DNA from: a virus
Direction: 5' to 3' (one strand)
IMG/VR virus record: IMGVR_UViG_3300046168_000026
Coordinates: 112,265 to 176,264 of that record
Length of the DNA stretch: 64,000 nt
Both the position numbers and the translations under genes were made by a program. Each line of letters starts with the position of its first letter. Within the stretch, counting starts at the first letter, position 1. The notes under the pieces are model-generated. The model did no database searches, was not told the origin of the DNA, and was given only the letters and a program-made list of their open reading frames with translations. This document shows positions 1-64,000 of the stretch, piece by piece.

Positions 1-848
1 TGATAGTACTCATCTTCCACCCCACCATATAGTTGTCTAAATGTGATTGCCTTTGCTTGACTAATATCTTTTCCATATTGATTTGCCAACCACCCATGTG
101 CTTTCTTATCTAATGGAATATCTATGCCAATTAGTTTTGATATGAGTCGAATGTGATATCCATCGAAATCTAATTGGCACAATTTACCATTTTCGAATCG
201 TGAAATAAATCTACTACGAGTACCATCATTTTTCTTAAGTGCTGCGTAATTTACTCCACCAAATGTATTGGATGGTCGTGATGTTGTAGTAAGTGTATTA
301 TATTGAGTATGTTCAAGTGTATCTAAATCCGTATAAAGTCCATTCTTTTCAACCCATTGTAATGATTTCGCATATAGTTGTGAGAATTTAGAAATTTTTG
401 AGTCGACAAAAAGTTTCTTCCAATCTTCGAATTGTTCGTAGTGTTTCCATATAGGAATAAGGTCATTTGCTTTAGGTGCCTGTCGTCTTCTGAATATAGT
501 GTAGATGGGTTTCTCTTGTACATCGAATGATTTAGCTTGCCAAAAGAGTGACATTTCTAAATCATACATATTGGGTAAGAAATCATAGTGATATAGAAAA
601 TCTTTCATTCCTACTATGTAAACTTCTTTAAAGTTGTGAAACTCTACCTTTTCGTCTATTTTACTTGCGTCTATGTTGTTGTAATTAACAAATAGGTCTA
701 ATGTACCATCTGATATGATTAGTGCGGATACTCGTGTCTTTATAGGGTGTTTATCTAAACTCGTAAGTATAGGGTACACCAATATCCTTTCCCGATAGAG
801 TTGGGATATATGTTTCTTAAGTTGTTTGTTGCTATCTACAATTTTCAT
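1..848 (-). CDS. Family A DNA polymerase-like protein, N-terminal part (runs off window edge; missing from ORF track)
   Basis: Manual translation from ATG at 848 (MKIVDSNKQ...) is open to the edge. It contains PolA-like motifs YNTLTTTSRPSNTFGGVN, motif A LDFDGYHIRLI and motif B AKAITFRQLYGG. Confidence 0.75.
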   Translation of the reverse strand, partial: MKIVDSNKQLKKHISQLYRERILVYPILTSLDKHPIKTRVSALIISDGTLDLFVNYNNIDASKIDEKVEFHNFKEVYIVGMKDFLYHYDFLPNMYDLEMSLFWQAKSFDVQEKPIYTIFRRRQAPKANDLIPIWKHYEQFEDWKKLFVDSKISKFSQLYAKSLQWVEKNGLYTDLDTLEHTQYNTLTTTSRPSNTFGGVNYAALKKNDGTRSRFISRFENGKLCQLDFDGYHIRLISKLIGIDIPLDKKAHGWLANQYGKDISQAKAITFRQLYGGVEDEYY

Positions 849-854
849 CCGTAA

Positions 855-886
855 CTAATATACGAAACTTTTATGAATTATCCAAA
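855..886 (-). promoter_or_regulatory. Bacteroidota-type sigma70 promoter (-33 TTTG, -7 TATATTAG)
   Basis: Minus strand reads TTTG-20nt-TATATTAG just upstream of the polA-like ATG. This matches TTTG-N19-21-TAnnTTTG with one mismatch. Confidence 0.6.
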
Positions 887-1212
887 TTAATATCCGATAA
901 ACTCTAAGTCAATACCACTTACCAATCCTTTTTCAGCATAGTAAGGATACTCTTCGCTTAACCAATAGTTTTGAACATTATCAAGTTCGTTTATAACTTC
1001 TTCGTATAATTCTGAAGTATCATCATCACTTCCGTATGATGCTCCCCATTGGATTCCACCACAAAGTTGTATCAGTTCATTGAGTTTATCCCAATTATTT
1101 TTATTGTTCTTAATACTAAGTAATATCTCAGCTTTCATCAATTCTGCTACTTTGTCATTGTGGTCATACATTTCTTTGACCATGGTTTTGTGATTTCAAT
1201 TCCGTATTTCAT
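887..1212 (-). CDS. Hypothetical protein (probable 1-nt deletion near 1177; likely true start 1212)
   Basis: ORF track gives 887..1183. Adding one A to the run near 1177 joins the upstream MKYGIEITKPWSK to EMYDHND. Confidence 0.55.
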
Positions 1213-1222
1213 ATTTTTCATT

Positions 1223-1441
1223 TTATTTATACATTATTACTACTGACCCAAACTTGTCATCAAACACTTTGATTAGATTATCATAATCACCACTTGTCAT
1301 TTCTTTCATTAGTGGTTCAAATGGAACACCCACTTGTTTACAAAGGTTTTTTGCAACTCCTAATATGTAATATGCATTACCTTGAGGACCTGTCAAGTCT
1401 ATTTCAATTTTTCCGTTACTTTTTGGTTTTGATTTTATCAT
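1223..1441 (-). CDS. Small hypothetical phage protein (IDLTGPQGNAY motif)
   Basis: 72-aa ORF directly downstream of a Bacteroidota-type promoter. Confidence 0.65.
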   Translation of the reverse strand: MIKSKPKSNGKIEIDLTGPQGNAYYILGVAKNLCKQVGVPFEPLMKEMTSGDYDNLIKVFDDKFGSVVIMYK

Positions 1442-1460
1442 ATCTCTTAATCTTACACTA

Positions 1461-1492
1461 CTAATATAGTGATAATATTTGAGACTACCAAA
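1461..1492 (-). promoter_or_regulatory. Bacteroidota-type sigma70 promoter (-33 TTTG, -7 TATATTAG)
   Basis: Second copy of TTTG-20nt-TATATTAG, with the same spacing as 855..886. Confidence 0.6.
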
Positions 1493-1512
1493 CTTTTAAT
1501 GTTAAGAAATTG

Positions 1513-2091
1513 TTAAATTTTTGCACCTTGTTGTAAGTTGGTAAGATATCGTTCAAGGCCTAAAAATGTATTCTGATACAACATAATTGTTCTTTTATTG
1601 GTATCAATAATACCTTTTTCTTCTGGTGTATCATTTAAAGGTCCAGCAATTTTCCATTTTAATTCGAGTTTCTGATAGTATACACTCTCTAACTCACCAA
1701 ATCCTTCTTCACTTAGTTCATTAATAATGGTACTTCCCTTTCTTTTGTAAAAATACCTTGTTGCAAAAGAATTGTCATAATCTTCTTGAGTTGGTTGAAA
1801 CAAATGAGGGTCAGGTATTACAAGATTTTGTTCATAATCTTCAACTGCCTCTTTTAATACATTATATTGAAAAGTATTTTTCGCAAGTTGTTCGCTCAAT
1901 ATATAAAGTGGTACTAATTTTACAGATACATCTTTTACATATACTGGCTGAGTATATATTTCTCCTGTGTTGGTATATTTGTGATATTGCCCAACCCATT
2001 CGTTACCATCATCAGTCATCCATTCACCACCCTCGGTGTATAGACCCTTTTGGATACTTCCTTCTGGATAATATATTCTTCGTCTTCCCAT
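1513..2091 (-). CDS. Hypothetical baseplate-region protein
   Basis: 192-aa ORF, translationally coupled to the upstream baseplate gene; last gene of the late tail operon. Confidence 0.6.
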   Translation of the reverse strand: MGRRRIYYPEGSIQKGLYTEGGEWMTDDGNEWVGQYHKYTNTGEIYTQPVYVKDVSVKLVPLYILSEQLAKNTFQYNVLKEAVEDYEQNLVIPDPHLFQPTQEDYDNSFATRYFYKRKGSTIINELSEEGFGELESVYYQKLELKWKIAGPLNDTPEEKGIIDTNKRTIMLYQNTFLGLERYLTNLQQGAKI

Positions 2092-3848
2092 TATGCATCA
2101 ATCATCATTAAGCCAGATATTTTAGTAGACCAATCACCACCATTAAATTCTTGACCAATTTTTGTTACTATAAAATATGCTTTATTTTTTATTCTCGATG
2201 GTAATCTATCAACGCTAAAACAATCTCCATATTTTGGTAAATTGTAACCATCAACAGTAAGTTCACATTCTAACCCATAACTAATGTTTGGGTTATATTT
2301 TTTATTGTTATTTTTTACATATGCTTTCAATGCTTGTTTTGCACCTGTAATATCATCTTCACTAATATTATCCCCAAGTGATTCAATTGCTTTTGCTAAA
2401 TCTCCTGCGTAATCATTAGCATTTTCTCCAATAGAACCTGGATAACACCCACCGAAAACTGCGTCTAATTGTGGTGAACCCTCACCATCCATAGCTGCTG
2501 CAGTTGCTAACGCAATTAGGTCTGAGTCTAAATTAGATGTAAGACTGCAATCTCTAACACCATTTGCAAAACCTTTTGTTAATCTAATCATTGTTGGATT
2601 TACTTGTTTTTTAGCTGCAGTACCCTTATTTAAAATTAGAAATTTACCTTTTTCAGACTCAGCCGAATCTGGGTCATTGTATAAAAATAATGTAAGATAT
2701 CCACCTGAGTTTTCATTTATTTTATTAAATATTTTTTTTAAGAACATAGATGTTGCTATCCTATTTGGAGAATCTTCTTTTCCTGGTGGATTTTTTAGTT
2801 CTTTCATTGTGGTTTGCAGAAACCCAATTTGAACCCAAATACCTGCCAATGGATTACTACCTTTTGTTAAAGCGCTATAATCTGCATTAGGACCATACTT
2901 CGATGCCCAACCAAATATCATTTCTAATGGATTTGCTGATGCTATTTTTGAATCATTTTTTGTTTTTATTTTTATTTTAGAATAATCAAACTTTTGAGCT
3001 GCAGTACCGGCAACACTTTTAGAATTTTTATTAACATAGTCAATAAACTCATCTAATCTTACATATGGTAAAACATTATCTGTTGCACTATTAAAGAACG
3101 ATGACCATCCCGTATTTACCATTTGGTGATTAACCAATCCAATTTTAGGTTTACCTGCACCACCACTTCTAACTTGAGCTTTACCCTCTGCAGGTTTACC
3201 CGTTAGTTTTGATGAGATTCCAACAAGGTTTGTTATTAAGTCGGTTGATGGGACTTCTTTACCAGACTCAGGGTCTTTAACTGTTTCTTTACCTACATCT
3301 TTTAAAGTCATGTAGTCAACATCTAAAACACCATCTGCCGCTCCTGCTACTTTTAAACTAACATCGTAACTTAAATCAGAGTTAATAGTGAAATTAAATC
3401 CTGTGATTTCACCTGTTACTGTTTTTGCATTTCCACCAACCCATCCTATCGTAATCTTTACTCGTTGTCTTGGTGTCATAAAGTTTTTTTCGATATGGTC
3501 AAAATGAGCTTGATTATAAACTTTACAATTACAACTTGCTTCAAATAACATTGCGTCTGATATATCTTGCCCACCATCGTTATTTATAGAAATACTTTCT
3601 AATACAGGAAAAGGTGTTAATCTACCACTATCATCTGTAAGCAAGTCTGCGTGTGTAGAACTATTAGTAATACTTTCTATTGACTTAAATGAACTGGAAG
3701 AACATTTAACAATTCCACCACCTGTAAGTGTAATTTTTCCATAAGCTCTACTGTGAAGTCCTACTCCTGAGACACCAATGCTACTTGCATTACTTGACAT
3801 TTGCTGTGTTGGTCTTGGCAATGCTCTTGCACCTAATTGAAAACTCAT
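2091..3848 (-). CDS. Putative baseplate hub-like protein
   Basis: 585 aa, following the LysM wedge gene. The C-terminal LTVDG..YGDCF.VDRLP..FIVTKIGQEF..WSTKI pattern resembles hub/late-control-D proteins. Function is inferred mainly from position. Confidence 0.45.
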   Translation of the reverse strand: MSFQLGARALPRPTQQMSSNASSIGVSGVGLHSRAYGKITLTGGGIVKCSSSSFKSIESITNSSTHADLLTDDSGRLTPFPVLESISINNDGGQDISDAMLFEASCNCKVYNQAHFDHIEKNFMTPRQRVKITIGWVGGNAKTVTGEITGFNFTINSDLSYDVSLKVAGAADGVLDVDYMTLKDVGKETVKDPESGKEVPSTDLITNLVGISSKLTGKPAEGKAQVRSGGAGKPKIGLVNHQMVNTGWSSFFNSATDNVLPYVRLDEFIDYVNKNSKSVAGTAAQKFDYSKIKIKTKNDSKIASANPLEMIFGWASKYGPNADYSALTKGSNPLAGIWVQIGFLQTTMKELKNPPGKEDSPNRIATSMFLKKIFNKINENSGGYLTLFLYNDPDSAESEKGKFLILNKGTAAKKQVNPTMIRLTKGFANGVRDCSLTSNLDSDLIALATAAAMDGEGSPQLDAVFGGCYPGSIGENANDYAGDLAKAIESLGDNISEDDITGAKQALKAYVKNNNKKYNPNISYGLECELTVDGYNLPKYGDCFSVDRLPSRIKNKAYFIVTKIGQEFNGGDWSTKISGLMMIDA

Positions 3849-3851
3849 AAC

Positions 3852-4157
3852 TTAATCTTCTATTTTATTTAACGCATCATACTCACTTACAAACTTTAGT
3901 GTATCGTTGGGAATTCTTAATTGTATTCCAACTTCTGGAAACAAAGTACCTTTTCCTATATTATTAGCTCTGGCTATAATCCACCACAATGTAGGGTCTG
4001 AATAATATTCCCATGCTAAATTATCTAACCTATCACCTTCTTTTGTTATAATGTAAGTATCATTAATTTCAGGATTTATTATAGGATATACTAATGTAGT
4101 AGAGTACTTTCGTTCACCCTCTTTTTTAATTACTGGTATGTTATCGTATCTTTTCAT
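3852..4157 (-). CDS. LysM-domain baseplate wedge protein (gp53/tail X-like)
   Basis: Contains YIITKEGDRLDNLAWEYYSDPTLWWIIARANNI, the LysM signature of contractile-tail baseplates. Confidence 0.8.
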   Translation of the reverse strand: MKRYDNIPVIKKEGERKYSTTLVYPIINPEINDTYIITKEGDRLDNLAWEYYSDPTLWWIIARANNIGKGTLFPEVGIQLRIPNDTLKFVSEYDALNKIED

Positions 4158-4159
4158 AT

Positions 4160-6949
4160 TTAACTCGCACCTTGAATTCTAAAATCACTACTAAAAACAA
4201 ATACCTCACCACTATCATATTCGTGTATATTATTTCCAAGTACAGTAGCACCTACCGCAACATCAATACCCATTGGTAATCCAAAATCTACATCCCATGC
4301 AACCTCGTCTGAGTATGTATATGATAATGATGTTAATATCATTGGTGTTTCTACATACAACTTACCAACTGTTAGTTTTAATTCTTTGTTCGTACTACTA
4401 CCCGGCGCAGTATATCCTGCTCCTGTATAATTTGGCATTGTATAAGTTGCTAATCGTTCTAACTTAGTCCACAATGGTTGCATCTCAACTCTTGATGTTG
4501 GGTATACTTTAAAATTAAATGATATGTCTCGTTTAAATGACTCATAAACATATACAGGTTCTGCTCTACCACTATATTTTATTTCAGTATAACTTGGTGA
4601 GAAGTTCTCTGCTAACCCTGTTACAGTTCCTCTAAATTGTAGATTACTCTTGTCAGTACCTAATCTGAAAACTAAATTAACTAAGTCTGATTGAATTGTG
4701 TCACCAATTTTTGATGCTTGTATTTTATCGTAATGCGATGACCAATTAGTAAGCTTTGAGTCATCATATGTCATGTCCGTTTGACCAGTTCTAGCCTTAC
4801 CATCTACATAGACAGGTTTACCTGGACTTGGGAAGCTAAATTTTGTTTCTATACTTTCTTTGTCATAGTCTTTTGATTCTGCATTACCCCTTGAACCACC
4901 ATCTAACTCTTTCCTAAAATCAGATGGCTTTACAGGTGTAGCTCCAAGCTGCGCTCTATCATCTGCCATATCCATTAACTGACCATGAGAAATCATCATA
5001 TAATCCCCAATGTCAACAATATCTGGCCCTACTAATCCATCTGATTTAACAAGGTTTGGTTTGTTATCTTCATTGAACTTTTGTATTTTACCTAATTGTT
5101 CTACTACACCATATTTCTTAAGGTCTTCTGGGTCAGTTGGTATAGATTTAAAATATGTTTCTTCAGTTTCTTCATTTTTTTCTTTAAAAAAGAACTTTTG
5201 AGTGTAATCAGATAGACCTGTAATTTTATTACCAGTTGCGATTGCACCCAATCCTTTTATAAATGAATTTGTGTATCTTTTTACAAAAGTCTGACCAATA
5301 CCATATAAGGAATCAGTACCACCACTAAATGTTTTTAAGTCACTACCAATTTCAATCGTACCAAAACTATCATATAACGAAATTAGATTATTTTTTGGTT
5401 TTTGAAGATTACCTTCAATGACACCACCTATTTTTGTGTATTTTCCTAGCGTATCTAATCCAAGGATACCACTTCTATCAGGTTTAAATCCTATTTGTTG
5501 ACCACCTATCGCAGCTAAGAAGTTTGCAGGAGTCCAAATTTTATTATATGTGTTACTTCTCTGATTTCCAATTTGTGTTGCAGACCATAGTAAACCTTTT
5601 ACTGATAAAAAGAATGAACCCATCCTTACTAAGTCTATTGCAGCTCTTTCAGTTGAAGCAACTGCTCCACCACGAATTAAACCATCATCAATTGGGAATC
5701 CAAATCCCCAACTTTGAGGTTCACCTTTTTTCTTTCGTTGTATACCTCTTAAAACATATGGTTGAGGTATTAAACTAAATTTATTTGCTTCTGGGTCTTG
5801 AAGATTGAATTTAGAGTACATTTCGTCTAAGAAAGATGGCGATTGTCTTTGTTGTAATAAATCACCAATACTTGTATATGAATCTATGTATCTATCACCA
5901 TCTGGTGAGTATCTTTGTGTATCACCAATTGCTTTTCCTACCTTATATTGACCATATCCGGCTTGAAATGATATTCCAGGACTTTGTTGACTAAAATTAC
6001 TTAATAATGACGATGCGTTATCAAATTGAGTACCATTTATACCTGTAAATTTAGTATCATCTTTGGTTCTCATAAATGGTGAGAATCCAACTGCTTTATC
6101 ATCGGTAAAGAAATTAACCTGTTGTGGTACTTCAAGTCCTTGACCTTCTAAGTTACCATTGAAAGTAAAATCATTAGGTGTCGTTTCACCTTTAAATTTA
6201 TCACCTTGTCCTGCAACTGGTGGAGTCGTTTCACCTAAAAATGATTCACCAGTTTGTTTTAACATTTCGTTAGGTGTCGTTTCACCTAAAAACTTAGAAC
6301 TTCTATCTGATTCATTGGGTGTCGTTTCACCTAAAAACTTTGAAGACCTATCTGATTCATTGGGCGTTGTTTCACCTAAAAACTTTGAAGACCTATCTGA
6401 TTCATTGGGTGTTGTTTCACCTAAAAACTTAGAACTTCTATCTGATTCGTTAGGTGTTGTCTCACCTAAGAAGTTTTGTGCAAATTTAAACTCTTTAGGA
6501 GTTGTCTCACCTAAAAACTTTTGTGTAAACTTAAACTCTTTTGCTTCAGTCTCACCTTTAAACTTTTCTGTCTGATTTGCAAGTGTAGGGTTTGTTTCAC
6601 CTTTAAACTTTTCTGTCTGATTTGCAAGTGTAGGGTTTGTTTCACCTTTAAACTTTTCTGTCTGATTAACAAGTGTTGGGTCGGTTTGTCCTTTGAACTT
6701 ATCACCTTGTGTTACTTCATTTGCTTCAGTCTCACCCTTGAACTTATCACCTTGTGTTACTTTATTCTGAGAAGTACCTACTTTTTCAGGAGTTTGTCTT
6801 GAATATTGTACATCATTTTTTGTTTTTATTTTATCAGTTAATGGTACAGTATTAAACGCAGAAGGTTCTATTCTTGCTTTTACTTCAAGAGGTTCACTTT
6901 TTGGCTTTCTGTAATCACCAAGATTTGATTTTAAGTCTTTTAACGACAT
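4160..6949 (-). CDS. Baseplate/tail-tube initiator-like protein with N-terminal 15-aa repeats
   Basis: C-terminal FRG.VT...E.FSP.Y.....GRAEPVYVYESFKRDISFNFKVY...ILTSLSYT tube-initiator-like domain; lies between the tape measure and LysM genes. Confidence 0.6.
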   Translation of the reverse strand: MSLKDLKSNLGDYRKPKSEPLEVKARIEPSAFNTVPLTDKIKTKNDVQYSRQTPEKVGTSQNKVTQGDKFKGETEANEVTQGDKFKGQTDPTLVNQTEKFKGETNPTLANQTEKFKGETNPTLANQTEKFKGETEAKEFKFTQKFLGETTPKEFKFAQNFLGETTPNESDRSSKFLGETTPNESDRSSKFLGETTPNESDRSSKFLGETTPNESDRSSKFLGETTPNEMLKQTGESFLGETTPPVAGQGDKFKGETTPNDFTFNGNLEGQGLEVPQQVNFFTDDKAVGFSPFMRTKDDTKFTGINGTQFDNASSLLSNFSQQSPGISFQAGYGQYKVGKAIGDTQRYSPDGDRYIDSYTSIGDLLQQRQSPSFLDEMYSKFNLQDPEANKFSLIPQPYVLRGIQRKKKGEPQSWGFGFPIDDGLIRGGAVASTERAAIDLVRMGSFFLSVKGLLWSATQIGNQRSNTYNKIWTPANFLAAIGGQQIGFKPDRSGILGLDTLGKYTKIGGVIEGNLQKPKNNLISLYDSFGTIEIGSDLKTFSGGTDSLYGIGQTFVKRYTNSFIKGLGAIATGNKITGLSDYTQKFFFKEKNEETEETYFKSIPTDPEDLKKYGVVEQLGKIQKFNEDNKPNLVKSDGLVGPDIVDIGDYMMISHGQLMDMADDRAQLGATPVKPSDFRKELDGGSRGNAESKDYDKESIETKFSFPSPGKPVYVDGKARTGQTDMTYDDSKLTNWSSHYDKIQASKIGDTIQSDLVNLVFRLGTDKSNLQFRGTVTGLAENFSPSYTEIKYSGRAEPVYVYESFKRDISFNFKVYPTSRVEMQPLWTKLERLATYTMPNYTGAGYTAPGSSTNKELKLTVGKLYVETPMILTSLSYTYSDEVAWDVDFGLPMGIDVAVGATVLGNNIHEYDSGEVFVFSSDFRIQGAS
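6170..6760 (-). repeat. About 13 tandem 45-bp (15-aa) coding repeats, KF(L/K)GET(T/N)P core
   Basis: Visible in protein (RSSKFLGETTPNESD, QTEKFKGETNPTLAN) and in DNA (gtttcacctaaaaac). Confidence 0.85.
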
Positions 6950-9335
6950 TATGTTCCTCTACTTTGTCTTGTTCTCTGTGTTCTTGATATTTCACTAACT
7001 ACTTTATTATCAAATACTATTTGTATTGGTTGACTCTTTATGTCAGCTCTCAACAATTTAAGTTCTTCTAATAATGGGTCACTTTCACCACCACCACCTG
7101 CGGTTGCACCACCACCATCGTCACCACCTGCTCCAAATGCTCCTGCAATCATTGGTAACATAAGTCCTAATGCGAATACTGTTCCAAGGAATGGTGTTAT
7201 CATCAATAGACCCATTGCGAATGGCATCATCGCCAATCCTACTGCCGCAAGTCCTGCCGCCAAGGAAAGTAAACCTGGTGCGACTAACACTAATTGACTT
7301 AATCCTGCGGCTAATGCGGATATTGCTGGAACTGCTGCAATCAATATCATAGATGCGAGTCCAAATGCAAGAATACCCGGCGTTGCGTAAAGTAATCCAA
7401 GACCCAATGCCAACATACCAATACCAAGTAAACTTAATATAGCGGTTAATGGTATTAATGCGGGAGCAATCATAATCAGACCCATTAAGGATTCTGTAAG
7501 ATTACCCATCATTTCAAATCCTTTTGCAATTTCTTGTATTGCGTATCCAAGAACTAATAATGCTGCGGCTATAATTAACATTGCGGCTGCACCTGCGAGA
7601 ATCGCAACTGCCCCAACACCACTCATCATTATTGCACCTACCAATGCCAATGCACCTACTAATGCTAACATGGATACAACTGCCATACCAATAGCTTTCC
7701 ACTCTACCTTCATAAATTCTTGTACTGCTTTTGCGAATACAAATACGGCTGCCGCTACAAGTAATAATGCCGCACCACCTGCGAGTAGTTTCTTGGCGTC
7801 AATACCTTGAACTGCCTTAGTCATACCACTCATTCCTTTACCACCGCCTGATTTTAATTTTGGTGTTTTTGGTGTTTTTGCTTTAGGTCCACCACCACCA
7901 CTACCTGGTGCACCACTAAAGAAACTCTTACCACCTAATTTGTTCATTATACCATATTGTATAATCATTGAAGCAAGTTGTTTTCCTGTTTCCATTAAAC
8001 CTTGCCCCATACTGGTAGCTCCTGCGGATAGGAATCCGTAAACTTGTGCACCTTTTTCACCAAACTTTGATTGTAACTCTGCGTTCTTTTCTTGAGTCTG
8101 TAACATATTACCCAACTCATCTGCAGACATTCCAATTGCGTCAGCATATATCTGTTGTTGTTTACGACCCATTTTACCAAAGTCTGCCGCAGATACACCT
8201 GCGTCATTTATAGCCTTCATCATCATTTCAGCACCCTTGGCTTGGTCACCGAATTGCATTTCAGCCGCAGCTGCGGTCATAGCTTGTTGGTCAGGTAACA
8301 TTTCACCTAATCCAAATGCTCTTGCTTTCATCTGTTTTTGGATACTACCTTCTATATCTAACATATTGTCAGATACCGCATTTAGTTTATCCATTGACAT
8401 TCCTTGTTTAACAAGTTCTGCTGATTTTTTTGCTAATACTTTAATTTCTTCTTTTGACATTCCCCAACATTTGGTTTTGTTGACTTGCCATATCCTTTAA
8501 AACTGCGGATGCGTTGACACCGACACCACTTGCGATGTCTTTTATCTCAGATGTCATATCACTTGCGTCAGCACCTGCTTGTTCAAATATTTGTTGCATT
8601 GCGACTGCACCAGCACCATCACCTAATAAGTTGGATAGTTCTGCTACATCTTTTAATGTTTCTGAGTTTATGTGTTGAGTCGTTCCAAATGCGTCACTCA
8701 TTGCCGTTGCAGCTGCTGCCGCATCTTCTGCACTTACTGTTAGTGAGAACATCGATGCACCTTGAATACTTGAAGCTAATCCTGCTGCTTCATTTGCTGA
8801 TAGACCTATTGTCTTATATAAATCTATTGCAGTATCGTAAGTTCCAGTAAATGCCTCTTTTGCTGCACCAATACCTTCAGTAAATGCTTTTGCACCAAGA
8901 GCCATTACACCACCTGCCATAAACAAGTCTGCAAGTTCTGATGAGTATCCTAATGATTCTTTTAATTTATCGTTTTGGTCCTTTAAGTATATCTTCGTAT
9001 TCTTTTGCTTTGTCTACTTGTTTTCGAAGTTCTATATTTCGTTTTTCATCACCCTCAAGAAGTTTAATTGAAGTGTCTAATTGTGCTAATAATCCTTTAT
9101 TTAGGAATTTACCACTCTTTACAGTTTCTTCTATGTATTCTTTTCTGGCTTCAACAAGTTTATTTAATTGGTCAGATGCGGTTGTTTGTGATTTTAGATT
9201 GTCTGCTAATTTTGAGGCAAACTCATTTGCAGCCTTGGTATTCTTTCCTGCTTTAGCAAGAACATCAGCTAAGTCATTGGCGTAATTTCTAGCGCCAAGA
9301 AATGATTCTTCAATCTTTTTGTAATCATCTGCCAT
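6949..9335 (-). CDS. Tape measure protein (~795 aa), split by two apparent 1-nt insertions near 8982 and 8462
   Basis: Three consecutive ORFs (8967..9335, 8441..8926, 6949..8460) join into one Ala/Gly-rich helical protein with a hydrophobic C-terminal half if one base is removed at each site (ILKDQNDKLKESLG; QMLGMSKEEIK). Position after the tail chaperones fits. Confidence 0.75.
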
Positions 9336-9344
9336 TTAGAACCC

Positions 9345-9610
9345 TAAAGTTATTTTTAACCTTAAACTTTTTCAAGATAAAATCAGGAGAACTTTATCTA
9401 AAGAACCATATGTTTTAATCAATAGCTCTTTTTGTTCTTTATCTATCTGTACAACCCTTTGTTTAGACGCTTCAATGTCTTTTTCAATTTGTTTAAGTTT
9501 GTTGTCGGTTTTAGCTTTTCTATTCTGTGAAAGATTCTATCAATAAAACCCTCATCTACCCCTTTGGAAGATAAGACCTCTCTTAATTTAGTTGCTTTGA
9601 TGGTTTTCAT
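9345..9610 (-). CDS. Small hypothetical protein upstream of tape measure (frame disrupted; end approximate)
   Basis: ATG at 9610 follows a late-promoter motif. MKTIKATKLREVLSSKGVDEGFIDRIF continues in a shifted frame as a coiled-coil-like KLKQIEKDIEASKQR. Confidence 0.4.
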
Positions 9611-9632
9611 ATAATATCCCTTTGTTATATTC

Positions 9633-9640
9633 TATAAATA
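9633..9640 (-). promoter_or_regulatory. Putative late promoter TATTTATA (tape measure/baseplate operon)
   Basis: One of ~19 intergenic copies, each upstream of a minus-strand start codon. Confidence 0.6.
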
Positions 9641-9643
9641 TGT

Positions 9644-9670
9644 AAAAACCCAACAAATATGTCGGGTTCT
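9644..9670 (-). terminator. Rho-independent terminator after chaperone genes
   Basis: Minus strand AACCCGACA-TATT-TGTTGGGTT hairpin followed by TTT. Confidence 0.55.
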
Positions 9671-9680
9671 TATACTACTA

Positions 9681-9962
9681 TTATTTTCTTGGTGTTTTTG
9701 ACTTGATTTTTCTCATTTCTTTATCATGTGCCTTTTTTTCTTCTTGTTTGAATTCTATTATCTTACCGATATAGAAGTTTCTCGCCCAAACAGGCATATT
9801 GTAGACATCGGTGTGACTAAACCCACCATTTCCATGATATATGAGGTCAAAAATTTGAGAATGTAAATGCTTTCTATAATCACTCGGAAGGCCAAAAAAA
9901 CCCGACATCCATAGGCAGTTGCATTTCTCTCTCTTCCCCGGTCTCCTCAGATACAAATTCAA
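9681..9962 (-). CDS. T4 gp51-like baseplate hub/tail assembly chaperone (possibly made as a frameshift extension of the upstream gene)
   Basis: LHSQIFDLIYHGNGGFSHTDVYNMPVWARNFY resembles the gp51 family. It overlaps the end of the upstream gene at GGG TTT TTT TGG. Confidence 0.6.
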   Translation of the reverse strand: MNLYLRRPGKREKCNCLWMSGFFGLPSDYRKHLHSQIFDLIYHGNGGFSHTDVYNMPVWARNFYIGKIIEFKQEEKKAHDKEMRKIKSKTPRK

Positions 9963-10758
9963 ATGTTAAATCAATATCGGGAACACTTTGGTTGATATAC
10001 GCTCTGAGTGCCTTTGAATCTACTGCGAATAATTCATTGTCCACGAAATGATTGATGTCTTTTTGGTCATCTGACCCATCTACTGAAAGAATCATATTTT
10101 TCATTCTTGTAGTTAACTCTCTTGAAGTCATATCTTTTAATTTACGATTTGCCTTCTTAATTGCTTCTACTTGATGTTTAACTTTTCTTTCTTTAGATTC
10201 GGTCATCGCCATAAAGGTAACCTTTCTCTTTGAGGTTGGTAAAGTGAATTCGAACTCATTTTTATGTGGTTCTACTTGATTTTCACCCTCATAATCCTTA
10301 TTTTGGAATTGAGTAAGGTCGATGTTTTCTTTTTGCTTTGTACCTGGCATAGTTGGGTCGTCAATTTCAACCTTATACTCTTTACCATACCCAAGTACTC
10401 TTGCAGCAATCATAATTGCGTTTTTATCACCTGTAACTAAATCTATGTATTTAATTGTTTCACCATCACCATTACCAACGATTAATGACTGAAATAATCT
10501 GTCTAAAACAGTTCCGTCTTTAATATATGATTGTGTGGTTAGGATATCTTCCTCTTTTGCGGTCATATACTTCATTTCAACCTTTCCACTTGATAGTGGG
10601 TTGTCTTTTGGGTATATAAGTCCTTTTGAGGGTAAATCTATAACTTCCGTAGGGAACTTATAGTCACGAACTTCTCTTTGTTCGTGGTCTTTGATAGCTT
10701 TTTGTACCATATCCTTGTCGGAAACTGGGTACTCATCTTCTAATCGTTCTTTTGCCAT
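9880..10758 (-). CDS. T4 gp26-like baseplate hub subunit / tail assembly chaperone
   Basis: Contains PTEVIDLPSKG..Y, MTAKEEDIL, GDKNAIMIAAR and a C-terminal FFWP; located between tube and tape measure. Confidence 0.75.
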   Translation of the reverse strand: MAKERLEDEYPVSDKDMVQKAIKDHEQREVRDYKFPTEVIDLPSKGLIYPKDNPLSSGKVEMKYMTAKEEDILTTQSYIKDGTVLDRLFQSLIVGNGDGETIKYIDLVTGDKNAIMIAARVLGYGKEYKVEIDDPTMPGTKQKENIDLTQFQNKDYEGENQVEPHKNEFEFTLPTSKRKVTFMAMTESKERKVKHQVEAIKKANRKLKDMTSRELTTRMKNMILSVDGSDDQKDINHFVDNELFAVDSKALRAYINQSVPDIDLTFEFVSEETGEEREMQLPMDVGFFWPSE

Positions 10759-10889
10759 AATAAAACTCGTTTTATATCTTTTTTTGTTGTACTGTACTAT
10801 AATATATATGTAACTGGACTATTATTAATACAAAAAGTCTCAAAATTGTTTTAATAATGAGACTTTAAGATTTTAAAATAGATTTTGGA

Positions 10890-11159
10890 TTATCCCCAAG
10901 TATAACTACCTTCGGTTCCTGTTAGTGTAGTTACACCACATTCAAATCCATCTGGTAAATCACCATCATAGGTAATTTTTTCTCTTCCACCATAATCGAA
11001 GCCATTAATTGGGAGTCCCCAATCTTCATTTGCTTCTTTGATTGTAAAATGTGTTGCAGCTTCTTCACCATTGTCCTTGTCTTCCCAAGTACAATATGAA
11101 TCATCACCAATCCACTCGACAATATTGTCTTCAATTCTTTTAACTATTAATTTTGCCAT
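10890..11159 (-). CDS. Small acidic hypothetical protein (moron-like insert)
   Basis: 89-aa ORF with its own AAGGAG SD and TATTTATT motif (11187..11194), between the tube terminator and the chaperone gene. Confidence 0.6.
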   Translation of the reverse strand: MAKLIVKRIEDNIVEWIGDDSYCTWEDKDNGEEAATHFTIKEANEDWGLPINGFDYGGREKITYDGDLPDGFECGVTTLTGTEGSYTWG

Positions 11160-11206
11160 ATCTTCTCTCCTTTTTGGTTAACCTTTAATAAATATGTAAA
11201 TTAAAT

Positions 11207-11236
11207 TAAAAAACCCACCTTATGGGGTGGGTTTCT
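11207..11236 (-). terminator. Rho-independent terminator after tail tube gene
   Basis: Minus strand AAACCCACC-CCATAA-GGTGGGTTT hairpin followed by a T run. Confidence 0.75.
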
Positions 11237-11263
11237 TGTTTCAATTTTTATTACAATCCGTAT

Positions 11264-11752
11264 TTAGTATTGTAGTATTGCGTAATCGTAAGTAAGTGTC
11301 ATTTCTACTGTTGCTAAATCTTCTCCTGCATAATCCATGTCTGAGAAATTAGCTGATTGAATGTATGCACCTTTAAGTGTCCACTCTTCTACTTTATCAC
11401 CAACAGGACCCAAACTGTTAAATGTGATATCTTTCTTATAGAAATCAGAGTATCCATCTCTACCTGTTACAGATTCATGATGTAGTCTTACCCACTCCAT
11501 TACTGCTTGTGCAGCGGAAGGTACGACTGGGTCGTATAAAGTGATTGCTAAATCTTGCCACTCAGAACGACCTTTTACATATCTTCTAACATTGATATGG
11601 TCGATGGTAACTTTACCATTGTTTATTTCTGGTCTGGCTGCCGTTTTCACCAAGTATGCAGGAATTCCTTCGATGTACATGATGAACCTATTTGACATTT
11701 TAGGTTCAAAGTTGGTGAACATTATTTCATTTGGGTCTAATAATTGTGCCAT
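11264..11752 (-). CDS. Tail tube protein (T4 gp19-like)
   Basis: Contains FEPKMSNRF, W.DL.ITLYDP, EWVRLHHESVTGRDGY and EEWTLKGA; follows the sheath gene. Confidence 0.9.
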   Translation of the reverse strand: MAQLLDPNEIMFTNFEPKMSNRFIMYIEGIPAYLVKTAARPEINNGKVTIDHINVRRYVKGRSEWQDLAITLYDPVVPSAAQAVMEWVRLHHESVTGRDGYSDFYKKDITFNSLGPVGDKVEEWTLKGAYIQSANFSDMDYAGEDLATVEMTLTYDYAILQY

Positions 11753-11799
11753 TTAATTCTCCGTTTTCTCTTTCTAATAAATAGTCTTTATTTTATTTT

Positions 11800-14202
11800 T
11801 TATTCAGGGAACGCTGCGCCAGTTGGAAGTACATTGAAATCAAGTACTATAAACTCTGCAGTTTTCGCTGGTTGAATAAAGATTTCTCCTTTTAAGATGT
11901 TTCTATCTATAATATCGGGTGTATTGTTTGATTCGTCCATAATAACTCGGAATGCGTAAAGACCTTGTCTTTGTTGTACTGATTCTAAGTAAGGGTTAAC
12001 TATACTTAGGAATCTGTTTCTTGTTGCTGCCGTATTATTTTCGAACAATAAATACCTTGAAGATGATGCGATGAACTTCTTCAATGCGATTAGTAATCTT
12101 CTTACATTAATTCTGTCAAGAGCTGAAGGTCTAGCTTGAAGTGTCTTCTGACCAAATACCGTAGCACCTTGTCCAGGGAATGTAGCGATTGGGTTAATTC
12201 TATTTTCGTATAATGTATCTCTCTCGTCATGAGTCAATCTTGACTTAACTTCGATTACATTTGATAAACCACCTCTATTTAAACCTGCGGGTGCGAACCA
12301 TGGTTCAGCAACTGCGTCATTAAATGCGATAACACCTGGTAATACAACACTTGGTGGTACCCAGACTGGTTTATTTTTGTCTGTATCAAGAATCTTACAC
12401 CATGGGTGATAAGTTCCGACATAGTTTGAATCGAATGAACTTAGTGAGTTAACTACTGTTGAGATTGAATCTGTGTAAGAACCTGCGTCCATTACGAAGA
12501 ATGCATCTTGTCTGTCTTCACACATATCTTTTGCAAAAGTAGTTACTGAAGAGTGTAGTCTATTGATTACACCTGGTAATACTAATAGGTTCATATCATA
12601 TTCATCAGGATTTGACATTGCGCTAATAGCTTTTCTCATTGCGATTGTACCACCTGCGGTTGCTGATGATAAATCCAATCCTTGCATATTACCTGCAACA
12701 ATGTTTGTTCCTGTTAGTACTGTTCTGTTTGGTGCGAATCCATCGAACCCACCTTGGAATGGTACTAAGAATTTTTTATTGTCTATAAGACCATCGTTTA
12801 GTGCAATTGCTGCTCCATTAGAAGTACATTGACTTAATAAGAACTTAGTTCCAACAGTTTCAGAACTTGAGTCTGGAATTGGGTTTAAGTAGTTTAAGTT
12901 ATCTGTATTTGTAAAGTCGAATGAATAACCTAAGAATGCTCTTTTGTTAAATTCATTTGCAATTGACTGGTCTGTTACATATGTAGGACTTGGTAAATTA
13001 TGTCCACTATGTATAGGTGACTTAACTGCTGCGAATCCGAAAGGAACAAGACTTGCATCAAGTGCTCCACCATCCATATCACTATTTACTTCTACTCTAA
13101 TGTTTACAGATGCGTTTGGATAATCCCCATTTGAAGTAACTTTACCATTGTTATCAACAGTAATATACTTGTCACCAATAACTCTTTTAATGTAGTTAGG
13201 TGAATTAGGGTCTAAGTTAAGTCCACTAAATTCTTCTATAATACTTGGTCTAACATCACTATCTTGAACAGTTTGACCAAATATAGAATTAGCAATTTTA
13301 GAAGTATCTACTCTTCGTAGGATAACACTAAATGTTCCGTACTCAGAACCAGGAACTTCATTTGCTGGTTTAATATCTCTAATACCAATTTTAAATTCGT
13401 AGTTTGTCGAAGTACCATGTGACAATGTGTGGAATCTAAATAAGTTTTTACTTGTACCTGATACATCTTGTGATATGATGAAAGGTGTTGAAGCTTCTTG
13501 GTATGCTTTTGTATAGTCAGTTTTTCTAAATGTATCAACTTCTACATTACAATTAGGGTCAGCTGCGAAAGATGACGATTGGAATGAATTGAAGTTCATA
13601 TATAGGTAACCAAATTCCGAACCATTTTTAGGAGATGAACCAAGTGTTTTTCCAATGTAGTTTACTGCGCTTGGGTCTAATGATGCGGTTGCTATTGCAA
13701 GTACTGCTGACTCTGATAAACCTGTTACTGCACCCGATGCACTCATATAAAGTGCGAAGTTAGATGCCGAAACATCTGGTGTTGGTGAAGCTGCTGAACC
13801 ACTCAAGTTTGTTACAAGTGACCTATCAAATGAACCTGTTGAGTTTGCAACACCACCGAAAGGTACTTTTGTAGTAGGGTGAATTACTGCTGCTACTGAA
13901 CCACTAATCTTTAATACTAAAGGTTCAACAGTATAACCACTCTGTCCTAATACTCTTACGATAGTCGCAGTTCCTGCGTCTTCTAAATATGATTGTGCAG
14001 TATAAGGTAGGTATGAATCTTCTGTCAAACCACCAAATACTTGTTGAAATTCTTGAAAGGACTCTACCTGTGTTGGTACGAATGCAGGCCCCTTTATACT
14101 TTGTCCTATAAGTGCCGCACCTATCTCTCCTATACCTTGTGGTAAGAATGAGAGGTCTTTTTCTCTTGTGAATACACCTGGACTAACAATTCTTTCTGCC
14201 AT
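11800..14202 (-). CDS. Tail sheath protein (T4 gp18-like)
   Basis: N-terminal SPGVFTREKD; C-terminal WFAPAGLNRG, NPIATFPGQG, GQKTLQ, LDRINVRRL. Confidence 0.95.
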   Translation of the reverse strand: MAERIVSPGVFTREKDLSFLPQGIGEIGAALIGQSIKGPAFVPTQVESFQEFQQVFGGLTEDSYLPYTAQSYLEDAGTATIVRVLGQSGYTVEPLVLKISGSVAAVIHPTTKVPFGGVANSTGSFDRSLVTNLSGSAASPTPDVSASNFALYMSASGAVTGLSESAVLAIATASLDPSAVNYIGKTLGSSPKNGSEFGYLYMNFNSFQSSSFAADPNCNVEVDTFRKTDYTKAYQEASTPFIISQDVSGTSKNLFRFHTLSHGTSTNYEFKIGIRDIKPANEVPGSEYGTFSVILRRVDTSKIANSIFGQTVQDSDVRPSIIEEFSGLNLDPNSPNYIKRVIGDKYITVDNNGKVTSNGDYPNASVNIRVEVNSDMDGGALDASLVPFGFAAVKSPIHSGHNLPSPTYVTDQSIANEFNKRAFLGYSFDFTNTDNLNYLNPIPDSSSETVGTKFLLSQCTSNGAAIALNDGLIDNKKFLVPFQGGFDGFAPNRTVLTGTNIVAGNMQGLDLSSATAGGTIAMRKAISAMSNPDEYDMNLLVLPGVINRLHSSVTTFAKDMCEDRQDAFFVMDAGSYTDSISTVVNSLSSFDSNYVGTYHPWCKILDTDKNKPVWVPPSVVLPGVIAFNDAVAEPWFAPAGLNRGGLSNVIEVKSRLTHDERDTLYENRINPIATFPGQGATVFGQKTLQARPSALDRINVRRLLIALKKFIASSSRYLLFENNTAATRNRFLSIVNPYLESVQQRQGLYAFRVIMDESNNTPDIIDRNILKGEIFIQPAKTAEFIVLDFNVLPTGAAFPE

Positions 14203-14239
14203 TATTTTCTCCTAAATTAAATCTTTGGGTTTACCTTTA

Positions 14240-14247
14240 TATAAATA
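14240..14247 (-). promoter_or_regulatory. Putative late promoter TATTTATA (sheath)
   Basis: Motif ~40 nt upstream of the sheath ATG, which has an AGGAG SD. Confidence 0.6.
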
Positions 14248-14272
14248 CTCCAAAAATTTCCAAAACGAATAC

Positions 14273-14554
14273 TTATTTGTTAGGTGTGAAAGTATTTGTA
14301 GCCACATCGTAAGTTCCCTCACCATATTTAGCTCTCAACTCCACACTTAATTCTCTTTCCTCGTTGGATAATTCTCTGTAAGATTCCATCAAAGTGTTCT
14401 TTTCAAGTTTCATTTCATTGAATTGGGCTTCCATGTTTTGAATACCAATTTCAATCTCACCTAACCTTGATGTAATTGATAGAGTTTTACTTTGAATTTC
14501 CGTAATTTTTTTAACTTCTTCTTCCGAAAAACTTTTTATTTCTTTTTCTGCCAT
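14273..14554 (-). CDS. Small coiled-coil protein
   Basis: 93 aa, heptad-rich, ends KYGEGTYD; has its own TATTTATA at 14581..14588. Confidence 0.6.
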   Translation of the reverse strand: MAEKEIKSFSEEEVKKITEIQSKTLSITSRLGEIEIGIQNMEAQFNEMKLEKNTLMESYRELSNEERELSVELRAKYGEGTYDVATNTFTPNK

Positions 14555-14596
14555 AACATATTAATTTTATTTACTACACTTATAAATATGGAAAAA

Positions 14597-15436
14597 TTAT
14601 TCATTACCACTCTTTTTAGAGATTTTAATGCCAGAAAGACTTGGGTCTTCTGAAAATGAAACTTTTCCAATCGATACTGTTCGTTTAGTATTGTTGTTTA
14701 GTCCGACATATTCTGGAACGATATAAGCCTTAGTTACTAAAGATATTGTTGCTTTAGTAATTCTATCTTGACCCATCTCGGACATTGTTTCAAATGAGTA
14801 AGAATCACCTTTTATTACAAACTTATATCTTTCACCAAAAGAACGACCTTGGAAAAATACAATTTGCTCTACAACTTTGTTAACTTGTTCCATATAGTCA
14901 CACCAAACTATCACTTCATATTGTAAATCAACATAATCAGGTCTTTCAACTGACATAAATTCTTTCTTTGGATTTTCTCCTGTCAGTATTGCAAATTGGT
15001 CGTACTTATTAAGTTTATTGTACTTTCTTTCAAAGAACTGATGTGTATCTTCGTTTTGTGCAACTTTTAATTTTGCTAAATCGGTGTTTACTGATAGATT
15101 ATCTCTTTTAAAAACAATAACGGGAGTTAACATCATTCCGTTTTCGTCTCTCATAAACCCATCTCGTTGTGCACTTGCCCACTTTTCAGGTGATGCATAC
15201 ATTACAGGAACAGGATAAAATCTTCCATCATCCTCAACAGTTGGTCTTACATCCTTTTCTAAAAAGTTTTTAAATGCAGAATCGATATCGTAAATACCAA
15301 CACTTACATTTTTTACATTATCCTTATCCCTTCTATACTGCTTTGCTTTATTTAATATAGGGTCAGGTGATGTAGAAGATTGTGTTTGTATAATCTGAGG
15401 TTTCGAGTTGTCTGTATTTCTGTATTTAGTTGCCAT
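14597..15436 (-). CDS. Tail terminator/sheath stabiliser (T4 gp15-like)
   Basis: Contains VPVMYASPEKW and PDYVDLQYEVIVW; follows the neck genes and precedes the sheath. Confidence 0.6.
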   Translation of the reverse strand: MATKYRNTDNSKPQIIQTQSSTSPDPILNKAKQYRRDKDNVKNVSVGIYDIDSAFKNFLEKDVRPTVEDDGRFYPVPVMYASPEKWASAQRDGFMRDENGMMLTPVIVFKRDNLSVNTDLAKLKVAQNEDTHQFFERKYNKLNKYDQFAILTGENPKKEFMSVERPDYVDLQYEVIVWCDYMEQVNKVVEQIVFFQGRSFGERYKFVIKGDSYSFETMSEMGQDRITKATISLVTKAYIVPEYVGLNNNTKRTVSIGKVSFSEDPSLSGIKISKKSGNE

Positions 15437-15439
15437 CGT

Positions 15440-15967
15440 TTATAGTCCCATTGGTACTTCGTTATCATTTTGGTTTGAATTACCGAATCTTGTTTCTACT
15501 AATTTAATACTTGTTTGTCTTGTAACATGACTATCACATATAATAGATACATTTAAACCTTGAGCATCACCACCATCCCAATACTGAGGATTCTTTCCTG
15601 CAAAGTATTGATATGAGTATGATGCGTCTATTAGATGATATTCATTATTCCATTGTACAATATCACCAACTGCAGGTACTAAATCTTTTTCTTTTAATGT
15701 ATCTCTTAAAAACTTAAACTGAACTTCACGAGAATATGATTGTCCAAACTCATCAGATATTTGTGCTGCTTGATTTCTTTCTACTAAACATGGTATTTTT
15801 ATTGGATTGTGAAATACTTTATTGTCACCCTCACCATATAAATTAGATTTGGTTTCAGTAATCGCAACCATATAGTAATACACTTCTGTATCAATTATAT
15901 CATTAATGAGTTCTTTGTTCAATTTATTAAACAAACTCATATCTCTTTGTCCACCGAACAATGCCAT
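15440..15967 (-). CDS. Neck/head-closure protein (T4 gp14-like)
   Basis: Contains VYYY...NLYGE and PAVGDIV.WNNEY; gp13-gp14-gp15 synteny. Confidence 0.6.
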   Translation of the reverse strand: MALFGGQRDMSLFNKLNKELINDIIDTEVYYYMVAITETKSNLYGEGDNKVFHNPIKIPCLVERNQAAQISDEFGQSYSREVQFKFLRDTLKEKDLVPAVGDIVQWNNEYHLIDASYSYQYFAGKNPQYWDGGDAQGLNVSIICDSHVTRQTSIKLVETRFGNSNQNDNEVPMGL

Positions 15968-15970
15968 AAA

Positions 15971-17134
15971 TTACCCTATAAAAATTGGTCTTGGTACTCT
16001 GTTTAAAGTTTCCTCTAAGTATTCAGACTCTTCTTTTTTTGCTTCCATTAATGCTCTACGAGAAGTTGATTCTAACATTTCTTTCAAGTCAGTTAACAAA
16101 GTTTCTTTTTCAGCCGAAGCTTCATTTCTTAAATCAGACCCATCAAGTGTTACATCTGCACCTGGTATAGGAATAGAACTAAATTTAGCTCTGATAGCAC
16201 CTAACATTTCTTTTGCTAATGCCAATGCGTATCGTGCAATCCATTGTTTACCTGCACTATTGATATTAGTATATGTTAATCTTCCAAATGGTGCGTTTGA
16301 TAAATCACTTACAACATTTGAATTTGCAATTGGTGATTTACTTTCACTTTCTAATGTATAATCGAAATATACTTTTGCACCTGTATCTTTTCCTTGAGGG
16401 AATGGATATAATCTAATTCGTTGTCCATCTATATGGAATCCATATGATGATTTTCTAATATAATCATTAAATTCAATTGCTTGTAATCTTAATAAGTCAT
16501 CAAACATTGGTTGCATCATGAATGAAACACCTGGCGAGTAATTACCCCATCCAAAAGTTTCTAACATTTGCTGAGAACCTAATCCTGTTCCGATGAATGG
16601 GTCAAAGTATCTTATGATTGCTGGTGGTTGTGTATGGAATACTCGTCTAAGTACGATACCATCATTTACTGAACCATTTTCTAAGTTCACCACATTTGCA
16701 TCAGATAAATCATAAATTTGTTTACCTGCCACCATTTCAAAAGAACCTGTATATACTGTTACTCGTCCACCACTTAATGCTTCAGTACCATAATCTTTTG
16801 CTATACTAACCATACCATTTAGATTTGGTGCAATCTCAGTATCAGACAAATCAGTACCTAAAGCAGTACCTTGTATTGACAACATATTTTCTTTTGCTCT
16901 GTATTGATTTACTTGTGAAGAGTATTCGTTAGCTGCTTCTTCAAGACAAGTAAAAAAGTTTATATCTTGCAACTCGACATCTACGATTGGGTATCCCAAT
17001 CTCTTCGCACACCATTCTGCTACTTTCGGAGCGTCATTCTGAAATTGAGTATCAGAATCAAAGAATCCGAAAGGAGTTGATGAACCACTTGAAAATGAAC
17101 CTGAACCAGGCCATATTGGAATGTTTACTGCCAT
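15971..17134 (-). CDS. Neck protein (T4 gp13-like)
   Basis: Contains RLGYPIVDVEL, WIARYALALAKEMLG.IRAKF..IPIPG..VTLDG and terminal PIFIG. Confidence 0.75.
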   Translation of the reverse strand: MAVNIPIWPGSGSFSSGSSTPFGFFDSDTQFQNDAPKVAEWCAKRLGYPIVDVELQDINFFTCLEEAANEYSSQVNQYRAKENMLSIQGTALGTDLSDTEIAPNLNGMVSIAKDYGTEALSGGRVTVYTGSFEMVAGKQIYDLSDANVVNLENGSVNDGIVLRRVFHTQPPAIIRYFDPFIGTGLGSQQMLETFGWGNYSPGVSFMMQPMFDDLLRLQAIEFNDYIRKSSYGFHIDGQRIRLYPFPQGKDTGAKVYFDYTLESESKSPIANSNVVSDLSNAPFGRLTYTNINSAGKQWIARYALALAKEMLGAIRAKFSSIPIPGADVTLDGSDLRNEASAEKETLLTDLKEMLESTSRRALMEAKKEESEYLEETLNRVPRPIFIG

Positions 17135-17152
17135 TTAATTCTCCTCTATGTA

Positions 17153-17160
17153 TATAAATA
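17153..17160 (-). promoter_or_regulatory. Putative late promoter TATTTATA (neck operon)
   Basis: Motif upstream of the GAGGAG SD and the gp13-like ATG. Confidence 0.6.
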
Positions 17161-17169
17161 TGGAAATAA

Positions 17170-18981
17170 TTAGCTTTCCCTATTTTCCATGAACGAAACT
17201 ACAATATAACGAGTACCTTTAGTGGTTGCACGCGCTCCATGCTTATGAGTTATATTGCCAGGATGTAATGTTGCGTAACCAATTGGATTTTTTACTAACT
17301 TCTTTTGTCTTCTGAACCAAGTACCACCACCTTCGTATTCATCTAAATCTGATAGTTGTACTAAACAAGTAATATCTGCCCTATCGTGATGTATTCCCAA
17401 GTGTCCTTGTGCAGTTGGTATATATTTTGCTAAAAAGTTTTCGGAACTCATACTATCCCATCCTTTACCTTCTAACGCCCATAAATATACTGCAACTTGC
17501 ATAACATAGTCTTTCAATACATCATTATATATCTCGTCCATTCCAATTTCTGTTATCAACATATCAGTTGTTGGGTAATTTTCATGTCGGTCAAAAGTCC
17601 ATCTATTAGAATGTTCGGCTTCTTCTCTAATCATTTTACAAAATTCTTCAGTAAATAAAGGAAATTGAAAACAACTATCAAATGGTTCGTCTACTATCAA
17701 ATCCCATTCCTTTGTACGAGCTGAATATGATATGAATTTTTTTGTCCACTCATCTTTGTTGTCCCAATATGTGTATAGTTCTGGATGAAGTTTTTCAAAT
17801 CCAAAATCTTCTGGCGGAGTAAATCCTCTTGCCTCATCTGGTAACTTATCATTCACCAAATTATACCACTCTACATATCTGTCACTCCAATTTTGTTTTC
17901 TTGCAAATTGTTCAGCACTATCTAACAACTTCTTGTGTTCTTTTACTTGTTGACTTGAAAAAGCAAATGCTGCGATAAATGTATATCGCATAAGGCCTGT
18001 ATTTTTATTTTCCCATTTGTAGTTATCAGGGGAACTATCATCAAATGGAGTTTCACCTGACTCATGAGTATGTGAACTTATTAATGTACTTTTATTATCG
18101 AGTAAGTGTTTTAAATTACCTGTATCAGATGATAGAAGTTTAACTCTACCCATCATCATTTCAAGAGCAGTTATACAATATGTTTCAGGATACTGAGATG
18201 GGTAAATCCACCACTCAGAAGATTTAATTTGTTTGTATAACTCAGATGGATTTAGTGAACCTAAATAATGTACATCAAAGTCTCTTTCATAAGTTGGGTA
18301 ATCTTTTTTTATTCGTTCTAAAGTGTCCCAATCATTAGTATAAGGTGGTGATGCAACCCACAAAGTTAAATTAGGATTAATGTTTTTTAAATCATCCCAA
18401 ATATTTAACAGATTCCACAATCCTCTATCAGGTCCAGATGTGTAAATTACTTTGTCTTTAAATTTTTCTTGTTGGATGGAATCAAAGTCGGATGGGTTTA
18501 TAGCATTTCCTATAACTTTAACCTTTTCAGAGTTTAAATTATATTTTTTCACTAATTGACCCTTTTGCCACTCTGATACTGCGATTATATTTGTTAATTT
18601 AGGATGGTTTAGATAATCTACTCCATCATTTGGAAGAGTCTCACCATTATACCATGAATAGAACTCTAAATTATGTATCCAAAAGTAAGAACTATCGAAT
18701 GTTATATTTTTATCTTCTAAAACTTTAAAGTAATGAATGTAATTTGATGCAATAACAACATCAAAGTGTTGATTGTTATCAATACTGTCATAATCAATAA
18801 ATTTTAGATTATTTGTTTGACTATTTGAAACTTCACCTGTAATTATTACCTCGTGACCTTTCTTTTCAAACTCTTTAGCTAAGTTAATGACGCAATATTC
18901 AGAACCACCCATACCTTTTTGTTTTAGTATGGTGTCATTAATTGGTTCGTTTTGATATCCTACTGTAAATAAAACTCTCAT
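17170..18981 (-). CDS. GT4-type glycosyltransferase fused to a PLOD/lysyl-hydroxylase-like 2OG-Fe(II) dioxygenase
   Basis: N-terminus has GT-B motifs GMGGSE, IIAVSEWQ and YPETYCITALE. C-terminus FPLFTEEFC..ENYPTTD..NFLAKY..HHD..YEGGGTWF..LHPGNITHKHG..GTRYIVVSF parallels the procollagen-lysine hydroxylase catalytic domain. Confidence 0.85.
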   Translation of the reverse strand: MRVLFTVGYQNEPINDTILKQKGMGGSEYCVINLAKEFEKKGHEVIITGEVSNSQTNNLKFIDYDSIDNNQHFDVVIASNYIHYFKVLEDKNITFDSSYFWIHNLEFYSWYNGETLPNDGVDYLNHPKLTNIIAVSEWQKGQLVKKYNLNSEKVKVIGNAINPSDFDSIQQEKFKDKVIYTSGPDRGLWNLLNIWDDLKNINPNLTLWVASPPYTNDWDTLERIKKDYPTYERDFDVHYLGSLNPSELYKQIKSSEWWIYPSQYPETYCITALEMMMGRVKLLSSDTGNLKHLLDNKSTLISSHTHESGETPFDDSSPDNYKWENKNTGLMRYTFIAAFAFSSQQVKEHKKLLDSAEQFARKQNWSDRYVEWYNLVNDKLPDEARGFTPPEDFGFEKLHPELYTYWDNKDEWTKKFISYSARTKEWDLIVDEPFDSCFQFPLFTEEFCKMIREEAEHSNRWTFDRHENYPTTDMLITEIGMDEIYNDVLKDYVMQVAVYLWALEGKGWDSMSSENFLAKYIPTAQGHLGIHHDRADITCLVQLSDLDEYEGGGTWFRRQKKLVKNPIGYATLHPGNITHKHGARATTKGTRYIVVSFMENRES

Positions 18982-18983
18982 AT

Positions 18984-20270
18984 CTATTCTACTATATAAT
19001 TAACAAATTCTTCGTTTTTACCATATCTGTCATAATCTCTATAACTGATATCTTTTATTGAATGGTTTTTTTCATAATCCCACATCCAATCTTCTTTTCC
19101 TAATTCCTCAAATCTATCCTTTATTTGAGTATCATAATAATCTCTAATTAACCTTGCTCTTCGGTTAATATCAACTCTATTGTTGTCAACAGTAGAGTCT
19201 CCATTATTATATTGTACATATAACATTTTTTTAAGATGAATAAATTTAGTTTCTAAAAATGTTTTAATAATTAATTCTAAATCATCTGCGACTGAAATAT
19301 TTCTATTGTGTCCTCTGATTTTATGATACACATCTCGATTCCAAACTCTACAATGGTTTGGCATCCCAATATTAAATCTAATTGTTTTTGGATTTATTTC
19401 AGGATAATGATGTACTAACCACTCTTTATCATCAATCTCTTGCCAAGTATGACCTGCGTAACCCCATACAAATCCATTCTCAGAATGACCATACCAATCA
19501 TCACCTATGTAACCATATATTCTCGGTGAATTATCCTTTTCAACTTCAGTTACATCTGTATAAATAAATCCAGCATCTGTATGTTTCTTACTTGCATCAA
19601 GAACATCTTCTAAACAAGTTGATATTAACCAATCATCGTGGTCTAATTCAAATAACCACTCACCATTACATAACATTGCCGCTCTATGTTTAGCCTCACC
19701 AACATTTCCACCTGATATTGGTGATATTCTATATGGTTTTACCCTATAATCTAATTTAGCTATATGATTTATCATTTGCCAAGTTAAATGATGGTCTTCT
19801 GGTGAATCATCTACCACAACCCACTCCCAATTCTGATATGTTTGTTCTAATAGAGATTTGTATGTTCTAAATATTCTATTTTCAGTTTTATATGTTGGAG
19901 TGAATACTGATAATAGTGGTGAATCTTCATTACTATAAACTCTATTTGATTCACATGACCAAAAAGTTGACTGACAAACTACATCATTCGCTATTACATT
20001 ATCAGGATAAATTTCTTCTGCATTAACTATCTTAGATTTTACAATATCATCGGTTACATTTTGTAATTCCGATGGAATTTCACCTATTACATAAATAATA
20101 TCAGCTTTATGTTTGGATAAATGTGATTTCCAATTTTTAGCATCTCTGTATGAATAAATTACAACATTTTCGAATAAATCTTCTTCGTGATAGATGTCGG
20201 ATGTTAATTCGTATTTACCAAATCGTTTCCAACCATATACTAATGCCGTTGGTAAAGTAGTCTTTTGCAT
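18984..20270 (-). CDS. GT2 family glycosyltransferase
   Basis: Contains SVFTPTY, SLLEQTYQNWEWVVVDDS, ELDHDD (DxD) and ADDLEL. Confidence 0.9.
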   Translation of the reverse strand: MQKTTLPTALVYGWKRFGKYELTSDIYHEEDLFENVVIYSYRDAKNWKSHLSKHKADIIYVIGEIPSELQNVTDDIVKSKIVNAEEIYPDNVIANDVVCQSTFWSCESNRVYSNEDSPLLSVFTPTYKTENRIFRTYKSLLEQTYQNWEWVVVDDSPEDHHLTWQMINHIAKLDYRVKPYRISPISGGNVGEAKHRAAMLCNGEWLFELDHDDWLISTCLEDVLDASKKHTDAGFIYTDVTEVEKDNSPRIYGYIGDDWYGHSENGFVWGYAGHTWQEIDDKEWLVHHYPEINPKTIRFNIGMPNHCRVWNRDVYHKIRGHNRNISVADDLELIIKTFLETKFIHLKKMLYVQYNNGDSTVDNNRVDINRRARLIRDYYDTQIKDRFEELGKEDWMWDYEKNHSIKDISYRDYDRYGKNEEFVNYIVE

Positions 20271-20273
20271 ATC

Positions 20274-20876
20274 TTATCTGTAAGGTTCACCACCAACCCA
20301 TAAAACAAATGATTTTCGTATACCACTTGTTACGGGAGTTACTCTATGTAAATAAAATGAAGGAAATATAATCGCTGCTCCTTTTTTAGAAGGTGCAGTC
20401 AATTCTTTTCCAATATTAAATTGTAAGTCACCACCTTCGTATTCATTTGAATCTGAAAGTTGTACTGTTACTGATATTTTTCTTTGATTTTGTATCTCTA
20501 TACCACAATCCATATGCCAATCATACCCACCTTCTTGACTTCCGTAATATTCAGTATATTGAATTGATTCATTCATAGTAGATAAATCAAACTTCCACAT
20601 TTTTTGATTTGATTCTACAATCATATTGTGAAGTTTTTCATAAACCCATCCCCATTCTTGATTTTGAGGACACCATTTTACTCTTGATTTTCTATAATCT
20701 GATTTTTTTGATGATTCACCTTCACCTGTTGCTGCATCTTCAAATGGAAGGAGTTTGGTCATTTGTTCTATTTGACTTAATTCAGTTGAATCAAACCCAT
20801 CTGCGAACCAATAATAATCTGTGAAATTTACATCCCATCTATGAGGGTTTCTATCGAATCCAAAATTTGCTCTCAT
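20274..20876 (-). CDS. 2OG-Fe(II) oxygenase (prolyl-hydroxylase/PKHD-like)
   Basis: HxD...H triad (WHMD...LHRV), plus RKISVTVQLSD, YEGGDL and RKSFVLW. Confidence 0.9.
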   Translation of the reverse strand: MRANFGFDRNPHRWDVNFTDYYWFADGFDSTELSQIEQMTKLLPFEDAATGEGESSKKSDYRKSRVKWCPQNQEWGWVYEKLHNMIVESNQKMWKFDLSTMNESIQYTEYYGSQEGGYDWHMDCGIEIQNQRKISVTVQLSDSNEYEGGDLQFNIGKELTAPSKKGAAIIFPSFYLHRVTPVTSGIRKSFVLWVGGEPYR

Positions 20877-20895
20877 AACTTTTTTAATGTTTGTA

Positions 20896-20903
20896 TATAA
20901 ATA
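20896..20903 (-). promoter_or_regulatory. Putative late promoter TATTTATA (oxygenase/GT operon)
   Basis: Sits between the collagen stop (20915) and the oxygenase ATG (20876). Confidence 0.6.
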
Positions 20904-20914
20904 TGAAAAATAAT

Positions 20915-23900
20915 TTAGTAAAAGCTACCACTATGTACAGACCTTATGATATAGACATCATCACCTGAAGACCATCCATTTGGTTTAAATGTTAGTATAC
21001 CACCTTGAACTTCAAAATATCCTAAACCACTCATCGAAGCCCCTTGAGCACCAATTACACCTTTTACACCTTGAACACCCGTATTACCTTTAACGCCAGT
21101 ACGACCACCTGAGCCAGTTGCACCTTTATTACCTGCATTACCTTGAGCACCTTGAACACCACCACCACCTGTTGTACCTTTAGAACCTTTATCGCCTGAA
21201 TTACCTGTTTTACCTTTTAGACCTTGTAAACCTACTGCGCCTGTATTACCTTTATCACCTGCGAGGCCTGTATTCCCTTTAATACCCGTTCTACCGCCAG
21301 AGCCAGTTGCACCTTTATTACCTGCATCACCTTGAGCTCCAACTGCACCTTGGTTTCCTGTATTACCTTTAGAACCCTTATCGCCTGCATCACCTTGAGC
21401 TCCAACTGCACCTTGTAAGCCCGTTGCACCCGTATTACCTTTATCACCTGCTACGCCTGTATTACCTTTTACACCAGTACGACCACTTGAACCAGTTGCA
21501 CCTTTATTACCTGCATCACCTTGAGCTCCAACTGCACCTTGATTACCTTGGTTACCTTTTGCACCTTTATTACCTGCGAGGCCGGTATTACCTTTATTTC
21601 CTTTAACACCTTGGTTACCAGTATTTCCTTTATTACCTGCATCACCTTGAGGACCTGTTGCACCTTTTACACCTGTTCTACCACCTGAGCCAGTAACACC
21701 TTTATTACCTGCAGCACCTTGAGCACCAAGTAGACCTTGATTACCAGTATTTCCTTTAGAACCCTTATCGCCTGAGTTACCTGTTTTACCTTTTAGACCT
21801 TGTAAACCTACTGCGCCTGTATTACCTTTGTTTCCGGCAACACCCGTATTACCTTTTACACCTGTTCTACCACCTGAGCCAGTAGCACCTTTATTACCTG
21901 CATTACCCTTAGTACCTTTATCACCTTGGTTACCAGTATCTCCTTTAGCACCTTTATCACCTGCGAGGCCTGTATTACCTTTTAGACCTTGTAAACCTAC
22001 TGCGCCTGTATTACCTTTGTTACCTGCATCGCCAGTATTACCTTTTACACCTGTTCTACCAGTTGAGCCAGTAGCACCTTTATTACCTGCATCACCTTGA
22101 GCTCCAATTGCACCTTGTAAACCTACTGCGCCAGTATTTCCTTTAGAACCTTTATCGCCCGAATTACCTTTTGCACCTTTTAGACCTTGTAAGCCCGTTG
22201 CACCCGTATTACCTTTATTACCTGCGAGGCCTGTATTCCCTTTAATACCCGTTCTACCACCTGAGCCAGTAGAACCCTTATTACCTGCGAGGCCTGTATT
22301 TCCTTTAACACCTTGGTTACCAGTATTTCCTTTACTACCCTTATTACCTGCATCACCTTGAGCTCCAACTGCACCTTGTCGACCTACTGCGCCTGTATTA
22401 CCTTTGTTACCTGCTACGCCTGTATTACCTTTACACCAGTACGACCACCTGAGCCCGTACCACCTTTATTACCCGTATTTCCTTTTGCACCTGTTAGTCC
22501 TGTATCACCAGTATTTCCCTTAGCACCTTTATTACCTGCGAGGCCTGTATTTCCTTTATTTCCTTTAGCACCTTGATTACCTTGATTACCTTTAGCACCT
22601 GCGAGGCCTGTATTTCCTTTTGCACCTGTTGCACCTGCCGAACCTGCAGCACCTTTATTACCTGCGAGGCCTGTATTTCCTTTTACACCTTGGTTTCCTG
22701 TATTACCTTTAGAACCTTTATCGCCTGAATTACCTGTTTTACCTTTTAGACCTTGTAAGCCCGTTGCACCCGTATTACCTTTATTACCTGCGAGGCCTGT
22801 ATTCCCTTTTACACCTGTTCTACCACCTGAGCCAGTAACACCTTTATTACCTGCAGCACCTTGGTTACCCTTAACACCTTGATTACCAGTATTTCCTTTA
22901 GCACCTTTATTACCTGCGAGGCCGGTATTACCTTTATTTCCCTTTGCACCTTGGTTTCCTGTATTACCTTTAGCACCTGCAACACCCGTATTACCCTTAA
23001 CGCCTGTTCTACCAGTTGAGCCAGTAGAACCTTTATTACCTGTATTACCTTTGTTACCCTTAGCACCTTGGTCACCTGCCGAGCCAGTATTACCTTTTGC
23101 ACCTTTATTGCCCGAATTACCTTTTGCACCTTTTAGACCTTGTCGACCTGTGTTTCCTGTTGACCCTTTGTTTCCTGCAGAACCCGTATTACCCTTAACG
23201 CCTGTTCTACCACCTGAGCCAGTAGAACCTTTATTACCTTGAGCACCTTGGTTACCCTTAGCACCTTGTAGACCTGTATTTCCTTTAGCACCAGTTTCAC
23301 CTGCGAGGCCTGTATTTCCCTTTGAACCTTGATTACCAGTATTTCCTTTAGCACCTTTATTTCCTGCGAGGCCTGTATTTCCTTTTGAACCTTGTCGACC
23401 ACTGATTCCAGTAGCACCTTTATTTCCTGCAAGACCCGTATTACCTTTTGAACCTTGATTACCAGTATTTCCTTTTGAACCTTTTGCACCTGCGAGGCCT
23501 GTATTTCCCTTTGAACCTTGATTACCAGTATTTCCTTTAGCACCTTTATTACCTGCGAGGCCTGTATTTCCTTTTGCGCCTGTTCTACCACCTGAGCCAG
23601 TAGAACCTTTATTTCCTGCGAGGCCTGTATTTCCTTTTGAACCTTGTCGACCTGTATTACCTGTTGAACCTTTATTACCTGCGAGGCCTGTATTTCCTTT
23701 AGCACCTTGTAGACCCGTATTTCCTTTAGCACCTTGGTTACCTGCGAGGCCTGTATTACCCTTTACACCTGTTCTACCAGTTGAGCCAGTAGAACCTTTA
23801 TTTCCTGCGAGGCCTGTATTTCCTTTAGCACCTTGATTACCAGTATTTCCTTTTGAACCTTTTGCACCTGCGAGGCCTGTATTTCCTTTTACACCTTGGT

Positions 23901-25167
23901 TTCCTGTATTACCTTTTGACCCTTTTGCACCTGCGAGGCCTGTATTTCCTTTTGCGCCTGTTCTACCACCTGAGCCAGTAGAACCTTTATTACCTGCGAG
24001 GCCTGTATTTCCTTTAACTCCTTGTGCTCCTGTTGCACCTTGTGAACCAGTTGCACCTGTATTTCCTTTTACACCTTGTCGACCTGTATTACCTGTTGAA
24101 CCTTTATTACCTGCATTACCCTTTAAACCTGTTGGACCTTGAGGGCCAGTTGCGAAACCGAGTCCAGCTATACCTGTATTACCCTTTAAACCTGTTGGAC
24201 CTTGAGGGCCTGTTGCAGCTGATGCACCTGTAGCTCCCTTTGCACCCTGTCCTCCAGAAGAAGCATTTGAACCTGCATCACCTGCAGCTCCTTTTGCACC
24301 TTGAGGACCTGTGGAACTATCTGAATCGGAACAATTATTACAAGATGTATAAGCTTGATAATTACCTGAACTGTTTAAACATAGTTGAGTACCATCAGGA
24401 CTAACTGACCCTTGATTTTCATAACAAGTAGTACCTATTTTTATTACAGTAGAATTAAATTCATCTTGAAATGCAAATTCAAAATAAGCATCATCACTAC
24501 ATCTTGAAAATTCATAGGCGTACTCACATTCCTCTTCCCCGAATCCTTTATCGTTGTGTACTATGAATCTATTAACTAAGAACAAGTCAGATTCTTCAAT
24601 ATCTAATTTTGATACTGGAAACTGACCTAATAAACTTGGATTCTCGGTATTTACTTCTTGAAAACCACCTGTAACTGGCACATATTCAAATGTAGAGTTA
24701 TCTGATTTTAATTTTACTAAGTAATGGTTACTATATTCGTCTGAACCCCATTCGATTCCATCTAATTGTTCAAAGTAAATATTCCACCCGCTTTGAATAG
24801 AAGAAGTGGTTTCGGTCTCTTCATCCCAAACAACTTGTCTATTTTTCTGTGCAACAAGGATATATTCTTGGTCTGTAACTGATAAGGAACCTGATGGTGT
24901 TTCTAATGTATATACATTTGCAAACTTTAAGGTATTAGAGTTATTTGCAATAGACCAAACAACTTCTTCATTTTCATTTAATTGAATATATGAAAAATCA
25001 TTGAAACTACCCGTCCATGTAGTTGGTATATCATTTTGAAATGTATATCCACTCCCACTAAGACTAATACCTACAATAGTTGACCCTGAATTTATATTTT
25101 TTAATTCAGAAGTAGACCCTTGTAGATTTACTAAAGTATGTTGTGTATTTAAAAATCCAACTGCCAT
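20915..25167 (-). CDS. Collagen-like fibre 2 (~1417 aa): N-terminal Hint domain, Cys-rich linker, Lys/Asn-rich Gly-X-Y helix, short C-terminal domain; apparent 1-nt deletion near 22430
   Basis: ORF 22414..25167 continues as Gly-X-Y in the next frame to a TAA at 20915 (…GASMSGLGYFEVQGGILTFKPNG…HSGSFY). Length+1 is divisible by 3. The Hint domain ends FLVNRFIVHN at 24553. Confidence 0.85.
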
Positions 25168-25184
25168 TGTAACCTTATTTTAGT

Positions 25185-28100
25185 TTATGAAGAACCACTT
25201 GTATACATTAATACAACAAATTTTGTACTTCCACTCTGAAATGTTAATAATCCATCAGTTGCCGAGTATGCAAATCCACCACTTGGACCTACTTCAGCGC
25301 CACCAATTAATGTTCCAATTCCACTTGCACCTTTCTGACCTTGTCCACCTTGAAGACCTTGAGCGCCTTGAGAACCTTTTGGTCCTTGAGCACCTTGAGC
25401 CCCCGTAGGACTTGCACCTTGAGCACCTTGAGGACCTTGAGCACCTTGAGCACCTTGGTCACCTTGAGGACTTGCACCTTGAGCACCTTGGTCACCTTGA
25501 GGACCTTGAGCACCTTGTGCACCAGTTGGACTGGCACCTTGTGCACCTTGAGAACCTTTTGGTCCTTGAGCACCTTGAGCCCCCGTAGGACTTGCACCTT
25601 GAGCACCTTGGTCACCTTGAGGACCTTGTGCACCTGTATCTCCTTTTGGACTTGCACCTTGAGCACCTTGGTCACCTTGAGGACCTTGAGCACCTTGTGC
25701 ACCAGTTGGACTGGCACCTTGAGCACCTTGAGAACCTTTTGGTCCTTGAGCACCTTGAGCCCCCGTAGGACTTGCACCTTGAGCACCTTGGTCACCTTGA
25801 GGACCTTGTGCCCCTGTATCACCTTTAGGACTTGAACCTTGAGCACCTTGAGCACCTTGGTCACCTTTAGGACCTTGAGCACCTTGAGGACTTGCCCCTT
25901 GAGCACCCGTTGCTCCTTGAGCACCTTGAGGACCTTGAGCACCTTGAGCTCCCGTAGGACTTGCACCTTGAGCACCTTGGTCACCTTTAGGACCTTGTGC
26001 ACCTGTATCTCCTTTTGGACTTGCACCTTGAGCACCTTGGTCACCTTGAGGACCTTGAGCACCTTGAGCACCTGTTGGACTGGCACCTTGAGCACCTTGA
26101 GAACCTTTTGGTCCTTGAGCACCTTGTGCACCAGTTGGACTTGCACCTTGAGCACCTTGGTCACCTTGAGGACCTTGTGCCCCTGTATCACCTTTAGGAC
26201 TCGAACCTTGAGCACCTTGAGAACCTTTTGGTCCTTGAGCACCTTGAGCACCTTGAGGACTTGAACCTTGAGCACCTTGAGAACCTTTTGGTCCTTGAGC
26301 ACCTTGTGCACCAGTTGGACTTGCACCTTGAGCACCTTGGTCACCTTGAGGACCTTGAGCACCTTGAGCACCTTGGTCACCTTTAGGACTTGAACCTTGA
26401 GCACCTTGGTCACCTTGAGGACCTTGAGCACCTTGTGCACCAGTTGGACTGGCACCTTGAGCACCTTGAGAACCTTTTGGTCCTTGAGCACCTTGAGCCC
26501 CCGTAGGACTTGCACCTTGAGCACCTTGAGAACCTTTAGGACCTTGAGCACCTGTATCACCTTTAGGACTCGAACCTTGAGCACCTTGGTCACCTTGAGG
26601 ACCTTGAGCACCTTGTGCACCAGTTGGACTGGCACCTTGAGCACCTTGAGAACCTTTTGGTCCTTGAGCACCTTGAGCACCTTGAGGACTTGCTCCTTGA
26701 GAACCTTTTGGTCCTTGAGCACCTTGAGCACCTGTATCACCTTTAGGACTTGAACCTTGAGCACCTTGAGCACCTTGGTCACCTTTAGGACCTTGTGCTC
26801 CCGTAGGACTTGCACCTTGAGCACCTTGTGAACCTTTTGGTCCTTGAGCACCTTGAGCACCTTGAGGACTTGAACCTTGAGCACCTTGAGAACCTTTAGG
26901 ACCTTGAGCACCTGTATCACCTTTAGGACTCGAACCTTGAGCACCTTGGTCACCTTGAGGACCTTGAGCACCTTGTGCGCCAGTTGGACTCGAACCTTGT
27001 GCACCTTGAGAACCTTTAGGTCCTTGAGCACCTTGTGCACCAGTTGGACTGGCACCTTGAGCACCCGTATCTCCTTTAGGACCTTGTGCACCTGTATCTC
27101 CTTTAGGACTTGAACCTTGAGCACCTTGAGCACCTTGGTCACCTTTAGGACCTTGTGCTCCCGTAGGACTTGCACCTTGAGCACCCTGTGAACCTTTTGG
27201 TCCTTGAGCACCTTGAGCACCTTGAGGACTGGCACCTTGAGCACCCGTATCTCCTTTAGGACCTTGTGCACCTTGAGCACCTTGGTCACCTTTAGGACTA
27301 GCACCTTGAGCACCTTGGTCACCTTGAGGACCTTGAGCACCTTGTGCACCAGTTGGACTGGCACCTTGAGCACCCGTACTTCCTTTAGGTCCTTGAGCAC
27401 CTTGAGCCCCCGTAGGACTTGCACCTTGAGCACCTTGAGAACCTTTTGGTCCTTGAGCACCTTGTGAACCTTTTGGACTGGCACCTTGAGCACCTTGTGA
27501 ACCTTTTGGTCCTTGTGCACCTGTATCACCTTTTGGACTTGCACCTTGAGCACCTTGAGAACCCTTTGGTCCTTGTGCACCTTGAGCACCTGTTGGACTT
27601 GCACCTTGAGCACCTTGAGAACCTTTAGGACCTTGAGCACCTGTATCACCTTTAGGACTCGAACCTTGAGCACCTTGTGAACCCTTTGGTCCTTGTGCAC
27701 CTGTATCACCTTTTGGACTGGCACCTTGAGCACCTTGAGAACCTTTTGGTCCTTGAGCACCTTGAGCACCTGTTGGACTTGCACCTTGAGCACCTTGAGA
27801 ACCCTTTGGTCCTTGTGCACCTTGAGCACCTGTTGGACTCGAACCTTGAGCACCTTGAGAACCCTTTGGTCCTTGAGCACCTTGTGAACCCTTTGGACTT
27901 GAACCTTGAGCACCTTGAGAACCTTTTGGTCCTTGAGCACCTTGAGCCCCCGTAGGACTAGCTCCTTGAGCACCTTGTGAACCCTTTGGTCCTTGTGCAC
28001 CTGTATCACCTTTTGGACTGGCACCTTGAGCACCTTGTGAACCTTTTGGTCCTTGTGCCCCTGTATCACCTTTAGGACTCGAACCTTGAGCACCTTGAGA

Positions 28101-28895
28101 ACCTTTTGGTCCTTGAGCACCTTGAGCACCTGTTGGACTTGCACCTTGAGCACCCGTAGTTCCTTTTGGTCCTTGAGCACCTTGAGCACCTTGAGGACTT
28201 GCACCTTGTGAACCTTTTGGTCCTTGAGCACCTTGAGCACCTTGAGGACTTGCACCTTGTGAACCTTTTGGTCCTTGAGCACCTTGTGCGGATGAACCTG
28301 ATGAACCTTGAGCACCTTGAGAACCTTTTGGCCCTTGAGCACCTTGAGAACTTGCACCTTGAGCACCTGTAGCTCCCTTTGCACCCGTTGAACCAGATGA
28401 ACCTGCCGAACCTTTTTGTCCTTTTTGTCCTTTAGCACCTTGAGGACCTGTATTGTGTATTAGTAACTCACCTACAAAGTAATTATGGTCTGGTTCTACT
28501 TCGATACTTATAAGTTCTATTGGTTTTTCAACTAATTTTACTGAAGTTATCTTTATTCCATTGAAAAATGGTGTAGTACCACATTTACAATCACCACAAC
28601 CACATGATTCGTTACCGACTGGTGAAACCCATTCACCATCTTTATATATTTTTATATCGACAGAAGTTTTTAGCTCAGTTCCGTCTGAAAGTTTAATTTG
28701 TAAGTAGGAGTCGAGAGTTCTTTCCCATTTGGTTACAACCTTATTGTACCTAATGACCCCATTTTCAACATCATAACCTTTTATATAGTCACCAAGTTCA
28801 ATATTAGACAAATTGATTGGAACGCCTTGTCTATTATTTACTCTTCCTTTGATGTCTACTAAGGTATCTTTATGTAATCCATGTATATGTTCCAT
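25185..28895 (-). CDS. Collagen-like fibre 1 (1236 aa): N-terminal Hint domain, ~1040-aa periodically interrupted Gly-X-Y helix, short C-terminal domain
   Basis: Hint-like GLHKDTLV...[18 protein letters not shown]|T (ends 28452), then ~20-aa/60-bp repeats [20 protein letters not shown]. Confidence 0.9.
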
Positions 28896-28905
28896 AACTT
28901 ACCCC

Positions 28906-29737
28906 TTAACTAACAAAATCAAGTCTTAATATTATTGTGAAACCAAATCCCCTTGACCTGGCCGATGAACCTCTATTTACTAATAAACTTAATGGTGCAC
29001 TACCACTAAATGCATATGTTGAACCAAAAGTATAGGTTGTTGGAACACCTGCGGTTGCTGAAATTGTTCCATTTACTTCGGTTGAAATATTGCCACCCTC
29101 TTCTTTCCATTGTAATCCAACAGTACCACTTGTTGCAGATTGATGTGGACTTACAATTACTGATTCTATATATCCATCGACAGGCGCTACATATTGCCAA
29201 TAACCAGTTTGAACTTCTGCATCCATTTGGTTTATATTGCCAAATGGTACATAGCCAGTTACTTCAGATGCTTTTTAGTACCTCACCATTTGTTACAATG
29301 ATTTGTTTTTCTTTTTCTGCGTCAAGTGAACCTATAATTGTAACACCACTATTATTTACTTGTAGTCTTTTTGTACCACCTGTTTTAACTTCAAAACTAT
29401 CTGCACCACCAAATCCAAATTTAGTGTTGGTATCACCTTTATGTTCAATGTATGTTGGTATTTCTATTAGACCAGATGCGGTAATATCAACGGCAGACAA
29501 GCTTGATTTACTCGTTAATGTATTATCTACGGTAAAACTCGTAAATCTACCATCGTTAAATGTTAGTGCTGATGTACCAACCGACCCTATATTGTCGGTT
29601 TGTGGGACAATATTCGCTCCTGCGTTAAATTGTCCTTCAAGTTGAAAACCACCTTCGAATAATACATCCGATGAGGCGGTTACTTTGTTTAATACGGCAT
29701 TACTGCCAGAAGTTATTAATTTTTTCCAATTTGGCAT
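28906..29737 (-). CDS. Fibre/virion protein (~276 aa); apparent 1-nt insertion near 29273
   Basis: ORFs 29264..29737 and 28906..29226 fuse (GEVLKASEVTGYVPFGNINQMDAE) if one A is removed. N-terminus is MPNWKKLITSGS. Confidence 0.65.
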
Positions 29738-29754
29738 ATTCTAATCCTCTTTGC

Positions 29755-29806
29755 GGTTGGTAACTCAACTATTGAGCCCACTTCCCCTTTTCGGGGGCCA
29801 ACAACC
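29755..29806 (-). ncRNA. Candidate structured 5' leader RNA (three-way junction)
   Basis: GC-rich island in AT-rich DNA: a GUUGG/CCAAC stem encloses CCCC-CGAAAA-GGGG and GGCUCAA-UAG-UUGAGUU hairpins. Lies between the promoter motif (29831) and the SD of 29737. Confidence 0.5.
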
Positions 29807-29830
29807 AGGTTCTTTAATTTATTCCTTGTA

Positions 29831-29838
29831 TATAAGTA
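29831..29838 (-). promoter_or_regulatory. Putative late promoter variant TACTTATA (collagen operon)
   Basis: One-mismatch variant of the recurrent motif; the same variant occurs at 56940..56947. Confidence 0.5.
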
Positions 29839-29857
29839 TCAAGAAAAAAAGAAAGAA

Positions 29858-30028
29858 TTACCCTTTTGACTTTTTTGCTTTAGGAGTTTTGAGTAATTCA
29901 ATCTCCATTTGAATTTTTTGTTGAAGATTTACCATCATAGATGCTTCAGCACCTGTAATTTGTAGTTTACTTAGAGCGATTTGAATTATTTTTAAATCTG
30001 CCTCTGTTAATCCATCATATTCTTGCAT
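29858..30028 (-). CDS. Small helical protein, 56 aa (not in ORF track), possible fibre chaperone
   Basis: MQEYDGLTEADLKIIQIALSKLQITGAEASMMVNLQQKIQ..., with a pattern similar to the adjacent 30033 ORF. Confidence 0.6.
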   Translation of the reverse strand: MQEYDGLTEADLKIIQIALSKLQITGAEASMMVNLQQKIQMEIELLKTPKAKKSKG

Positions 30029-30032
30029 AACT

Positions 30033-30218
30033 TTATAATTTATCGTGTTCGTTTTGTAATTTTACTGCTAATTTGTAGATTCGTTCAATATCTCGTCCTT
30101 GGAAAGTTCCATTGGATATTAAAAACAAGAGAACCTCAAGCTCATTTTTACTAAGCTTGAGGTTTGTCTCTTTTTTTTGTGGTTGTGTTGTTTTACTAAT
30201 GTTTTTGTGATTCGACAT
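30033..30218 (-). CDS. Small helical protein, possible fibre chaperone
   Basis: LSKNELEVLLFLISNGTFQGRDIERIYKLAVKLQ; likely start MSNHK at 30218. Confidence 0.6.
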   Translation of the reverse strand: MSNHKNISKTTQPQKKETNLKLSKNELEVLLFLISNGTFQGRDIERIYKLAVKLQNEHDKL

Positions 30219-30235
30219 AACTTTTTTTTTAATTA

Positions 30236-31555
30236 TTAAGAATAAATCCAAATAGTTTCATCATCAGTTCTTACATTAATAGTACCTACTCCTTGGAATG
30301 TTGGAGCGGTTGTTGGATTTGCACCCGTTGAAGTCTGAATATTACCTAATTTAGAATCTATATTTGCACTAGTTGCATTATGTGCTAATTCTTCGACAAA
30401 TCCGAAGTTACCAGTACCTGCGCCAGTTCTTTCCCAATAAATTGCGTGACCTGCTTGTGCAGTACCACTTGAACCACCAAATATAATACCAGCATCAGCA
30501 CCAGCTGAACCAGAATTGATAAGTATGAATTGGTCTTCTACATTTAAGTTTGCAACATTTAATTCTGTTCTTGAACCTTCAACAGTTAAATCACCTGTCA
30601 CTACCATATTTGCAAATTGTACATTAGAACTATTTGTTACACCTTGGTTCATTGCACCTAAGTAACCCCATTGAGTTGCTGAGATTGTTGTTGTACCGAT
30701 GTTCTCTAATTGTGCACCTTCGTCTGCAGTTAAGTTACTGATTTCAGTTACTGATGCTGCGGAGATTGAACCTGAATGTATTCCTGCACCCAATCCTCTA
30801 ACACCTGCTGCCGTAAGTGTAAATGCGTTTGCACCATCTGCTACATTTAATATACCTAAAACTTCTGATTTAGATAAAGCTTTTACTACACCATCTGAAG
30901 CTGCAGTTCTACCTACTATTGTGTCTGTTGCGACATTTTGTATTTTAGCAAAAGTAACACCACTATCTTTAATTCTTAGTGCGTCTGAGTTAAGTTCGAT
31001 TGTTGAATCGTCAACACCTACTGCTAATGAGATAGTTCCATTACTTCCTGTATTAGTAGTAAATGAACCACCACCTGATAAACCATTACCTGCAGTTACT
31101 GTTATTGTTGAATTTTGAACACCACCTAATGCAGATACCTGTGCTGATGAGGATACAATTCCTGCACCTAATGCTCTAATTCCTGCTGCGTCAGTTACAT
31201 CTGCTCCGTTTTCAACATTAATCAGTTCTAATACATTTGCTTTAGTTAATGCCGATGGAGCTGCAGTGTCCCCTGTTATATTACCTAAGATTGTATTGTT
31301 TGCAATACTTTCTATTTTTGCGAGTGTTACACCACCATCTTTTATACTAATAGTTTTTCCCGCCGCACCATCATATGTGGTACCCGAGTTAAGTTGGATT
31401 GTCGAATTATCTACTGTAAGACTATTTCCAACTTGAGTTGCTGTTGTTGCCGTTGTTGCGTTTCCGACTAAATTACCTTTGAATCCTACTGATGCAGAAA
31501 CTTCGGCTAAACTAGCTATCGAACCCGAGACAATGACTTTTTTCCATGTTGCCAT
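30236..31555 (-). CDS. Tail fibre-like protein
   Basis: 439 aa, Ala/Gly/Ser/Thr-rich, with duplicated IKD.GVT.AKI segments and VTGDLTVEG..VEDQFILIN; N-terminus MATWKKVIVSGS. Confidence 0.7.
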   Translation of the reverse strand: MATWKKVIVSGSIASLAEVSASVGFKGNLVGNATTATTATQVGNSLTVDNSTIQLNSGTTYDGAAGKTISIKDGGVTLAKIESIANNTILGNITGDTAAPSALTKANVLELINVENGADVTDAAGIRALGAGIVSSSAQVSALGGVQNSTITVTAGNGLSGGGSFTTNTGSNGTISLAVGVDDSTIELNSDALRIKDSGVTFAKIQNVATDTIVGRTAASDGVVKALSKSEVLGILNVADGANAFTLTAAGVRGLGAGIHSGSISAASVTEISNLTADEGAQLENIGTTTISATQWGYLGAMNQGVTNSSNVQFANMVVTGDLTVEGSRTELNVANLNVEDQFILINSGSAGADAGIIFGGSSGTAQAGHAIYWERTGAGTGNFGFVEELAHNATSANIDSKLGNIQTSTGANPTTAPTFQGVGTINVRTDDETIWIYS

Positions 31556-31662
31556 TTTGTTTTCCCTTTTAATTTATTTTTTTAAACATTATGATACACA
31601 ACCAATGCATCAATAGCGAAACTTCTTAAATCTATATACAATAAATATAGATTATTTTTTTA

Positions 31663-32325
31663 TTAATTACCTATCCCCATATAAAAGTTAGATGCTGAAT
31701 AAAACATTCCACCTTCTTCATATGTAGGTGTAGAACTTAATTCTTTAAACTTAATTACATTACTAACTCTAACGGAACCTGTTATATCTAAATTATTAGT
31801 AGTTGATTTGAAAGAACCTGTTGTTGTAAAGATTCCACCAAAACTTGAACCCGTAAAAGTATTTAATGCAGCAATACTTGTATTTGCTGAACCTGTAAAG
31901 TTATTTAGTGGTGTGATTACACTACTAACACCACCTTTAAATGTAGTTGAGTTAGTATCTAATGTAACAGTTGCTGCACCACTTGTTGCACCACCACTTA
32001 AACCATTTCCTGCTACTACACTTGTAATATCACCGGCACCACCACCGCCGCCACCACTAATACCTAAATTAGTTGTATGGAATGATGCGGAATCATCCGT
32101 TCCATCATAACCCGGCGTAGAAAATGCAACAAACTTTCTTGTAACATATAATTGTTCGGTATGTTCTACCCAAATTACCTGTCCATCTCTAAGTCTGTCG
32201 TGATATATGCCTGTCATGTCTGAAGCAGAGGGTACAGTAGTCCAACCACCTTGTACATATTGTACTGATGTGAATGAGCCCGAAGCCCCACTTCTTACAT
32301 AAATATCACCTGCCGTTGTTGCCAT
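31663..32325 (-). CDS. Virion fibre/decoration protein
   Basis: 220 aa, contains GDITSVVAGNGLSGGATSG and repeated NTFTGS. Confidence 0.6.
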   Translation of the reverse strand: MATTAGDIYVRSGASGSFTSVQYVQGGWTTVPSASDMTGIYHDRLRDGQVIWVEHTEQLYVTRKFVAFSTPGYDGTDDSASFHTTNLGISGGGGGGAGDITSVVAGNGLSGGATSGAATVTLDTNSTTFKGGVSSVITPLNNFTGSANTSIAALNTFTGSSFGGIFTTTGSFKSTTNNLDITGSVRVSNVIKFKELSSTPTYEEGGMFYSASNFYMGIGN

Positions 32326-32342
32326 TTATCTTCTTCCTTTTA

Positions 32343-35300
32343 TTATGGTGCTGACGCTGAGTCAGGCATTAAATAATATCTTGAGTTATTTGTATTTTCA
32401 CCTTCTGCAAAAATCATTCCCCATCTTGTATATCCTTCTACTGCATTTTCAGTATTGAAATAATATACACCTGTTCCAATTGTACCAGGTATTGATGAGT
32501 CTTTTGCATATACATAGTATTCGTTTGCAGTACCCGTACTATCCGGCGGTACTCCATCATACATACTTACAGGTTTACCACCTTGATTCGATGCTGATGG
32601 GAATACTACTACTAATCTTTTTGAACCACCACTACTAAAGTTTATATATCCAAAACTTGATAGACCTGTTGCGCTACTATCTGATAGTGTTGTTTTTGAA
32701 CTACTTCCAAATAATTGCATTGTACCACCAACATATGTTGGACTGAATGTTGTACCAAGTGAACCACTTTGTAATTTTGCAATTACTGAACCTGCTTCGA
32801 TTCCTACTCCATCACCACCACTATCACCCATAGATGCGATTGCAGCTGCTTCACTTGCCGCAGAACCACCATCCCAACCATAAACATATGTTTTCGCTAC
32901 AGGGTTAAGAATTGTTATACTTCTATTGTAACTTGTTGACTTATCAAAGTTGTCAAATACTGATGCGCTATAATTGTAAGTAACACCACTACTGATTATG
33001 CCTGTATTTTGTAGTTGATATGATGATGAGTTTGCATTTTGTGGTACAAGTTTTAAATTACCTGCGTGTGTTCCACCTAATGAAGCTGAGAATGGTGTAT
33101 CCGATTCTGTATCTGATATAGTAATCGTTGTAAGATTAGTTGATGCCGCAACTGATGCGGTCATGTTTGCACCTACTTCATTAAATGTTGCAGTTGGTGC
33201 TTGGTTTGCGAATACATTTACTGTTACCGAACCACTTCCTATATTATCAAATTGGTCTCTGTATGTTATTGTTGATGTAATTGCATCACCACTACCTGTA
33301 CTTGAACCACTAACATGAACTTTCATTGTTAAGTTACCACTATTGTTAATACCAATTGCGGCGTTGGATGATGTAAATGATTGAACTGCGGCTGAGTTAT
33401 ATTGTGGTGAATAACTTACTGTTAATTGAGATGCGTTACCATTTCCAAACCCAGTAGCGTCTCTAAGTACAGAACCACTAACTGCAGATTCTATAATATA
33501 TGATGTTGTATCACCACCTAAAGTACCGATTGGTGATTGAGCGATTGTTACACTATGTTTAGTAGTACCTGTTCTAAATCCATGACTATCTTTTATAGAT
33601 GCCGTCATTTGATAAGCAGAACCACTTAAATTATTTTTTGGTTGTACTAAATAAGTATCACCAGATTTATATGCATTTAATTGACCACTTGGGTCTGTAA
33701 AAGTAAATGAAGTATGGTTTAGTGAATCACTTTCTGTATCTGTAAATGATATTGTTGAAAGTGTACTTCCACTTCTTGCACCATTTGTATTTAAGTTTGC
33801 AGATGTGTTACTGAAACTTGGAACTGGTGCATTATTGATAACAACTGATATATTTTGATTTACATATTGTTTAGTTGTTTCGAATCCATGCTCTGATGCA
33901 GTTAGTTCTACTGCAATTGTACTTCCACTTGCGTATGCCGAACCACTTAGGTTATTTGCAAGTTCTAATGTTGTTGAAGAACCCGTTGCACTTGTTAATG
34001 TAATTAAATTACCTGTTGATTTAACTTCCCATCGTTGAGATGCCGCTGATGACCATTGTGCACTTGTTCCTGTTCTACCATTTGAGATAATTTTAATATC
34101 ATCACCACTTGTTGCAGATTCTATAACATATAAGTTACTCCAATTATCAGATATTGAGCTTGCCGCGTCATCTGCGATATTAATTCTAATTAAACCTGTA
34201 TCAGATGTTGTATTAAATGCGTCTTTTACTGTTACTTGGTAAAAATATCTATTTGCAACATCAGAATTTAGATAAACTCCATTCCTTCTTGTTACAACAC
34301 CTGCAGAACTACATTGGAATGGATTAGAATGTGGGTCATATAGTGAATTACCACCTAAAGATGAGGTAATATTTGAACCACCATCTAAATTTGCTTCTTT
34401 TAATGTAAAATTACTAAATACAATAGTATCACTCGTTGGGTCTGTTGCGGTTATTGTACCAACACTTGCACCATTACTACTATTTTCATTAATACTACCC
34501 AATGTTTGGTCATTTACTGTTGGACTTATGTTATCAACAACTTTTATTTGGAATGGTAAGTATGCAATTGCTTCAGTATCATCACCACTTACATAGTGTT
34601 CATCACTTGCAGTTAAAACTAACTCATATTTTGGTGTAGTTTCATAATCCAATGATGATGTTGTCTGATTTAACTGAACATATGTACTTGCTTTAGTAAT
34701 TGTAAATCCACTTGGGACTGAACCACTACCAATTGTGATTGTATCACTCTCATCATCGGTGAAATAAACTCTAACTTTGTTACTTGCCGCTGCTGAGTTT
34801 TCGTTTAGTGATTGTGTAAATGTAGTTACCACAGAACCACCGACTGATGTTTGTCTCCACTTCGGTGGAGTGTTAGGTGTTACCCTAATGTATATTGTTT
34901 TTGAACCAACACCTGCGAATGTATCTACTGCTTCTACTAAGAATGGATGTGAACCACTACCTGGTGTGTTATCAGTATTTAATGATGCCGTTGATTTTGT
35001 ATTTAGTGTTATAGCTCCATTTGATGCTATTCTAAATTTATCTGCCGTATAAGAACTTGCAGTTCTAAATGTAATCGATTGTCCTTCTGCGTCTGTTGCA
35101 CTAACAGTTCCAACAGAAGACCCACTTGCTACAAATTCACCAATTGTAAATCCAGTTGTACTAATTGATGGTACTGTATTTGGAAAGAATACCTTTTCAA
35201 CAAAGTCTGATAAAGAAGTAGTTGTTCCAAAGTTATTATTGTAAACACCTGATGGTAAGTCTGTATTTGATACGACTCGGTTTCCATCAAATGAAACAAA

Positions 35301-36602
35301 AGATGCGGTAGCTACCGACATTGAAGAAGTCTGATTGTTAGATATAGCTGACCCTGTAAAAGTATTCAATGCACTAATGTCGGTTGAACCACCACCGCTA
35401 CTACTACCCGTATTTGCGTTATCAATATAGATAACCCCACCCATATTTGCATGAGCAGTACATTGATAATATAAAACTCTTGGTGAATCGAATTGTACAT
35501 TCCAAGTTAATGTTCCATTTGAAACATTATTGTTTGTTATACCATCATTGTACTCAGAACCTGCCGAACCATTAGGAGTTGATTGAATCCTAAATGGGTG
35601 AGCTCCCATATTATTTATAAATTTATACTTTTGACCTCTTGTTAAATAAAGAGTTGGGTCATTTTCTGCACCTATTAAACCTGGACCAGTAAATGTGTAA
35701 TGACTATTCCCATCTGCACCCAATGTCCATTGTGAAGTATAGTTACTTAGTTCGGATACCGATGAGGAGTTAACACTTGTTATTGAAGATGATATTAACC
35801 CACTTGGTAATTGTACCGAAGATGATATTAACCCACTTGGTAATTGTACCGAAGATGATACCAATCCACTTGGTAATTGTACCGAAGATGATATTAACCC
35901 ACTTGGTAATGATACCGAACTTGTATTGATTGTAACTGTAACTGCGTTACCATCATTGGTTGCCGTAACTGCGTTACCTACAAAATCAAAACTACGAACT
36001 ATTTTACTTAGTGCAGTTCCTTCATCTGATGCAGTTATGTTTAATCCGGCTCCACCACCACCGCCACCTGAAAGTGATGATAAATCTACTGAATTTCCAC
36101 CTGAAATACTTAATGAGTTGTTTCCATCATTAAATGATAATGTTTGTTCTGAACCTGTACTATCTGTGGTTGAGAATCCTAATGCCGTTATTTGTGCAGA
36201 TGATGATATTGTTCCATCAGGAAGTGTATCACCACCACTACCAAATCCTGCGGCTGCAGCACTTGCCGATGTTAAATAACCGGCACCTTCAACATTTGTT
36301 AATCTTGTTGCTAAAGATGATGAGGTAGTACCAAACGCTCCTGATATTTCTGCTTTTGTGTAATTATTTCTTGCTTCTAATGATGTGATTCTTGTAGAAA
36401 TAGAACCTGATGTAATTGGATATACTTTTTGTCTAAAGTTATTTGCTGCAGTTATCGAGTTCTTTTGAAATGCAGTTATTGTTTGAGGTCTATTCTGTAT
36501 AGAATTATATGTTACTTGCGCAGATGATGATATTACACCATTAGATGATGTTATATCCCCAAAGAATGAACCGCTAAATGAACCTGAATAGTCGAATGGC
36601 AT
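32343..36602 (-). CDS. Large adhesin-like virion protein with a cupredoxin-like domain and cadherin/Ig-like repeats
   Basis: PTLYLTRGQKYKF..GAHPF..YYQCTAHANMGG; repeated GT(V/I).ATD.(E/T), LDYETT and TDTESD cadherin-like motifs. Confidence 0.7.
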   Translation of the reverse strand: MPFDYSGSFSGSFFGDITSSNGVISSSAQVTYNSIQNRPQTITAFQKNSITAANNFRQKVYPITSGSISTRITSLEARNNYTKAEISGAFGTTSSSLATRLTNVEGAGYLTSASAAAAGFGSGGDTLPDGTISSSAQITALGFSTTDSTGSEQTLSFNDGNNSLSISGGNSVDLSSLSGGGGGGAGLNITASDEGTALSKIVRSFDFVGNAVTATNDGNAVTVTINTSSVSLPSGLISSSVQLPSGLVSSSVQLPSGLISSSVQLPSGLISSSITSVNSSSVSELSNYTSQWTLGADGNSHYTFTGPGLIGAENDPTLYLTRGQKYKFINNMGAHPFRIQSTPNGSAGSEYNDGITNNNVSNGTLTWNVQFDSPRVLYYQCTAHANMGGVIYIDNANTGSSSGGGSTDISALNTFTGSAISNNQTSSMSVATASFVSFDGNRVVSNTDLPSGVYNNNFGTTTSLSDFVEKVFFPNTVPSISTTGFTIGEFVASGSSVGTVSATDAEGQSITFRTASSYTADKFRIASNGAITLNTKSTASLNTDNTPGSGSHPFLVEAVDTFAGVGSKTIYIRVTPNTPPKWRQTSVGGSVVTTFTQSLNENSAAASNKVRVYFTDDESDTITIGSGSVPSGFTITKASTYVQLNQTTSSLDYETTPKYELVLTASDEHYVSGDDTEAIAYLPFQIKVVDNISPTVNDQTLGSINENSSNGASVGTITATDPTSDTIVFSNFTLKEANLDGGSNITSSLGGNSLYDPHSNPFQCSSAGVVTRRNGVYLNSDVANRYFYQVTVKDAFNTTSDTGLIRINIADDAASSISDNWSNLYVIESATSGDDIKIISNGRTGTSAQWSSAASQRWEVKSTGNLITLTSATGSSTTLELANNLSGSAYASGSTIAVELTASEHGFETTKQYVNQNISVVINNAPVPSFSNTSANLNTNGARSGSTLSTISFTDTESDSLNHTSFTFTDPSGQLNAYKSGDTYLVQPKNNLSGSAYQMTASIKDSHGFRTGTTKHSVTIAQSPIGTLGGDTTSYIIESAVSGSVLRDATGFGNGNASQLTVSYSPQYNSAAVQSFTSSNAAIGINNSGNLTMKVHVSGSSTGSGDAITSTITYRDQFDNIGSGSVTVNVFANQAPTATFNEVGANMTASVAASTNLTTITISDTESDTPFSASLGGTHAGNLKLVPQNANSSSYQLQNTGIISSGVTYNYSASVFDNFDKSTSYNRSITILNPVAKTYVYGWDGGSAASEAAAIASMGDSGGDGVGIEAGSVIAKLQSGSLGTTFSPTYVGGTMQLFGSSSKTTLSDSSATGLSSFGYINFSSGGSKRLVVVFPSASNQGGKPVSMYDGVPPDSTGTANEYYVYAKDSSIPGTIGTGVYYFNTENAVEGYTRWGMIFAEGENTNNSRYYLMPDSASAP
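35758..35918 (-). repeat. Four 33-bp coding tandem repeats (SVQLPSGLISS)
   Basis: ccacttggtaattgtaccgaagatgata repeated in DNA. Confidence 0.85.
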
Positions 36603-36667
36603 CTATTTTTTCTCCAATTAAAATACTTTTACCTATATAAATAGTTTATTATTTTCAATAACTGAAA

Positions 36668-37336
36668 TTAATCATATGAAAATAATAATTTTAAGACTTC
36701 ATCCAAAGATTCGTGTCTATGGTTGTCTTTTAAGTTTACATTAAAAACAAATAACGATTCCTTCAGTTTATGAACTTCGTGTACCGCTGAGTCGTTTGCA
36801 AATTTTAAATCTATTTGTTGAGGGTCACCACATAACATCATTGTAGAGTGTTTACCCAAACGACCCAAGACCATAGCTAATTGTTGTTTAGTTAAGTTTT
36901 GAAACTCGTCTACTATAACTATTGAATTATCAAAAGTTCTTCCTCTAAAGTGTGATAAAGATACTAATTCAATATTCTCATCCTTTTCCATCTTTTCTAA
37001 GATTGTAGGTTTGTTGTAGACTTTTCTCATATTAGAACGAATTGGAACTAACCAGGGTTCCATTTTTTCATCTAATGAGCCAGGTAAGAATCCGTTGTCT
37101 TCATTTGATATGGTAGGTCTTGTTATAACTATTTTATTAACTTCTCGTTTAAAAAAACTATCAAGTGCAATCTGAACTGCTAATAGTGTTTTACCACTAC
37201 CTGCTTTTCCTAATATAAAATTAAATGGATGATTTCTTATTTGTGCTTTTGCTTGTTTTTGCTCTTCTGATAAACTTATTGAAAATCTAACATTTCCTTT
37301 TGGAGCTTTCTTCGCGATATTCTCTGCCATAGACAA
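36668..37336 (-). CDS. phoH: PhoH-like ATPase
   Basis: Walker A GKAGSGKT, plus GFLPG, FRGRTF, DEFQN, GDPQQIDL and HRH. Confidence 0.9.
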   Translation of the reverse strand: MSMAENIAKKAPKGNVRFSISLSEEQKQAKAQIRNHPFNFILGKAGSGKTLLAVQIALDSFFKREVNKIVITRPTISNEDNGFLPGSLDEKMEPWLVPIRSNMRKVYNKPTILEKMEKDENIELVSLSHFRGRTFDNSIVIVDEFQNLTKQQLAMVLGRLGKHSTMMLCGDPQQIDLKFANDSAVHEVHKLKESLFVFNVNLKDNHRHESLDEVLKLLFSYD

Positions 37337-37371
37337 TCCTCTTTTGGTTTATTATAAATATCCGTAGGCAT

Positions 37372-37401
37372 AAAAAAAAGGGTGACCGAAGCCACCCTTT
37401 T
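37372..37401 (-). terminator. Rho-independent terminator after major capsid gene
   Basis: GGGTGGC-TTCG-GTCACCC hairpin (cUUCGg tetraloop) followed by T8. Confidence 0.9.
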
Positions 37402-37427
37402 AATAACATTAAGTTATAATCTTATGA

Positions 37428-39089
37428 TTATCCGCTTATTGCCTCTAAACCATGACAAATTACTTTACCATAGAACTCACCTCTTACCATTTGTTTAGCG
37501 TAACGAGTCATTACACCTTTTCTTGGTTGGAAGTTAGTTGGGTCATACACAAGAGGAGTCATAATTAATGGAATGTATGGAGCGTAAACTGCACCAGTTT
37601 CCAAGAATTGAGAACCTTTGAATCCTAATAGAATTACATTCTCTTTCATGTATGGGTTTTTGTACACTTGGTATCTGTTAGCGAAAGAACCTACTTGGCT
37701 TACACCAAACGCAAATTGCATTTCGTTACCTGTACCATTTGACTGATAACCTGGAATAGACTCGATGATAGTAGCAACATCAGGAGATACTACCATAAAG
37801 TTTGCTCCACCTCTCATTGTCTTAGCGTGGATTTGGTTAGAAACTCTCTGTAACTGAGTACCTAAAGTCTGGAACCATTGTTGTTGAGTATATCTCTCAA
37901 CTGCTGCGTTAAGACCACTTGAAGTGAATTTACTACCATCCCAAGAATATCCGATTCTAGCAGACCACTTAGCTTCAGTTAAAGCGTTTTCCATTAACAT
38001 ATCTAAGATTTCTAAGTCAATCTCTTGTGAGATGTACTCAGATAACATAGAAGTTAATTCAGCTTCAGCGTCAATTGAGTGATAAGCGTTTAAATCTTGT
38101 GCGAACTCAGGAGTCCATTGTGCTTTCAACTTTCTTGTCTTAGCTACGATTGGAACACTTCTAAGTTCAACATTCAATTCTGGAATACCTAAGTCTGAAC
38201 CACCTGAAGTTGTGTCTTCAAAGTCACCTCTTGTAATGTCAGTTGGTTGCTTTTGGTATTTTACTTTAACACCAGCGATTGCGTTAGTAGCACCTACTAA
38301 TTTAACCATGAATGATACTGAGTTAGACCCAGAAACATTTGCTTTAGTGTATGCAGGATAGTAAGCTGCGATGTTAGAACCACTAATTTCGAATGCTCTT
38401 ACGCCTTCTAAATCAGCACCACTTAACGATGCGTTAGCTACTGTTACTCTTCTTAACAATGCTCTATCAGCTGCTGATAAAGATTGTGAGAAGCTTGAAT
38501 CATAATCGATTGCTGGGTCTAAAGCGACACCATTTGCGAATGATTCAGATGTAAATGTACTAGCTGCCGCTACTGCTCCAGCTGCTGCTTGAGTTAAAGG
38601 TCCAGATTCAGTCTCGTTGATTGAATATGCAAATCTTCCTGCTCCGTAAAGACCTTCACTTGCTTCACTTGCAGTTTCAGTTACACCGAATACTGAGTCA
38701 GTTTGTGAATCTTTACCTGCACCAGTTTCAAATCCTGGTTGTGCAGTACCATATTTAAAGTCTAAGTAAAATACCAGACCTGATGGTAAGTTCATTGGTT
38801 GTACGCTAACGAATTCTTTTGCAGCGATTTCGCTGAAAATTCTTCTAACCAATGGAAGTGCTACACCTGCCCACTCTTCAGAGTTTGCGGATGTACCTGT
38901 TGAAGAAGCTTCTTTTACTAATTCTCTTGCTTGGTTTTCAAGTAGAGTAGCAATAGTACTTCTTTCAAAATCAGACTCGATACCTTCTAAAAGGCCAGTC
39001 TTGTCCCACTTAGATACTAATCCTTTTGCCTCATCAGACATTTTCTTAGTATACCCAGCGGATTCGTTTAATAATGAATTTGTATCCAT
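37428..39089 (-). CDS. Major capsid protein (T4 gp23-like)
   Basis: Contains LPLVRR, VQPMNLPSGLVFYL, AKTRKLKAQWTPEFAQDLNAYH, YAPYIPL and FQPRKGVMTRYA. Confidence 0.95.
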   Translation of the reverse strand: MDTNSLLNESAGYTKKMSDEAKGLVSKWDKTGLLEGIESDFERSTIATLLENQARELVKEASSTGTSANSEEWAGVALPLVRRIFSEIAAKEFVSVQPMNLPSGLVFYLDFKYGTAQPGFETGAGKDSQTDSVFGVTETASEASEGLYGAGRFAYSINETESGPLTQAAAGAVAAASTFTSESFANGVALDPAIDYDSSFSQSLSAADRALLRRVTVANASLSGADLEGVRAFEISGSNIAAYYPAYTKANVSGSNSVSFMVKLVGATNAIAGVKVKYQKQPTDITRGDFEDTTSGGSDLGIPELNVELRSVPIVAKTRKLKAQWTPEFAQDLNAYHSIDAEAELTSMLSEYISQEIDLEILDMLMENALTEAKWSARIGYSWDGSKFTSSGLNAAVERYTQQQWFQTLGTQLQRVSNQIHAKTMRGGANFMVVSPDVATIIESIPGYQSNGTGNEMQFAFGVSQVGSFANRYQVYKNPYMKENVILLGFKGSQFLETGAVYAPYIPLIMTPLVYDPTNFQPRKGVMTRYAKQMVRGEFYGKVICHGLEAISG

Positions 39090-39110
39090 TTTGATTTCTC
39101 CGTTTTTAAA

Positions 39111-40256
39111 TTATTTTATTAGTCCTGCTAACTTCTTAAATCTGTTAGCAACTTCGTTACCTTCAGAGATTATTGATTTGCTAGGTGCAGTACTTGCAGT
39201 TGGTTTAGAAGCGATTCCTTCTTTAACAACAGTTTTCTTTTTTCTTGCAACATTTAAGTTTTCACCTAATGTAGCAAAAACAAGCTTAACTTCTCTTAAG
39301 TTTGCAGCTCTATCAAAGTTCTCGATAACTTTAACTTTTTGTGACTCATTCAAATCAAAAGTTCTGAATAATTTGTTGGTGTAAAGTAGTTTAGCGTTTA
39401 AAAGATTAACTTCGTTGATAGTTCCTTTTAAAGATTCGATAGTAGCGTATGCTTCTTCCAACTCTTTATTTTCTTCTTCAACTTCTTCAGTCTCTTCAAC
39501 TTCTTCTTCTTCGTTTACAACAGATTCTTCAACTTCTTCTTCTTCGTTTTCATCTACTTCTTCGTCTGACATTTCTTTTAATGTTTCAATGATTTCGTCA
39601 ATATTTAACTCGTCATCGTTTTCGATGTCAGAAGAATCGTTAGCATCATCAGATGGTTCAGCGTTTTCGCCGTCACCTAAATCAGATGAGTCAAGTTCTT
39701 CTTTTACTTCTTCTTCCTCTTCAACTTCTTCTTCGTTGATAGAAGCTTCTAATTCTTTAATTACAGATTCTAAATCAAGTTCGTCTTCGTCCATTTCATC
39801 TTCGTCCATGTCATTCATTTCGTCTGCAGGCGCTTCTTCTTCTGCTTCTTCAGCAGCTTCTTCTTCGTCATGCATTTCGTCTTCATGTCCATCAACAACA
39901 TCAGATGCGATGTCTTCGACTTCTTCTTTATCTTCTGTATCTAATTCCTCGTCAGCTACTTCCTCTTCAGATACTTCATCATCAGACTCGTCCATATCTT
40001 CGTTTTCGTCAGCTACTTCTTCACCTTCATAGGTTTCGTCAGCAACTTCCTCATCAGATGCCATTGCCATTTCGTCAGCAACTTCATCTTCTTCGATATC
40101 GTCTTCGTCTAATTCTTCAGCAATCTTATGAGATAACATTGATTGAAGTTTTGGAGTGAAGGCTTCTTCTAAGGCCATCTTTGCGTTTGCTAATGCAGTT
40201 TCTTTTACTGCCTTTGCGTCAGCGATAGCTTCTTTTAATAAATCAGATTTAGCCAT
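39111..40256 (-). CDS. Prohead scaffold/core protein (gp22-like, highly acidic)
   Basis: Glu/Asp-rich middle and a C-terminal EVNLLNAKLLY...RFKKLAGL; directly upstream of the capsid gene. Confidence 0.8.
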   Translation of the reverse strand: MAKSDLLKEAIADAKAVKETALANAKMALEEAFTPKLQSMLSHKIAEELDEDDIEEDEVADEMAMASDEEVADETYEGEEVADENEDMDESDDEVSEEEVADEELDTEDKEEVEDIASDVVDGHEDEMHDEEEAAEEAEEEAPADEMNDMDEDEMDEDELDLESVIKELEASINEEEVEEEEEVKEELDSSDLGDGENAEPSDDANDSSDIENDDELNIDEIIETLKEMSDEEVDENEEEEVEESVVNEEEEVEETEEVEEENKELEEAYATIESLKGTINEVNLLNAKLLYTNKLFRTFDLNESQKVKVIENFDRAANLREVKLVFATLGENLNVARKKKTVVKEGIASKPTASTAPSKSIISEGNEVANRFKKLAGLIK

Positions 40257-40284
40257 TTCTGTCTCTCCTTAATTAAATTTTGGA

Positions 40285-40355
40285 TAATAAGATTATTTGG
40301 AATCTTAATAGTGATTACTATTATAAAAATAAGTGACCACTCATTGGGGAGTGGT
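40285..40355 (-). promoter_or_regulatory. Three-hairpin 5' leader of the scaffold-capsid mRNA
   Basis: ACCACTC-CCCAAT-GAGTGGT, AATAGT-AATC-ACTATT and TAAGATT-CCAAAT-AATCTTA, lying between TATTTATA (40369..40376) and a TAAGGAG SD. Confidence 0.5.
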
Positions 40356-40416
40356 ATTGTGTTCGGTTTATAAATATAGGTCTAAAACCAAAAACAGTAA
40401 GTGTTTACTATTTTAT

Positions 40417-40665
40417 TTAATCGTTTGACCTAATTCTTCTTATATATTCTGCTCTGATAGCGTCCATCTTTTGTTTTCTTTTAACTGCGGATGGTTTTAT
40501 AAACTCTTTTCTGTCCTTAAGTTCTTGTAAGACATTTGATTCTTTAACTTGTCGTTTAAAAAACTTAAGTGCGGCTTCAATATTTCCGTTGATTACTTTT
40601 GCGGCTTTGAATTTACCAGGGATAATCATTTGTTCCCTTCTTACTTTTTTGTATCTTTTTTGCAT
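40417..40665 (-). CDS. rpsU: Phage-encoded ribosomal protein bS21
   Basis: V.NGNIEAALKFFKRQVKESNVLQELKDRKEFIKPSAVKRK matches the bS21 pattern. Location among head genes is as reported for bS21 phages. Start uncertain. Confidence 0.85.
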   Translation of the reverse strand: MQKRYKKVRREQMIIPGKFKAAKVINGNIEAALKFFKRQVKESNVLQELKDRKEFIKPSAVKRKQKMDAIRAEYIRRIRSND

Positions 40666-40737
40666 ATATAAAAAATTAAACACCGGCCATTAGTGACCGA
40701 TGTTAATAAATATAGAAATTATTTTAGTAAATATAAA

Positions 40738-41367
40738 TTATTTGAAATCTTTATCAGATGCTAACTTAGCACTATCTTTTTTGTAGAAGTCAATTAATGT
40801 TTTTAATCGTCTAGCATCAATAGTTACTGATTCATTATTTTCTTTATCTTTTATAAGAAGCGTTGGTCGGTATTCAAATTGACTAACTGCAGATTTTATT
40901 TTAGCACTTCTAAAATATTTAATTACTTCTACAATTCTTTCCTTTGTGAATGGAACACCTTCAAGATAAAATAAACCAACTTGAGGACTGTAATGTGATG
41001 AGTAATCTTCGTTTACTGATTTTTTAGATTCTAATAGGTTCTTTTTGAATTTCTTTGATAATGTAACTACTGCCTTTATAACATCCTTAATATTTTTTGC
41101 ATCTACTTGAGCGTATTGCTTTGAACCATCTTCAATACTAACATTGTATGGTTTGTCTTCATCTTCGTAATATCCAACGAATAATTGTGTTTCGCCACCA
41201 TTACCTGCGTAGAATGTACTTGTGCCTGTATGGTATTCAACATCGTCCATGTTAACTTCAACATCACGACCAATAGCTTTACTCATTGCCTTTGCGATGA
41301 TTTTTTTCTCACCATCTTTTAATGCTGGGTCAGCCTTTTCGCTTAATAAGTTTTTTAGTTTTATCAT
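40738..41367 (-). CDS. Putative internal head protein (N-tag MIKLKNLLSE; internal SVNE linker)
   Basis: N-terminal tag shared with neighbouring genes; two domains joined by LLESKKSVNE. Confidence 0.55.
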   Translation of the reverse strand: MIKLKNLLSEKADPALKDGEKKIIAKAMSKAIGRDVEVNMDDVEYHTGTSTFYAGNGGETQLFVGYYEDEDKPYNVSIEDGSKQYAQVDAKNIKDVIKAVVTLSKKFKKNLLESKKSVNEDYSSHYSPQVGLFYLEGVPFTKERIVEVIKYFRSAKIKSAVSQFEYRPTLLIKDKENNESVTIDARRLKTLIDFYKKDSAKLASDKDFK

Positions 41368-41375
41368 AATGTTCC

Positions 41376-41807
41376 TTAACTCGCGTACTTCATTAATTCT
41401 TTAACTTTCTTTTCCATAGCAGGTACTTTGAGTCCATATGTATTGGCCATCAACTCTTTCATGTATCCTGAGTTCATAAAGTTTTGTAATTCTTTTTTAG
41501 TTGCAACTGATGATTTAAAATCATTTTTTGCAATCTTATCTAATTCTTGTGCAGTTACTTTACCTTTCATATATGCGTTCATCGCATCTTGTTTGGTATT
41601 GTAGTTAGCTTCGTTTATACCCATATGAAGTCTACGATTCATTCCAACACCTTCAGATAAGTCATCCACTTTATTTTTAAAGTCAACAAACAACTTTGCA
41701 AATTGCTGTCTTGTCTTAGGGTCTAACTTTTTAATATTCTTAAGTGCTTTCTTGTACATAAAAGAAAGGTCTACTGAAATATCTTGTAAGATTTCCGTCT
41801 TATCCAT
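41376..41807 (-). CDS. Putative internal head protein
   Basis: 143 aa with internal LSE and INE sites; in the head gene cluster. Confidence 0.5.
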   Translation of the reverse strand: MDKTEILQDISVDLSFMYKKALKNIKKLDPKTRQQFAKLFVDFKNKVDDLSEGVGMNRRLHMGINEANYNTKQDAMNAYMKGKVTAQELDKIAKNDFKSSVATKKELQNFMNSGYMKELMANTYGLKVPAMEKKVKELMKYAS

Positions 41808-42109
41808 TAGTCACCTCTCATTGCTTTTGCTAATGTTTTCAAGTGTTTCAATTCTTCTTTAGCACCTTTATGTTTAGCATATCTATCTAAACCAAAAGAC
41901 ATCATAATACCTATTGATAAATGTAATCTACCTTTTTTAGCATTTGGATATTTTCTACCATAAGGTGAAGAGTTAAACCAATCAATCATAGCTTGTGCCA
42001 TTTCTTTTGATACTTTGATTCCTTCTACTCTATCAGTATTACCTTTTACAACCTGCTTTAATCCACCGATTGCTGAGATTTCCGTTAATATGTCTTTTAA
42101 TTTAATCAT
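41807..42109 (-). CDS. Putative internal head protein (N-tag MIKLKDILTE)
   Basis: 100-aa basic protein with the shared N-terminal tag. Confidence 0.55.
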   Translation of the reverse strand: MIKLKDILTEISAIGGLKQVVKGNTDRVEGIKVSKEMAQAMIDWFNSSPYGRKYPNAKKGRLHLSIGIMMSFGLDRYAKHKGAKEELKHLKTLAKAMRGD

Positions 42110-42927
42110 TACTTTACCTTACCACTTCTTTCTAATTCTTGTGCTGCACCAATTACATAACTCAATGCAGTTGCAAGGTCTCTGTTCATGTATTTAGCAA
42201 TCTTTCTAACTGCCATCATTACGATTCTTTTTTCTTCAGTAGAGAATGATTCAACGATTGCTTTATTTTTTGGGTTAACTGAATCCATCATTTCTTTAGC
42301 AGATACTTTCATCTTCTTTAATTTAGATGATGGTAATTCGCCCAATCCAAATGACTCGTTTAATAAACTTGTTAGTTTCATTGACTTAGATTCATTAGTA
42401 AATTCTTTTGCATTTTCTTTATCATCTTTGTCAACTGATTTTACAGGATATTTTTTTCCATCTACTTCGAACTCATCTTTGCCTTTAGCGATTGCTTTAG
42501 CTCTTTCAGCGCCGAATTCATTTCCTTCTTTAATTTCATAATATTTCGAAAGTACTTCACCGATTTCATCATAAGTAGACTCCATTCTTTGTTGTAGTGT
42601 GTGAACTTCACTTAATGTTTTTTGAAAAACTTTAAATGACTCGTTCATTGATTTCATATGTCTGTTAACAGTAACTCTATCAAACCAATCACCCGTTTCT
42701 TCGAGTGTTACTTTGTTTGCATTCTCAACAATGTTCTTAATTGCGCCATATGTTTCCATAAGGTCACCATTACGATAAATTGTTTCACCAAATTTCTTAT
42801 ATGCAGATACGGCTTCAAGAAATGCTCTTTTTTCTTCTGAAGTCATTTTCTTTTCTTGCTCTTCTTCACCAATGTTTACTCTTTTGTAAGACTTTGATGA
42901 TTCGTTAAGTAAATCTTTTAATTTCAT
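42109..42927 (-). CDS. Putative prohead core/internal protein (N-tag MKLKDLLNE; internal MKLTSLLNE)
   Basis: 272 aa, directly downstream of the protease gene; the tag recurs internally. Confidence 0.55.
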   Translation of the reverse strand: MKLKDLLNESSKSYKRVNIGEEEQEKKMTSEEKRAFLEAVSAYKKFGETIYRNGDLMETYGAIKNIVENANKVTLEETGDWFDRVTVNRHMKSMNESFKVFQKTLSEVHTLQQRMESTYDEIGEVLSKYYEIKEGNEFGAERAKAIAKGKDEFEVDGKKYPVKSVDKDDKENAKEFTNESKSMKLTSLLNESFGLGELPSSKLKKMKVSAKEMMDSVNPKNKAIVESFSTEEKRIVMMAVRKIAKYMNRDLATALSYVIGAAQELERSGKVK

Positions 42928-42941
42928 AATATATCCCTAAT

Positions 42942-43574
42942 CTAAAAACATTCACAATAGCCACCAACTTCACAGATGATGTCTCTCATAATGTCTTGTG
43001 CTTTATTATACTTATAAGTATCTTGTTTTCTACTAATACCTTCATTTATAACACCTTCATTCTTTGGCGACATAAATGCCCCATGAGTTGATGGGTTAGA
43101 TACAAAGTCCCAACAAATTAATTCAAAGTCTTGTTCTACTGCAACAGTCCCATCTTCACTTATCTGTTTTACAGAACCCATACCTCTTGAAGAGATACCA
43201 ACAGTACAACCTGCTTTTATAATTTCTTGTAATATTTTTCCTGATGGTGTATTTAGAATTTCTACTGTTCCGATTACATCATCACCTCTCCACTTTACAT
43301 TTCTTACAATGTGTGAAGTGTTTTTTAATTCAACTACTGATGATTCTGGATGGTCTAATTCACCATACGCTCTATTCTCTGCGATTTCTTTTCCTAAGTA
43401 CTTAGTAACTTCTCTTCTTAATATATCTTTTGGATATACTCGTCCATTTTGGTTTTTAGCGTTTGCTCTTTGTAAAACACCATCTACCAGAAATCTACCA
43501 TGTTCAGATTTAGCCTCTGCCAACATAGTAGGAGTTACTTCAAATATCATTGTATCAATTAAAAGTGATTTCAT
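42942..43574 (-). CDS. Prohead core protease (T4 gp21-like)
   Basis: Contains NQNGRVYP, GELDHP, GISSRGMGS and DFVSNPSTHGA. Confidence 0.95.
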   Translation of the reverse strand: MKSLLIDTMIFEVTPTMLAEAKSEHGRFLVDGVLQRANAKNQNGRVYPKDILRREVTKYLGKEIAENRAYGELDHPESSVVELKNTSHIVRNVKWRGDDVIGTVEILNTPSGKILQEIIKAGCTVGISSRGMGSVKQISEDGTVAVEQDFELICWDFVSNPSTHGAFMSPKNEGVINEGISRKQDTYKYNKAQDIMRDIICEVGGYCECF

Positions 43575-43721
43575 CTAACCTTCCCATTGTTTTTTCTTAC
43601 GATATAAATCAAAGAATACTCTGGCTAATTCATGACGAATTAACTTTCGTATTTGTTGGATATCTGTGATTTCCAACTCCTCTTTCAAGGTCACCTTTTT
43701 ATTTTCACACCCACAAGACAT
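43575..43721 (-). CDS. Small hypothetical protein, 48 aa (not in ORF track)
   Basis: MSCGCENKKVTLKEELEITDIQQIRKLIRHELARVFFDLYRKKKQWEG; fills the gap between its neighbours exactly. Confidence 0.6.
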   Translation of the reverse strand: MSCGCENKKVTLKEELEITDIQQIRKLIRHELARVFFDLYRKKKQWEG

Positions 43722-43722
43722 A

Positions 43723-44268
43723 TTAAGCACTCAATTCTTTTAATTGTCGTGCAACTTTTAACATTCTTTCAGAAATCTTACCAAATCTTTTTTGAGTAGA
43801 CTTCCAATACTGACCAGTATGTACACCCGTTTCAGTTTTTAGTTTAGAGTTCTGATTTACAATCTTTGTAATTTCCCACATCAATCTATTAATCTCTTTA
43901 ATTGAAGTATTTACTTTTTGATGAGCTTTCATAGAGTCATCTCGTTTGTAATCACGATAACTAGCCTCAACTATTTTTTCTAACTTAGCTTCAATCTTAC
44001 TAACAGATTCTAATTTCTTAATATTCTTGTTTGACTTCTTAGATTTCTTGTACCCAAATACTTCTATGTGGTCATTGTCCATATCGTCCTCACTTTTTGC
44101 AAACGCATAAGGAGTTTTTGGTGGACCTGCGCCACCATCTAAATTACCTGTAACATTGGCTTCATCTTTAGTTTCTTCTTCCTCTTCTTCTTGTCCAAGT
44201 AGAACAGTTTTCTTTTCTTCCAATTCCTCGAATCTTTTATCGAGTTGTTCAAGTAAAAATTTAGACAT
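43723..44268 (-). CDS. Hypothetical head-region protein
   Basis: 181 aa, GPPKTPYAF motif, TAAGGAG SD. Confidence 0.6.
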   Translation of the reverse strand: MSKFLLEQLDKRFEELEEKKTVLLGQEEEEEETKDEANVTGNLDGGAGPPKTPYAFAKSEDDMDNDHIEVFGYKKSKKSNKNIKKLESVSKIEAKLEKIVEASYRDYKRDDSMKAHQKVNTSIKEINRLMWEITKIVNQNSKLKTETGVHTGQYWKSTQKRFGKISERMLKVARQLKELSA

Positions 44269-45105
44269 TTATCTTCTCCTTAATTCGTCAAGTAATTGAT
44301 TATATCTTAATAGAGCTAATATTTGATTTTCGTTAACTACTTTATGCTTAGTTAACTCTTTTATAAGATTTATTGTTTCATTAAGTTTAATATTAGTAAC
44401 TTTATCGGAAATCTTAATAGATTTTAATTCTCTTTTCAATCTAGCTACCTCAGAAACAACAAATTTTCTTAAATTTTGAGAATTGTCAATGTTATTGATG
44501 TAATTTTTCAATATAAGTTTTTGAGATTCTGAAAGAGTCGAGTATTTTGAATTAAACGAGTCTACTAAGAACTTATATGCTAATAGTCTAACCTCTTTTG
44601 GTTGTTTCTGATATTCTTTGTTAGATACATCCTCTGTTATTACAACTTTATCTGTTGTTATTGATTCAAAGATTGTATTCTTACACTCTACATATTCTTT
44701 TGGTGATTGTGATTCACTATTTTCAAATAATTTGTATGCAGATGCTAATTCTTTATAATTTGAAACTCTATATTTAAAAAAGTCTTCAATAAGATATGAA
44801 TCTTTTATAGATTTGATTAAATTGTACTTTTCTCTTTTTAAAGTACCTTCAATTAACTTAGCTCGTTCTTTTAAAACAATGTTTAAGAACTCTTGTGCTT
44901 TATATTGAGAGTCAAAGTTCTCTTTTGTAAGAGCTTGATATAATTTTAGCTCTGTTGCGAGTTGAGAACCTTTTGTAAAGTGTTTTTTTATAATCTGAGT
45001 TGCATAGCAGGTATTATCTGATAAAGTATCAGAGGCAATTTGTCGAACTAATAGTTCAAACAGAATTCCTGTGTTTTTAAATTTACTATGTTTTAATTTT
45101 CCCAT
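44269..45105 (-). CDS. Hypothetical head-assembly protein (KHSKFKNTGILFELL)
   Basis: Follows the portal gene. Likely start is MGKLK at 45105, because the promoter motif lies at 45136..45143. Confidence 0.6.
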   Translation of the reverse strand: MGKLKHSKFKNTGILFELLVRQIASDTLSDNTCYATQIIKKHFTKGSQLATELKLYQALTKENFDSQYKAQEFLNIVLKERAKLIEGTLKREKYNLIKSIKDSYLIEDFFKYRVSNYKELASAYKLFENSESQSPKEYVECKNTIFESITTDKVVITEDVSNKEYQKQPKEVRLLAYKFLVDSFNSKYSTLSESQKLILKNYINNIDNSQNLRKFVVSEVARLKRELKSIKISDKVTNIKLNETINLIKELTKHKVVNENQILALLRYNQLLDELRRR

Positions 45106-45155
45106 TTTTATTACCTTAATTATTAACAACTACACTATAAATATCTAAAAAAAAA

Positions 45156-47069
45156 CTAAATCGTGTCATCTATTAAATTGTTCTCATCTAACAACCCACC
45201 TTTATCATTAGGTTTGGAGTCATCTTTCAAAGATTCAAGTATTACACTTCTTGTTTTTCTCTTCATCTTACTAAGACTACTTTTCATAGCTTCGGCTTGT
45301 TCATATGCCAATGGTGATATCTTATGTTTACTATAAGATGTCTCTGGCTTGGACGCTCTTCTATTCATTTTTTGTCCAATTGGGTCTCTTCCAAATGGAT
45401 TATCATCCGTTTTGTAGTTCCCTGCCTTTGGTGGTCTTCCCGCGCCATCAAATCCACCATCTGGTGCACCAGGAGGGTTACTTGGAACACCCGAATTACC
45501 ATATTCGTTTTGTGAACCTTCTTCACCATCACCATTTTGTTGTATCATAGCTAAATCATGTGGAGTACCAAACGACTCACCTGATTTTATTGGGTCATTA
45601 CCTTCAGATTCTATCTGTTCATGTCTGAAACCTAACTTAAGGTCGTTTATTACCTTACCTTGTTCAAGTTTCCATTCATCGTCTGACATATTAAAGATGT
45701 TTTTGTATACCCATTCTTGAGATACCATCTTAAGGTCTTTTAAATCACTTGCAAGTCTTGTTTTTTCAGTCCAAAGATTTGCTTTCTCTTGTTCGTATAT
45801 GATTGATGGGTTAGTCAACTCTAATTCAAAGTTAACTAAGTCTGCATTTTCATATCCTTGTGAGTATAAGTGAATGATTGCAATCTTTGTTAATTCAGAT
45901 AGTACAATTTTTTGTAATCTCTCAACAGTTCTTGCGAATCTAATATCTTCTTGTGCTAATGTTGCTTTACCCTCAACACCTTCTTCATATCCAATAAATG
46001 CTTTTGGAACTTTAAGTGCTGCTAACATTCTATTTTTTAGATATTCAATATCATCAATACCACCGAATTCCATTCCACTTAGGGAATCAATCTCAGTACC
46101 ACTTTGTCCACCTCTAACAGGTAGATAGTAATCTTCTAACATATTTTGAAGGTTGAACTTAAGGTTGTAGTCACCTGTATTTTGGTCGAGGTAAGGAACT
46201 TTCTTCATTTGGTCAATAATACTTCTCATGTGATTATCAACTTCATTAGGTGGAATGTTACCTACATCGATTTTGAACACTCTTTTTTCAGGCGCTCTCA
46301 TAATTCTATGAATCATCATTGCGTCTTCCATAAGAGTTAATTGTTTCCAAGTTTTTCTTGCACCTTCAATTAGAGAACGACCATATGGAAGGAAGTTTGT
46401 ATCTGACATTAATCTAAAGTGTGCCATTTGATAAAACTCCATATAGTCTGCTTGTTTGTTAGATGCGACACCATGAGCTGCGCCAGCTGAACCTAACTTA
46501 AATCTAACTTCATAAGGATTCTCTGGATTAAAACCTTCTTCTCTTTCTATTTCATATGCTGACATTGGTGATGCGTTTACAATACCCACACCTTCTTCAA
46601 TATCAAGATGTAAAAAGTAATCACCATATTTATTCATACCTCTAATCCAAGACCAAAGGTTAAACTCTATATTCAGTACATCATAGAAAAGGTTTTGTAA
46701 TATCTTTTTTACATTCTCGTCATTTGTCTTAATTCTAAGAACATCACCCATATCATTTTTTAGGGTACATTCATCCGAGTATATATCTAATACAGATGCG
46801 ATGATTGAATCTTTATCCATCGCTTCATAATCTGTATATAATTCTAATTTATTTGAATGGTAGTTGAATTGGTTATTATAAGTTTCCCAATGCTTTCTTG
46901 TAGTGTGTAATCTACCGAACCTATCATAATAGGACGAGCTCCTCAAGTTACCTTGTGATTGTAGTCTTTGAGTATCGATAGCTTGTGTGTTACCTTTACC
47001 AATTCTACGAACAACAACTTGGGTGTTGAATAATTTCTTTAGTCTACCAAATAATGATTTATCTGCCAT
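45156..47069 (-). CDS. Portal protein (T4 gp20-like)
   Basis: Contains LMEDAMMIHRIMRAPEKRVFKIDVGNIP, EDYYLPVRGG, ALKVPK and EDIRFARTVERLQ. Confidence 0.95.
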   Translation of the reverse strand: MADKSLFGRLKKLFNTQVVVRRIGKGNTQAIDTQRLQSQGNLRSSSYYDRFGRLHTTRKHWETYNNQFNYHSNKLELYTDYEAMDKDSIIASVLDIYSDECTLKNDMGDVLRIKTNDENVKKILQNLFYDVLNIEFNLWSWIRGMNKYGDYFLHLDIEEGVGIVNASPMSAYEIEREEGFNPENPYEVRFKLGSAGAAHGVASNKQADYMEFYQMAHFRLMSDTNFLPYGRSLIEGARKTWKQLTLMEDAMMIHRIMRAPEKRVFKIDVGNIPPNEVDNHMRSIIDQMKKVPYLDQNTGDYNLKFNLQNMLEDYYLPVRGGQSGTEIDSLSGMEFGGIDDIEYLKNRMLAALKVPKAFIGYEEGVEGKATLAQEDIRFARTVERLQKIVLSELTKIAIIHLYSQGYENADLVNFELELTNPSIIYEQEKANLWTEKTRLASDLKDLKMVSQEWVYKNIFNMSDDEWKLEQGKVINDLKLGFRHEQIESEGNDPIKSGESFGTPHDLAMIQQNGDGEEGSQNEYGNSGVPSNPPGAPDGGFDGAGRPPKAGNYKTDDNPFGRDPIGQKMNRRASKPETSYSKHKISPLAYEQAEAMKSSLSKMKRKTRSVILESLKDDSKPNDKGGLLDENNLIDDTI

Positions 47070-47143
47070 ATTTTCTACTTCTAATTATATTGTATACTTA
47101 TACATTCTATAAATATACAAAAAAAATAGTTTATTTCCAAATT

Positions 47144-48718
47144 TTATAACAACCAAGTTAAATCTTGGTCATTACCATGCTGGTCTTTCTGTTTCCAAGG
47201 GTCTATTCCAAGGTTTCTATTGTTATAAGCACCTGGTTGATTCCTTTTTATGTGGGTTAATGTAGTTCTTGTTAAGTCCATACCTTGTTGTCTTAACTTC
47301 AATGCCGTATCTCTAACCCAAAGACCTGTTGAGAAAGATATTACTAAATCATCATTATAACCTCGTTGAGCTTCTGCTCTACTACCATTCCATATAAAAA
47401 CAAACAACTCATCGATTAATCTTTTTGACCTAATCATTGGTGTTCGTTCTCTCATATAAGTATCTAATTTAGATATAACCAATGGGCGAGTTCTACTTGT
47501 CATTGAGAACCCAGGAACCATATCGTCTTTTCTTTTTAAATCAAAACCTTTTCTAAGATGAATATCCTCATCGACATAACCTAAATCTCTGTATGAATAA
47601 TATAGGTTTTGGTAGTTTCTGTCTATAACTTCTTGTATTACTGCCCAACCAATGTTTGCGTTTTCAATTACAAGTAATGCATTGTTCCAATCAGTTGCAA
47701 CCGATGTTAAAAATGCACCATATTGTTTTGTTTCAATCTTACCTTTATATTCAGCAACTTGTTCCACAGTCTCAACATCAAAGACATGAAACGCAGAATA
47801 GTCAGTAGAATCCCCACGAGCAACATCAGCCACAACAACATAATCACGAGAATAGTTAGGGTAATCCCATAACCAATAATTACCATCAAAACCTCTTTTT
47901 TCAATAGGGTCTTTAACATGCGTCTCTTCATACCATTTTAATGTTGAACCTTCTACTACTGTATAACCAGAACTGATGAAATCACAATCACATTCTTGTG
48001 CTGCTCCCTTTTCACCAAGTAACTTTGTTTGTTGTTCTCTCCATGCTTCATCTCTTTCTGGATGGACACTCCAATGTAACTCTATCGGATTCCATTGTTC
48101 ACCTGCTTGTCCTTGTAACCATATTTTGTGAAAAAAGTTACCGACACCATTTGGTGTAGATAACACGATTGCCCCACCACCAGTTGATAGTGTTGATTGT
48201 GCAGATGTCCAAATTTCTTCTACATTATCGATAAATGCAGCTTCATCAATTACCAATAATGATAATGCTTCAGAACGACCCGCGTCACCTGCAGCAGATG
48301 TTGCTTTTATCTGAGAACCATTTTTAAGTCTTAATGATAACTTGTTATCTTCTTCAGTATTACCTCTTAACCAAGATGGTAAATTCTGATGCATGAATCT
48401 AACTTTAGTAACTAAGTTTTTTGCAACCTCTTGTTTAGTTGCAATTACTAATACATTTTTATCTTCATGAAATAACATAAGCCAGAGAGAATATCCGGCT
48501 GATAGTGTTGATATACCTAATTGTCGTGATTTAAGAATTACATTAAATCGATTGTCGGAAACTGCCGACATTAAGTCTTCTTGGAAGTCGTATAAATTAA
48601 AAAGAATTTTACCACGAGATGGGTGTTGAATATAACAATACTTTCTAAAAAAATATACGGGGTCTTTAGCACATTTTAAGTACTCTTCCTTTATGATTTG
48701 TTTGATATTCTTTTGCAT
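47144..48718 (-). CDS. terL: Terminase large subunit (T4 gp17-like)
   Basis: Contains KSRQLGIST, LVIDEAAFI, STPNG, DVARGD..DYS and NDDLV. Confidence 0.95.
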   Translation of the reverse strand: MQKNIKQIIKEEYLKCAKDPVYFFRKYCYIQHPSRGKILFNLYDFQEDLMSAVSDNRFNVILKSRQLGISTLSAGYSLWLMLFHEDKNVLVIATKQEVAKNLVTKVRFMHQNLPSWLRGNTEEDNKLSLRLKNGSQIKATSAAGDAGRSEALSLLVIDEAAFIDNVEEIWTSAQSTLSTGGGAIVLSTPNGVGNFFHKIWLQGQAGEQWNPIELHWSVHPERDEAWREQQTKLLGEKGAAQECDCDFISSGYTVVEGSTLKWYEETHVKDPIEKRGFDGNYWLWDYPNYSRDYVVVADVARGDSTDYSAFHVFDVETVEQVAEYKGKIETKQYGAFLTSVATDWNNALLVIENANIGWAVIQEVIDRNYQNLYYSYRDLGYVDEDIHLRKGFDLKRKDDMVPGFSMTSRTRPLVISKLDTYMRERTPMIRSKRLIDELFVFIWNGSRAEAQRGYNDDLVISFSTGLWVRDTALKLRQQGMDLTRTTLTHIKRNQPGAYNNRNLGIDPWKQKDQHGNDQDLTWLL

Positions 48719-48722
48719 ACAT

Positions 48723-49334
48723 TTACTTTTTCCCCTTGAACGAGATTTTCCAATAGACTCTACCGATTACTATTGGTTGGAAGTTCTGATTAACACCAAG
48801 CCCCACTCCATATACATTATCTTTTTTAGATTTGTAAAGTAAGTCTCCAGATAAAAAGTTTATTTGCTTAGAATTACCACCGACACTTACCCCACCAAAC
48901 AATTTTGGTTTATTGAGGTAAATGTCATTAGTAATGGTTGTAGTTGGTATTAATACTTGGGAGTCAAAGTTTCTACTAAATATCTTGTTTTGAGATATTG
49001 TATCTATAATAGTAATGTAACCCAACGAATCTAACTTAAGAGTATCTTGATAGACATACTTGCTATAATAATCTTTTAAGATTTCGAGGGTATCGATTTT
49101 AGTTTTTAATACTACTGTATCTGTAACAGTCTTTGTCTCTATTCTTGTTTTGTATTTTGGTACATAAACTTTTTTTTCTACTGTTAGAGTGTCGTATCGT
49201 GTTTCGATTTTAGTAACAATCTTTTCAGTAGTAACATCGTCACCACCACCACAAGTTTTGAGTAAGACAAGTATACAGAGGACAATAATTATTAAGTTTT
49301 GGAGTTTTGTTCCAGCCTTTTTAAATAGTCCCAT
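48723..49334 (-). CDS. Membrane-anchored, lysis-associated (spanin-like) protein
   Basis: N-terminal hydrophobic helix ending LKTC, a DT(L/V/I)-rich stalk and a C-terminal beta-strand region. Function is inferred. Confidence 0.5.
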   Translation of the reverse strand: MGLFKKAGTKLQNLIIIVLCILVLLKTCGGGDDVTTEKIVTKIETRYDTLTVEKKVYVPKYKTRIETKTVTDTVVLKTKIDTLEILKDYYSKYVYQDTLKLDSLGYITIIDTISQNKIFSRNFDSQVLIPTTTITNDIYLNKPKLFGGVSVGGNSKQINFLSGDLLYKSKKDNVYGVGLGVNQNFQPIVIGRVYWKISFKGKK

Positions 49335-49354
49335 TACTATGTACTCCTATGAGT

Positions 49355-49729
49355 TTATTTTTTTCCGCTTCCTCTACCTGAACCTGAACCTGAAGATTTT
49401 CTTCCTCTTCCTCTACCTGAACCTGAACCTGAACTTGCTTTACGAGGTTTTCTACCTTTTCGGTTTTTACCCTTTGCAGCTGAGACAACATCTTTAGTTT
49501 GTTTACCGACTTCTTTTACTGCGTCAGCAACATCACCGAGCTCTTCTTTAACTCTTTTTGCTCTTCTTTTTACTTCTTTAGCAACTTTTTTAGCGTCTTC
49601 GATAGTATCTTCTACTTCATCTGGAATGTAGTCACCATCTCTGTCGTTAATTTTACCTTGCTTGTAAAAGTAATAGTATACACCTGCTCCGACAAGTAGT
49701 ACACCTAAAATAATAAAAATTGTAGTCAT
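49355..49729 (-). CDS. Membrane-anchored basic protein
   Basis: N-terminal TM helix, DRDGDYIPD Ca-binding-like loop, coiled coil, and a Lys/Arg/Ser/Gly tail with duplicated SSGSGSGRG. Confidence 0.55.
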   Translation of the reverse strand: MTTIFIILGVLLVGAGVYYYFYKQGKINDRDGDYIPDEVEDTIEDAKKVAKEVKRRAKRVKEELGDVADAVKEVGKQTKDVVSAAKGKNRKGRKPRKASSGSGSGRGRGRKSSGSGSGRGSGKK

Positions 49730-49793
49730 AATTTTTCCGTTTTATTTGATTATTAATTAAACTTTGATTACTAATATAAATATGTAAATTAAT

Positions 49794-50807
49794 TTAATTA
49801 GTTGATTTTGGGATTTCCCTACAATTATCTTCTAACTTTTCTAAGATATCGTAGTACTCATCTTTTTTAAGAAGTTGAATGAAATCGTTATTTGCTCCAA
49901 CCAAATCTTCTTTTATTTTATTCCAAACTTCATATAGTTCGGGTTTGTTTTCTTTTTCAGCTTTATCATAAAATGTTTTTGCACCCCATAGATGAAATAT
50001 CTGTGTACCCAACTCTTTCATAACTTGTACTGATGGTACATTCCAAACTTGGTGTTGGAATCCTAATGGTGTTGATAATGCGTTAGTTAATGACTGAGAC
50101 TGAAATGGGGTTTCTCTTGATATTGGTGCACCAGTATTATCATATTCTTCTTGGAACATCATAGCACTTAATAACCATTGTTCCATTGTGATTTGTGGTG
50201 CAGTACTATCTGTAAAGTCTGATTTTTCGAAAAACTTTTCAGAATAACCACCTTTATTATTTAGAACAAATCTAAAGTACTTGTCTGTATACCTTTTTAA
50301 AAATTCCATGTCTGTAAAACAAATAGCTGCACAATTTGCAGGCATTGTGTTTATAAATGCCATCACATCCCAATCACTCCATTTAAAAGCTTTTGGTTTA
50401 TTTAAAACTGATGGGAATGCGTATGTTGTTGGTGATTCTGTATGTAAGAATGATACCTGTGCTCTTTCTAATACATCAGGTGTTATGTTGTGTAGTACTA
50501 AATCGGTATCCAACATAAGGAAAGGTTCTTCTTGGTGTTTCATTACCCATAACTTTGGTGAAGACCAATAATCTTTAGAAATCTTATCACTTGGATATTC
50601 GTCAAGTACTTCAGTATTGACTTCATCATATAAAGTATCCATACCAAATTTTTTATACTCGTTTAAAGTATAAGTGTCTACATACAACATGATTTTTTCA
50701 GAGGGACTTGATACCCTCAGTTTTACAACACTAAGTAATTGTGTTAGGAGTTCTAAGTCGTTAAAGGATTTACCCTCTTCGAGCTTATAAGTGTGAATGT
50801 ACTTCAT
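49794..50807 (-). CDS. DUF6734-like putative glycosyltransferase (DxD)
   Basis: YWSSPKL..QEEPFLMLDTDL, MEQWLL and HLWG, a GT-A-like pattern; flanked by 25-bp direct repeats. Confidence 0.55.
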   Translation of the reverse strand: MKYIHTYKLEEGKSFNDLELLTQLLSVVKLRVSSPSEKIMLYVDTYTLNEYKKFGMDTLYDEVNTEVLDEYPSDKISKDYWSSPKLWVMKHQEEPFLMLDTDLVLHNITPDVLERAQVSFLHTESPTTYAFPSVLNKPKAFKWSDWDVMAFINTMPANCAAICFTDMEFLKRYTDKYFRFVLNNKGGYSEKFFEKSDFTDSTAPQITMEQWLLSAMMFQEEYDNTGAPISRETPFQSQSLTNALSTPLGFQHQVWNVPSVQVMKELGTQIFHLWGAKTFYDKAEKENKPELYEVWNKIKEDLVGANNDFIQLLKKDEYYDILEKLEDNCREIPKSTN

Positions 50808-50858
50808 AACTTGTTTTTTAGTTTTATATAAATATGTAAATTAATTTAATGAAATTGA

Positions 50859-52496
50859 TTACCATTTTTTACAAGACCAATATCTTGCTTTATGTCTCGG
50901 TCCAGGATTATCACAATTGTGTCTTGCTCTAAATGCTTTCCTTCTTTCAGGATTATTTTTTTTGATAGACATTGTCTTTTCATTTCCCTTACCTTTGTGA
51001 CCAAAGTTTACTTTCACTACATTTCCTTTTGGATTCTTAACATAGACTTTAAACTTTTTAACATCACCTTGCATTATTTTACCAAGCTTGACATCCCTAC
51101 CTTGATACTCTGCTTCATTTATATCAGCTTTGTATTCTTTCATAAAGTTAACAAATTCTTTTATGTCTTGTTCATTTTCTACATCATATTCTTCTACTAC
51201 TGAAAATCCTTCGTAAATAGATTTAAGATACTTTAAAAAGTCTTTGTCCTTTTTCATGTCTTTAAAGTCTGGGTCTGAAAATACATTCTTGATAAAATCT
51301 CCCGCGTCTTTAGAATCTTGTCTAATTTGGTCGATTACTTTAAACATACCTTCGTTTACTGATTCTTTTACAAATCCTTCTTTGAATAAAATTTTACCTG
51401 TTCTATCTTCAATTGCGATAGTTGCTCGTGGGTATCCACCTTGCATCATTCTAAATGCTGCTGGGACTGCCATTGGTGTTTTTACTAATTCTTGTTTTAC
51501 AACCTTACCTAACATAGTTGCCACAATACTAACAGGATAACTTCCTTTTTTAGCTGCTTTATGTATGATTGCAAGACCTGTTGATTCATCTATTGATTCA
51601 TGCATATCTTCGATGGTAGCTGCCATATCACCAATAGCCATAGTTACATTTCCGTTTCTTTGATATAGATAATACTTAACACCTTTTGGATTCGCCGGAT
51701 TTTGTAGAATGATTCTTTCTACTTTTTGTTTACCAACTAAAGTTTTTCCTTTGGATACTACAAATTCCTTTTCAACTCCACCCCTCATTGATGAACCATA
51801 CTTAATCGTAATCTTATCACCTTTTTTAAGTTTATCGTAAACCTTTAATCTTTTTTTCATATCCATAGATTTAGCTTCGTTTACTGATTCTCTCATACTA
51901 CCATCATAATTCATTGCCCAATTATTGAAGTTATCAAGGATTTTAGCAATCTTTCTTTCTTCGTCTGAACCATACGGATTGTAATTCAACTTCTTTTTCA
52001 AAATATCTAATTCTTTTTGACCGAAGTTTTCGTATCCACCTTTTTGTTTCCACTTTTTCATTAACTTTTTCTTAGTGGTTGATACGGTATGATTAACGTT
52101 CATAATAGTGTAAGCACCTTCGTTTACTGATTCTTTTTTCATAAGTTTGTAAGCCATATGTCCCATCATTACGATACCACTCTTAACAAACTTATCTTTA
52201 TTAGATTGTTGTTTAAGTGCATCATATACTTGAACCATTAGGTTTGCTGAATTCATATCAACTCTTACCTTCTTACCACTCTTAGTATCTTTAATCAAAT
52301 CGTTTTGTTTATTCTTTACGATTTTTCTTAATGTAGTAATTACTTCAGGTTCTTTGGCTTCGTTTACAAATGATTTTGCATAGGGATTAGAAATCACTTT
52401 ACCTAACTCAGGTGTGAATCCATATTTGTATTCCATGAATGACTTAACATTTTGATATTCTTCTTTTATAATACTCTTGAGTTGTTTTTTATCCAT
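50859..52496 (-). CDS. Putative internal-head polyprotein with ESVNE linkers
   Basis: Dissimilar ~60-100-aa basic modules separated by SFVNE, ESVNE x3, ESIDE and DINE. Last module AEYQGR..FRARHNC..ARYWSC. Confidence 0.6.
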   Translation of the reverse strand: MDKKQLKSIIKEEYQNVKSFMEYKYGFTPELGKVISNPYAKSFVNEAKEPEVITTLRKIVKNKQNDLIKDTKSGKKVRVDMNSANLMVQVYDALKQQSNKDKFVKSGIVMMGHMAYKLMKKESVNEGAYTIMNVNHTVSTTKKKLMKKWKQKGGYENFGQKELDILKKKLNYNPYGSDEERKIAKILDNFNNWAMNYDGSMRESVNEAKSMDMKKRLKVYDKLKKGDKITIKYGSSMRGGVEKEFVVSKGKTLVGKQKVERIILQNPANPKGVKYYLYQRNGNVTMAIGDMAATIEDMHESIDESTGLAIIHKAAKKGSYPVSIVATMLGKVVKQELVKTPMAVPAAFRMMQGGYPRATIAIEDRTGKILFKEGFVKESVNEGMFKVIDQIRQDSKDAGDFIKNVFSDPDFKDMKKDKDFLKYLKSIYEGFSVVEEYDVENEQDIKEFVNFMKEYKADINEAEYQGRDVKLGKIMQGDVKKFKVYVKNPKGNVVKVNFGHKGKGNEKTMSIKKNNPERRKAFRARHNCDNPGPRHKARYWSCKKW

Positions 52497-52504
52497 GATG
52501 TCCC

Positions 52505-53272
52505 TTAGTCTATTGTTTTTGGAAACTTAGTTTTCTTAGCTAAATCTAAAAGTTTTTTTAAGTCTTCAGGATTATTTCTGTTGAATTTATCTGCGTTCTT
52601 TTTGTTTTTGAAAATTGCTGATACTTTCTTTCCGTTATCATCAATCATAATGATAATACCATTTTTACCAACATGCCTTTCATCAAATACAGATACCTTT
52701 TCTTCAATAGTCTCTTCTACATTTTCTTTTGTAGTTCTCCAACCACCACCTGCGGCTTTATATTGTTTTGCCGCCCATGCGTTTGCGTATGCTGATGGAT
52801 ATACATCAAACTTCTTTTTAGCTTGTGATTTGTAGTAAGACCATTTAGATGGATTTGTAGGAACATTCTTTTCAACAAGAACAGATAAGTTTTCTAATAA
52901 TTTGTGTTCTTTATTTAGAGATTCATTTTTAAGGTCTTCAATTTTTGAACCAAGAGGTCTGCCTATATACATTGATACAAAGAATCCGATTGCATCAAGA
53001 ATGTCGTGTCCATCCCATTTTGCGGCTGCGGCGATGTCCATTCCTTTAGACTCAAGATTATCTTCCCACTCTCTCTTACCAAAGTATTTTGCACCTTTAG
53101 CTTTTGGAAAAAGTTTATCTACTTTCTTAGATGTACTATGAAAGTTTGCGTCTGTTAATGCACCTTTCAAAATAAACATAATAGCGTGATGTGCTTCTGG
53201 TGAGGACGCACTTGTTCCTTTAAAATATGCGTCTAAGTCTTTTTTTACTTTTTTATTTAATCTTGGATTCAT
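52505..53272 (-). CDS. Putative internal-head polyprotein
   Basis: Modules separated by LLE/LVE/IEE; includes KFDVYPSAYANAWAAKQYKAAGGGW. Confidence 0.55.
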   Translation of the reverse strand: MNPRLNKKVKKDLDAYFKGTSASSPEAHHAIMFILKGALTDANFHSTSKKVDKLFPKAKGAKYFGKREWEDNLESKGMDIAAAAKWDGHDILDAIGFFVSMYIGRPLGSKIEDLKNESLNKEHKLLENLSVLVEKNVPTNPSKWSYYKSQAKKKFDVYPSAYANAWAAKQYKAAGGGWRTTKENVEETIEEKVSVFDERHVGKNGIIIMIDDNGKKVSAIFKNKKNADKFNRNNPEDLKKLLDLAKKTKFPKTID

Positions 53273-53274
53273 TG

Positions 53275-53685
53275 TTATGCCCCTGTTTTACTATTTGTAG
53301 GTTTTTTACCTTTAGTTCTGTTTCCACCTTTTTTTGCGTCACCACCTTTTTTCTGTGCCGCTCTTTTTCTTCTTACAAATGCTGCCCTACCTTTTGGTCC
53401 TAACTTATTGGCTTTCTCTTGTGATAGACATGCGGCGTAAGCACCACCTTCTTTACCATCACCACACTTACCTAACTTCTGTCCATCTGAACCATATCTA
53501 TCCCAACCACCACCTGATGAGGTGCCAGTCTTTCCTTTACCAAACCACTTACGAAGGTCTTCATTCATTAGATTCTCTGATACTAATTTTTGATAGACAT
53601 CAGAAATGGTATACTCCAATGCTAACATATGAGGTACACCATCTGTCTTGTATGACTCGTAAGTTTCTTTTATAAAGGACTTCAT
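53275..53685 (-). CDS. Basic hypothetical protein (LMNE|DLRKWFG)
   Basis: 136 aa; acidic leader followed by a very basic Gly/Lys domain. Confidence 0.55.
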   Translation of the reverse strand: MKSFIKETYESYKTDGVPHMLALEYTISDVYQKLVSENLMNEDLRKWFGKGKTGTSSGGGWDRYGSDGQKLGKCGDGKEGGAYAACLSQEKANKLGPKGRAAFVRRKRAAQKKGGDAKKGGNRTKGKKPTNSKTGA

Positions 53686-54266
53686 TTTTTAACTTCCCAT
53701 TTTTTTAGATAGTTTTCTTTAAAAAGACGAAACTCGTTATCAATCTTCTCTTCAACATCTTCCCACGACATATCGTTCCATTCTTCTATTGAACCATCTT
53801 CATTAACGAATTTCGCCTTTAATGCCGTTTTAACTGCCTGCTTTTCAATCTCGGCTTGTTTTAACCAAGACTTCATATTAGCATAAATCTTTTTTCTTTC
53901 GTACTCTTCGTATGTTCCATCAATTCTCATTTGATGTTCCATTTCAATAACACAATCGAAACACATACCATGGATTCCTCTCATGTATATATCGTTTCGT
54001 GTTGGCTTTAAGTACGAGTTACAACCTTTTTTACAATTTGGAAACTTTGTTAAGTCTTCTCTTAACTTTGAAAGTTTACCAAGTTTAACCTTGTATCCTT
54101 TCTTTTGTTCCCAAAGTGTACCTTCATCATCAGTCCATTGGTCACCAACTTCTCTTTTGACAAAGGATTTAGTCTCACCAAAACTAACATTAGTTTTTGT
54201 TTGACTTTTATGTGTTCCGGCAATCATTTCGGTGACTGCTTTTACATTTTTTAACTTTTTTGACAT
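53682..54266 (-). CDS. Hypothetical protein with Cys cluster (C...C ... CFDC)
   Basis: 194 aa; TATTTATA at 54287..54294. Confidence 0.6.
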   Translation of the reverse strand: MSKKLKNVKAVTEMIAGTHKSQTKTNVSFGETKSFVKREVGDQWTDDEGTLWEQKKGYKVKLGKLSKLREDLTKFPNCKKGCNSYLKPTRNDIYMRGIHGMCFDCVIEMEHQMRIDGTYEEYERKKIYANMKSWLKQAEIEKQAVKTALKAKFVNEDGSIEEWNDMSWEDVEEKIDNEFRLFKENYLKKWEVKK

Positions 54267-54302
54267 AACACTTGTTTAATACTTTATATAAATATACAAA
54301 AA

Positions 54303-56936
54303 TTAATAGAAAAGGCCAAGGATTTGGTTAAGAGGTGCGAATGTACCTGTTAACTTATATGTACCACCTTTATATAGGAATACAATACCCTCGTTTGGTA
54401 CTATCTTATCTCTACCACCAATACTCTTTAATCTTTCTAATTCCATTTTTAATTTTGCAATCTTTTTTGGGTCACCTGATTTCTGAACATCTTTGATTAC
54501 TTTATCTAATTGTTTCTGAATATCACGAAGTGATTTATCAGGATTAACAGTAAGTGCTGATGACATAAATGAAAGTACTTCTGCACCAAGACCTAAAAAT
54601 ATATCTTCGAATGGTTTCATATTATTCTTAGCCATTTTTGAGTGGTCTATTTTATCTGTCTTGTTTGCCCAATCTCTTGTTTTAGAATCAGAAATGTTTT
54701 TCTTATCTAATCTAAATGATTTATCATAAAACGCCCATCGTTTTACTAACCCCATTTTAGTTTTATTATCTAATGTGGTTGGTGAGTTTTTATCTACAAA
54801 ATCACTCCACCATGCTTGATGGTAATCTGCAACTCCATTAGAATCTTTTAGTTTAAATTCTTTTTGAAGTTTACTTACCTTCGATGAATAAATTGATTTC
54901 TTGTTTGATAAATCCTGACTCCTTGGTATCTTAACAACTGGCGGTCCTTGGATAGTGTAATTATCTTGAACATCGGCATTTACCTGCTTTATCATACCCG
55001 CTAATACTTTAGCGTCTGATGTATCAGCACCGATTGCCTTTCCATCTTCATTATACTCCATCGTTCCATGAAAGACTAATAGAGGTTGACCATATGGTAT
55101 TACATTTACTGACTCCGGCCATATAACTTCAAGGTTCATAAACTTTGAGCCATCCTTGAATATTTTACTTCTTTGCGCATCGGAGAGTTTTGAAATGGCT
55201 GATTCTAAATCTCTCATTGCGAAATTATACGCATCGGTCAACCCACCCCTATTAGCAAACTTATCGGCGACACCTTTGATGTCTAATGCGTTAAGTCCTC
55301 TGTCTTTGAGGTGTCCTTTATTTCTGGCAGCGATAATACCTCTATCTTTACGATATGATATAGCCAGAGCTTGTCCATCTGTTTTTTCTCTTGCAAATTC
55401 TAATGTACCTTCAAGAGCTTTTGATATGATTATTTTTAAATCACCAAATGTCAAATTTATTTCTGTATCGAATGGATGATTCATATGCCCATATGCTCCA
55501 CCTTCCATAATCATACTTTCATTAAATATATTTTGTGTTCCTGCATTTCCAACATAGGACACAAAGTATAATCGTTGTTTACCAACTTTTTTTGAAAGTA
55601 CTTGTCCTTCTTTACCTGAGTTGTCAAGTTCTTTTTTTGCATTATCAGGTTTTAAGTAAAAGTTTCTCTTTTGTTTCATTAAAGATGCTTTTTTACTTTT
55701 TGGTTTTTTCTTTTCGTCAATGGTTGGTTCGTTATCATTTCCACACTCGTGACATATATATAAGTCATCACCACCATCTTCTATTTTCCAACTATGGTCA
55801 CATTCATCACATTCAATCGTATCACCTACGATAGCTTCAAATCGTTTTAAATCTTCTTTTAGTGAAGCGGATTTACCTTGTTGTTTTTTTGTGAGGGTTT
55901 TAGGAGTAAGGTTATCTAAATCTTTTGGTTCAGCGAATTTAACAAATTCCATACCCAATCTCAATGCAACTCTTTTAATATGTTTTGCCCATTTTCTATA
56001 AGCAGGTCTACCAGTTATATCTTTACCATATCTCTTTTTCTGCCCATCCATAGTATCACCACTTGGAAAGAATGATACTTGATATCTACCAGGTCCATTC
56101 GGATAATGGGTGTTAAACGATTCCATTGAGTCTTCGTCCATTAAGTAGTTTACAATATCCCAACCTAAGTCCCCAACAACTTCTTCCATCTCTGCTTTAT
56201 AAGATTTCATATTACCATAGAATGCACCTGGCCCATCATCTACAATACCTTTACCACTTGTTGGAATTTGTGAAGCTTCATTGATTAAACTATTAATGTT
56301 AATTGATTGTAAAAAAGATTCCATTACGGATTCTACTGAGATTAATCTACCTGATACTAAGTTAAATATTTTTGGATTGAATTTACCATATACTTTTTTA
56401 AAGAATGATTTTCTTTGAGAATCACTCCCTCTCGACATTCCCTTACGAACATCAGTACCACTTATATTACCAAAAGATGGTGATACATAAACATATCCCT
56501 TATCTTTGTAACCTGTATCAACATTTCCCTTTTTATACATTGAAAAATATTTTTGATAACCAGGACTTGCTAATCTGTTTGCATCTTTTTTTCCTACGAC
56601 AGTAATAAATGCCGTTGTTTTTTCTGGAAACTTATCCATCACCTCTGATGGTGAATATGGGTTTTTAACTTGAACAATTTTATTAGAAGGGATTTTAAAC
56701 ATCGTAGTCATAACTTCTCTTTTTTCTCTGAAGTTAAATGGATGTCTTGGACCACCTTGTTTGTTTGATGTACCTATGAATACATTATTCTTACCAAACT
56801 TACTGACAAGATGTTCGTAAACTTTTGCGTGTCCAGAATGGAAGGGTTGAAATCTACCTGAGTAAACTACTACCTCTTTTTTTATATCTTCACTCAGTAT
56901 AGAGTCTACTACCCAATTTGTTAAAGTCTTTCCCAT
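54303..56936 (-). CDS. Multidomain protein: HxGH nucleotidyltransferase + Zn ribbon + KxDG ligase-like nucleotidyltransferase
   Basis: YSGRFQPFHSGH and ISGTDVR; CDEC...CHEC; GHMNHPFD..EKTDGQ..NLEVI..EGIVF..YKLTG. Confidence 0.7.
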   Translation of the reverse strand: MGKTLTNWVVDSILSEDIKKEVVVYSGRFQPFHSGHAKVYEHLVSKFGKNNVFIGTSNKQGGPRHPFNFREKREVMTTMFKIPSNKIVQVKNPYSPSEVMDKFPEKTTAFITVVGKKDANRLASPGYQKYFSMYKKGNVDTGYKDKGYVYVSPSFGNISGTDVRKGMSRGSDSQRKSFFKKVYGKFNPKIFNLVSGRLISVESVMESFLQSININSLINEASQIPTSGKGIVDDGPGAFYGNMKSYKAEMEEVVGDLGWDIVNYLMDEDSMESFNTHYPNGPGRYQVSFFPSGDTMDGQKKRYGKDITGRPAYRKWAKHIKRVALRLGMEFVKFAEPKDLDNLTPKTLTKKQQGKSASLKEDLKRFEAIVGDTIECDECDHSWKIEDGGDDLYICHECGNDNEPTIDEKKKPKSKKASLMKQKRNFYLKPDNAKKELDNSGKEGQVLSKKVGKQRLYFVSYVGNAGTQNIFNESMIMEGGAYGHMNHPFDTEINLTFGDLKIIISKALEGTLEFAREKTDGQALAISYRKDRGIIAARNKGHLKDRGLNALDIKGVADKFANRGGLTDAYNFAMRDLESAISKLSDAQRSKIFKDGSKFMNLEVIWPESVNVIPYGQPLLVFHGTMEYNEDGKAIGADTSDAKVLAGMIKQVNADVQDNYTIQGPPVVKIPRSQDLSNKKSIYSSKVSKLQKEFKLKDSNGVADYHQAWWSDFVDKNSPTTLDNKTKMGLVKRWAFYDKSFRLDKKNISDSKTRDWANKTDKIDHSKMAKNNMKPFEDIFLGLGAEVLSFMSSALTVNPDKSLRDIQKQLDKVIKDVQKSGDPKKIAKLKMELERLKSIGGRDKIVPNEGIVFLYKGGTYKLTGTFAPLNQILGLFY

Positions 56937-56973
56937 ATCTATAAGTATCTTAGATTTATTAATTAGTTATTTT

Positions 56974-59900
56974 TTATCCACAATACAAGTATCCATATAC
57001 ATTTTCCATTCTACCATTAGAATCCCATGAAGAGGATATCATACACTTAGCAACTGTATATGAAGTATGTGATTGTCTTTCTTCGTAAAGTGGACTTGAA
57101 CCACTAAATGAAGTTACCACCCACTCTGATGGTTGTTTCATTAGATAACCAGGCGTATCTGATGAACATAGTAAATCTCCTTTATTTACATCACCACCTT
57201 GGTTACACAATTTAAAACCAGGTAAAACAAATGAACCTGATTCATCCTGCGTTACACTATCCCCAATCGAAGCCACTTTCCAAATTTCTTTAGAACCTGT
57301 TTGACTTACAGGAATATAATCGCCAAATGAATCTTTTCTTGATGCGGAGTAGTATTCCTCAGGTGGGGTAAGTTCGTCTGAATCACTTGTATCATTTTTT
57401 CCTAATCCAAATCCTTCAAATTTCTGAACATAACTTAGTTCAAGTTTTTCCCACAGAATTCCAACAACATTAGTGTCTTTTGCAGTTGTGACTTTATGAA
57501 GTTCATTATTTACACCTAATTTAACCAAGTCACCAGAATTAATATCTGATGTTACATCTTTTTTGTATTGGTGTCCAAGTGTTGTTTCAAGGCCGGATGG
57601 TCCAGTCGGTGCGGGTGATAACTTAGATGATGTATTGTGTGAAAGTATTCCATTTGAAACATAGTTGTGAACTACATCTAATTCATAATTCCAAACTTCA
57701 ACTTCTTCATCAAAAGTTTCTATACTTTTTATTTTATCAATAACTAAGTTTTCACCATCGGCAACATACAACTCACCACCAACTCCAAGCTCATCTATTG
57801 CAATTGCAGAATTTGGATAATCAGGATGATATAGTAAATGTGAGTTAGAACATTTTAGTTCTTTGCCCGATTCTGTTTTTATTAAACTCCATCCTTCAAC
57901 TTTATCTCTAGTAATGTGGTCAATCGGTGACCAATCCCATTCTTTAGTTTCAAAGTTAAATACTTTGATTATATCATCGTCTTTTGTATCTTCTATATTT
58001 ATCTCACCTCTTTTAGTAATTATTTTAGTACCAGGCAATACACAACTATAACTTCCACCATATGCAGTTGAAATTGCAGTCAATTCAGTATCAATATCAT
58101 CTTCAAGGTTTGTAAATCTTGTAGCAGCATTTTTAACTGTTCCATCACTATCTCTAAATCTTGGTACTTTTAGAATTAAACCAGTTGCGTCAACACCAAA
58201 CATGGTATTAAATGCTTTTGTTGTACTACCAGACTTGAAGGTTGCGGTATCTTCAAGAATTCCTTTAAATGTTGCAGTACCATCTTGTGCAATTTTAAAT
58301 TGAGGTGCTGAAATATATCCTGAAGAACCTAATGTAAACTCACCATAAGTATCATTTGAGGTTGCCGTTCCTTTTGTTCCAATATGTGATGAACCAATTG
58401 TCCACCCACCAATAGAACCAGCTCCTGCGGTTACTGTACCATCAATGGATAATGTAGTTCCATCAAATTCAAGTTTTGGTGAACTTGTACCACCCATTTT
58501 AAATGTTCCTTTATCAAGACTTATTATAGAACCGTTGGTAGTACTTAAATTGTTAGACCTAATTGTTCCTGTCTTAATTGAATCACCACTAATTGTAGTA
58601 GAACCACCACCACCTGCGAACTCGGTAACTTTTATATAATCTATATATACCTTACCTGGTGCGTTATTATAGTTTACAAGAATCATTGGTGCAAATGCGT
58701 TTGTTGTAGTCCAAACTTGACCTGGGTCATGAATGTTTGGGTGAACGCCAGAAGTCTGGTAAGTTCCTGCAGTACCCTTAAAGTAACCTTTGTATATTAC
58801 CCATTCACCAATCGTTGGTTGTGCACCACTTGCAGCAAAGTAGTGTTGACTATTATAATTACCCCCCGTACCAGAAGTACTACCCGCAGCATTAATTGCG
58901 GTAAGTTTAGTACTACCATCTGTATGTAATGAAGATGAGAAGGCAGTTATACCTGCGTAAATGTAATTATAAGAACCTGCAGCTCTCTGTACTCTAACTT
59001 CTATTTCATATAATGAGTTTGGATTAAATGGCATAACAGTATTTGAACTAAGCCAGGCCATGTCGTCAGTACCAGAATTATTACCAATTATAGCTACTGG
59101 CCCAAAGAATTGTCCGTAGTCTGTATCTGTAATTGAATCGTTTGCGGTGATAGCTCCACTAACTAAAGCCATTCCTACACCTGAACCATCTAATTTTGGA
59201 TTTTTTCCTTGGTCTATATATGAGGGTCTTGCTTCTCGTGTTGCTGCGTTAAAGTCTTCAAAGTATAATGCTTCTGGTTGATTTCTACCTACAAGTTCAA
59301 CATCACCACTAATTTTAATATTACCATTAGAACCACTAATAGATGTTAGTCCTCTACCAAAATAAAATTCTTGTACTGCGAAGTCAACGCCTGAACCTGA
59401 TATCAATAATGTTTTAGCCGTATTGTCCCATGCGAAGTAACCTGCTCCTAATGCACCCGAACCACTACCTAAATAGAAGTTACCATCATTATCCATAAAC
59501 GCACTCATGTCGTTTATTGTAGCTGCGGCAGTTAATGTATTATGGTATCCAAGAACTTCACTATTCATTACCAACCCAGCTGGCGCGGGGAATGGAATTG
59601 CGGATAATGTATCACCTAAGAAACTAAAGTCTTGATTGTCTGCACCTTGAGCGCCTGTACTTCCTTTTGCACCTGTTGAACCTGCCGAACCTGCTGCACC
59701 TTTTCCACCTTTTCCACCTTGAGCACCTTGACCACCTTGAGCACCTTTTCCACCCTGAGCACCTGCCGAACCTTGTTTAGATTTAGAGAACGACATGGTT
59801 TTTGCAATTATTACCTTTTGTGAACCACTACCACTAATTGCATTAATTTCTAATGAACCAGAATCTTTTGTTAGGGCGGTTATCTTAAAGTGATTATGTC

Positions 59901-62900
59901 CATTTGAGTATGTGTTACCCGATGACCCACCTGCGGATTGTAATTGACTAAACGAAACTCCTGTTGAACCTGTACCTGCGTACTTGTATGAATTAGTTTT
60001 ATCAGTAATACCTTCAAATACAATCATATCGGTAATTGCACCATTTAATCCACCTGTTGCAATCGAACCTGCTGCGTTTGCAGGAATTGTATGTGATTCA
60101 TTTGTAAGGAAACCTGTTACTGCGTCAGAACCATCTGCACCTGGCGTTCCATCCGAACCACCTTCTACTTTGAATATTGTAATTGAATCAGATAAATCAC
60201 TTGCATTGTTCGATACCTCGATTGTAATTGGAAATTGATTTTTATTGGTAACTTTCCCTGCTGCATTGGATGCACCATTGTCAAATGTTAATGTAAATGT
60301 TTGAGTACCTGTACCATTTGTTACCGTACCACTTAAAGATGGAGTAGTAATCGAATTACCACCACCTTTAGTGATTGTAATATCACCTGTATCAATTGTA
60401 TGTGCTAAGTTCTGCTGAACTACACTCATAGTAATTGTAGTAGGAGTTGAAGTTGTATCACTTGAGTCATCAAACGCAAAGGTTTGAGAATCCGAAAGTA
60501 AAGTTAGTGACCTTGCCGTTGAACCATCTAAACCATCATCACCTTGTCTTGCTACTGCAACCGACATAGTTTTTGCAATTTGAGTACTTGCACTTACTGC
60601 CGTCAATACAATAGAACCACTAAATGGTGAAGTTGTATTTGTAATGGTTACTGGATTAGTACCACTCGTTGTTATATGTGCTGATTTAGTAACAGATATA
60701 CTATAATCACTTGTACTATCAGTCACACCCTCAAATACTATCATCTCAGTACTTGCACCTGCGAATGAAATAACTTCATCAGATGAACTTAATGGAAGTG
60801 TATGAGAATCGTTTGTTAAAAGCGCTGAAACTGCGGATGTACCATCTGAACCTGGCGAACCATCTGAACCACCTTCGACTTTAAATATTTTTACTGAATC
60901 AGTTAACCCATCTTTGGTACAAGAAATTTCAACAGGTAAATATCCTTTAGTTTGTTGCATCCCACCTGCGGATTGTCCACCGACCCACTTTAAACTACCA
61001 CTTACAATACCAGTTCCATTTGAAACATCACTATTATCAAAAGCAAATCCCGTTACTACCGTACCACCATTTCTTGTAATTGTAATATCACTTGTTCCAA
61101 TAGTACCTGTAAGATTTTGTTGTTGGAAACTAAATATAATATTAGATGGGGTTGCTGAAGAATCTGATGAATCATCAAAAGCAAATACAGGCGAATCTAA
61201 ACTACCAATTAGTAATTTAGCGGATGTACCTGGATTACCATCTGCACCTTGTTTAGTTCGTGTAAGTGACATTGTTTTAATCAATCGTGTACTTGAACTA
61301 ACTGCGTTAATTGTTAGTGACCCCGAATCAGCACTTAGGCCTGTTATACTAAAATGATTATGACCTGCCGTTGTTGCATTACCTGACGAACCACCTGCTG
61401 ATTGTAAATGTGAAAATGTTGTTCCTGTCGATGCCGTAGCAGAGAATAAGTAATTAGATGATTTGTCTGTAACACCTTCGAATACTTTTACATCAGTTAC
61501 ACCACCTGCGAATGATGCAATACTACCACCCGAATCTGCAGGAAAGTTATGATTCTCATTTGTTAAGAAAGCGGTAACTGCATCCGTTCCATCTGTACCA
61601 GATGTTCCACCTTCTACTTTAAATACTTTTATACTATCTGTAAATGAGTCTTTACTTACTTCAATTGTAATTGGTAAATGAGTTTTAGATACGACTTTAC
61701 CTGCCGCCGGAGTTGCCCCATTATCAAATGTAATACTACCACTTAATAAACCAGAACCATCACTTACATTACCACCTAATGATGGTGTTGTGATTGTTCC
61801 ACCACCATTCTTAGTAATGGTAACATTACCTGTTGAAAGTGCCCCACTTAAATTTTGTTGATTGATAATAAACGATATTGAACTTGGTGTTGCAGTAGTA
61901 TCTGCAGATGTATCAAAAGCGTAAACTTGAGAATCAACAGTAACTTGTAATGTTTTAGCATTAGAACCTGCGAGACCTGCAGTACCTTGTTTTGATTTAA
62001 CCAAGGACATTGTTTTTGCAAGTTGTGTACTTGAACTTACTGCAGTAATTACTACTGACCCACTATCGTGTCCTGCTGCTGATATTGTTAATACATTTCC
62101 ATTTGTACCACCCAATGCTGATGTTACTCCTAAACTACCTGTTCTACTATAAGAATAGTTTTCAGTTACATCTACAACACCTTCAAAGACAACCATTTCT
62201 GAAGTTGCGCCATTAAAACTAACAACTGTTCCATCTGATTGTGCAGCGAAGGTATGTGCTTCATTGGTTAAGAATGCCGTTACTGCATCTTGACCATCAG
62301 AACCTGGTGAACCATCTGAACCACCCTCTACCTTAAATAATTTTATTGTATCGGTTAATCCATTTTTAGTTGCTGATATTGTAATTGGGAAATGTGATTT
62401 AGTTCCTTCTATACCACCTGCATTTAGATTATTTCCAAACACAATACTACCACTTGCTATACCACTAAACTTTCCATCAGTAGAAGTTACATTAGTATTG
62501 TTGAAAGCAAAGTTTGTAATAGCATCATCACCTTGAGTTGTGATTGTAACATCACTACTTCCAATTGCGGCGTTTAAGTTTTGTTGGTTAAATGAGAATA
62601 TAACATTTGTAGGTGTAGCCGTATTATCTGATGCACTATCAAATGCCATCACTTGTGAATCTAAACTTGCTACTAATGTTTTAGCATTAGAACCTGCGAG
62701 TCCCTCTGCACCTTTTGCACCTGCAGCACCTGCGGTTGATTTTGCAAGTGACATAGTTTTAACTAATTGAGTACTTGCACTAACCGCGGTTACTGTTAAA
62801 GAACCACTATCATGTCCCATTGCGGTTATACTAAATGTATCTGTGCTTTGATTAAAACTAACACCCAACGAACCTGTTCCACTAAATGAATACTTTGATG

Positions 62901-64000
62901 TCTTATCAGTAATACCTTCAAAGACAACCATATCAGTAACACCTTGACTAAAGTCTGATACTGTTCCTGATGAGTTTGCAGGGAATGTATGTGATTCGTT
63001 AGTTAAGAATGCCGTTACTGCATCTTGACCATCTGTACCTGGCGTTCCGTCTGCACCACCTTGTACTTTAAATATTGTTGTACTATCAGTTATATCATCT
63101 TTAGTAACCGATAGGGTTAATGGTAAGTCAGTTTTATTTAATGACAATCCACTAAAAGATAAACTACCACTTTGTTGTCCTGACCCTGATACTATTCCTG
63201 AAGTCCCACCTAATGATGGTGTTGATATTGTTGAACCACCTGCTTTAGTGATTGTGATATCACTTCCTGCGATTGTAGCTGACAGGTTTTGTTGACTGAT
63301 TGTAAAGTTGATTACATTCGGAGTTGCGGAAGTATCCGTTGAATCATCAAATGCGTACACCGATGAGTCGGTTGTTATTTGTAATGACTTTGCAGTTGCA
63401 GATTCCGTTACGGCGTTAATTGCTTCTTCTACTGATTGAAATCCACCTTCTGGTGCAGTTATTTGAATAGTACCTTTTACTACTAAGTTAGTACCATCCC
63501 ATGTAAATTTATCACCTAATGAGAATTTTGAATCCGAACCTAAAAAGAATCCTGTGTTTGTATTACCATGTGTTCCGACACCTGTAAACAATTTGGAATC
63601 TTGCATTTTGATTCCACCAATAGAACCTGTGTTTGCTATTATACCACCTTGAAGGAATACATTATCAGTTGCCAATCCAAATCCTGGATTTGAATTACCG
63701 AATACATAAGATGAGTTAGCCAACCCACTTAAATCACCCAATCGAACTTTTAATCCAACATCATATAATCCACTACCTGTTCTTTCAACAATATCCATAA
63801 ACGGAGTATTGGTGTCTCGTGGATTTGCATTCATTTTAATGTAACCACTACCACTCAGTCCAGTTGATACTATCACCTGACCTTCATCGTATGGTTGAGC
63901 TGCTGATGCTAAATCACCAACAAAATCACCTTGTGACCCACTTCCATATCCTCTTGTTACATATAGTCTACCATGTACTTCGTCTGCGCCAGAATTATCA
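56974..64000 (-). CDS. Giant tail fibre/adhesin (>2340 aa, runs off window): paired Ig-like repeats, short collagen, mini-intein, C-terminal chaperone-like domain
   Basis: The frame is open to the window edge. Five paired repeats (DS.V.AFD...TP...QQNL / AVTAFLTNE.H.F). C-terminal GHQ..GDLV..VVG..GDLLCSS..GYLMKQ..TVAK..YCG resembles fibre intramolecular chaperones. Confidence 0.8.
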   Translation of the reverse strand, partial: DNSGADEVHGRLYVTRGYGSGSQGDFVGDLASAAQPYDEGQVIVSTGLSGSGYIKMNANPRDTNTPFMDIVERTGSGLYDVGLKVRLGDLSGLANSSYVFGNSNPGFGLATDNVFLQGGIIANTGSIGGIKMQDSKLFTGVGTHGNTNTGFFLGSDSKFSLGDKFTWDGTNLVVKGTIQITAPEGGFQSVEEAINAVTESATAKSLQITTDSSVYAFDDSTDTSATPNVINFTISQQNLSATIAGSDITITKAGGSTISTPSLGGTSGIVSGSGQQSGSLSFSGLSLNKTDLPLTLSVTKDDITDSTTIFKVQGGADGTPGTDGQDAVTAFLTNESHTFPANSSGTVSDFSQGVTDMVVFEGITDKTSKYSFSGTGSLGVSFNQSTDTFSITAMGHDSGSLTVTAVSASTQLVKTMSLAKSTAGAAGAKGAEGLAGSNAKTLVASLDSQVMAFDSASDNTATPTNVIFSFNQQNLNAAIGSSDVTITTQGDDAITNFAFNNTNVTSTDGKFSGIASGSIVFGNNLNAGGIEGTKSHFPITISATKNGLTDTIKLFKVEGGSDGSPGSDGQDAVTAFLTNEAHTFAAQSDGTVVSFNGATSEMVVFEGVVDVTENYSYSRTGSLGVTSALGGTNGNVLTISAAGHDSGSVVITAVSSSTQLAKTMSLVKSKQGTAGLAGSNAKTLQVTVDSQVYAFDTSADTTATPSSISFIINQQNLSGALSTGNVTITKNGGGTITTPSLGGNVSDGSGLLSGSITFDNGATPAAGKVVSKTHLPITIEVSKDSFTDSIKVFKVEGGTSGTDGTDAVTAFLTNENHNFPADSGGSIASFAGGVTDVKVFEGVTDKSSNYLFSATASTGTTFSHLQSAGGSSGNATTAGHNHFSITGLSADSGSLTINAVSSSTRLIKTMSLTRTKQGADGNPGTSAKLLIGSLDSPVFAFDDSSDSSATPSNIIFSFQQQNLTGTIGTSDITITRNGGTVVTGFAFDNSDVSNGTGIVSGSLKWVGGQSAGGMQQTKGYLPVEISCTKDGLTDSVKIFKVEGGSDGSPGSDGTSAVSALLTNDSHTLPLSSSDEVISFAGASTEMIVFEGVTDSTSDYSISVTKSAHITTSGTNPVTITNTTSPFSGSIVLTAVSASTQIAKTMSVAVARQGDDGLDGSTARSLTLLSDSQTFAFDDSSDTTSTPTTITMSVVQQNLAHTIDTGDITITKGGGNSITTPSLSGTVTNGTGTQTFTLTFDNGASNAAGKVTNKNQFPITIEVSNNASDLSDSITIFKVEGGSDGTPGADGSDAVTGFLTNESHTIPANAAGSIATGGLNGAITDMIVFEGITDKTNSYKYAGTGSTGVSFSQLQSAGGSSGNTYSNGHNHFKITALTKDSGSLEINAISGSGSQKVIIAKTMSFSKSKQGSAGAQGGKGAQGGQGAQGGKGGKGAAGSAGSTGAKGSTGAQGADNQDFSFLGDTLSAIPFPAPAGLVMNSEVLGYHNTLTAAATINDMSAFMDNDGNFYLGSGSGALGAGYFAWDNTAKTLLISGSGVDFAVQEFYFGRGLTSISGSNGNIKISGDVELVGRNQPEALYFEDFNAATREARPSYIDQGKNPKLDGSGVGMALVSGAITANDSITDTDYGQFFGPVAIIGNNSGTDDMAWLSSNTVMPFNPNSLYEIEVRVQRAAGSYNYIYAGITAFSSSLHTDGSTKLTAINAAGSTSGTGGNYNSQHYFAASGAQPTIGEWVIYKGYFKGTAGTYQTSGVHPNIHDPGQVWTTTNAFAPMILVNYNNAPGKVYIDYIKVTEFAGGGGSTTISGDSIKTGTIRSNNLSTTNGSIISLDKGTFKMGGTSSPKLEFDGTTLSIDGTVTAGAGSIGGWTIGSSHIGTKGTATSNDTYGEFTLGSSGYISAPQFKIAQDGTATFKGILEDTATFKSGSTTKAFNTMFGVDATGLILKVPRFRDSDGTVKNAATRFTNLEDDIDTELTAISTAYGGSYSCVLPGTKIITKRGEINIEDTKDDDIIKVFNFETKEWDWSPIDHITRDKVEGWSLIKTESGKELKCSNSHLLYHPDYPNSAIAIDELGVGGELYVADGENLVIDKIKSIETFDEEVEVWNYELDVVHNYVSNGILSHNTSSKLSPAPTGPSGLETTLGHQYKKDVTSDINSGDLVKLGVNNELHKVTTAKDTNVVGILWEKLELSYVQKFEGFGLGKNDTSDSDELTPPEEYYSASRKDSFGDYIPVSQTGSKEIWKVASIGDSVTQDESGSFVLPGFKLCNQGGDVNKGDLLCSSDTPGYLMKQPSEWVVTSFSGSSPLYEERQSHTSYTVAKCMISSSWDSNGRMENVYGYLYCG
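57634..58044 (-). other. Mini-intein / Hint domain (137 aa) inside tail fibre
   Basis: S|CVLPGTKI...LKCSNSHLL (block B His)...VWNYELDVVHNYVSNGILSHN|T. Cys1, terminal His-Asn and +1 Thr are all present; no endonuclease domain. Confidence 0.85.

What the first reader, a model, noticed from the sequence alone, without database searches (positions are those of the whole stretch)
17170..28895. Phage procollagen-like maturation locus: two collagen chains with self-cleaving pro-domains plus dedicated hydroxylases and glycosyltransferases
Seen: two adjacent genes, each built as Hint domain + ~1000-residue Gly-X-Y helix + related short C-terminal domain (G.LTF...SGS). They are directly followed by a 2OG-Fe(II) oxygenase, a GT2 and a GT4::lysyl-hydroxylase fusion, then the gp13/14/15 neck genes. 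Both collagens are full of Gly-X-Lys-Gly (GPKG, GAKG, GNKG, GVKG, GSKG). Established: animal PLOD/LH3 and mimivirus L230 hydroxylate Lys in X-Lys-Gly and glycosylate hydroxylysine; T4 fibritin (wac) lies just before gp13. Inference: the phage builds ~300-nm hydroxylated, glycosylated collagen whiskers by a route paralleling animal procollagen (C-terminal nucleation, modification, N-propeptide removal), with Hint autoproteolysis in place of a propeptidase. Caveat: X-Pro-Gly is essentially absent from both chains, so the stand-alone oxygenase is probably not a classical P4H on these substrates.
Basis: partly seen in the sequence, partly recalled or inferred. Interest (0 to 1): 0.92.

Follow-up and report, generated by a model that had tools for sequence, protein, structure and literature searches.

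The report
Phage collagen fibres with lysine-modifying enzymes
An uncultured T4-like bacteriophage encodes two giant collagen-like fibre proteins next to a relative of the animal collagen lysine hydroxylase fused to a sugar transferase. Related phages that lack this enzyme also lack lysine in their collagens, so the phage most likely hydroxylates and sugar-coats its own fibres in an animal-like way.

Summary
On the minus strand lie two giant Gly-X-Y genes, a 200-aa 2OG oxygenase, a GT2, a GT4::lysyl-hydroxylase fusion, then gp13/gp15-like neck genes and the sheath.

- **Lysyl hydroxylase:** the fusion's C-terminal 210 aa match human LH3 (E 9e-31) and mimivirus L230 (E 7e-22). The iron and 2-oxoglutarate ligands are intact.
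- **Collagen 1:** its N-terminus is a true Hint domain by sequence and fold. It has lost the N-terminal nucleophile and kept the C-terminal cleavage motifs.
- **Collagen 2:** its N-terminal domain is only weakly Hint-like. The gene is also broken in this record by a 1-nt deletion in an A-run, while every relative is intact.
- **Conservation:** 56 related metagenomic loci carry the hydroxylase fusion directly upstream of gp13, and every one long enough shows the rest of the cassette.
- **Key comparison:** eight relatives lack the hydroxylase fusion. In the six with collagen sequence, Lys fills 0-4% of Y positions, against 6-40% in loci with the fusion. This may trace to only 1-3 evolutionary events.
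- **Other enzymes:** the small oxygenase and GT2 persist where lysine is absent, so they probably do not act on lysine.

The neck-whisker location, C-terminal nucleation and actual Hint cleavage remain inference. I found no published description in bacteriophages. This scan has already noted similar cassettes in other phage genomes.

The parts
25185..28895 (-). Collagen 1, 1236 aa: N-terminal Hint, about 1045 aa of Gly-X-Y with a G-x-S-P-x-G interruption about every 20 residues, and a 42-aa C-terminal cap.
   Evidence: 60-nt repeat period.
28452..28895 (-). Hint domain of collagen 1 (residues 1-148), ending in His-Asn followed by Thr149. Position 1 is Gly rather than Cys, the block-B Thr-x-x-His is lost, and blocks F and G are intact.
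   Evidence: phmmer hits are bona fide PT-HINT proteins. Alignment A1. AF2 pLDDT 85.6. Foldseek top hits are BIL2, the gp41-1 intein and a C. thermocellum BIL, TM 0.7-0.77.
25188..25313 (-). C-terminal cap of collagen 1 (G-G-F-x-[FY] ... L-T-F ... S-G-S).
   Evidence: Homologous to the collagen 2 cap and conserved in relatives. No solved relative.
20915..25167 (-). Collagen 2, about 1420 aa if read through. It is split in this record into frame A (22414-25167) and frame B (20915-22465).
   Evidence: Intact in all relatives.
22430..22432 (-). Frameshift site in collagen 2. AAA stands where the repeat unit has AAAA: GGTGTAAA-GGTAAT.
   Evidence: The intact 20-mer occurs 9 times in the gene at no more than 1 mismatch.
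24553..25167 (-). N-terminal domain of collagen 2 (residues 1-205). It is weakly Hint-like and ends in Val-His-Asn.
   Evidence: hhalign against the Hint alignment gives probability 56%, E 1e-4, end to end. AF2 failed at pLDDT 43. No Pfam or PHROG hit.
24310..24552 (-). Cys-rich linker of about 80 aa between the Hint-like domain and the collagen helix of chain 2.
   Evidence: Variable in relatives, but Cys residues and the D-S-D-S-S-T end are kept.
20918..21037 (-). C-terminal cap of collagen 2.
20274..20876 (-). 200-aa 2OG-Fe(II) oxygenase of the PKHD/PiuC-YbiX type, with HxD...H...R intact.
   Evidence: PF13640 E 1.4e-13. phrog_61. PDB 3dkq and PiuC. NCBIfam PRK05467 below cut-off.
18984..20270 (-). 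428-aa GT2 (GT-A) glycosyltransferase with an N-terminal extension of about 115 aa that has no family hit.
   Evidence: PF00535 E 5e-17. Chondroitin synthase E 4e-12. The DHDD motif is visible.
17170..18981 (-). 603-aa fusion of a GT4 (GT-B) domain (residues about 1-385, E266-x7-E274) and a PLOD-type lysyl hydroxylase domain (residues 393-603; H531-x-D533, H579/H581, R591).
   Evidence: Invariant columns across nine family members.
15971..17134 (-). gp13-like neck or head-completion protein.
   Evidence: phrog_211. PF26809 on an 88%-identical homologue. tblastn hits.
14597..15967 (-). A 175-aa gene in the gp14 position and a gp15-like 279-aa gene.
   Evidence: PF16724 E 1.5e-4, below cut-off. 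Synteny with Mel-JY01.
28906..29737 (-). Fibre-like gene at the head of the same tightly packed block. It is a single ORF in relatives but split here by an extra A at 29272-29276.

Best explanation
This is a conserved late-gene cassette of a clade of uncultured aquatic T4-like myoviruses. It makes two very long collagen-like fibre proteins, each about 300 nm if triple-helical, together with their own modification enzymes.

**Proposed mechanism**
- The PLOD-type domain of the 603-aa fusion hydroxylates the many Lys residues at the Y position (X-Lys-Gly) of both chains.
- The fused GT4 domain then glycosylates the hydroxylysine. GT2, or GT25 in some relatives, may extend or add sugars.
- The small oxygenase acts on something other than lysine.
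- The N-terminal Hint of chain 1 can only do C-terminal Asn cyclisation. It is probably a self-removing pro-domain that leaves a chain starting at Thr149.
- The homologous ~40-aa C-terminal caps probably trimerise or anchor the chains.

**What is shown and what is inferred**
- Shown: domain identities, catalytic residues, synteny, and the link between hydroxylase and lysine.
- Inferred: the chemistry, the cleavage, trimer formation, and where the fibres sit on the virion.
For: 1. The LH domain matches LH3 (E 9e-31) and mimivirus L230 (E 7e-22) over its full length. The HxD...H triad and the Arg are aligned and invariant in nine phage and bacterial members.
2. Lys is at Y in 158 triplets and at X in 3.
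3. A glycosyltransferase is fused to the hydroxylase in at least three architectures: GT4-LH, GT4-GT25-LH and GT25-LH. GT25 is the family of the animal collagen galactosyltransferases (established knowledge).
4. The gene order col1-col2-oxygenase-(GT2)-GT4::LH-gp13 is kept in 56 fusion-bearing loci, wherever the contig reaches far enough, at 60-99% enzyme identity. More distant phages (Mel-JY01, immuto) have neither collagens nor enzymes at this site.
5. Six relatives without the fusion have collagens with 0-4% Lys at Y, including one chain with no Lys in 952 aa. Loci with the fusion have 6-40%. Lys content of gp13, GT2 and the oxygenase is the same in both groups, 3.4-6.4%.
6. The genes are packed 2-38 nt apart on the structural-gene strand. 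The same intergenic motif that precedes other genes on this strand, including the fibre gene and gp13, precedes the enzyme genes.
7. Hint of chain 1: fold and homology. H137, Y139, H147 and N148 are invariant and Thr+1 is kept in all collagen-linked members.
Against: - No biochemical or proteomic data exist.
- On the GT2 tree the fusion-less loci form one clade (SH-aLRT 94). The oxygenase tree needs 2-3 changes. The hydroxylase-lysine link may therefore rest on only 1-3 events, and paired tests cannot reach significance.
- The fusion-less records are 3-16% complete fragments, so a hydroxylase elsewhere in those genomes is not excluded.
- Bacterial homologues at 40-44% identity stand alone, away from any collagen gene.
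- Lys prefers the Y position in collagens generally (established knowledge), so position alone is weak evidence.
- Chain 2 is frameshifted in this record.
- The chain 2 Hint-like domain lacks the block-F His, and one relative has Arg in place of the penultimate His.
Confidence: 0.6

Rival explanations
1. The hydroxylase modifies the collagen lysines, but the fused GT4 and the GT2 do not use hydroxylysine as acceptor. They would glycosylate Ser or Thr of the collagens, as in Bacillus BclA, or another virion protein.
For: GT2 and the small oxygenase persist with Lys-free collagens. Thr and Ser are abundant at Y, at 7-38%. GT4 has a different fold from the GT domains of LH3 and L230.
Against: The GT4 domain is lost together with the hydroxylase in every fusion-less locus. 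Three independent GT-hydroxylase fusion architectures exist, which points to coupled steps.
Confidence: 0.15
2. The enzymes act on targets other than the phage collagens, such as host envelope glycans, host proteins or DNA. Their position beside the collagen genes would be only a matter of genome organisation.
For: Bacterial homologues of the fusion are not next to collagen genes. The genome holds three more 2OG oxygenases elsewhere.
Against: The lysine content of the collagens tracks the presence of the hydroxylase. The nearest characterised relatives are collagen lysyl hydroxylases. The genes lie inside the structural block. Four of five bacterial genomes with the fusion hold collagen-like ORFs elsewhere. 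One Aliishimia ORF has Lys at 64 Y positions against 1 at X.
Confidence: 0.08
3. The N-terminal Hint domains are not cleaved. They would be retained as globular heads or virion-attachment domains, and the fibres would be tail, baseplate or head fibres rather than neck whiskers.
For: After cleavage chain 1 would have no N-terminal globular domain to attach with. The chain 2 domain is catalytically degenerate. The genes just upstream are fibre and baseplate-connector-like. No fibritin family hit was found.
Against: In chain 1 the residues needed for Asn cyclisation are invariant while those for the N-terminal step are lost. That pattern is expected for a cleavage-only module. The position just before gp13 parallels T4 wac (established knowledge).
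Confidence: 0.3

Closest known systems
Mimivirus collagen system: L230, a bifunctional lysyl hydroxylase and glucosyltransferase (PDB 6ax6), with mimivirus collagens
   Same: A virus encodes its own collagen-like proteins and a PLOD-type hydroxylase fused to a glycosyltransferase. The LH domain is homologous (E 7e-22).
   Different: The host is bacterial. The fused transferase is a GT-B (GT4) domain and lies N-terminal. Extra enzymes are present (a small oxygenase and GT2). The collagens carry Hint pro-domains. The genes form one cassette within the run of fibre, neck and tail genes.
Animal LH3/PLOD3 with COLGALT1/2
   Same: Best sequence match for the LH domain (E 9e-31), with the same iron and 2OG ligands. 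Lys sits in X-Lys-Gly. Relatives of this phage add a GT25 domain of the COLGALT family.
   Different: There is no LH3-type GT-A or accessory domain and no classical P4H substrate (no Pro at Y). Any triple helix must be stable without 4-hydroxyproline.
Pretoxin-HINT and bacterial intein-like (BIL) domains
   Same: Same fold (TM 0.7-0.77) and the same C-terminal His-Asn cleavage motif. In polymorphic toxins these domains are proposed to release the downstream domain (established knowledge).
   Different: Here the domain lies at the extreme N-terminus with no N-extein. Cys1 and the block-B His are lost. What would be released is a ~1000-residue collagen.
Self-cleaving intramolecular chaperone domains of phage fibres (endosialidase / Peptidase_S74 type) and T4 fibritin (wac)
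   Same: The idea of a terminal domain that assists fibre assembly and then removes itself. The gene position directly upstream of gp13 matches wac.
   Different: Those chaperones are C-terminal serine-lysine proteases, not Hint domains. No sequence similarity to fibritin or S74 was found.
Prophage and bacterial collagen-like proteins (E. coli prophage fibres, Scl, BclA)
   Same: Gly-X-Y fibres of phage or bacterial origin with terminal trimerisation domains.
   Different: Those have tens to a few hundred triplets and no dedicated lysyl hydroxylase. The predicted bacterial collagen hydroxylation systems use other dioxygenase families together with sulfotransferases (PMC2938197).

Membership tests
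PLOD-type collagen lysyl hydroxylase (LH domain) | Full-length sequence homology to the LH domain of LH3 and L230 | tested here: met
   Residues 393-599 match LH3 498-714 (E 9e-31) and L230 25-234 (E 7e-22).
PLOD-type collagen lysyl hydroxylase (LH domain) | Fe(II) triad HxD...H and the 2OG-binding Arg | tested here: met
   H531-x-D533, H579/H581 and R591 align with the LH3 residues. They are invariant in nine members.
PLOD-type collagen lysyl hydroxylase (LH domain) | Hydroxylates Lys in X-Lys-Gly of a collagen | not testable with these tools
   Indirect evidence only: Lys at Y 158 against 3 at X, and Lys-free collagens where the enzyme is absent.
Hint / intein superfamily (collagen 1 N-terminus) | Hint fold | tested here: met
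   AF2 pLDDT 85.6. Foldseek probability 1.0 to BIL and intein structures. phmmer hits are PT-HINT proteins.
Hint / intein superfamily (collagen 1 N-terminus) | C-terminal block F/G with His-Asn | tested here: met
   H137, Y139, H147 and N148 are invariant in 26 sequences, and Thr follows in all collagen-linked members.
Hint / intein superfamily (collagen 1 N-terminus) | N-terminal Cys/Ser nucleophile and block-B Thr-x-x-His, needed for splicing | tested here: not met
   Position 1 is Gly (Ser in one relative) and the block-B His is replaced. It is not a splicing intein and at most a module for C-terminal cleavage.
Hint / intein superfamily (collagen 2 N-terminus) | Recognisable Hint homology or fold | tested here: inconclusive
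   hhalign probability 56%, E 1e-4. AF2 pLDDT 43. Not found by the Hint profile in the genome.
Collagen triple-helix repeat proteins | Long uninterrupted or regularly interrupted Gly-X-Y repeats | tested here: met
   PF01391 E 7e-79, 8e-92 and 5e-70. 676 triplets counted.
Collagen triple-helix repeat proteins | Forms a trimeric helix | not testable with these tools
GT4 (GT-B) glycosyltransferases | Family profile above cut-off and the E-x7-E motif | tested here: met
   PF13439 at 36.3 bits and PF00534 at 30.3 bits, both above cut-off. E266 and E274 are invariant.
Classical collagen prolyl 4-hydroxylase (for the 200-aa oxygenase) | Substrate motif X-Pro-Gly in the partner collagen | tested here: not met
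   No Pro at Y in either chain. The enzyme belongs to the PF13640 / PKHD-type group.
T4 fibritin (wac) neck whiskers | Sequence homology to fibritin | tested here: not met
   No fibritin family among the Pfam or PHROG hits for either chain or their termini.
T4 fibritin (wac) neck whiskers | Gene directly upstream of gp13 and protein attached at the neck | tested here: inconclusive
   The collagen genes and then the three enzyme genes lie upstream of gp13. Attachment cannot be tested.

The most novel reading that the evidence does not exclude
Bacteriophages of aquatic bacteria build ~300-nm collagen fibres carrying glycosylated hydroxylysine. They use a PLOD-type hydroxylase fused to interchangeable glycosyltransferases, and they mature one chain by a Hint domain reduced to a single-use N-terminal self-cleaving pro-domain. 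Collagen lysine hydroxylation and glycosylation would then be a widespread prokaryotic-virus chemistry rather than an animal and giant-virus speciality. Lysine content of the fibres would co-evolve with the enzyme.
Probability: 0.4. Interest if true: 0.85.

Novelty: new variant of a known kind. Interest (0 to 1): 0.78.

Why it matters
- PLOD-type lysyl hydroxylation followed by glycosylation is known from animals and from mimivirus. A large family of such enzymes inside bacteriophage structural cassettes, with collagens whose lysine content follows the enzyme, would widen the known range of this chemistry and bear on its origin.
- It offers compact, cytoplasm-compatible enzymes for making hydroxylated or glycosylated recombinant collagen in bacteria.
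- It suggests a new use of Hint domains as N-terminal pro-domains of fibres.
- The natural contrast between Lys-rich fibres with the enzyme and Lys-free fibres without it gives a direct experimental handle on what the modification does for the phage.

Tried and rejected
- **Megablast against phage records:** the enzyme region gave no match.
- **Read-level check of the two frameshifts:** I cannot tell assembly error from a real mutation. Programmed frameshifting seems unlikely, because the sites are A3 and A5 runs without a slippery heptamer and all relatives are in frame.
- **Trimer prediction for the C-terminal cap:** not available.
- **AlphaFold2 of the collagen 2 N-terminal domain:** pLDDT 43, too poor for a fold search. 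The Atlas feature search gave only its own viral collagen cluster at 0.84.
- **PDB profile search with the cap:** only chance SH3 hits at E about 1.
- **A collagen feature that tracks GT2 or the small oxygenase:** I compared Asn, Thr, Ser and Pro content and the SPxG interruptions and found no clean pattern.
- **Independent-pair test of hydroxylase against lysine:** only 1-3 pairs, so it cannot reach significance. The 5 changes on the gp13 tree reflect shuffling of the cassette between backbones, not independent losses.
- **Search of the fusion-less records for a hydroxylase elsewhere:** only cross-hits to the small oxygenase, and those records are 3-16% complete.
- **Literature searches:** no description of a bacteriophage lysyl hydroxylase or of a Hint-collagen fusion. 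The library lacks most subscription journals.
Full report
**Source and layout.** The window is the last 64 kb of a 176,264-bp IMG/VR virus record that CheckV rates 97% complete. It is a distant T4-like myovirus. Its gp13-like protein is 49% identical to that of Microcystis phage Mel-JY01 and 37% to Flavobacterium phage immuto. All genes of interest lie on the minus strand.

Reading downstream, the gene order is:
- gp23 major capsid protein (37428-39089)
- PhoH (36668-37336)
- a 1419-aa fibre with a baseplate-connector-like N-terminus
- a 220-aa gene, then a 439-aa gene followed by a strong terminator-like hairpin
- a small fibre-like gene (28906-29737)
- collagen 1 (25185-28895)
- collagen 2 (20915-25167)
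- a 200-aa oxygenase, a GT2 and a GT4::LH fusion
- gp13-like, gp14-position and gp15-like genes, a 93-aa ORF, then the tail sheath

Spacers inside the block are 2-38 nt. In Mel-JY01 and immuto, the region from the capsid gene through PhoH to the gp13 homologue holds only a few small genes and neither collagens nor these enzymes. The roughly 19-kb fibre, collagen and enzyme block is therefore specific to this clade.

**The collagens.** Collagen 1 has 1236 aa.
- About 1045 aa are Gly-X-Y with a 20-residue (60-nt) period.
- Each period ends in a G-x-S-P-x-G interruption. There are 48 Pro-containing interruptions.

Collagen 2 is an almost uninterrupted helix with a 21/63-residue period. In this record it is split into two frames.
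- At 22430-22432 the sequence reads GGTGTAAA-GGTAAT.
- The intact unit, GGTGTAAAAGGTAATACAGG, occurs 9 times in the same gene at no more than one mismatch.
- Every relative has one intact ORF of 1236-1826 aa. The 99%-identical contigs are open across the last 740-800 aa.

A second homopolymer frameshift, an extra A at 29272-29276, splits the upstream fibre-like gene, which is one ORF in relatives. Two homopolymer indels within 7 kb of a metagenome assembly look like sequence errors. I could not check reads.

At 0.286 nm per residue (established value), each helix would be about 300 nm long.

Lys occupies the Y position 158 times and the X position 3 times, with 17 more in SPKG interruptions. 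The two ~40-aa C-terminal caps are homologous to each other and conserved across relatives. They have no solved relative.

**The Hint domains.** For collagen 1 the Pfam hit is sub-threshold (PT-HINT E 3e-4). Stronger evidence came from three sources:
- An exhaustive phmmer search found 173 proteins. The non-collagen hits are bona fide PT-HINT or intein-splicing domains.
- The AlphaFold2 model has pLDDT 85.6.
- Foldseek places it with BIL2, the gp41-1 intein and the C. thermocellum BIL at TM 0.7-0.77.

The alignment shows what is kept and what is lost:
- The Cys1 position is Gly, or Ser in one relative.
- The block-B Thr-x-x-His is gone.
- Only 5-7 residues precede the domain.
- Block F (E-P-D-H-N-Y-F) and the terminal His-Asn are invariant, followed by Thr in all collagen-linked members.

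The only chemistry left is Asn cyclisation, that is, C-terminal cleavage releasing a chain that starts T-G-P-Q-G-A-K-G.

For collagen 2 the evidence is weak.
- There is no family hit and the fold prediction failed (pLDDT 43).
- Profile-profile comparison to the Hint alignment gives 56% probability (E 1e-4). It does run end to end and aligns the terminal V-H-N.
- The block-F His is replaced, and one relative has Arg for the penultimate His.
- A Cys-rich linker of about 80 aa separates this domain from the helix.

I treat it as a degenerate Hint whose cleavage is uncertain.

The phage has a third, fully canonical Hint in the giant ORF at 56974-63999, with Cys1, S-x-x-H, and His-Asn followed by Thr.

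**The enzymes.** Residues 393-599 of the 603-aa protein match the LH domain of human LH3 (E 9e-31) and mimivirus L230 (E 7e-22). H531-x-D533, H579/H581 and R591 are aligned and invariant in nine phage and bacterial members.

The N-terminal half is GT4, a GT-B fold, with an invariant E-x7-E. This differs from the transferase domains of LH3 and L230, so the fusion arose independently. Relatives carry GT4-GT25-LH (about 790 aa) and GT25-LH (482 aa). GT25 is the family of the animal collagen galactosyltransferases.

The 428-aa protein is a GT2 with a DxD motif. The 200-aa oxygenase belongs to PF13640, the PKHD/PiuC type, with intact ligands.

**Comparative test.** I anchored searches on the fusion and on gp13 and collected 71 related loci with a near-full-length gp13. 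In 64 of them presence or absence of the fusion could be judged.
- All 56 fusion-bearing loci show, as far as the contig reaches, the order col1-col2-oxygenase-(GT2)-fusion-gp13.
- GT2 is missing from some of them, for example L023.
- Eight loci lack the fusion cleanly, with GT2 ending about 55 nt before gp13. They keep the oxygenase, GT2 and, where covered, collagens with the same caps and the same interruption motif.
- In the six fusion-less loci with collagen sequence, Lys at Y is 0/54, 0/65, 0/122, 1/43, 4/94 and 12/656. One 952-aa chain has no Lys at all.
- Fusion-bearing loci range from 6% to 40%, typically 25-33%.
- Lys content of gp13, GT2 and the oxygenase is alike in both groups, 3.4-6.4%. 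The depletion is therefore specific to the collagens.

Its weight is limited. The gp13 tree needs 5 changes of state. On the GT2 tree, however, the fusion-less loci form one clade (SH-aLRT 94), and the oxygenase tree needs 2-3 changes. The cassette has moved between gp13 backbones, and the association may reflect as few as one event, although it is maintained across a deep and diverse clade. The fusion-less records are also fragments.

**Bacterial homologues.** Homologues of the fusion at 40-44% identity occur in Granulosicoccaceae, a Chromatiales symbiont and Aliishimia. They are solitary and not next to collagen genes. Four of five such genomes hold collagen-like ORFs above cut-off, against 4 of 14 control genomes. 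The Aliishimia ORF is built of G-D-K-G-D-T-G repeats with Lys at 64 Y positions against 1 at X. This is suggestive only.

**Reading.**
- Most likely the fusion enzyme hydroxylates and glycosylates the lysines of the phage's own collagens.
- The small oxygenase and GT2 do not depend on lysine, and their targets are unknown. The Pro of the S-P-x-G interruptions is one candidate, but it does not track either enzyme.
- The chain 1 Hint is probably a self-removing pro-domain.
- The neck-whisker location rests only on the position upstream of gp13, and fibre genes lie immediately upstream too.
- C-terminal nucleation is untested.

**Novelty.** Literature searches found the mimivirus and animal systems, and a 2010 prediction that other dioxygenase families modify bacterial collagen-like proteins (PMC2938197). 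They found nothing on PLOD-type enzymes or Hint-collagens in bacteriophages. The scan itself has flagged similar cassettes in several other phage genomes. This window is therefore one more member of a recurrent, apparently undescribed system.

Noticed in passing
window 56974-63999 (-): A giant ORF of more than 2300 aa contains a fully canonical Hint domain at 57625-58050. It has Cys1, S-x-x-H, and His-Asn followed by Thr, and sits about 215 aa before the C-terminus, a pretoxin-like layout. The ORF also has a short collagen-like stretch of 15 triplets with 4 Lys at Y, at 59638-59772.
   Followed up: partly
window 29272-29276: A second homopolymer frameshift (A5 where A4 keeps the frame) splits a fibre-like gene into 157-aa and 106-aa ORFs. 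Relatives L012 and L017 have a single ORF. Together with the collagen 2 break, this suggests homopolymer errors in the record.
   Followed up: partly
window 14240, 14581, 17153, 20896, 36636, 37353, 40369, 45136, 47108, 49775, 50827, 54287 (+ strand coordinates): The octamer TATAAATA on the + strand (TATTTATA on the coding strand) occurs 17 times against 7.8 expected. It lies mostly 15-25 nt upstream of minus-strand start codons, including those of gp13, the 200-aa oxygenase, PhoH and the 1419-aa fibre. It is a candidate promoter-type motif.
   Followed up: no
window 30132-30164 (-): A 13-bp GC-containing hairpin followed by a T-run lies after the 439-aa gene. It is a likely terminator that separates it from the collagen block. 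Roughly 400 nt with only small ORFs follow before the next gene.
   Followed up: no
genome G000:C1 64831-65121, 78482-78796, 98188-98463 (outside the window): Three further PF13640-type 2OG-Fe(II) oxygenase genes lie elsewhere in the same phage genome.
   Followed up: no
loci L066, L074, L076, L098 (relatives without the hydroxylase): Their Lys-free collagens carry His at 6-12% of X positions, against 3% or less in hydroxylase-bearing relatives, and have almost no Arg. These fibres are acidic with His as the only titratable base.
   Followed up: partly
loci L023 and L097: In these GT2-less cassettes collagen 1 has lost the S-P-x-G interruptions and runs uninterrupted for up to 1191 aa. Collagen 2 of L023 has Lys at 52% of Y positions.
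   Followed up: no
related loci, gp13 tree against GT2 tree: The collagen and enzyme cassette and the adjacent gp13 gene give conflicting trees: 5 changes of state against 1. The cassette has therefore been exchanged between phage backbones.
   Followed up: partly

Follow-up and report, generated by a model that had tools for sequence, protein, structure and literature searches.

A GT-B glycosyltransferase fused to a lysyl hydroxylase-type domain, encoded beside collagen-like genes in a marine T4-like phage

Introduction

What use might a bacteriophage have for a protein that joins a glycosyltransferase to a dioxygenase domain of the collagen lysyl hydroxylase (LH) type? Within the literature searched, animals and giant viruses such as mimivirus are the only sources for which hydroxylation of collagen lysine and O-glycosylation of the resulting hydroxylysine (Hyl) are described, and a 2022 review holds that prokaryotic collagens are mostly without either modification (PMC8968730). 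L230 of Acanthamoeba polyphaga mimivirus has been shown experimentally to be a collagen lysyl hydroxylase (Guo, 2018; PMC5802723); in the full-text literature searched, subscription journals apart, no lysyl hydroxylase is described in tailed phages.

The question is raised by an open reading frame in the viral record IMGVR_UViG_3300046168_000026 of IMG/VR, of which we analyzed a stretch of 64,000 nucleotides (positions 112,265 to 176,264 of the record; hereafter the window, to which all coordinates refer unless stated otherwise). An earlier note, made from the letters of the window, had suggested that this frame is an independently assembled hydroxylate-then-glycosylate enzyme of a bacteriophage. 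Here, we consider the domains of the protein, the genes around it, its relatives and the substrates on which it might act.

Results

The fusion gene closes a conserved cassette in the late structural block

The fusion gene, identified from the open reading frame list, Pfam, PDB sequence matches and clusters of homologues, occupies positions 17170..18981 on the minus strand and encodes a protein of 603 residues in an uninterrupted frame, with its stop codon at 17170-17172. Homologues of the same architecture form a large marine family (clustered at 90% identity, more than 300 groups), and the frame is intact and conserved across many contigs. The source of the window is an uncultured marine T4-like phage; a search of the genome for psbA was negative and so gives no pointer to a cyanophage. 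Directly downstream of the fusion lies a gp13-like neck or head-tail adaptor gene (15971..17134, minus strand; PHROG 211, head-tail adaptor Ad2, E 3e-14), which places the cassette in the late structural block, and a tail sheath gene is found at 11800-14202.

The cassette reads, in order, collagen A, collagen B, a small 2-oxoglutarate (2OG)-Fe(II) oxygenase, a GT2 glycosyltransferase and the GT-B::LH fusion, followed by the neck genes; the order from collagen A to the fusion is conserved in 13 + 8 related T4-like loci. Gaps of just 2-3 nt separate the three enzyme genes, 2 nt of them between the GT2 gene and the fusion. The leading gene of this trio encodes an oxygenase of the PKHD/P4H type (20274..20876, minus strand, 200 residues; Pfam PF13640, E 1e-13), with PDB matches to PKHD-type hydroxylases and an NCBIfam match to Fe2+-dependent dioxygenases at E 1e-20 that falls below the cut-off of that family; it is a candidate hydroxylase for proline or another residue. 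The second gene encodes a GT-A-type GT2 enzyme of 428 residues (18984..20270, minus strand; Pfam PF00535, E 5e-17), whose best PDB match is chondroitin synthase (E 4e-12) and which is found in the same slot in all of the related T4-like loci. GT2 enzymes are inverting in the CAZy classification, and this one is a candidate for the transfer of either the first or an additional sugar.

A promoter-like octamer, which reads TATAAATA on the plus strand and, in the coding direction, TATTTATA, is located at 20896..20903 (minus strand), 20 nt upstream of the start codon of the small oxygenase and thereby ahead of the enzyme trio. A second copy at 17153-17160 stands ahead of the neck gene and further copies precede other structural genes; the 17 copies counted, mostly just upstream of minus-strand gene starts, exceed the 7.8 expected, and none of 100 shuffles reached this number. 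The octamer may represent a late promoter. Since the trio is preceded by an element common to structural genes, we count it as expression support for a role of these enzymes in fibre modification. Scans for sigma-70 promoters and terminators gave no signal above chance. Among deposited phage genomes, Megablast of the 12-kb region found no match, and tblastn returned partial, single-domain matches only (25-27% identical), such as those to hypothetical proteins from Synechococcus phage S-CAM9 and from Roseobacter phage CRP-6. The fusion is absent from the records listed, among which this genome and its nearest neighbours may not be represented. NCBIfam gave generic matches, all below threshold.

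The C-terminal domain is a homologue of the LH3 and L230 hydroxylase domains

Residues 396-603 (17173..17796, minus strand) form an Fe(II)/2OG dioxygenase domain of the PLOD/LH type, as established by phmmer, Foldseek and residue mapping. The match to human LH3 (phmmer, PDB sequence match; E 4e-31 to 9e-31) extends over 207 residues, pairing residues 393-599 of the protein with residues 498-714 of the LH3 chain and covering residues 9-215 of the 219 in the LH-domain query. The LH domain of mimivirus L230 follows at E 2e-22 to 7e-22, while the best match outside the LH group, PiuC, reaches only E 0.13; Pfam assigns the OGFOD2-like family PF25238 (41.5 bits, cut-off 31). Every LH3-type motif named in the earlier note is found at its aligned position (FPLFT..FC, ENYPTTD, NFLAKY, HHD, YEGGG, LHPGNITHKH and GTRYIVVSF). 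Using the residues described for L230 (Guo, 2018) and LH3 (Scietti, 2018), we mapped by alignment the iron ligands H531, D533 and H581 and the 2OG ligands Y520 and R591, which correspond to H825, D827, H877, Y814 and R887 of L230, and which are invariant in 49 family members (alignment A2).

The fold is in agreement with this assignment. Foldseek superimposes the AF2 model on L230 (6ax6_B; TMt 0.88, rmsd 1.9 Å, 205 columns, 31% identity), including the LH-type double-stranded beta-helix and its N-terminal helical extension, and matches the LH3 chains at E of about 3e-20. In L230, Leu873 inserts into an aromatic pocket (Y798, Y801, Y831) to make the LH-specific tail-to-tail dimer contact; its position is taken here by a nearly invariant isoleucine, I577. 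The dimer pocket is aromatic only in part: Y798 of L230 is replaced by W501 and Y831 by I537, and Y801 falls in an indel beside the invariant W508. The C-terminal domain is thus genuinely homologous to the lysyl hydroxylase domains of LH3 and L230, and it retains all of their catalytic residues. Peptidyl-lysine 5-hydroxylase activity on X-Lys-Gly is suggested by context, through the predominance of lysine in Y of the neighbouring collagens and the recurrence of this linkage in other phage lineages.

Besides the partly aromatic pocket, further features particular to animal LH enzymes are missing, which counts against the collagen-modifying role proposed below. The gating loop of animal LH enzymes (590-610) carries a deletion of nine residues here, with the equivalents of D597 and R599 gone, and the second iron site is incomplete; H595 and D611 are kept as H466 and D473, whereas H613 is replaced by Leu475. 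Because L230, a proven lysyl hydroxylase, likewise differs in this loop in its own alignment to the phage domain, we take the gating loop and second iron site to be particular to the animal enzymes.

The N-terminal domain has a GT-B, and not a GT-A, fold

The assignment of the transferase as GT4/GT-B, proposed from the letters alone, is borne out for residues 1-377 (17851..18981, minus strand) by Pfam, alignments, AF2 and Foldseek. Both Pfam families of the GT4 type score above their cut-offs, PF13439 (Glyco_transf_4) with 36.3 bits against 28.5 and PF00534 (Glycos_transf_1) with 30.3 bits against 26.4. Invariant residues in alignments A1 and A2 mark a glycine-rich loop (G23, G26), H103 and an E-x7-E motif (E266...E274, ETYCITALE); across 49 sequences, E274 of this motif never varies and E266 hardly does. 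The AF2 model (mean pLDDT 87.5) displays the two Rossmann domains of a GT-B half, with a poorly modelled insert at residues 306-326; its pTM of 0.63 leaves the arrangement of the two domains relative to each other uncertain. Foldseek matches this half to the retaining GT4 enzymes PimA (2gej, TMt 0.72), MshA, BshA, BA1558 and tll1591, the first four spanning TMt 0.66-0.72. Family membership therefore predicts a retaining transfer from a nucleotide sugar. Jackhmmer probes for the GT-A and accessory domains of PLOD found no match to the fusion, which consists of GT-B and LH only, and neither Pfam nor jackhmmer probes matched GT25 within the 603-residue protein.

Lysine is confined largely to the Y position of two adjacent collagen-like proteins

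Two candidate substrates are encoded immediately ahead of the enzyme trio. Collagen-like protein B (20915..25167, minus strand; Pfam Collagen, E 8e-92) was read by three-frame translation, with a shift of reading frame near 22429-22434. Its approximately 350 scored G-X-Y triplets have 114 lysines in Y and 3 in X, while arginine is distributed in the opposite sense (18 in X, 0 in Y). Collagen-like protein A (25185..28895, minus strand, 1236 residues), recognized from the open reading frame list, its translation, residue counts and weak Pfam Collagen matches, is built on a repeat unit of 19 protein letters followed by (T/K) and has 41 lysines in Y and none in X, giving 155 in Y against 3 in X for the two proteins combined. 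Bacterial collagen-like proteins with KGD/KGE salt bridges (for example L022) typically show a preference for lysine in Y as well, so this positional bias alone is no proof of targeting by the LH domain; the lysines of collagen B are mostly followed by G-N or G-S and not by the acidic residues of the stabilizing KGD/KGE pairs.

GT-B, GT25 and LH modules recur in split and fused forms

A third module links the phage family to the collagen pathway of animals. Sister phages encode GT-B::GT25::LH triple fusions in a single protein (for example P0070, 788 residues), and more distant phages have a GT25::LH protein of about 440 residues with an orthologous GT-B gene directly upstream, lying immediately before GT25::LH in both of the loci examined; these stand-alone GT-B proteins are 31-35% identical to the domain of the fusion (E 3e-54). 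In our phage, the corresponding GT25 is a free, single-domain protein of 252 residues (genome position 38251-39009; PF01755, E 3e-16; COLGALT1, E 1e-13), encoded about 91 kb from the fusion in the same genome. In this free protein as in the sister enzymes, GT25 matches the human COLGALT1 catalytic domain at E 1e-13 to 6e-13; the matches to solved bacterial GT25 proteins, where listed at all, are far weaker (E 0.003 to 0.09). No further GT25 is encoded in the near-complete genome that carries the triple fusion, and the two near-complete GT-B::LH genomes have one separate GT25 each. The idea that the GT25 of the sister enzymes substitutes for GT2 was rejected, as the triple-fusion phages retain GT2. 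Viral-contig scans with P0136 and P0128, two triple fusions that are less closely related, yielded no loci.

The setting of the GT25::LH genes resembles that of the fusion. Upstream collagens with lysine in Y accompany six of eight such phage loci (in one example 84 in Y and 3 in X), the other two having no nearby collagens. GT25::LH loci also carry a homologue of the small oxygenase, and in distant phages such homologues, 44-48% identical, precede GT-B and GT25::LH. Neck and sheath queries gave no match in this group.

A phylogeny of the dioxygenase domain, as the earlier note had proposed, places the phage LH domain in a clade (support 100/99) composed almost wholly of GT-B-bearing forms and outside a separate, long-branched PLOD-type clade (100/100), the references for the latter being representatives recognized by PDB match and not PLOD1-3 themselves or L230. 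In these PLOD-type representatives the LH domain is accompanied by GT-A and accessory domains, and the GT-B probe found no match, in keeping with the contrast that had been drawn between the two architectures. Given the position of the LH domain outside the PLOD-type clade, LH and a glycosyltransferase were joined separately in this fusion; this much of the independent-assembly claim stands, while the impression of a singular event gives way to a large marine family in which the modules are variously split and fused. Taken together, the recurrence of the three modules as separate, doubly fused and triply fused proteins indicates that the fusion is one arrangement of a putative modular phage collagen-lysine pathway and not a one-off.

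Discussion

The location of the fusion gene right after lysine-rich collagen genes suggests that its product hydroxylates and sugar-coats those fibres, and we consider it probable that this is a bifunctional enzyme with the collagen-like fibre proteins of the phage itself as its substrates, the LH domain acting first and the GT-B domain acting on the Hyl-linked glycan. The LH domain, with Fe(II), 2OG and O2, would convert Y-position lysines of G-X-K-G in collagens A and B to Hyl, probably on unfolded chains ahead of triple-helix formation. A first sugar would then be added by an inverting enzyme, for which the COLGALT1-like GT25 at 38.3-39.0 kb of the genome and the adjacent GT2 are candidates, alone or together. 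In a third step, the GT-B domain would add a second sugar to the growing glycan with predicted retention, a role that in animals falls to the retaining GT-A domain of LH3. This order of steps most likely copies the animal pathway; the target residue, the substrate, the sugars and the stereochemistry of the linkages are, with it, what we infer. The notion of a single hydroxylate-then-glycosylate enzyme is incomplete, with GT2 and the small oxygenase in the cassette and a free GT25 elsewhere.

The acceptor of the GT-B domain could instead be threonine, of which collagen B has many in Y. On such a reading the LH domain hydroxylates collagen lysine, the GT-B domain (perhaps with GT2) glycosylates threonine or serine of G-X-T in the same fibres, and the fusion reflects no more than a shared substrate. 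Threonine is about as frequent as lysine in Y of collagen B (110 and 114, respectively), GT4 enzymes use very diverse acceptors, and threonine is glycosylated in the collagen-like region of Bacillus BclA. We nevertheless judge this unlikely: the GT-B module is linked, by fusion or as an adjacent gene, to LH and a COLGALT1-like GT25 in the lineages examined, which is a better fit to a single Hyl-centred pathway, and collagen A is kept beside the cassette despite having few threonines (20 in Y).

It is less probable still that the LH-like domain targets something other than collagen lysine, be it a different residue, a structural protein or a small molecule, and that the fusion is a general glycan or cell-envelope enzyme located near fibre genes. 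The missing animal-specific gating loop and Arg599 would be in agreement with this, as would the bacterial GT-B::LH homologues (Granulosicoccaceae, Chromatiales, Rhodobacteraceae), which stand alone among housekeeping genes; we had expected them beside collagen genes, and this was ruled out by the lack of any collagen-like frame within 10 kb. Some homologues are labelled 'glycosyltransferase involved in cell wall biosynthesis' by JGI, a generic name. Against these points, the domain resembles LH3 and L230 over its full length, with matches about 30 orders of magnitude better than to any other solved dioxygenase, linkage to collagens with lysine in Y recurs in two different phage groups, and COLGALT1-like GT25 domains are coupled to the LH module. 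Collagen-like frames with lysine in Y are also encoded elsewhere in at least two homologue-bearing bacterial genomes; the collagen-repeat family matches 4 of 14 control genomes as well, so these frames are weak evidence. That the protein is an inactive relic, or a structural or chaperone protein which keeps its folds without catalysis, found no direct support and is highly improbable given an intact, widely conserved frame and catalytic residues of both domains that are kept across 49 homologues down to 27% identity.

If the fusion acts on the fibres as we propose, the chemistry of collagen lysine hydroxylation and glycosylation would extend to bacteriophage virions. The enzymes would be compact and cytoplasmic, likely expressible in E. 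coli and of use for hydroxylated and glycosylated recombinant collagens, and would present, as an experiment of nature, the replacement of the GT-A domains of LH3 by a GT-B fold in the same role. The cassette also bears on the origin of the animal PLOD/COLGALT machinery. A bolder proposal, which we put forward as doubtful, is that the animal collagen-Hyl pathway has a full modular equivalent in marine tailed phages and in certain marine bacteria, made up of an LH, a COLGALT1-like GT25 and a second transferase (here a GT-B in place of the GT-A of LH3) that have repeatedly been split and fused, that neck or tail fibres bear glycosylated Hyl, and that this microbial and viral pool has been a reservoir for the PLOD and COLGALT genes of eukaryotes and giant viruses.

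Comparison with known systems sets the fusion among several partial counterparts. One is the sister triple fusion P0070, whose LH domain is 77% identical and which shares the collagens and the small oxygenase; it differs in that GT25 is part of the polypeptide, while in our phage it lies about 91 kb away. The GT-B domain shares its two Rossmann domains, glycine-rich loop and E-x7-E motif with the retaining GT4 enzymes PimA (2gej), MshA (3c4q), BshA, B. anthracis BA1558 (2jjm) and the alpha-1,2-glucosyltransferase tll1591 (7fg9), although sequence identity to them is just 10-15%; in the literature searched, no GT4 enzyme is described as fused to a dioxygenase or as acting on Hyl.

L230, a bifunctional collagen lysyl hydroxylase and hydroxylysine glucosyltransferase (LH domain, residues 680-895; PDB 6ax6 and 9nev), likewise combines an N-terminal glycosyltransferase with a C-terminal LH domain, has identical Fe and 2OG ligands and takes collagen-like proteins of its own virus as substrates, as we propose for the phage enzyme. 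The two differ in host, an amoeba for L230 and a bacterium for the phage, in a dimer pocket that is conserved in part (L873 to I577, Y798 to W501, Y831 to I537), and in the transferase, which is GT-B/GT4 in the phage whereas PLOD-type relatives carry GT-A and accessory domains. Human LH3 (PLOD3; PDB 6fxk and 8zgc), which works with COLGALT1 (GLT25D1), has the LH catalytic domain in common with the phage protein but arranges it as GT-A, accessory domain and LH in place of GT-B::LH; the phage GT25 is a separate protein of 252 residues, and the phage enzyme operates without an ER context. The human pathway proceeds from Lys to Hyl, Gal-Hyl and Glc-Gal-Hyl, and the phage also possesses a COLGALT1-like GT25 and, by family assignment, both inverting and retaining transferases.

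The fusion protein combines an N-terminal GT-B glycosyltransferase with a C-terminal lysyl hydroxylase domain

The open reading frame at 17170-18981 (-) is unbroken and encodes a product of 603 aa. Pfam families Glyco_transf_4 and Glycos_transf_1 were matched within residues 124-300, and the OGFOD2-like family PF25238 within residues 395-501, in each case above the curated cut-offs. In a PDB sequence search, residues 393-599 aligned with the lysyl hydroxylase (LH) domain at the C terminus of human LH3 (E = 9e-31) and with the LH domain of mimivirus L230 (E = 7e-22); the best match to a non-LH dioxygenase was PiuC, with an E-value of only 0.13. All of the LH3-domain motifs listed in the earlier note were found and aligned in the C-terminal part, and the pairing of a C-terminal LH with an N-terminal glycosyltransferase is confirmed, far above chance.

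An AlphaFold2 model built from 49 homologues (mean pLDDT 87.5) displays a GT-B two-Rossmann fold (aa 1-377) with a disordered insert at aa 306-326, a linker (aa 378-395, of which 385-395 are of very low confidence) and a dioxygenase (aa 396-603). Foldseek comparison of the C-terminal half recovered L230 (TMt 0.88, rmsd 1.9 Å) and LH3 (E about 3e-20), and that of the N-terminal half the retaining GT4 enzymes PimA, MshA, BshA, BA1558 and tll1591 (TMt 0.66-0.72). These neighbors, together with the GT4 Pfam matches, bear out the prior assignment of the fused transferase to the GT4/GT-B type.

Catalytic residues were transferred through pairwise alignments from L230, with its Fe triad H825/D827/H877, 2OG ligands Y814 and R887 and dimer-contact Leu873 (Guo et al., 2018; PMC5802723), and from LH3, whose gating loop (590-610) was the source of the animal-LH residue mapping (Scietti et al., 2018; PMC6082870). 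The Fe triad corresponds to H531/D533/H581 of the fusion and the 2OG ligands to Y520 and R591; all five residues are invariant across the family alignment. Ile577 occupies the dimer-contact Leu873 position, and the dimer aromatic pocket is partly kept, with W501 at the Y798 position and I537 at that of Y831. The gating loop is nine residues shorter than in LH3; the equivalents of H595 and D611 are kept, and those of D597, R599 and H613 are absent from this region of the alignment. Homologues show little or no variation at three sites of the GT-B half: the Gly-rich loop (G23, G26), H103 and the E-x7-E motif (E266...E274). As the catalytic residues of both halves are kept, both domains look competent from their sequences.

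The fusion gene lies in a cassette with collagen-like genes

The phage genome comprises 176,264 bp (estimated completeness 97%), with T4-like sheath, neck and baseplate genes; no psbA was found in it. The minus-strand order is collagen A (25185-28895), collagen B (20915-25167), a PKHD/P4H-type 2OG oxygenase of 200 aa (20274-20876), a GT2 of 428 aa, the GT-B::LH fusion and a gp13-like neck gene, with gaps of 2-3 nt between the oxygenase, GT2 and fusion genes. The window contains 17 copies of the octamer TATAAATA (plus strand; TATTTATA as read in the coding direction of minus-strand genes), against 7.8 expected (among others at 14240, 14581, 17153, 20896, 36636, 37353, 47108, 50827 and 54287). 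Most copies directly precede the start of a minus-strand gene, in some cases a structural gene, and one lies 20 nt ahead of the oxygenase start. The octamer is a candidate late promoter for this phage group, and its placement suggests late co-expression of the enzyme genes.

Collagens A and B as candidate substrates

Collagen lysyl hydroxylases act at X-Lys-Gly. In the scored Gly-X-Y runs of collagens A and B, Lys occupies the Y position 155 times and the X position three times; Arg in collagen B is found 18 times in X and never in Y. The residues that follow Lys in collagen B are usually G-N or G-S, not acidic. Thr is as common as Lys at Y of collagen B, which makes it a possible acceptor for some of the transferases. 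Pro in collagen A is almost restricted to the X position (G-P-K-G) and to S-P-(T/K/Q)-G breaks; the small 2OG oxygenase, if a prolyl hydroxylase, would target X-position or interruption Pro, unlike animal P4H.

Collagen B changes frame at 22429-22437 (-). Frame 0 ends in ...GGRTGVKVIQA, with its stop at 22414, and the -1 frame continues from GVKGNTGVAG... for 504 aa more, up to the C-terminal cap. The site reads GGTGT-AAAGG in the window and GGTGTTAAAGG in similar repeat units of relatives; it could represent a 1-nt assembly error in the repeat, a true frameshift mutation, or -1 slippage at A-AAG yielding short and long products. Elsewhere, a 2341-aa open reading frame (56974-63999, -) that runs past the window end has a single match to collagen repeats, weak and below cut-off (E = 6e-6).

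GT-B, GT25 and lysyl hydroxylase domains are linked in related phages

The whole cassette order is kept in related T4-like contigs, whose fusion proteins are 60-99% identical. A sister lineage (neck and sheath ~70% identical) has a GT-B::GT25::LH triple fusion in the equivalent slot and retains GT2, oxygenase and collagens; the extra GT25 is therefore no replacement for GT2, and we rejected that reading.

A different phage group, in which neck and sheath queries gave no match, encodes GT25::LH proteins with LH domains 45-51% identical in most loci and 76% in one. Six of its eight loci have upstream collagens, with Lys nearly only in Y, and a small oxygenase homologue; nearby collagens are absent in the other two. 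In both loci examined for it, a separate GT-B gene runs up to the GT25::LH start or into it, and its product matches the GT-B domain of the fusion (31-35% identity; E = 3e-54 and 9e-40), sharing the motif ETYCITALEM. With an orthologous GT-B directly before GT25::LH in these two loci, the window fusion unites genes that are adjacent elsewhere, which is a classic sign of a shared pathway. ATP-grasp genes lie directly downstream of GT25::LH in two of this group's loci (L038:11822-12748 and L044:11745-13705), some weakly TTL- or R2K-like and one D-Ala-D-Ala ligase-like, with a small HAD phosphatase-like gene likewise downstream in L038; these may add peptide-modifying steps.

The GT25 domains of these phage enzymes match the human COLGALT1 catalytic domain at about 5e-13, and solved bacterial GT25 proteins at 0.06 or not at all among the matches listed. 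Outside the window, the genome from which it comes encodes a free GT25 of 252 aa (G000:C1:38251-39009, equivalent to L046:6252-7010; -), which shares 37% identity with the GT25 domain of the sister-phage triple fusion P0070 and has COLGALT1 as its best PDB match (E = 1e-13). Its neighbors encode a SET-domain protein, a methyltransferase, an APS-kinase-like P-loop protein, a cytidylyltransferase, a flavodoxin-like protein and thymidylate synthase. Each of two near-complete GT-B::LH genomes has a separate GT25, and no other GT25 was found in the near-complete triple-fusion genome; this complementarity of fused and free GT25 is suggestive (n = 3). In one of the two GT-B::LH genomes, G006 (which contains locus L007), the LH fusion has no GT25 and the separate GT25 is a 517-aa tandem double GT25 open frame (C1:122061-123512), whose two-lobe layout is reminiscent of COLGALT1.

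The dioxygenase domain falls outside the PLOD-type clade

Homologues of the fusion protein fall into more than 300 clusters, nearly all marine metagenomic, and the LH domain alone gave 1932 matches against 1.8 billion representatives. Classification with domain probes distinguished LH alone, without an N-terminal module (about 200-250 aa), GT25::LH (about 440 aa), GT-B::LH as in the query (about 560-600 aa), GT-B with GT25 and LH (about 740-860 aa), and PLOD-type proteins with GT-A, accessory and LH domains, with or without an additional GT25.

In an unrooted maximum-likelihood tree of 65 LH domains, the PLOD-type proteins, recognized by their PDB matches, form one clade (support 100/100). The query belongs to a separate clade of 29 rows (100/99), nearly all GT-B-bearing, within which GT-B::LH and GT-B::GT25::LH proteins are intermixed; P0070 is paired with a GT-B::LH row (99/87). 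A larger quick tree is concordant. The tree sets the dioxygenase domain apart from the PLOD-type clade and nests bacterial GT-B::LH proteins within that of the query. Being unrooted, the tree makes no call between loss and gain of GT25, or on the direction of transfer among phages, bacteria and eukaryotes.

The bacterial homologues are from marine bacteria: Granulosicoccaceae, a Bugula-associated Chromatiales bacterium and Rhodobacteraceae, including Aliishimia. Bacterial GT-B::LH genes at L019/L022 (the chromosome of an Aliishimia MAG) and L014-L016 stand amid housekeeping genes. No collagen-like ORF was found within 10 kb of the bacterial homologues; collagen-repeat proteins occur elsewhere in their genomes, Lys-in-Y rich in two, and the Pfam collagen model also matches 4 of 14 control genomes. 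A 785-aa collagen-like ORF of Aliishimia (Lys 64 times in Y, once in X), about 1.3 Mb from GT-B::LH, is a KGD/KGE-type protein; Lys at Y is to be expected in such proteins, as it stabilizes the helix.

Proposed mechanism and comparison with known systems

We propose that the LH domain would hydroxylate Y-position Lys in collagens A and B, probably as unfolded chains, that an inverting enzyme (the free COLGALT1-like GT25, GT2, or both) would add the first sugar to hydroxylysine, and that the fused, predicted-retaining GT-B would lengthen the glycan, the part played in animals by the retaining GT-A domain of LH3. The role of GT-B in extension is suggested by this analogy and by the conserved GT-B/GT25/LH linkage. 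The scheme as a whole seems to us reasonably probable, and within it we are more confident of the LH part than of the GT-B acceptor.

In the literature searched, no tailed phage was described as having a lysyl hydroxylase or glycosylated hydroxylysine; a review describes prokaryotic collagens as mostly without such modifications, and mimivirus is the sole virus that it mentions (PMC8968730). The LH domain of the fusion belongs to the same domain family as those of L230 and LH3. The fusion differs from PLOD proteins in architecture and lies outside their clade, and on both counts it is not a PLOD protein. In its proposed working, the fusion enzyme would resemble mimivirus L230, and LH3 acting with COLGALT1.
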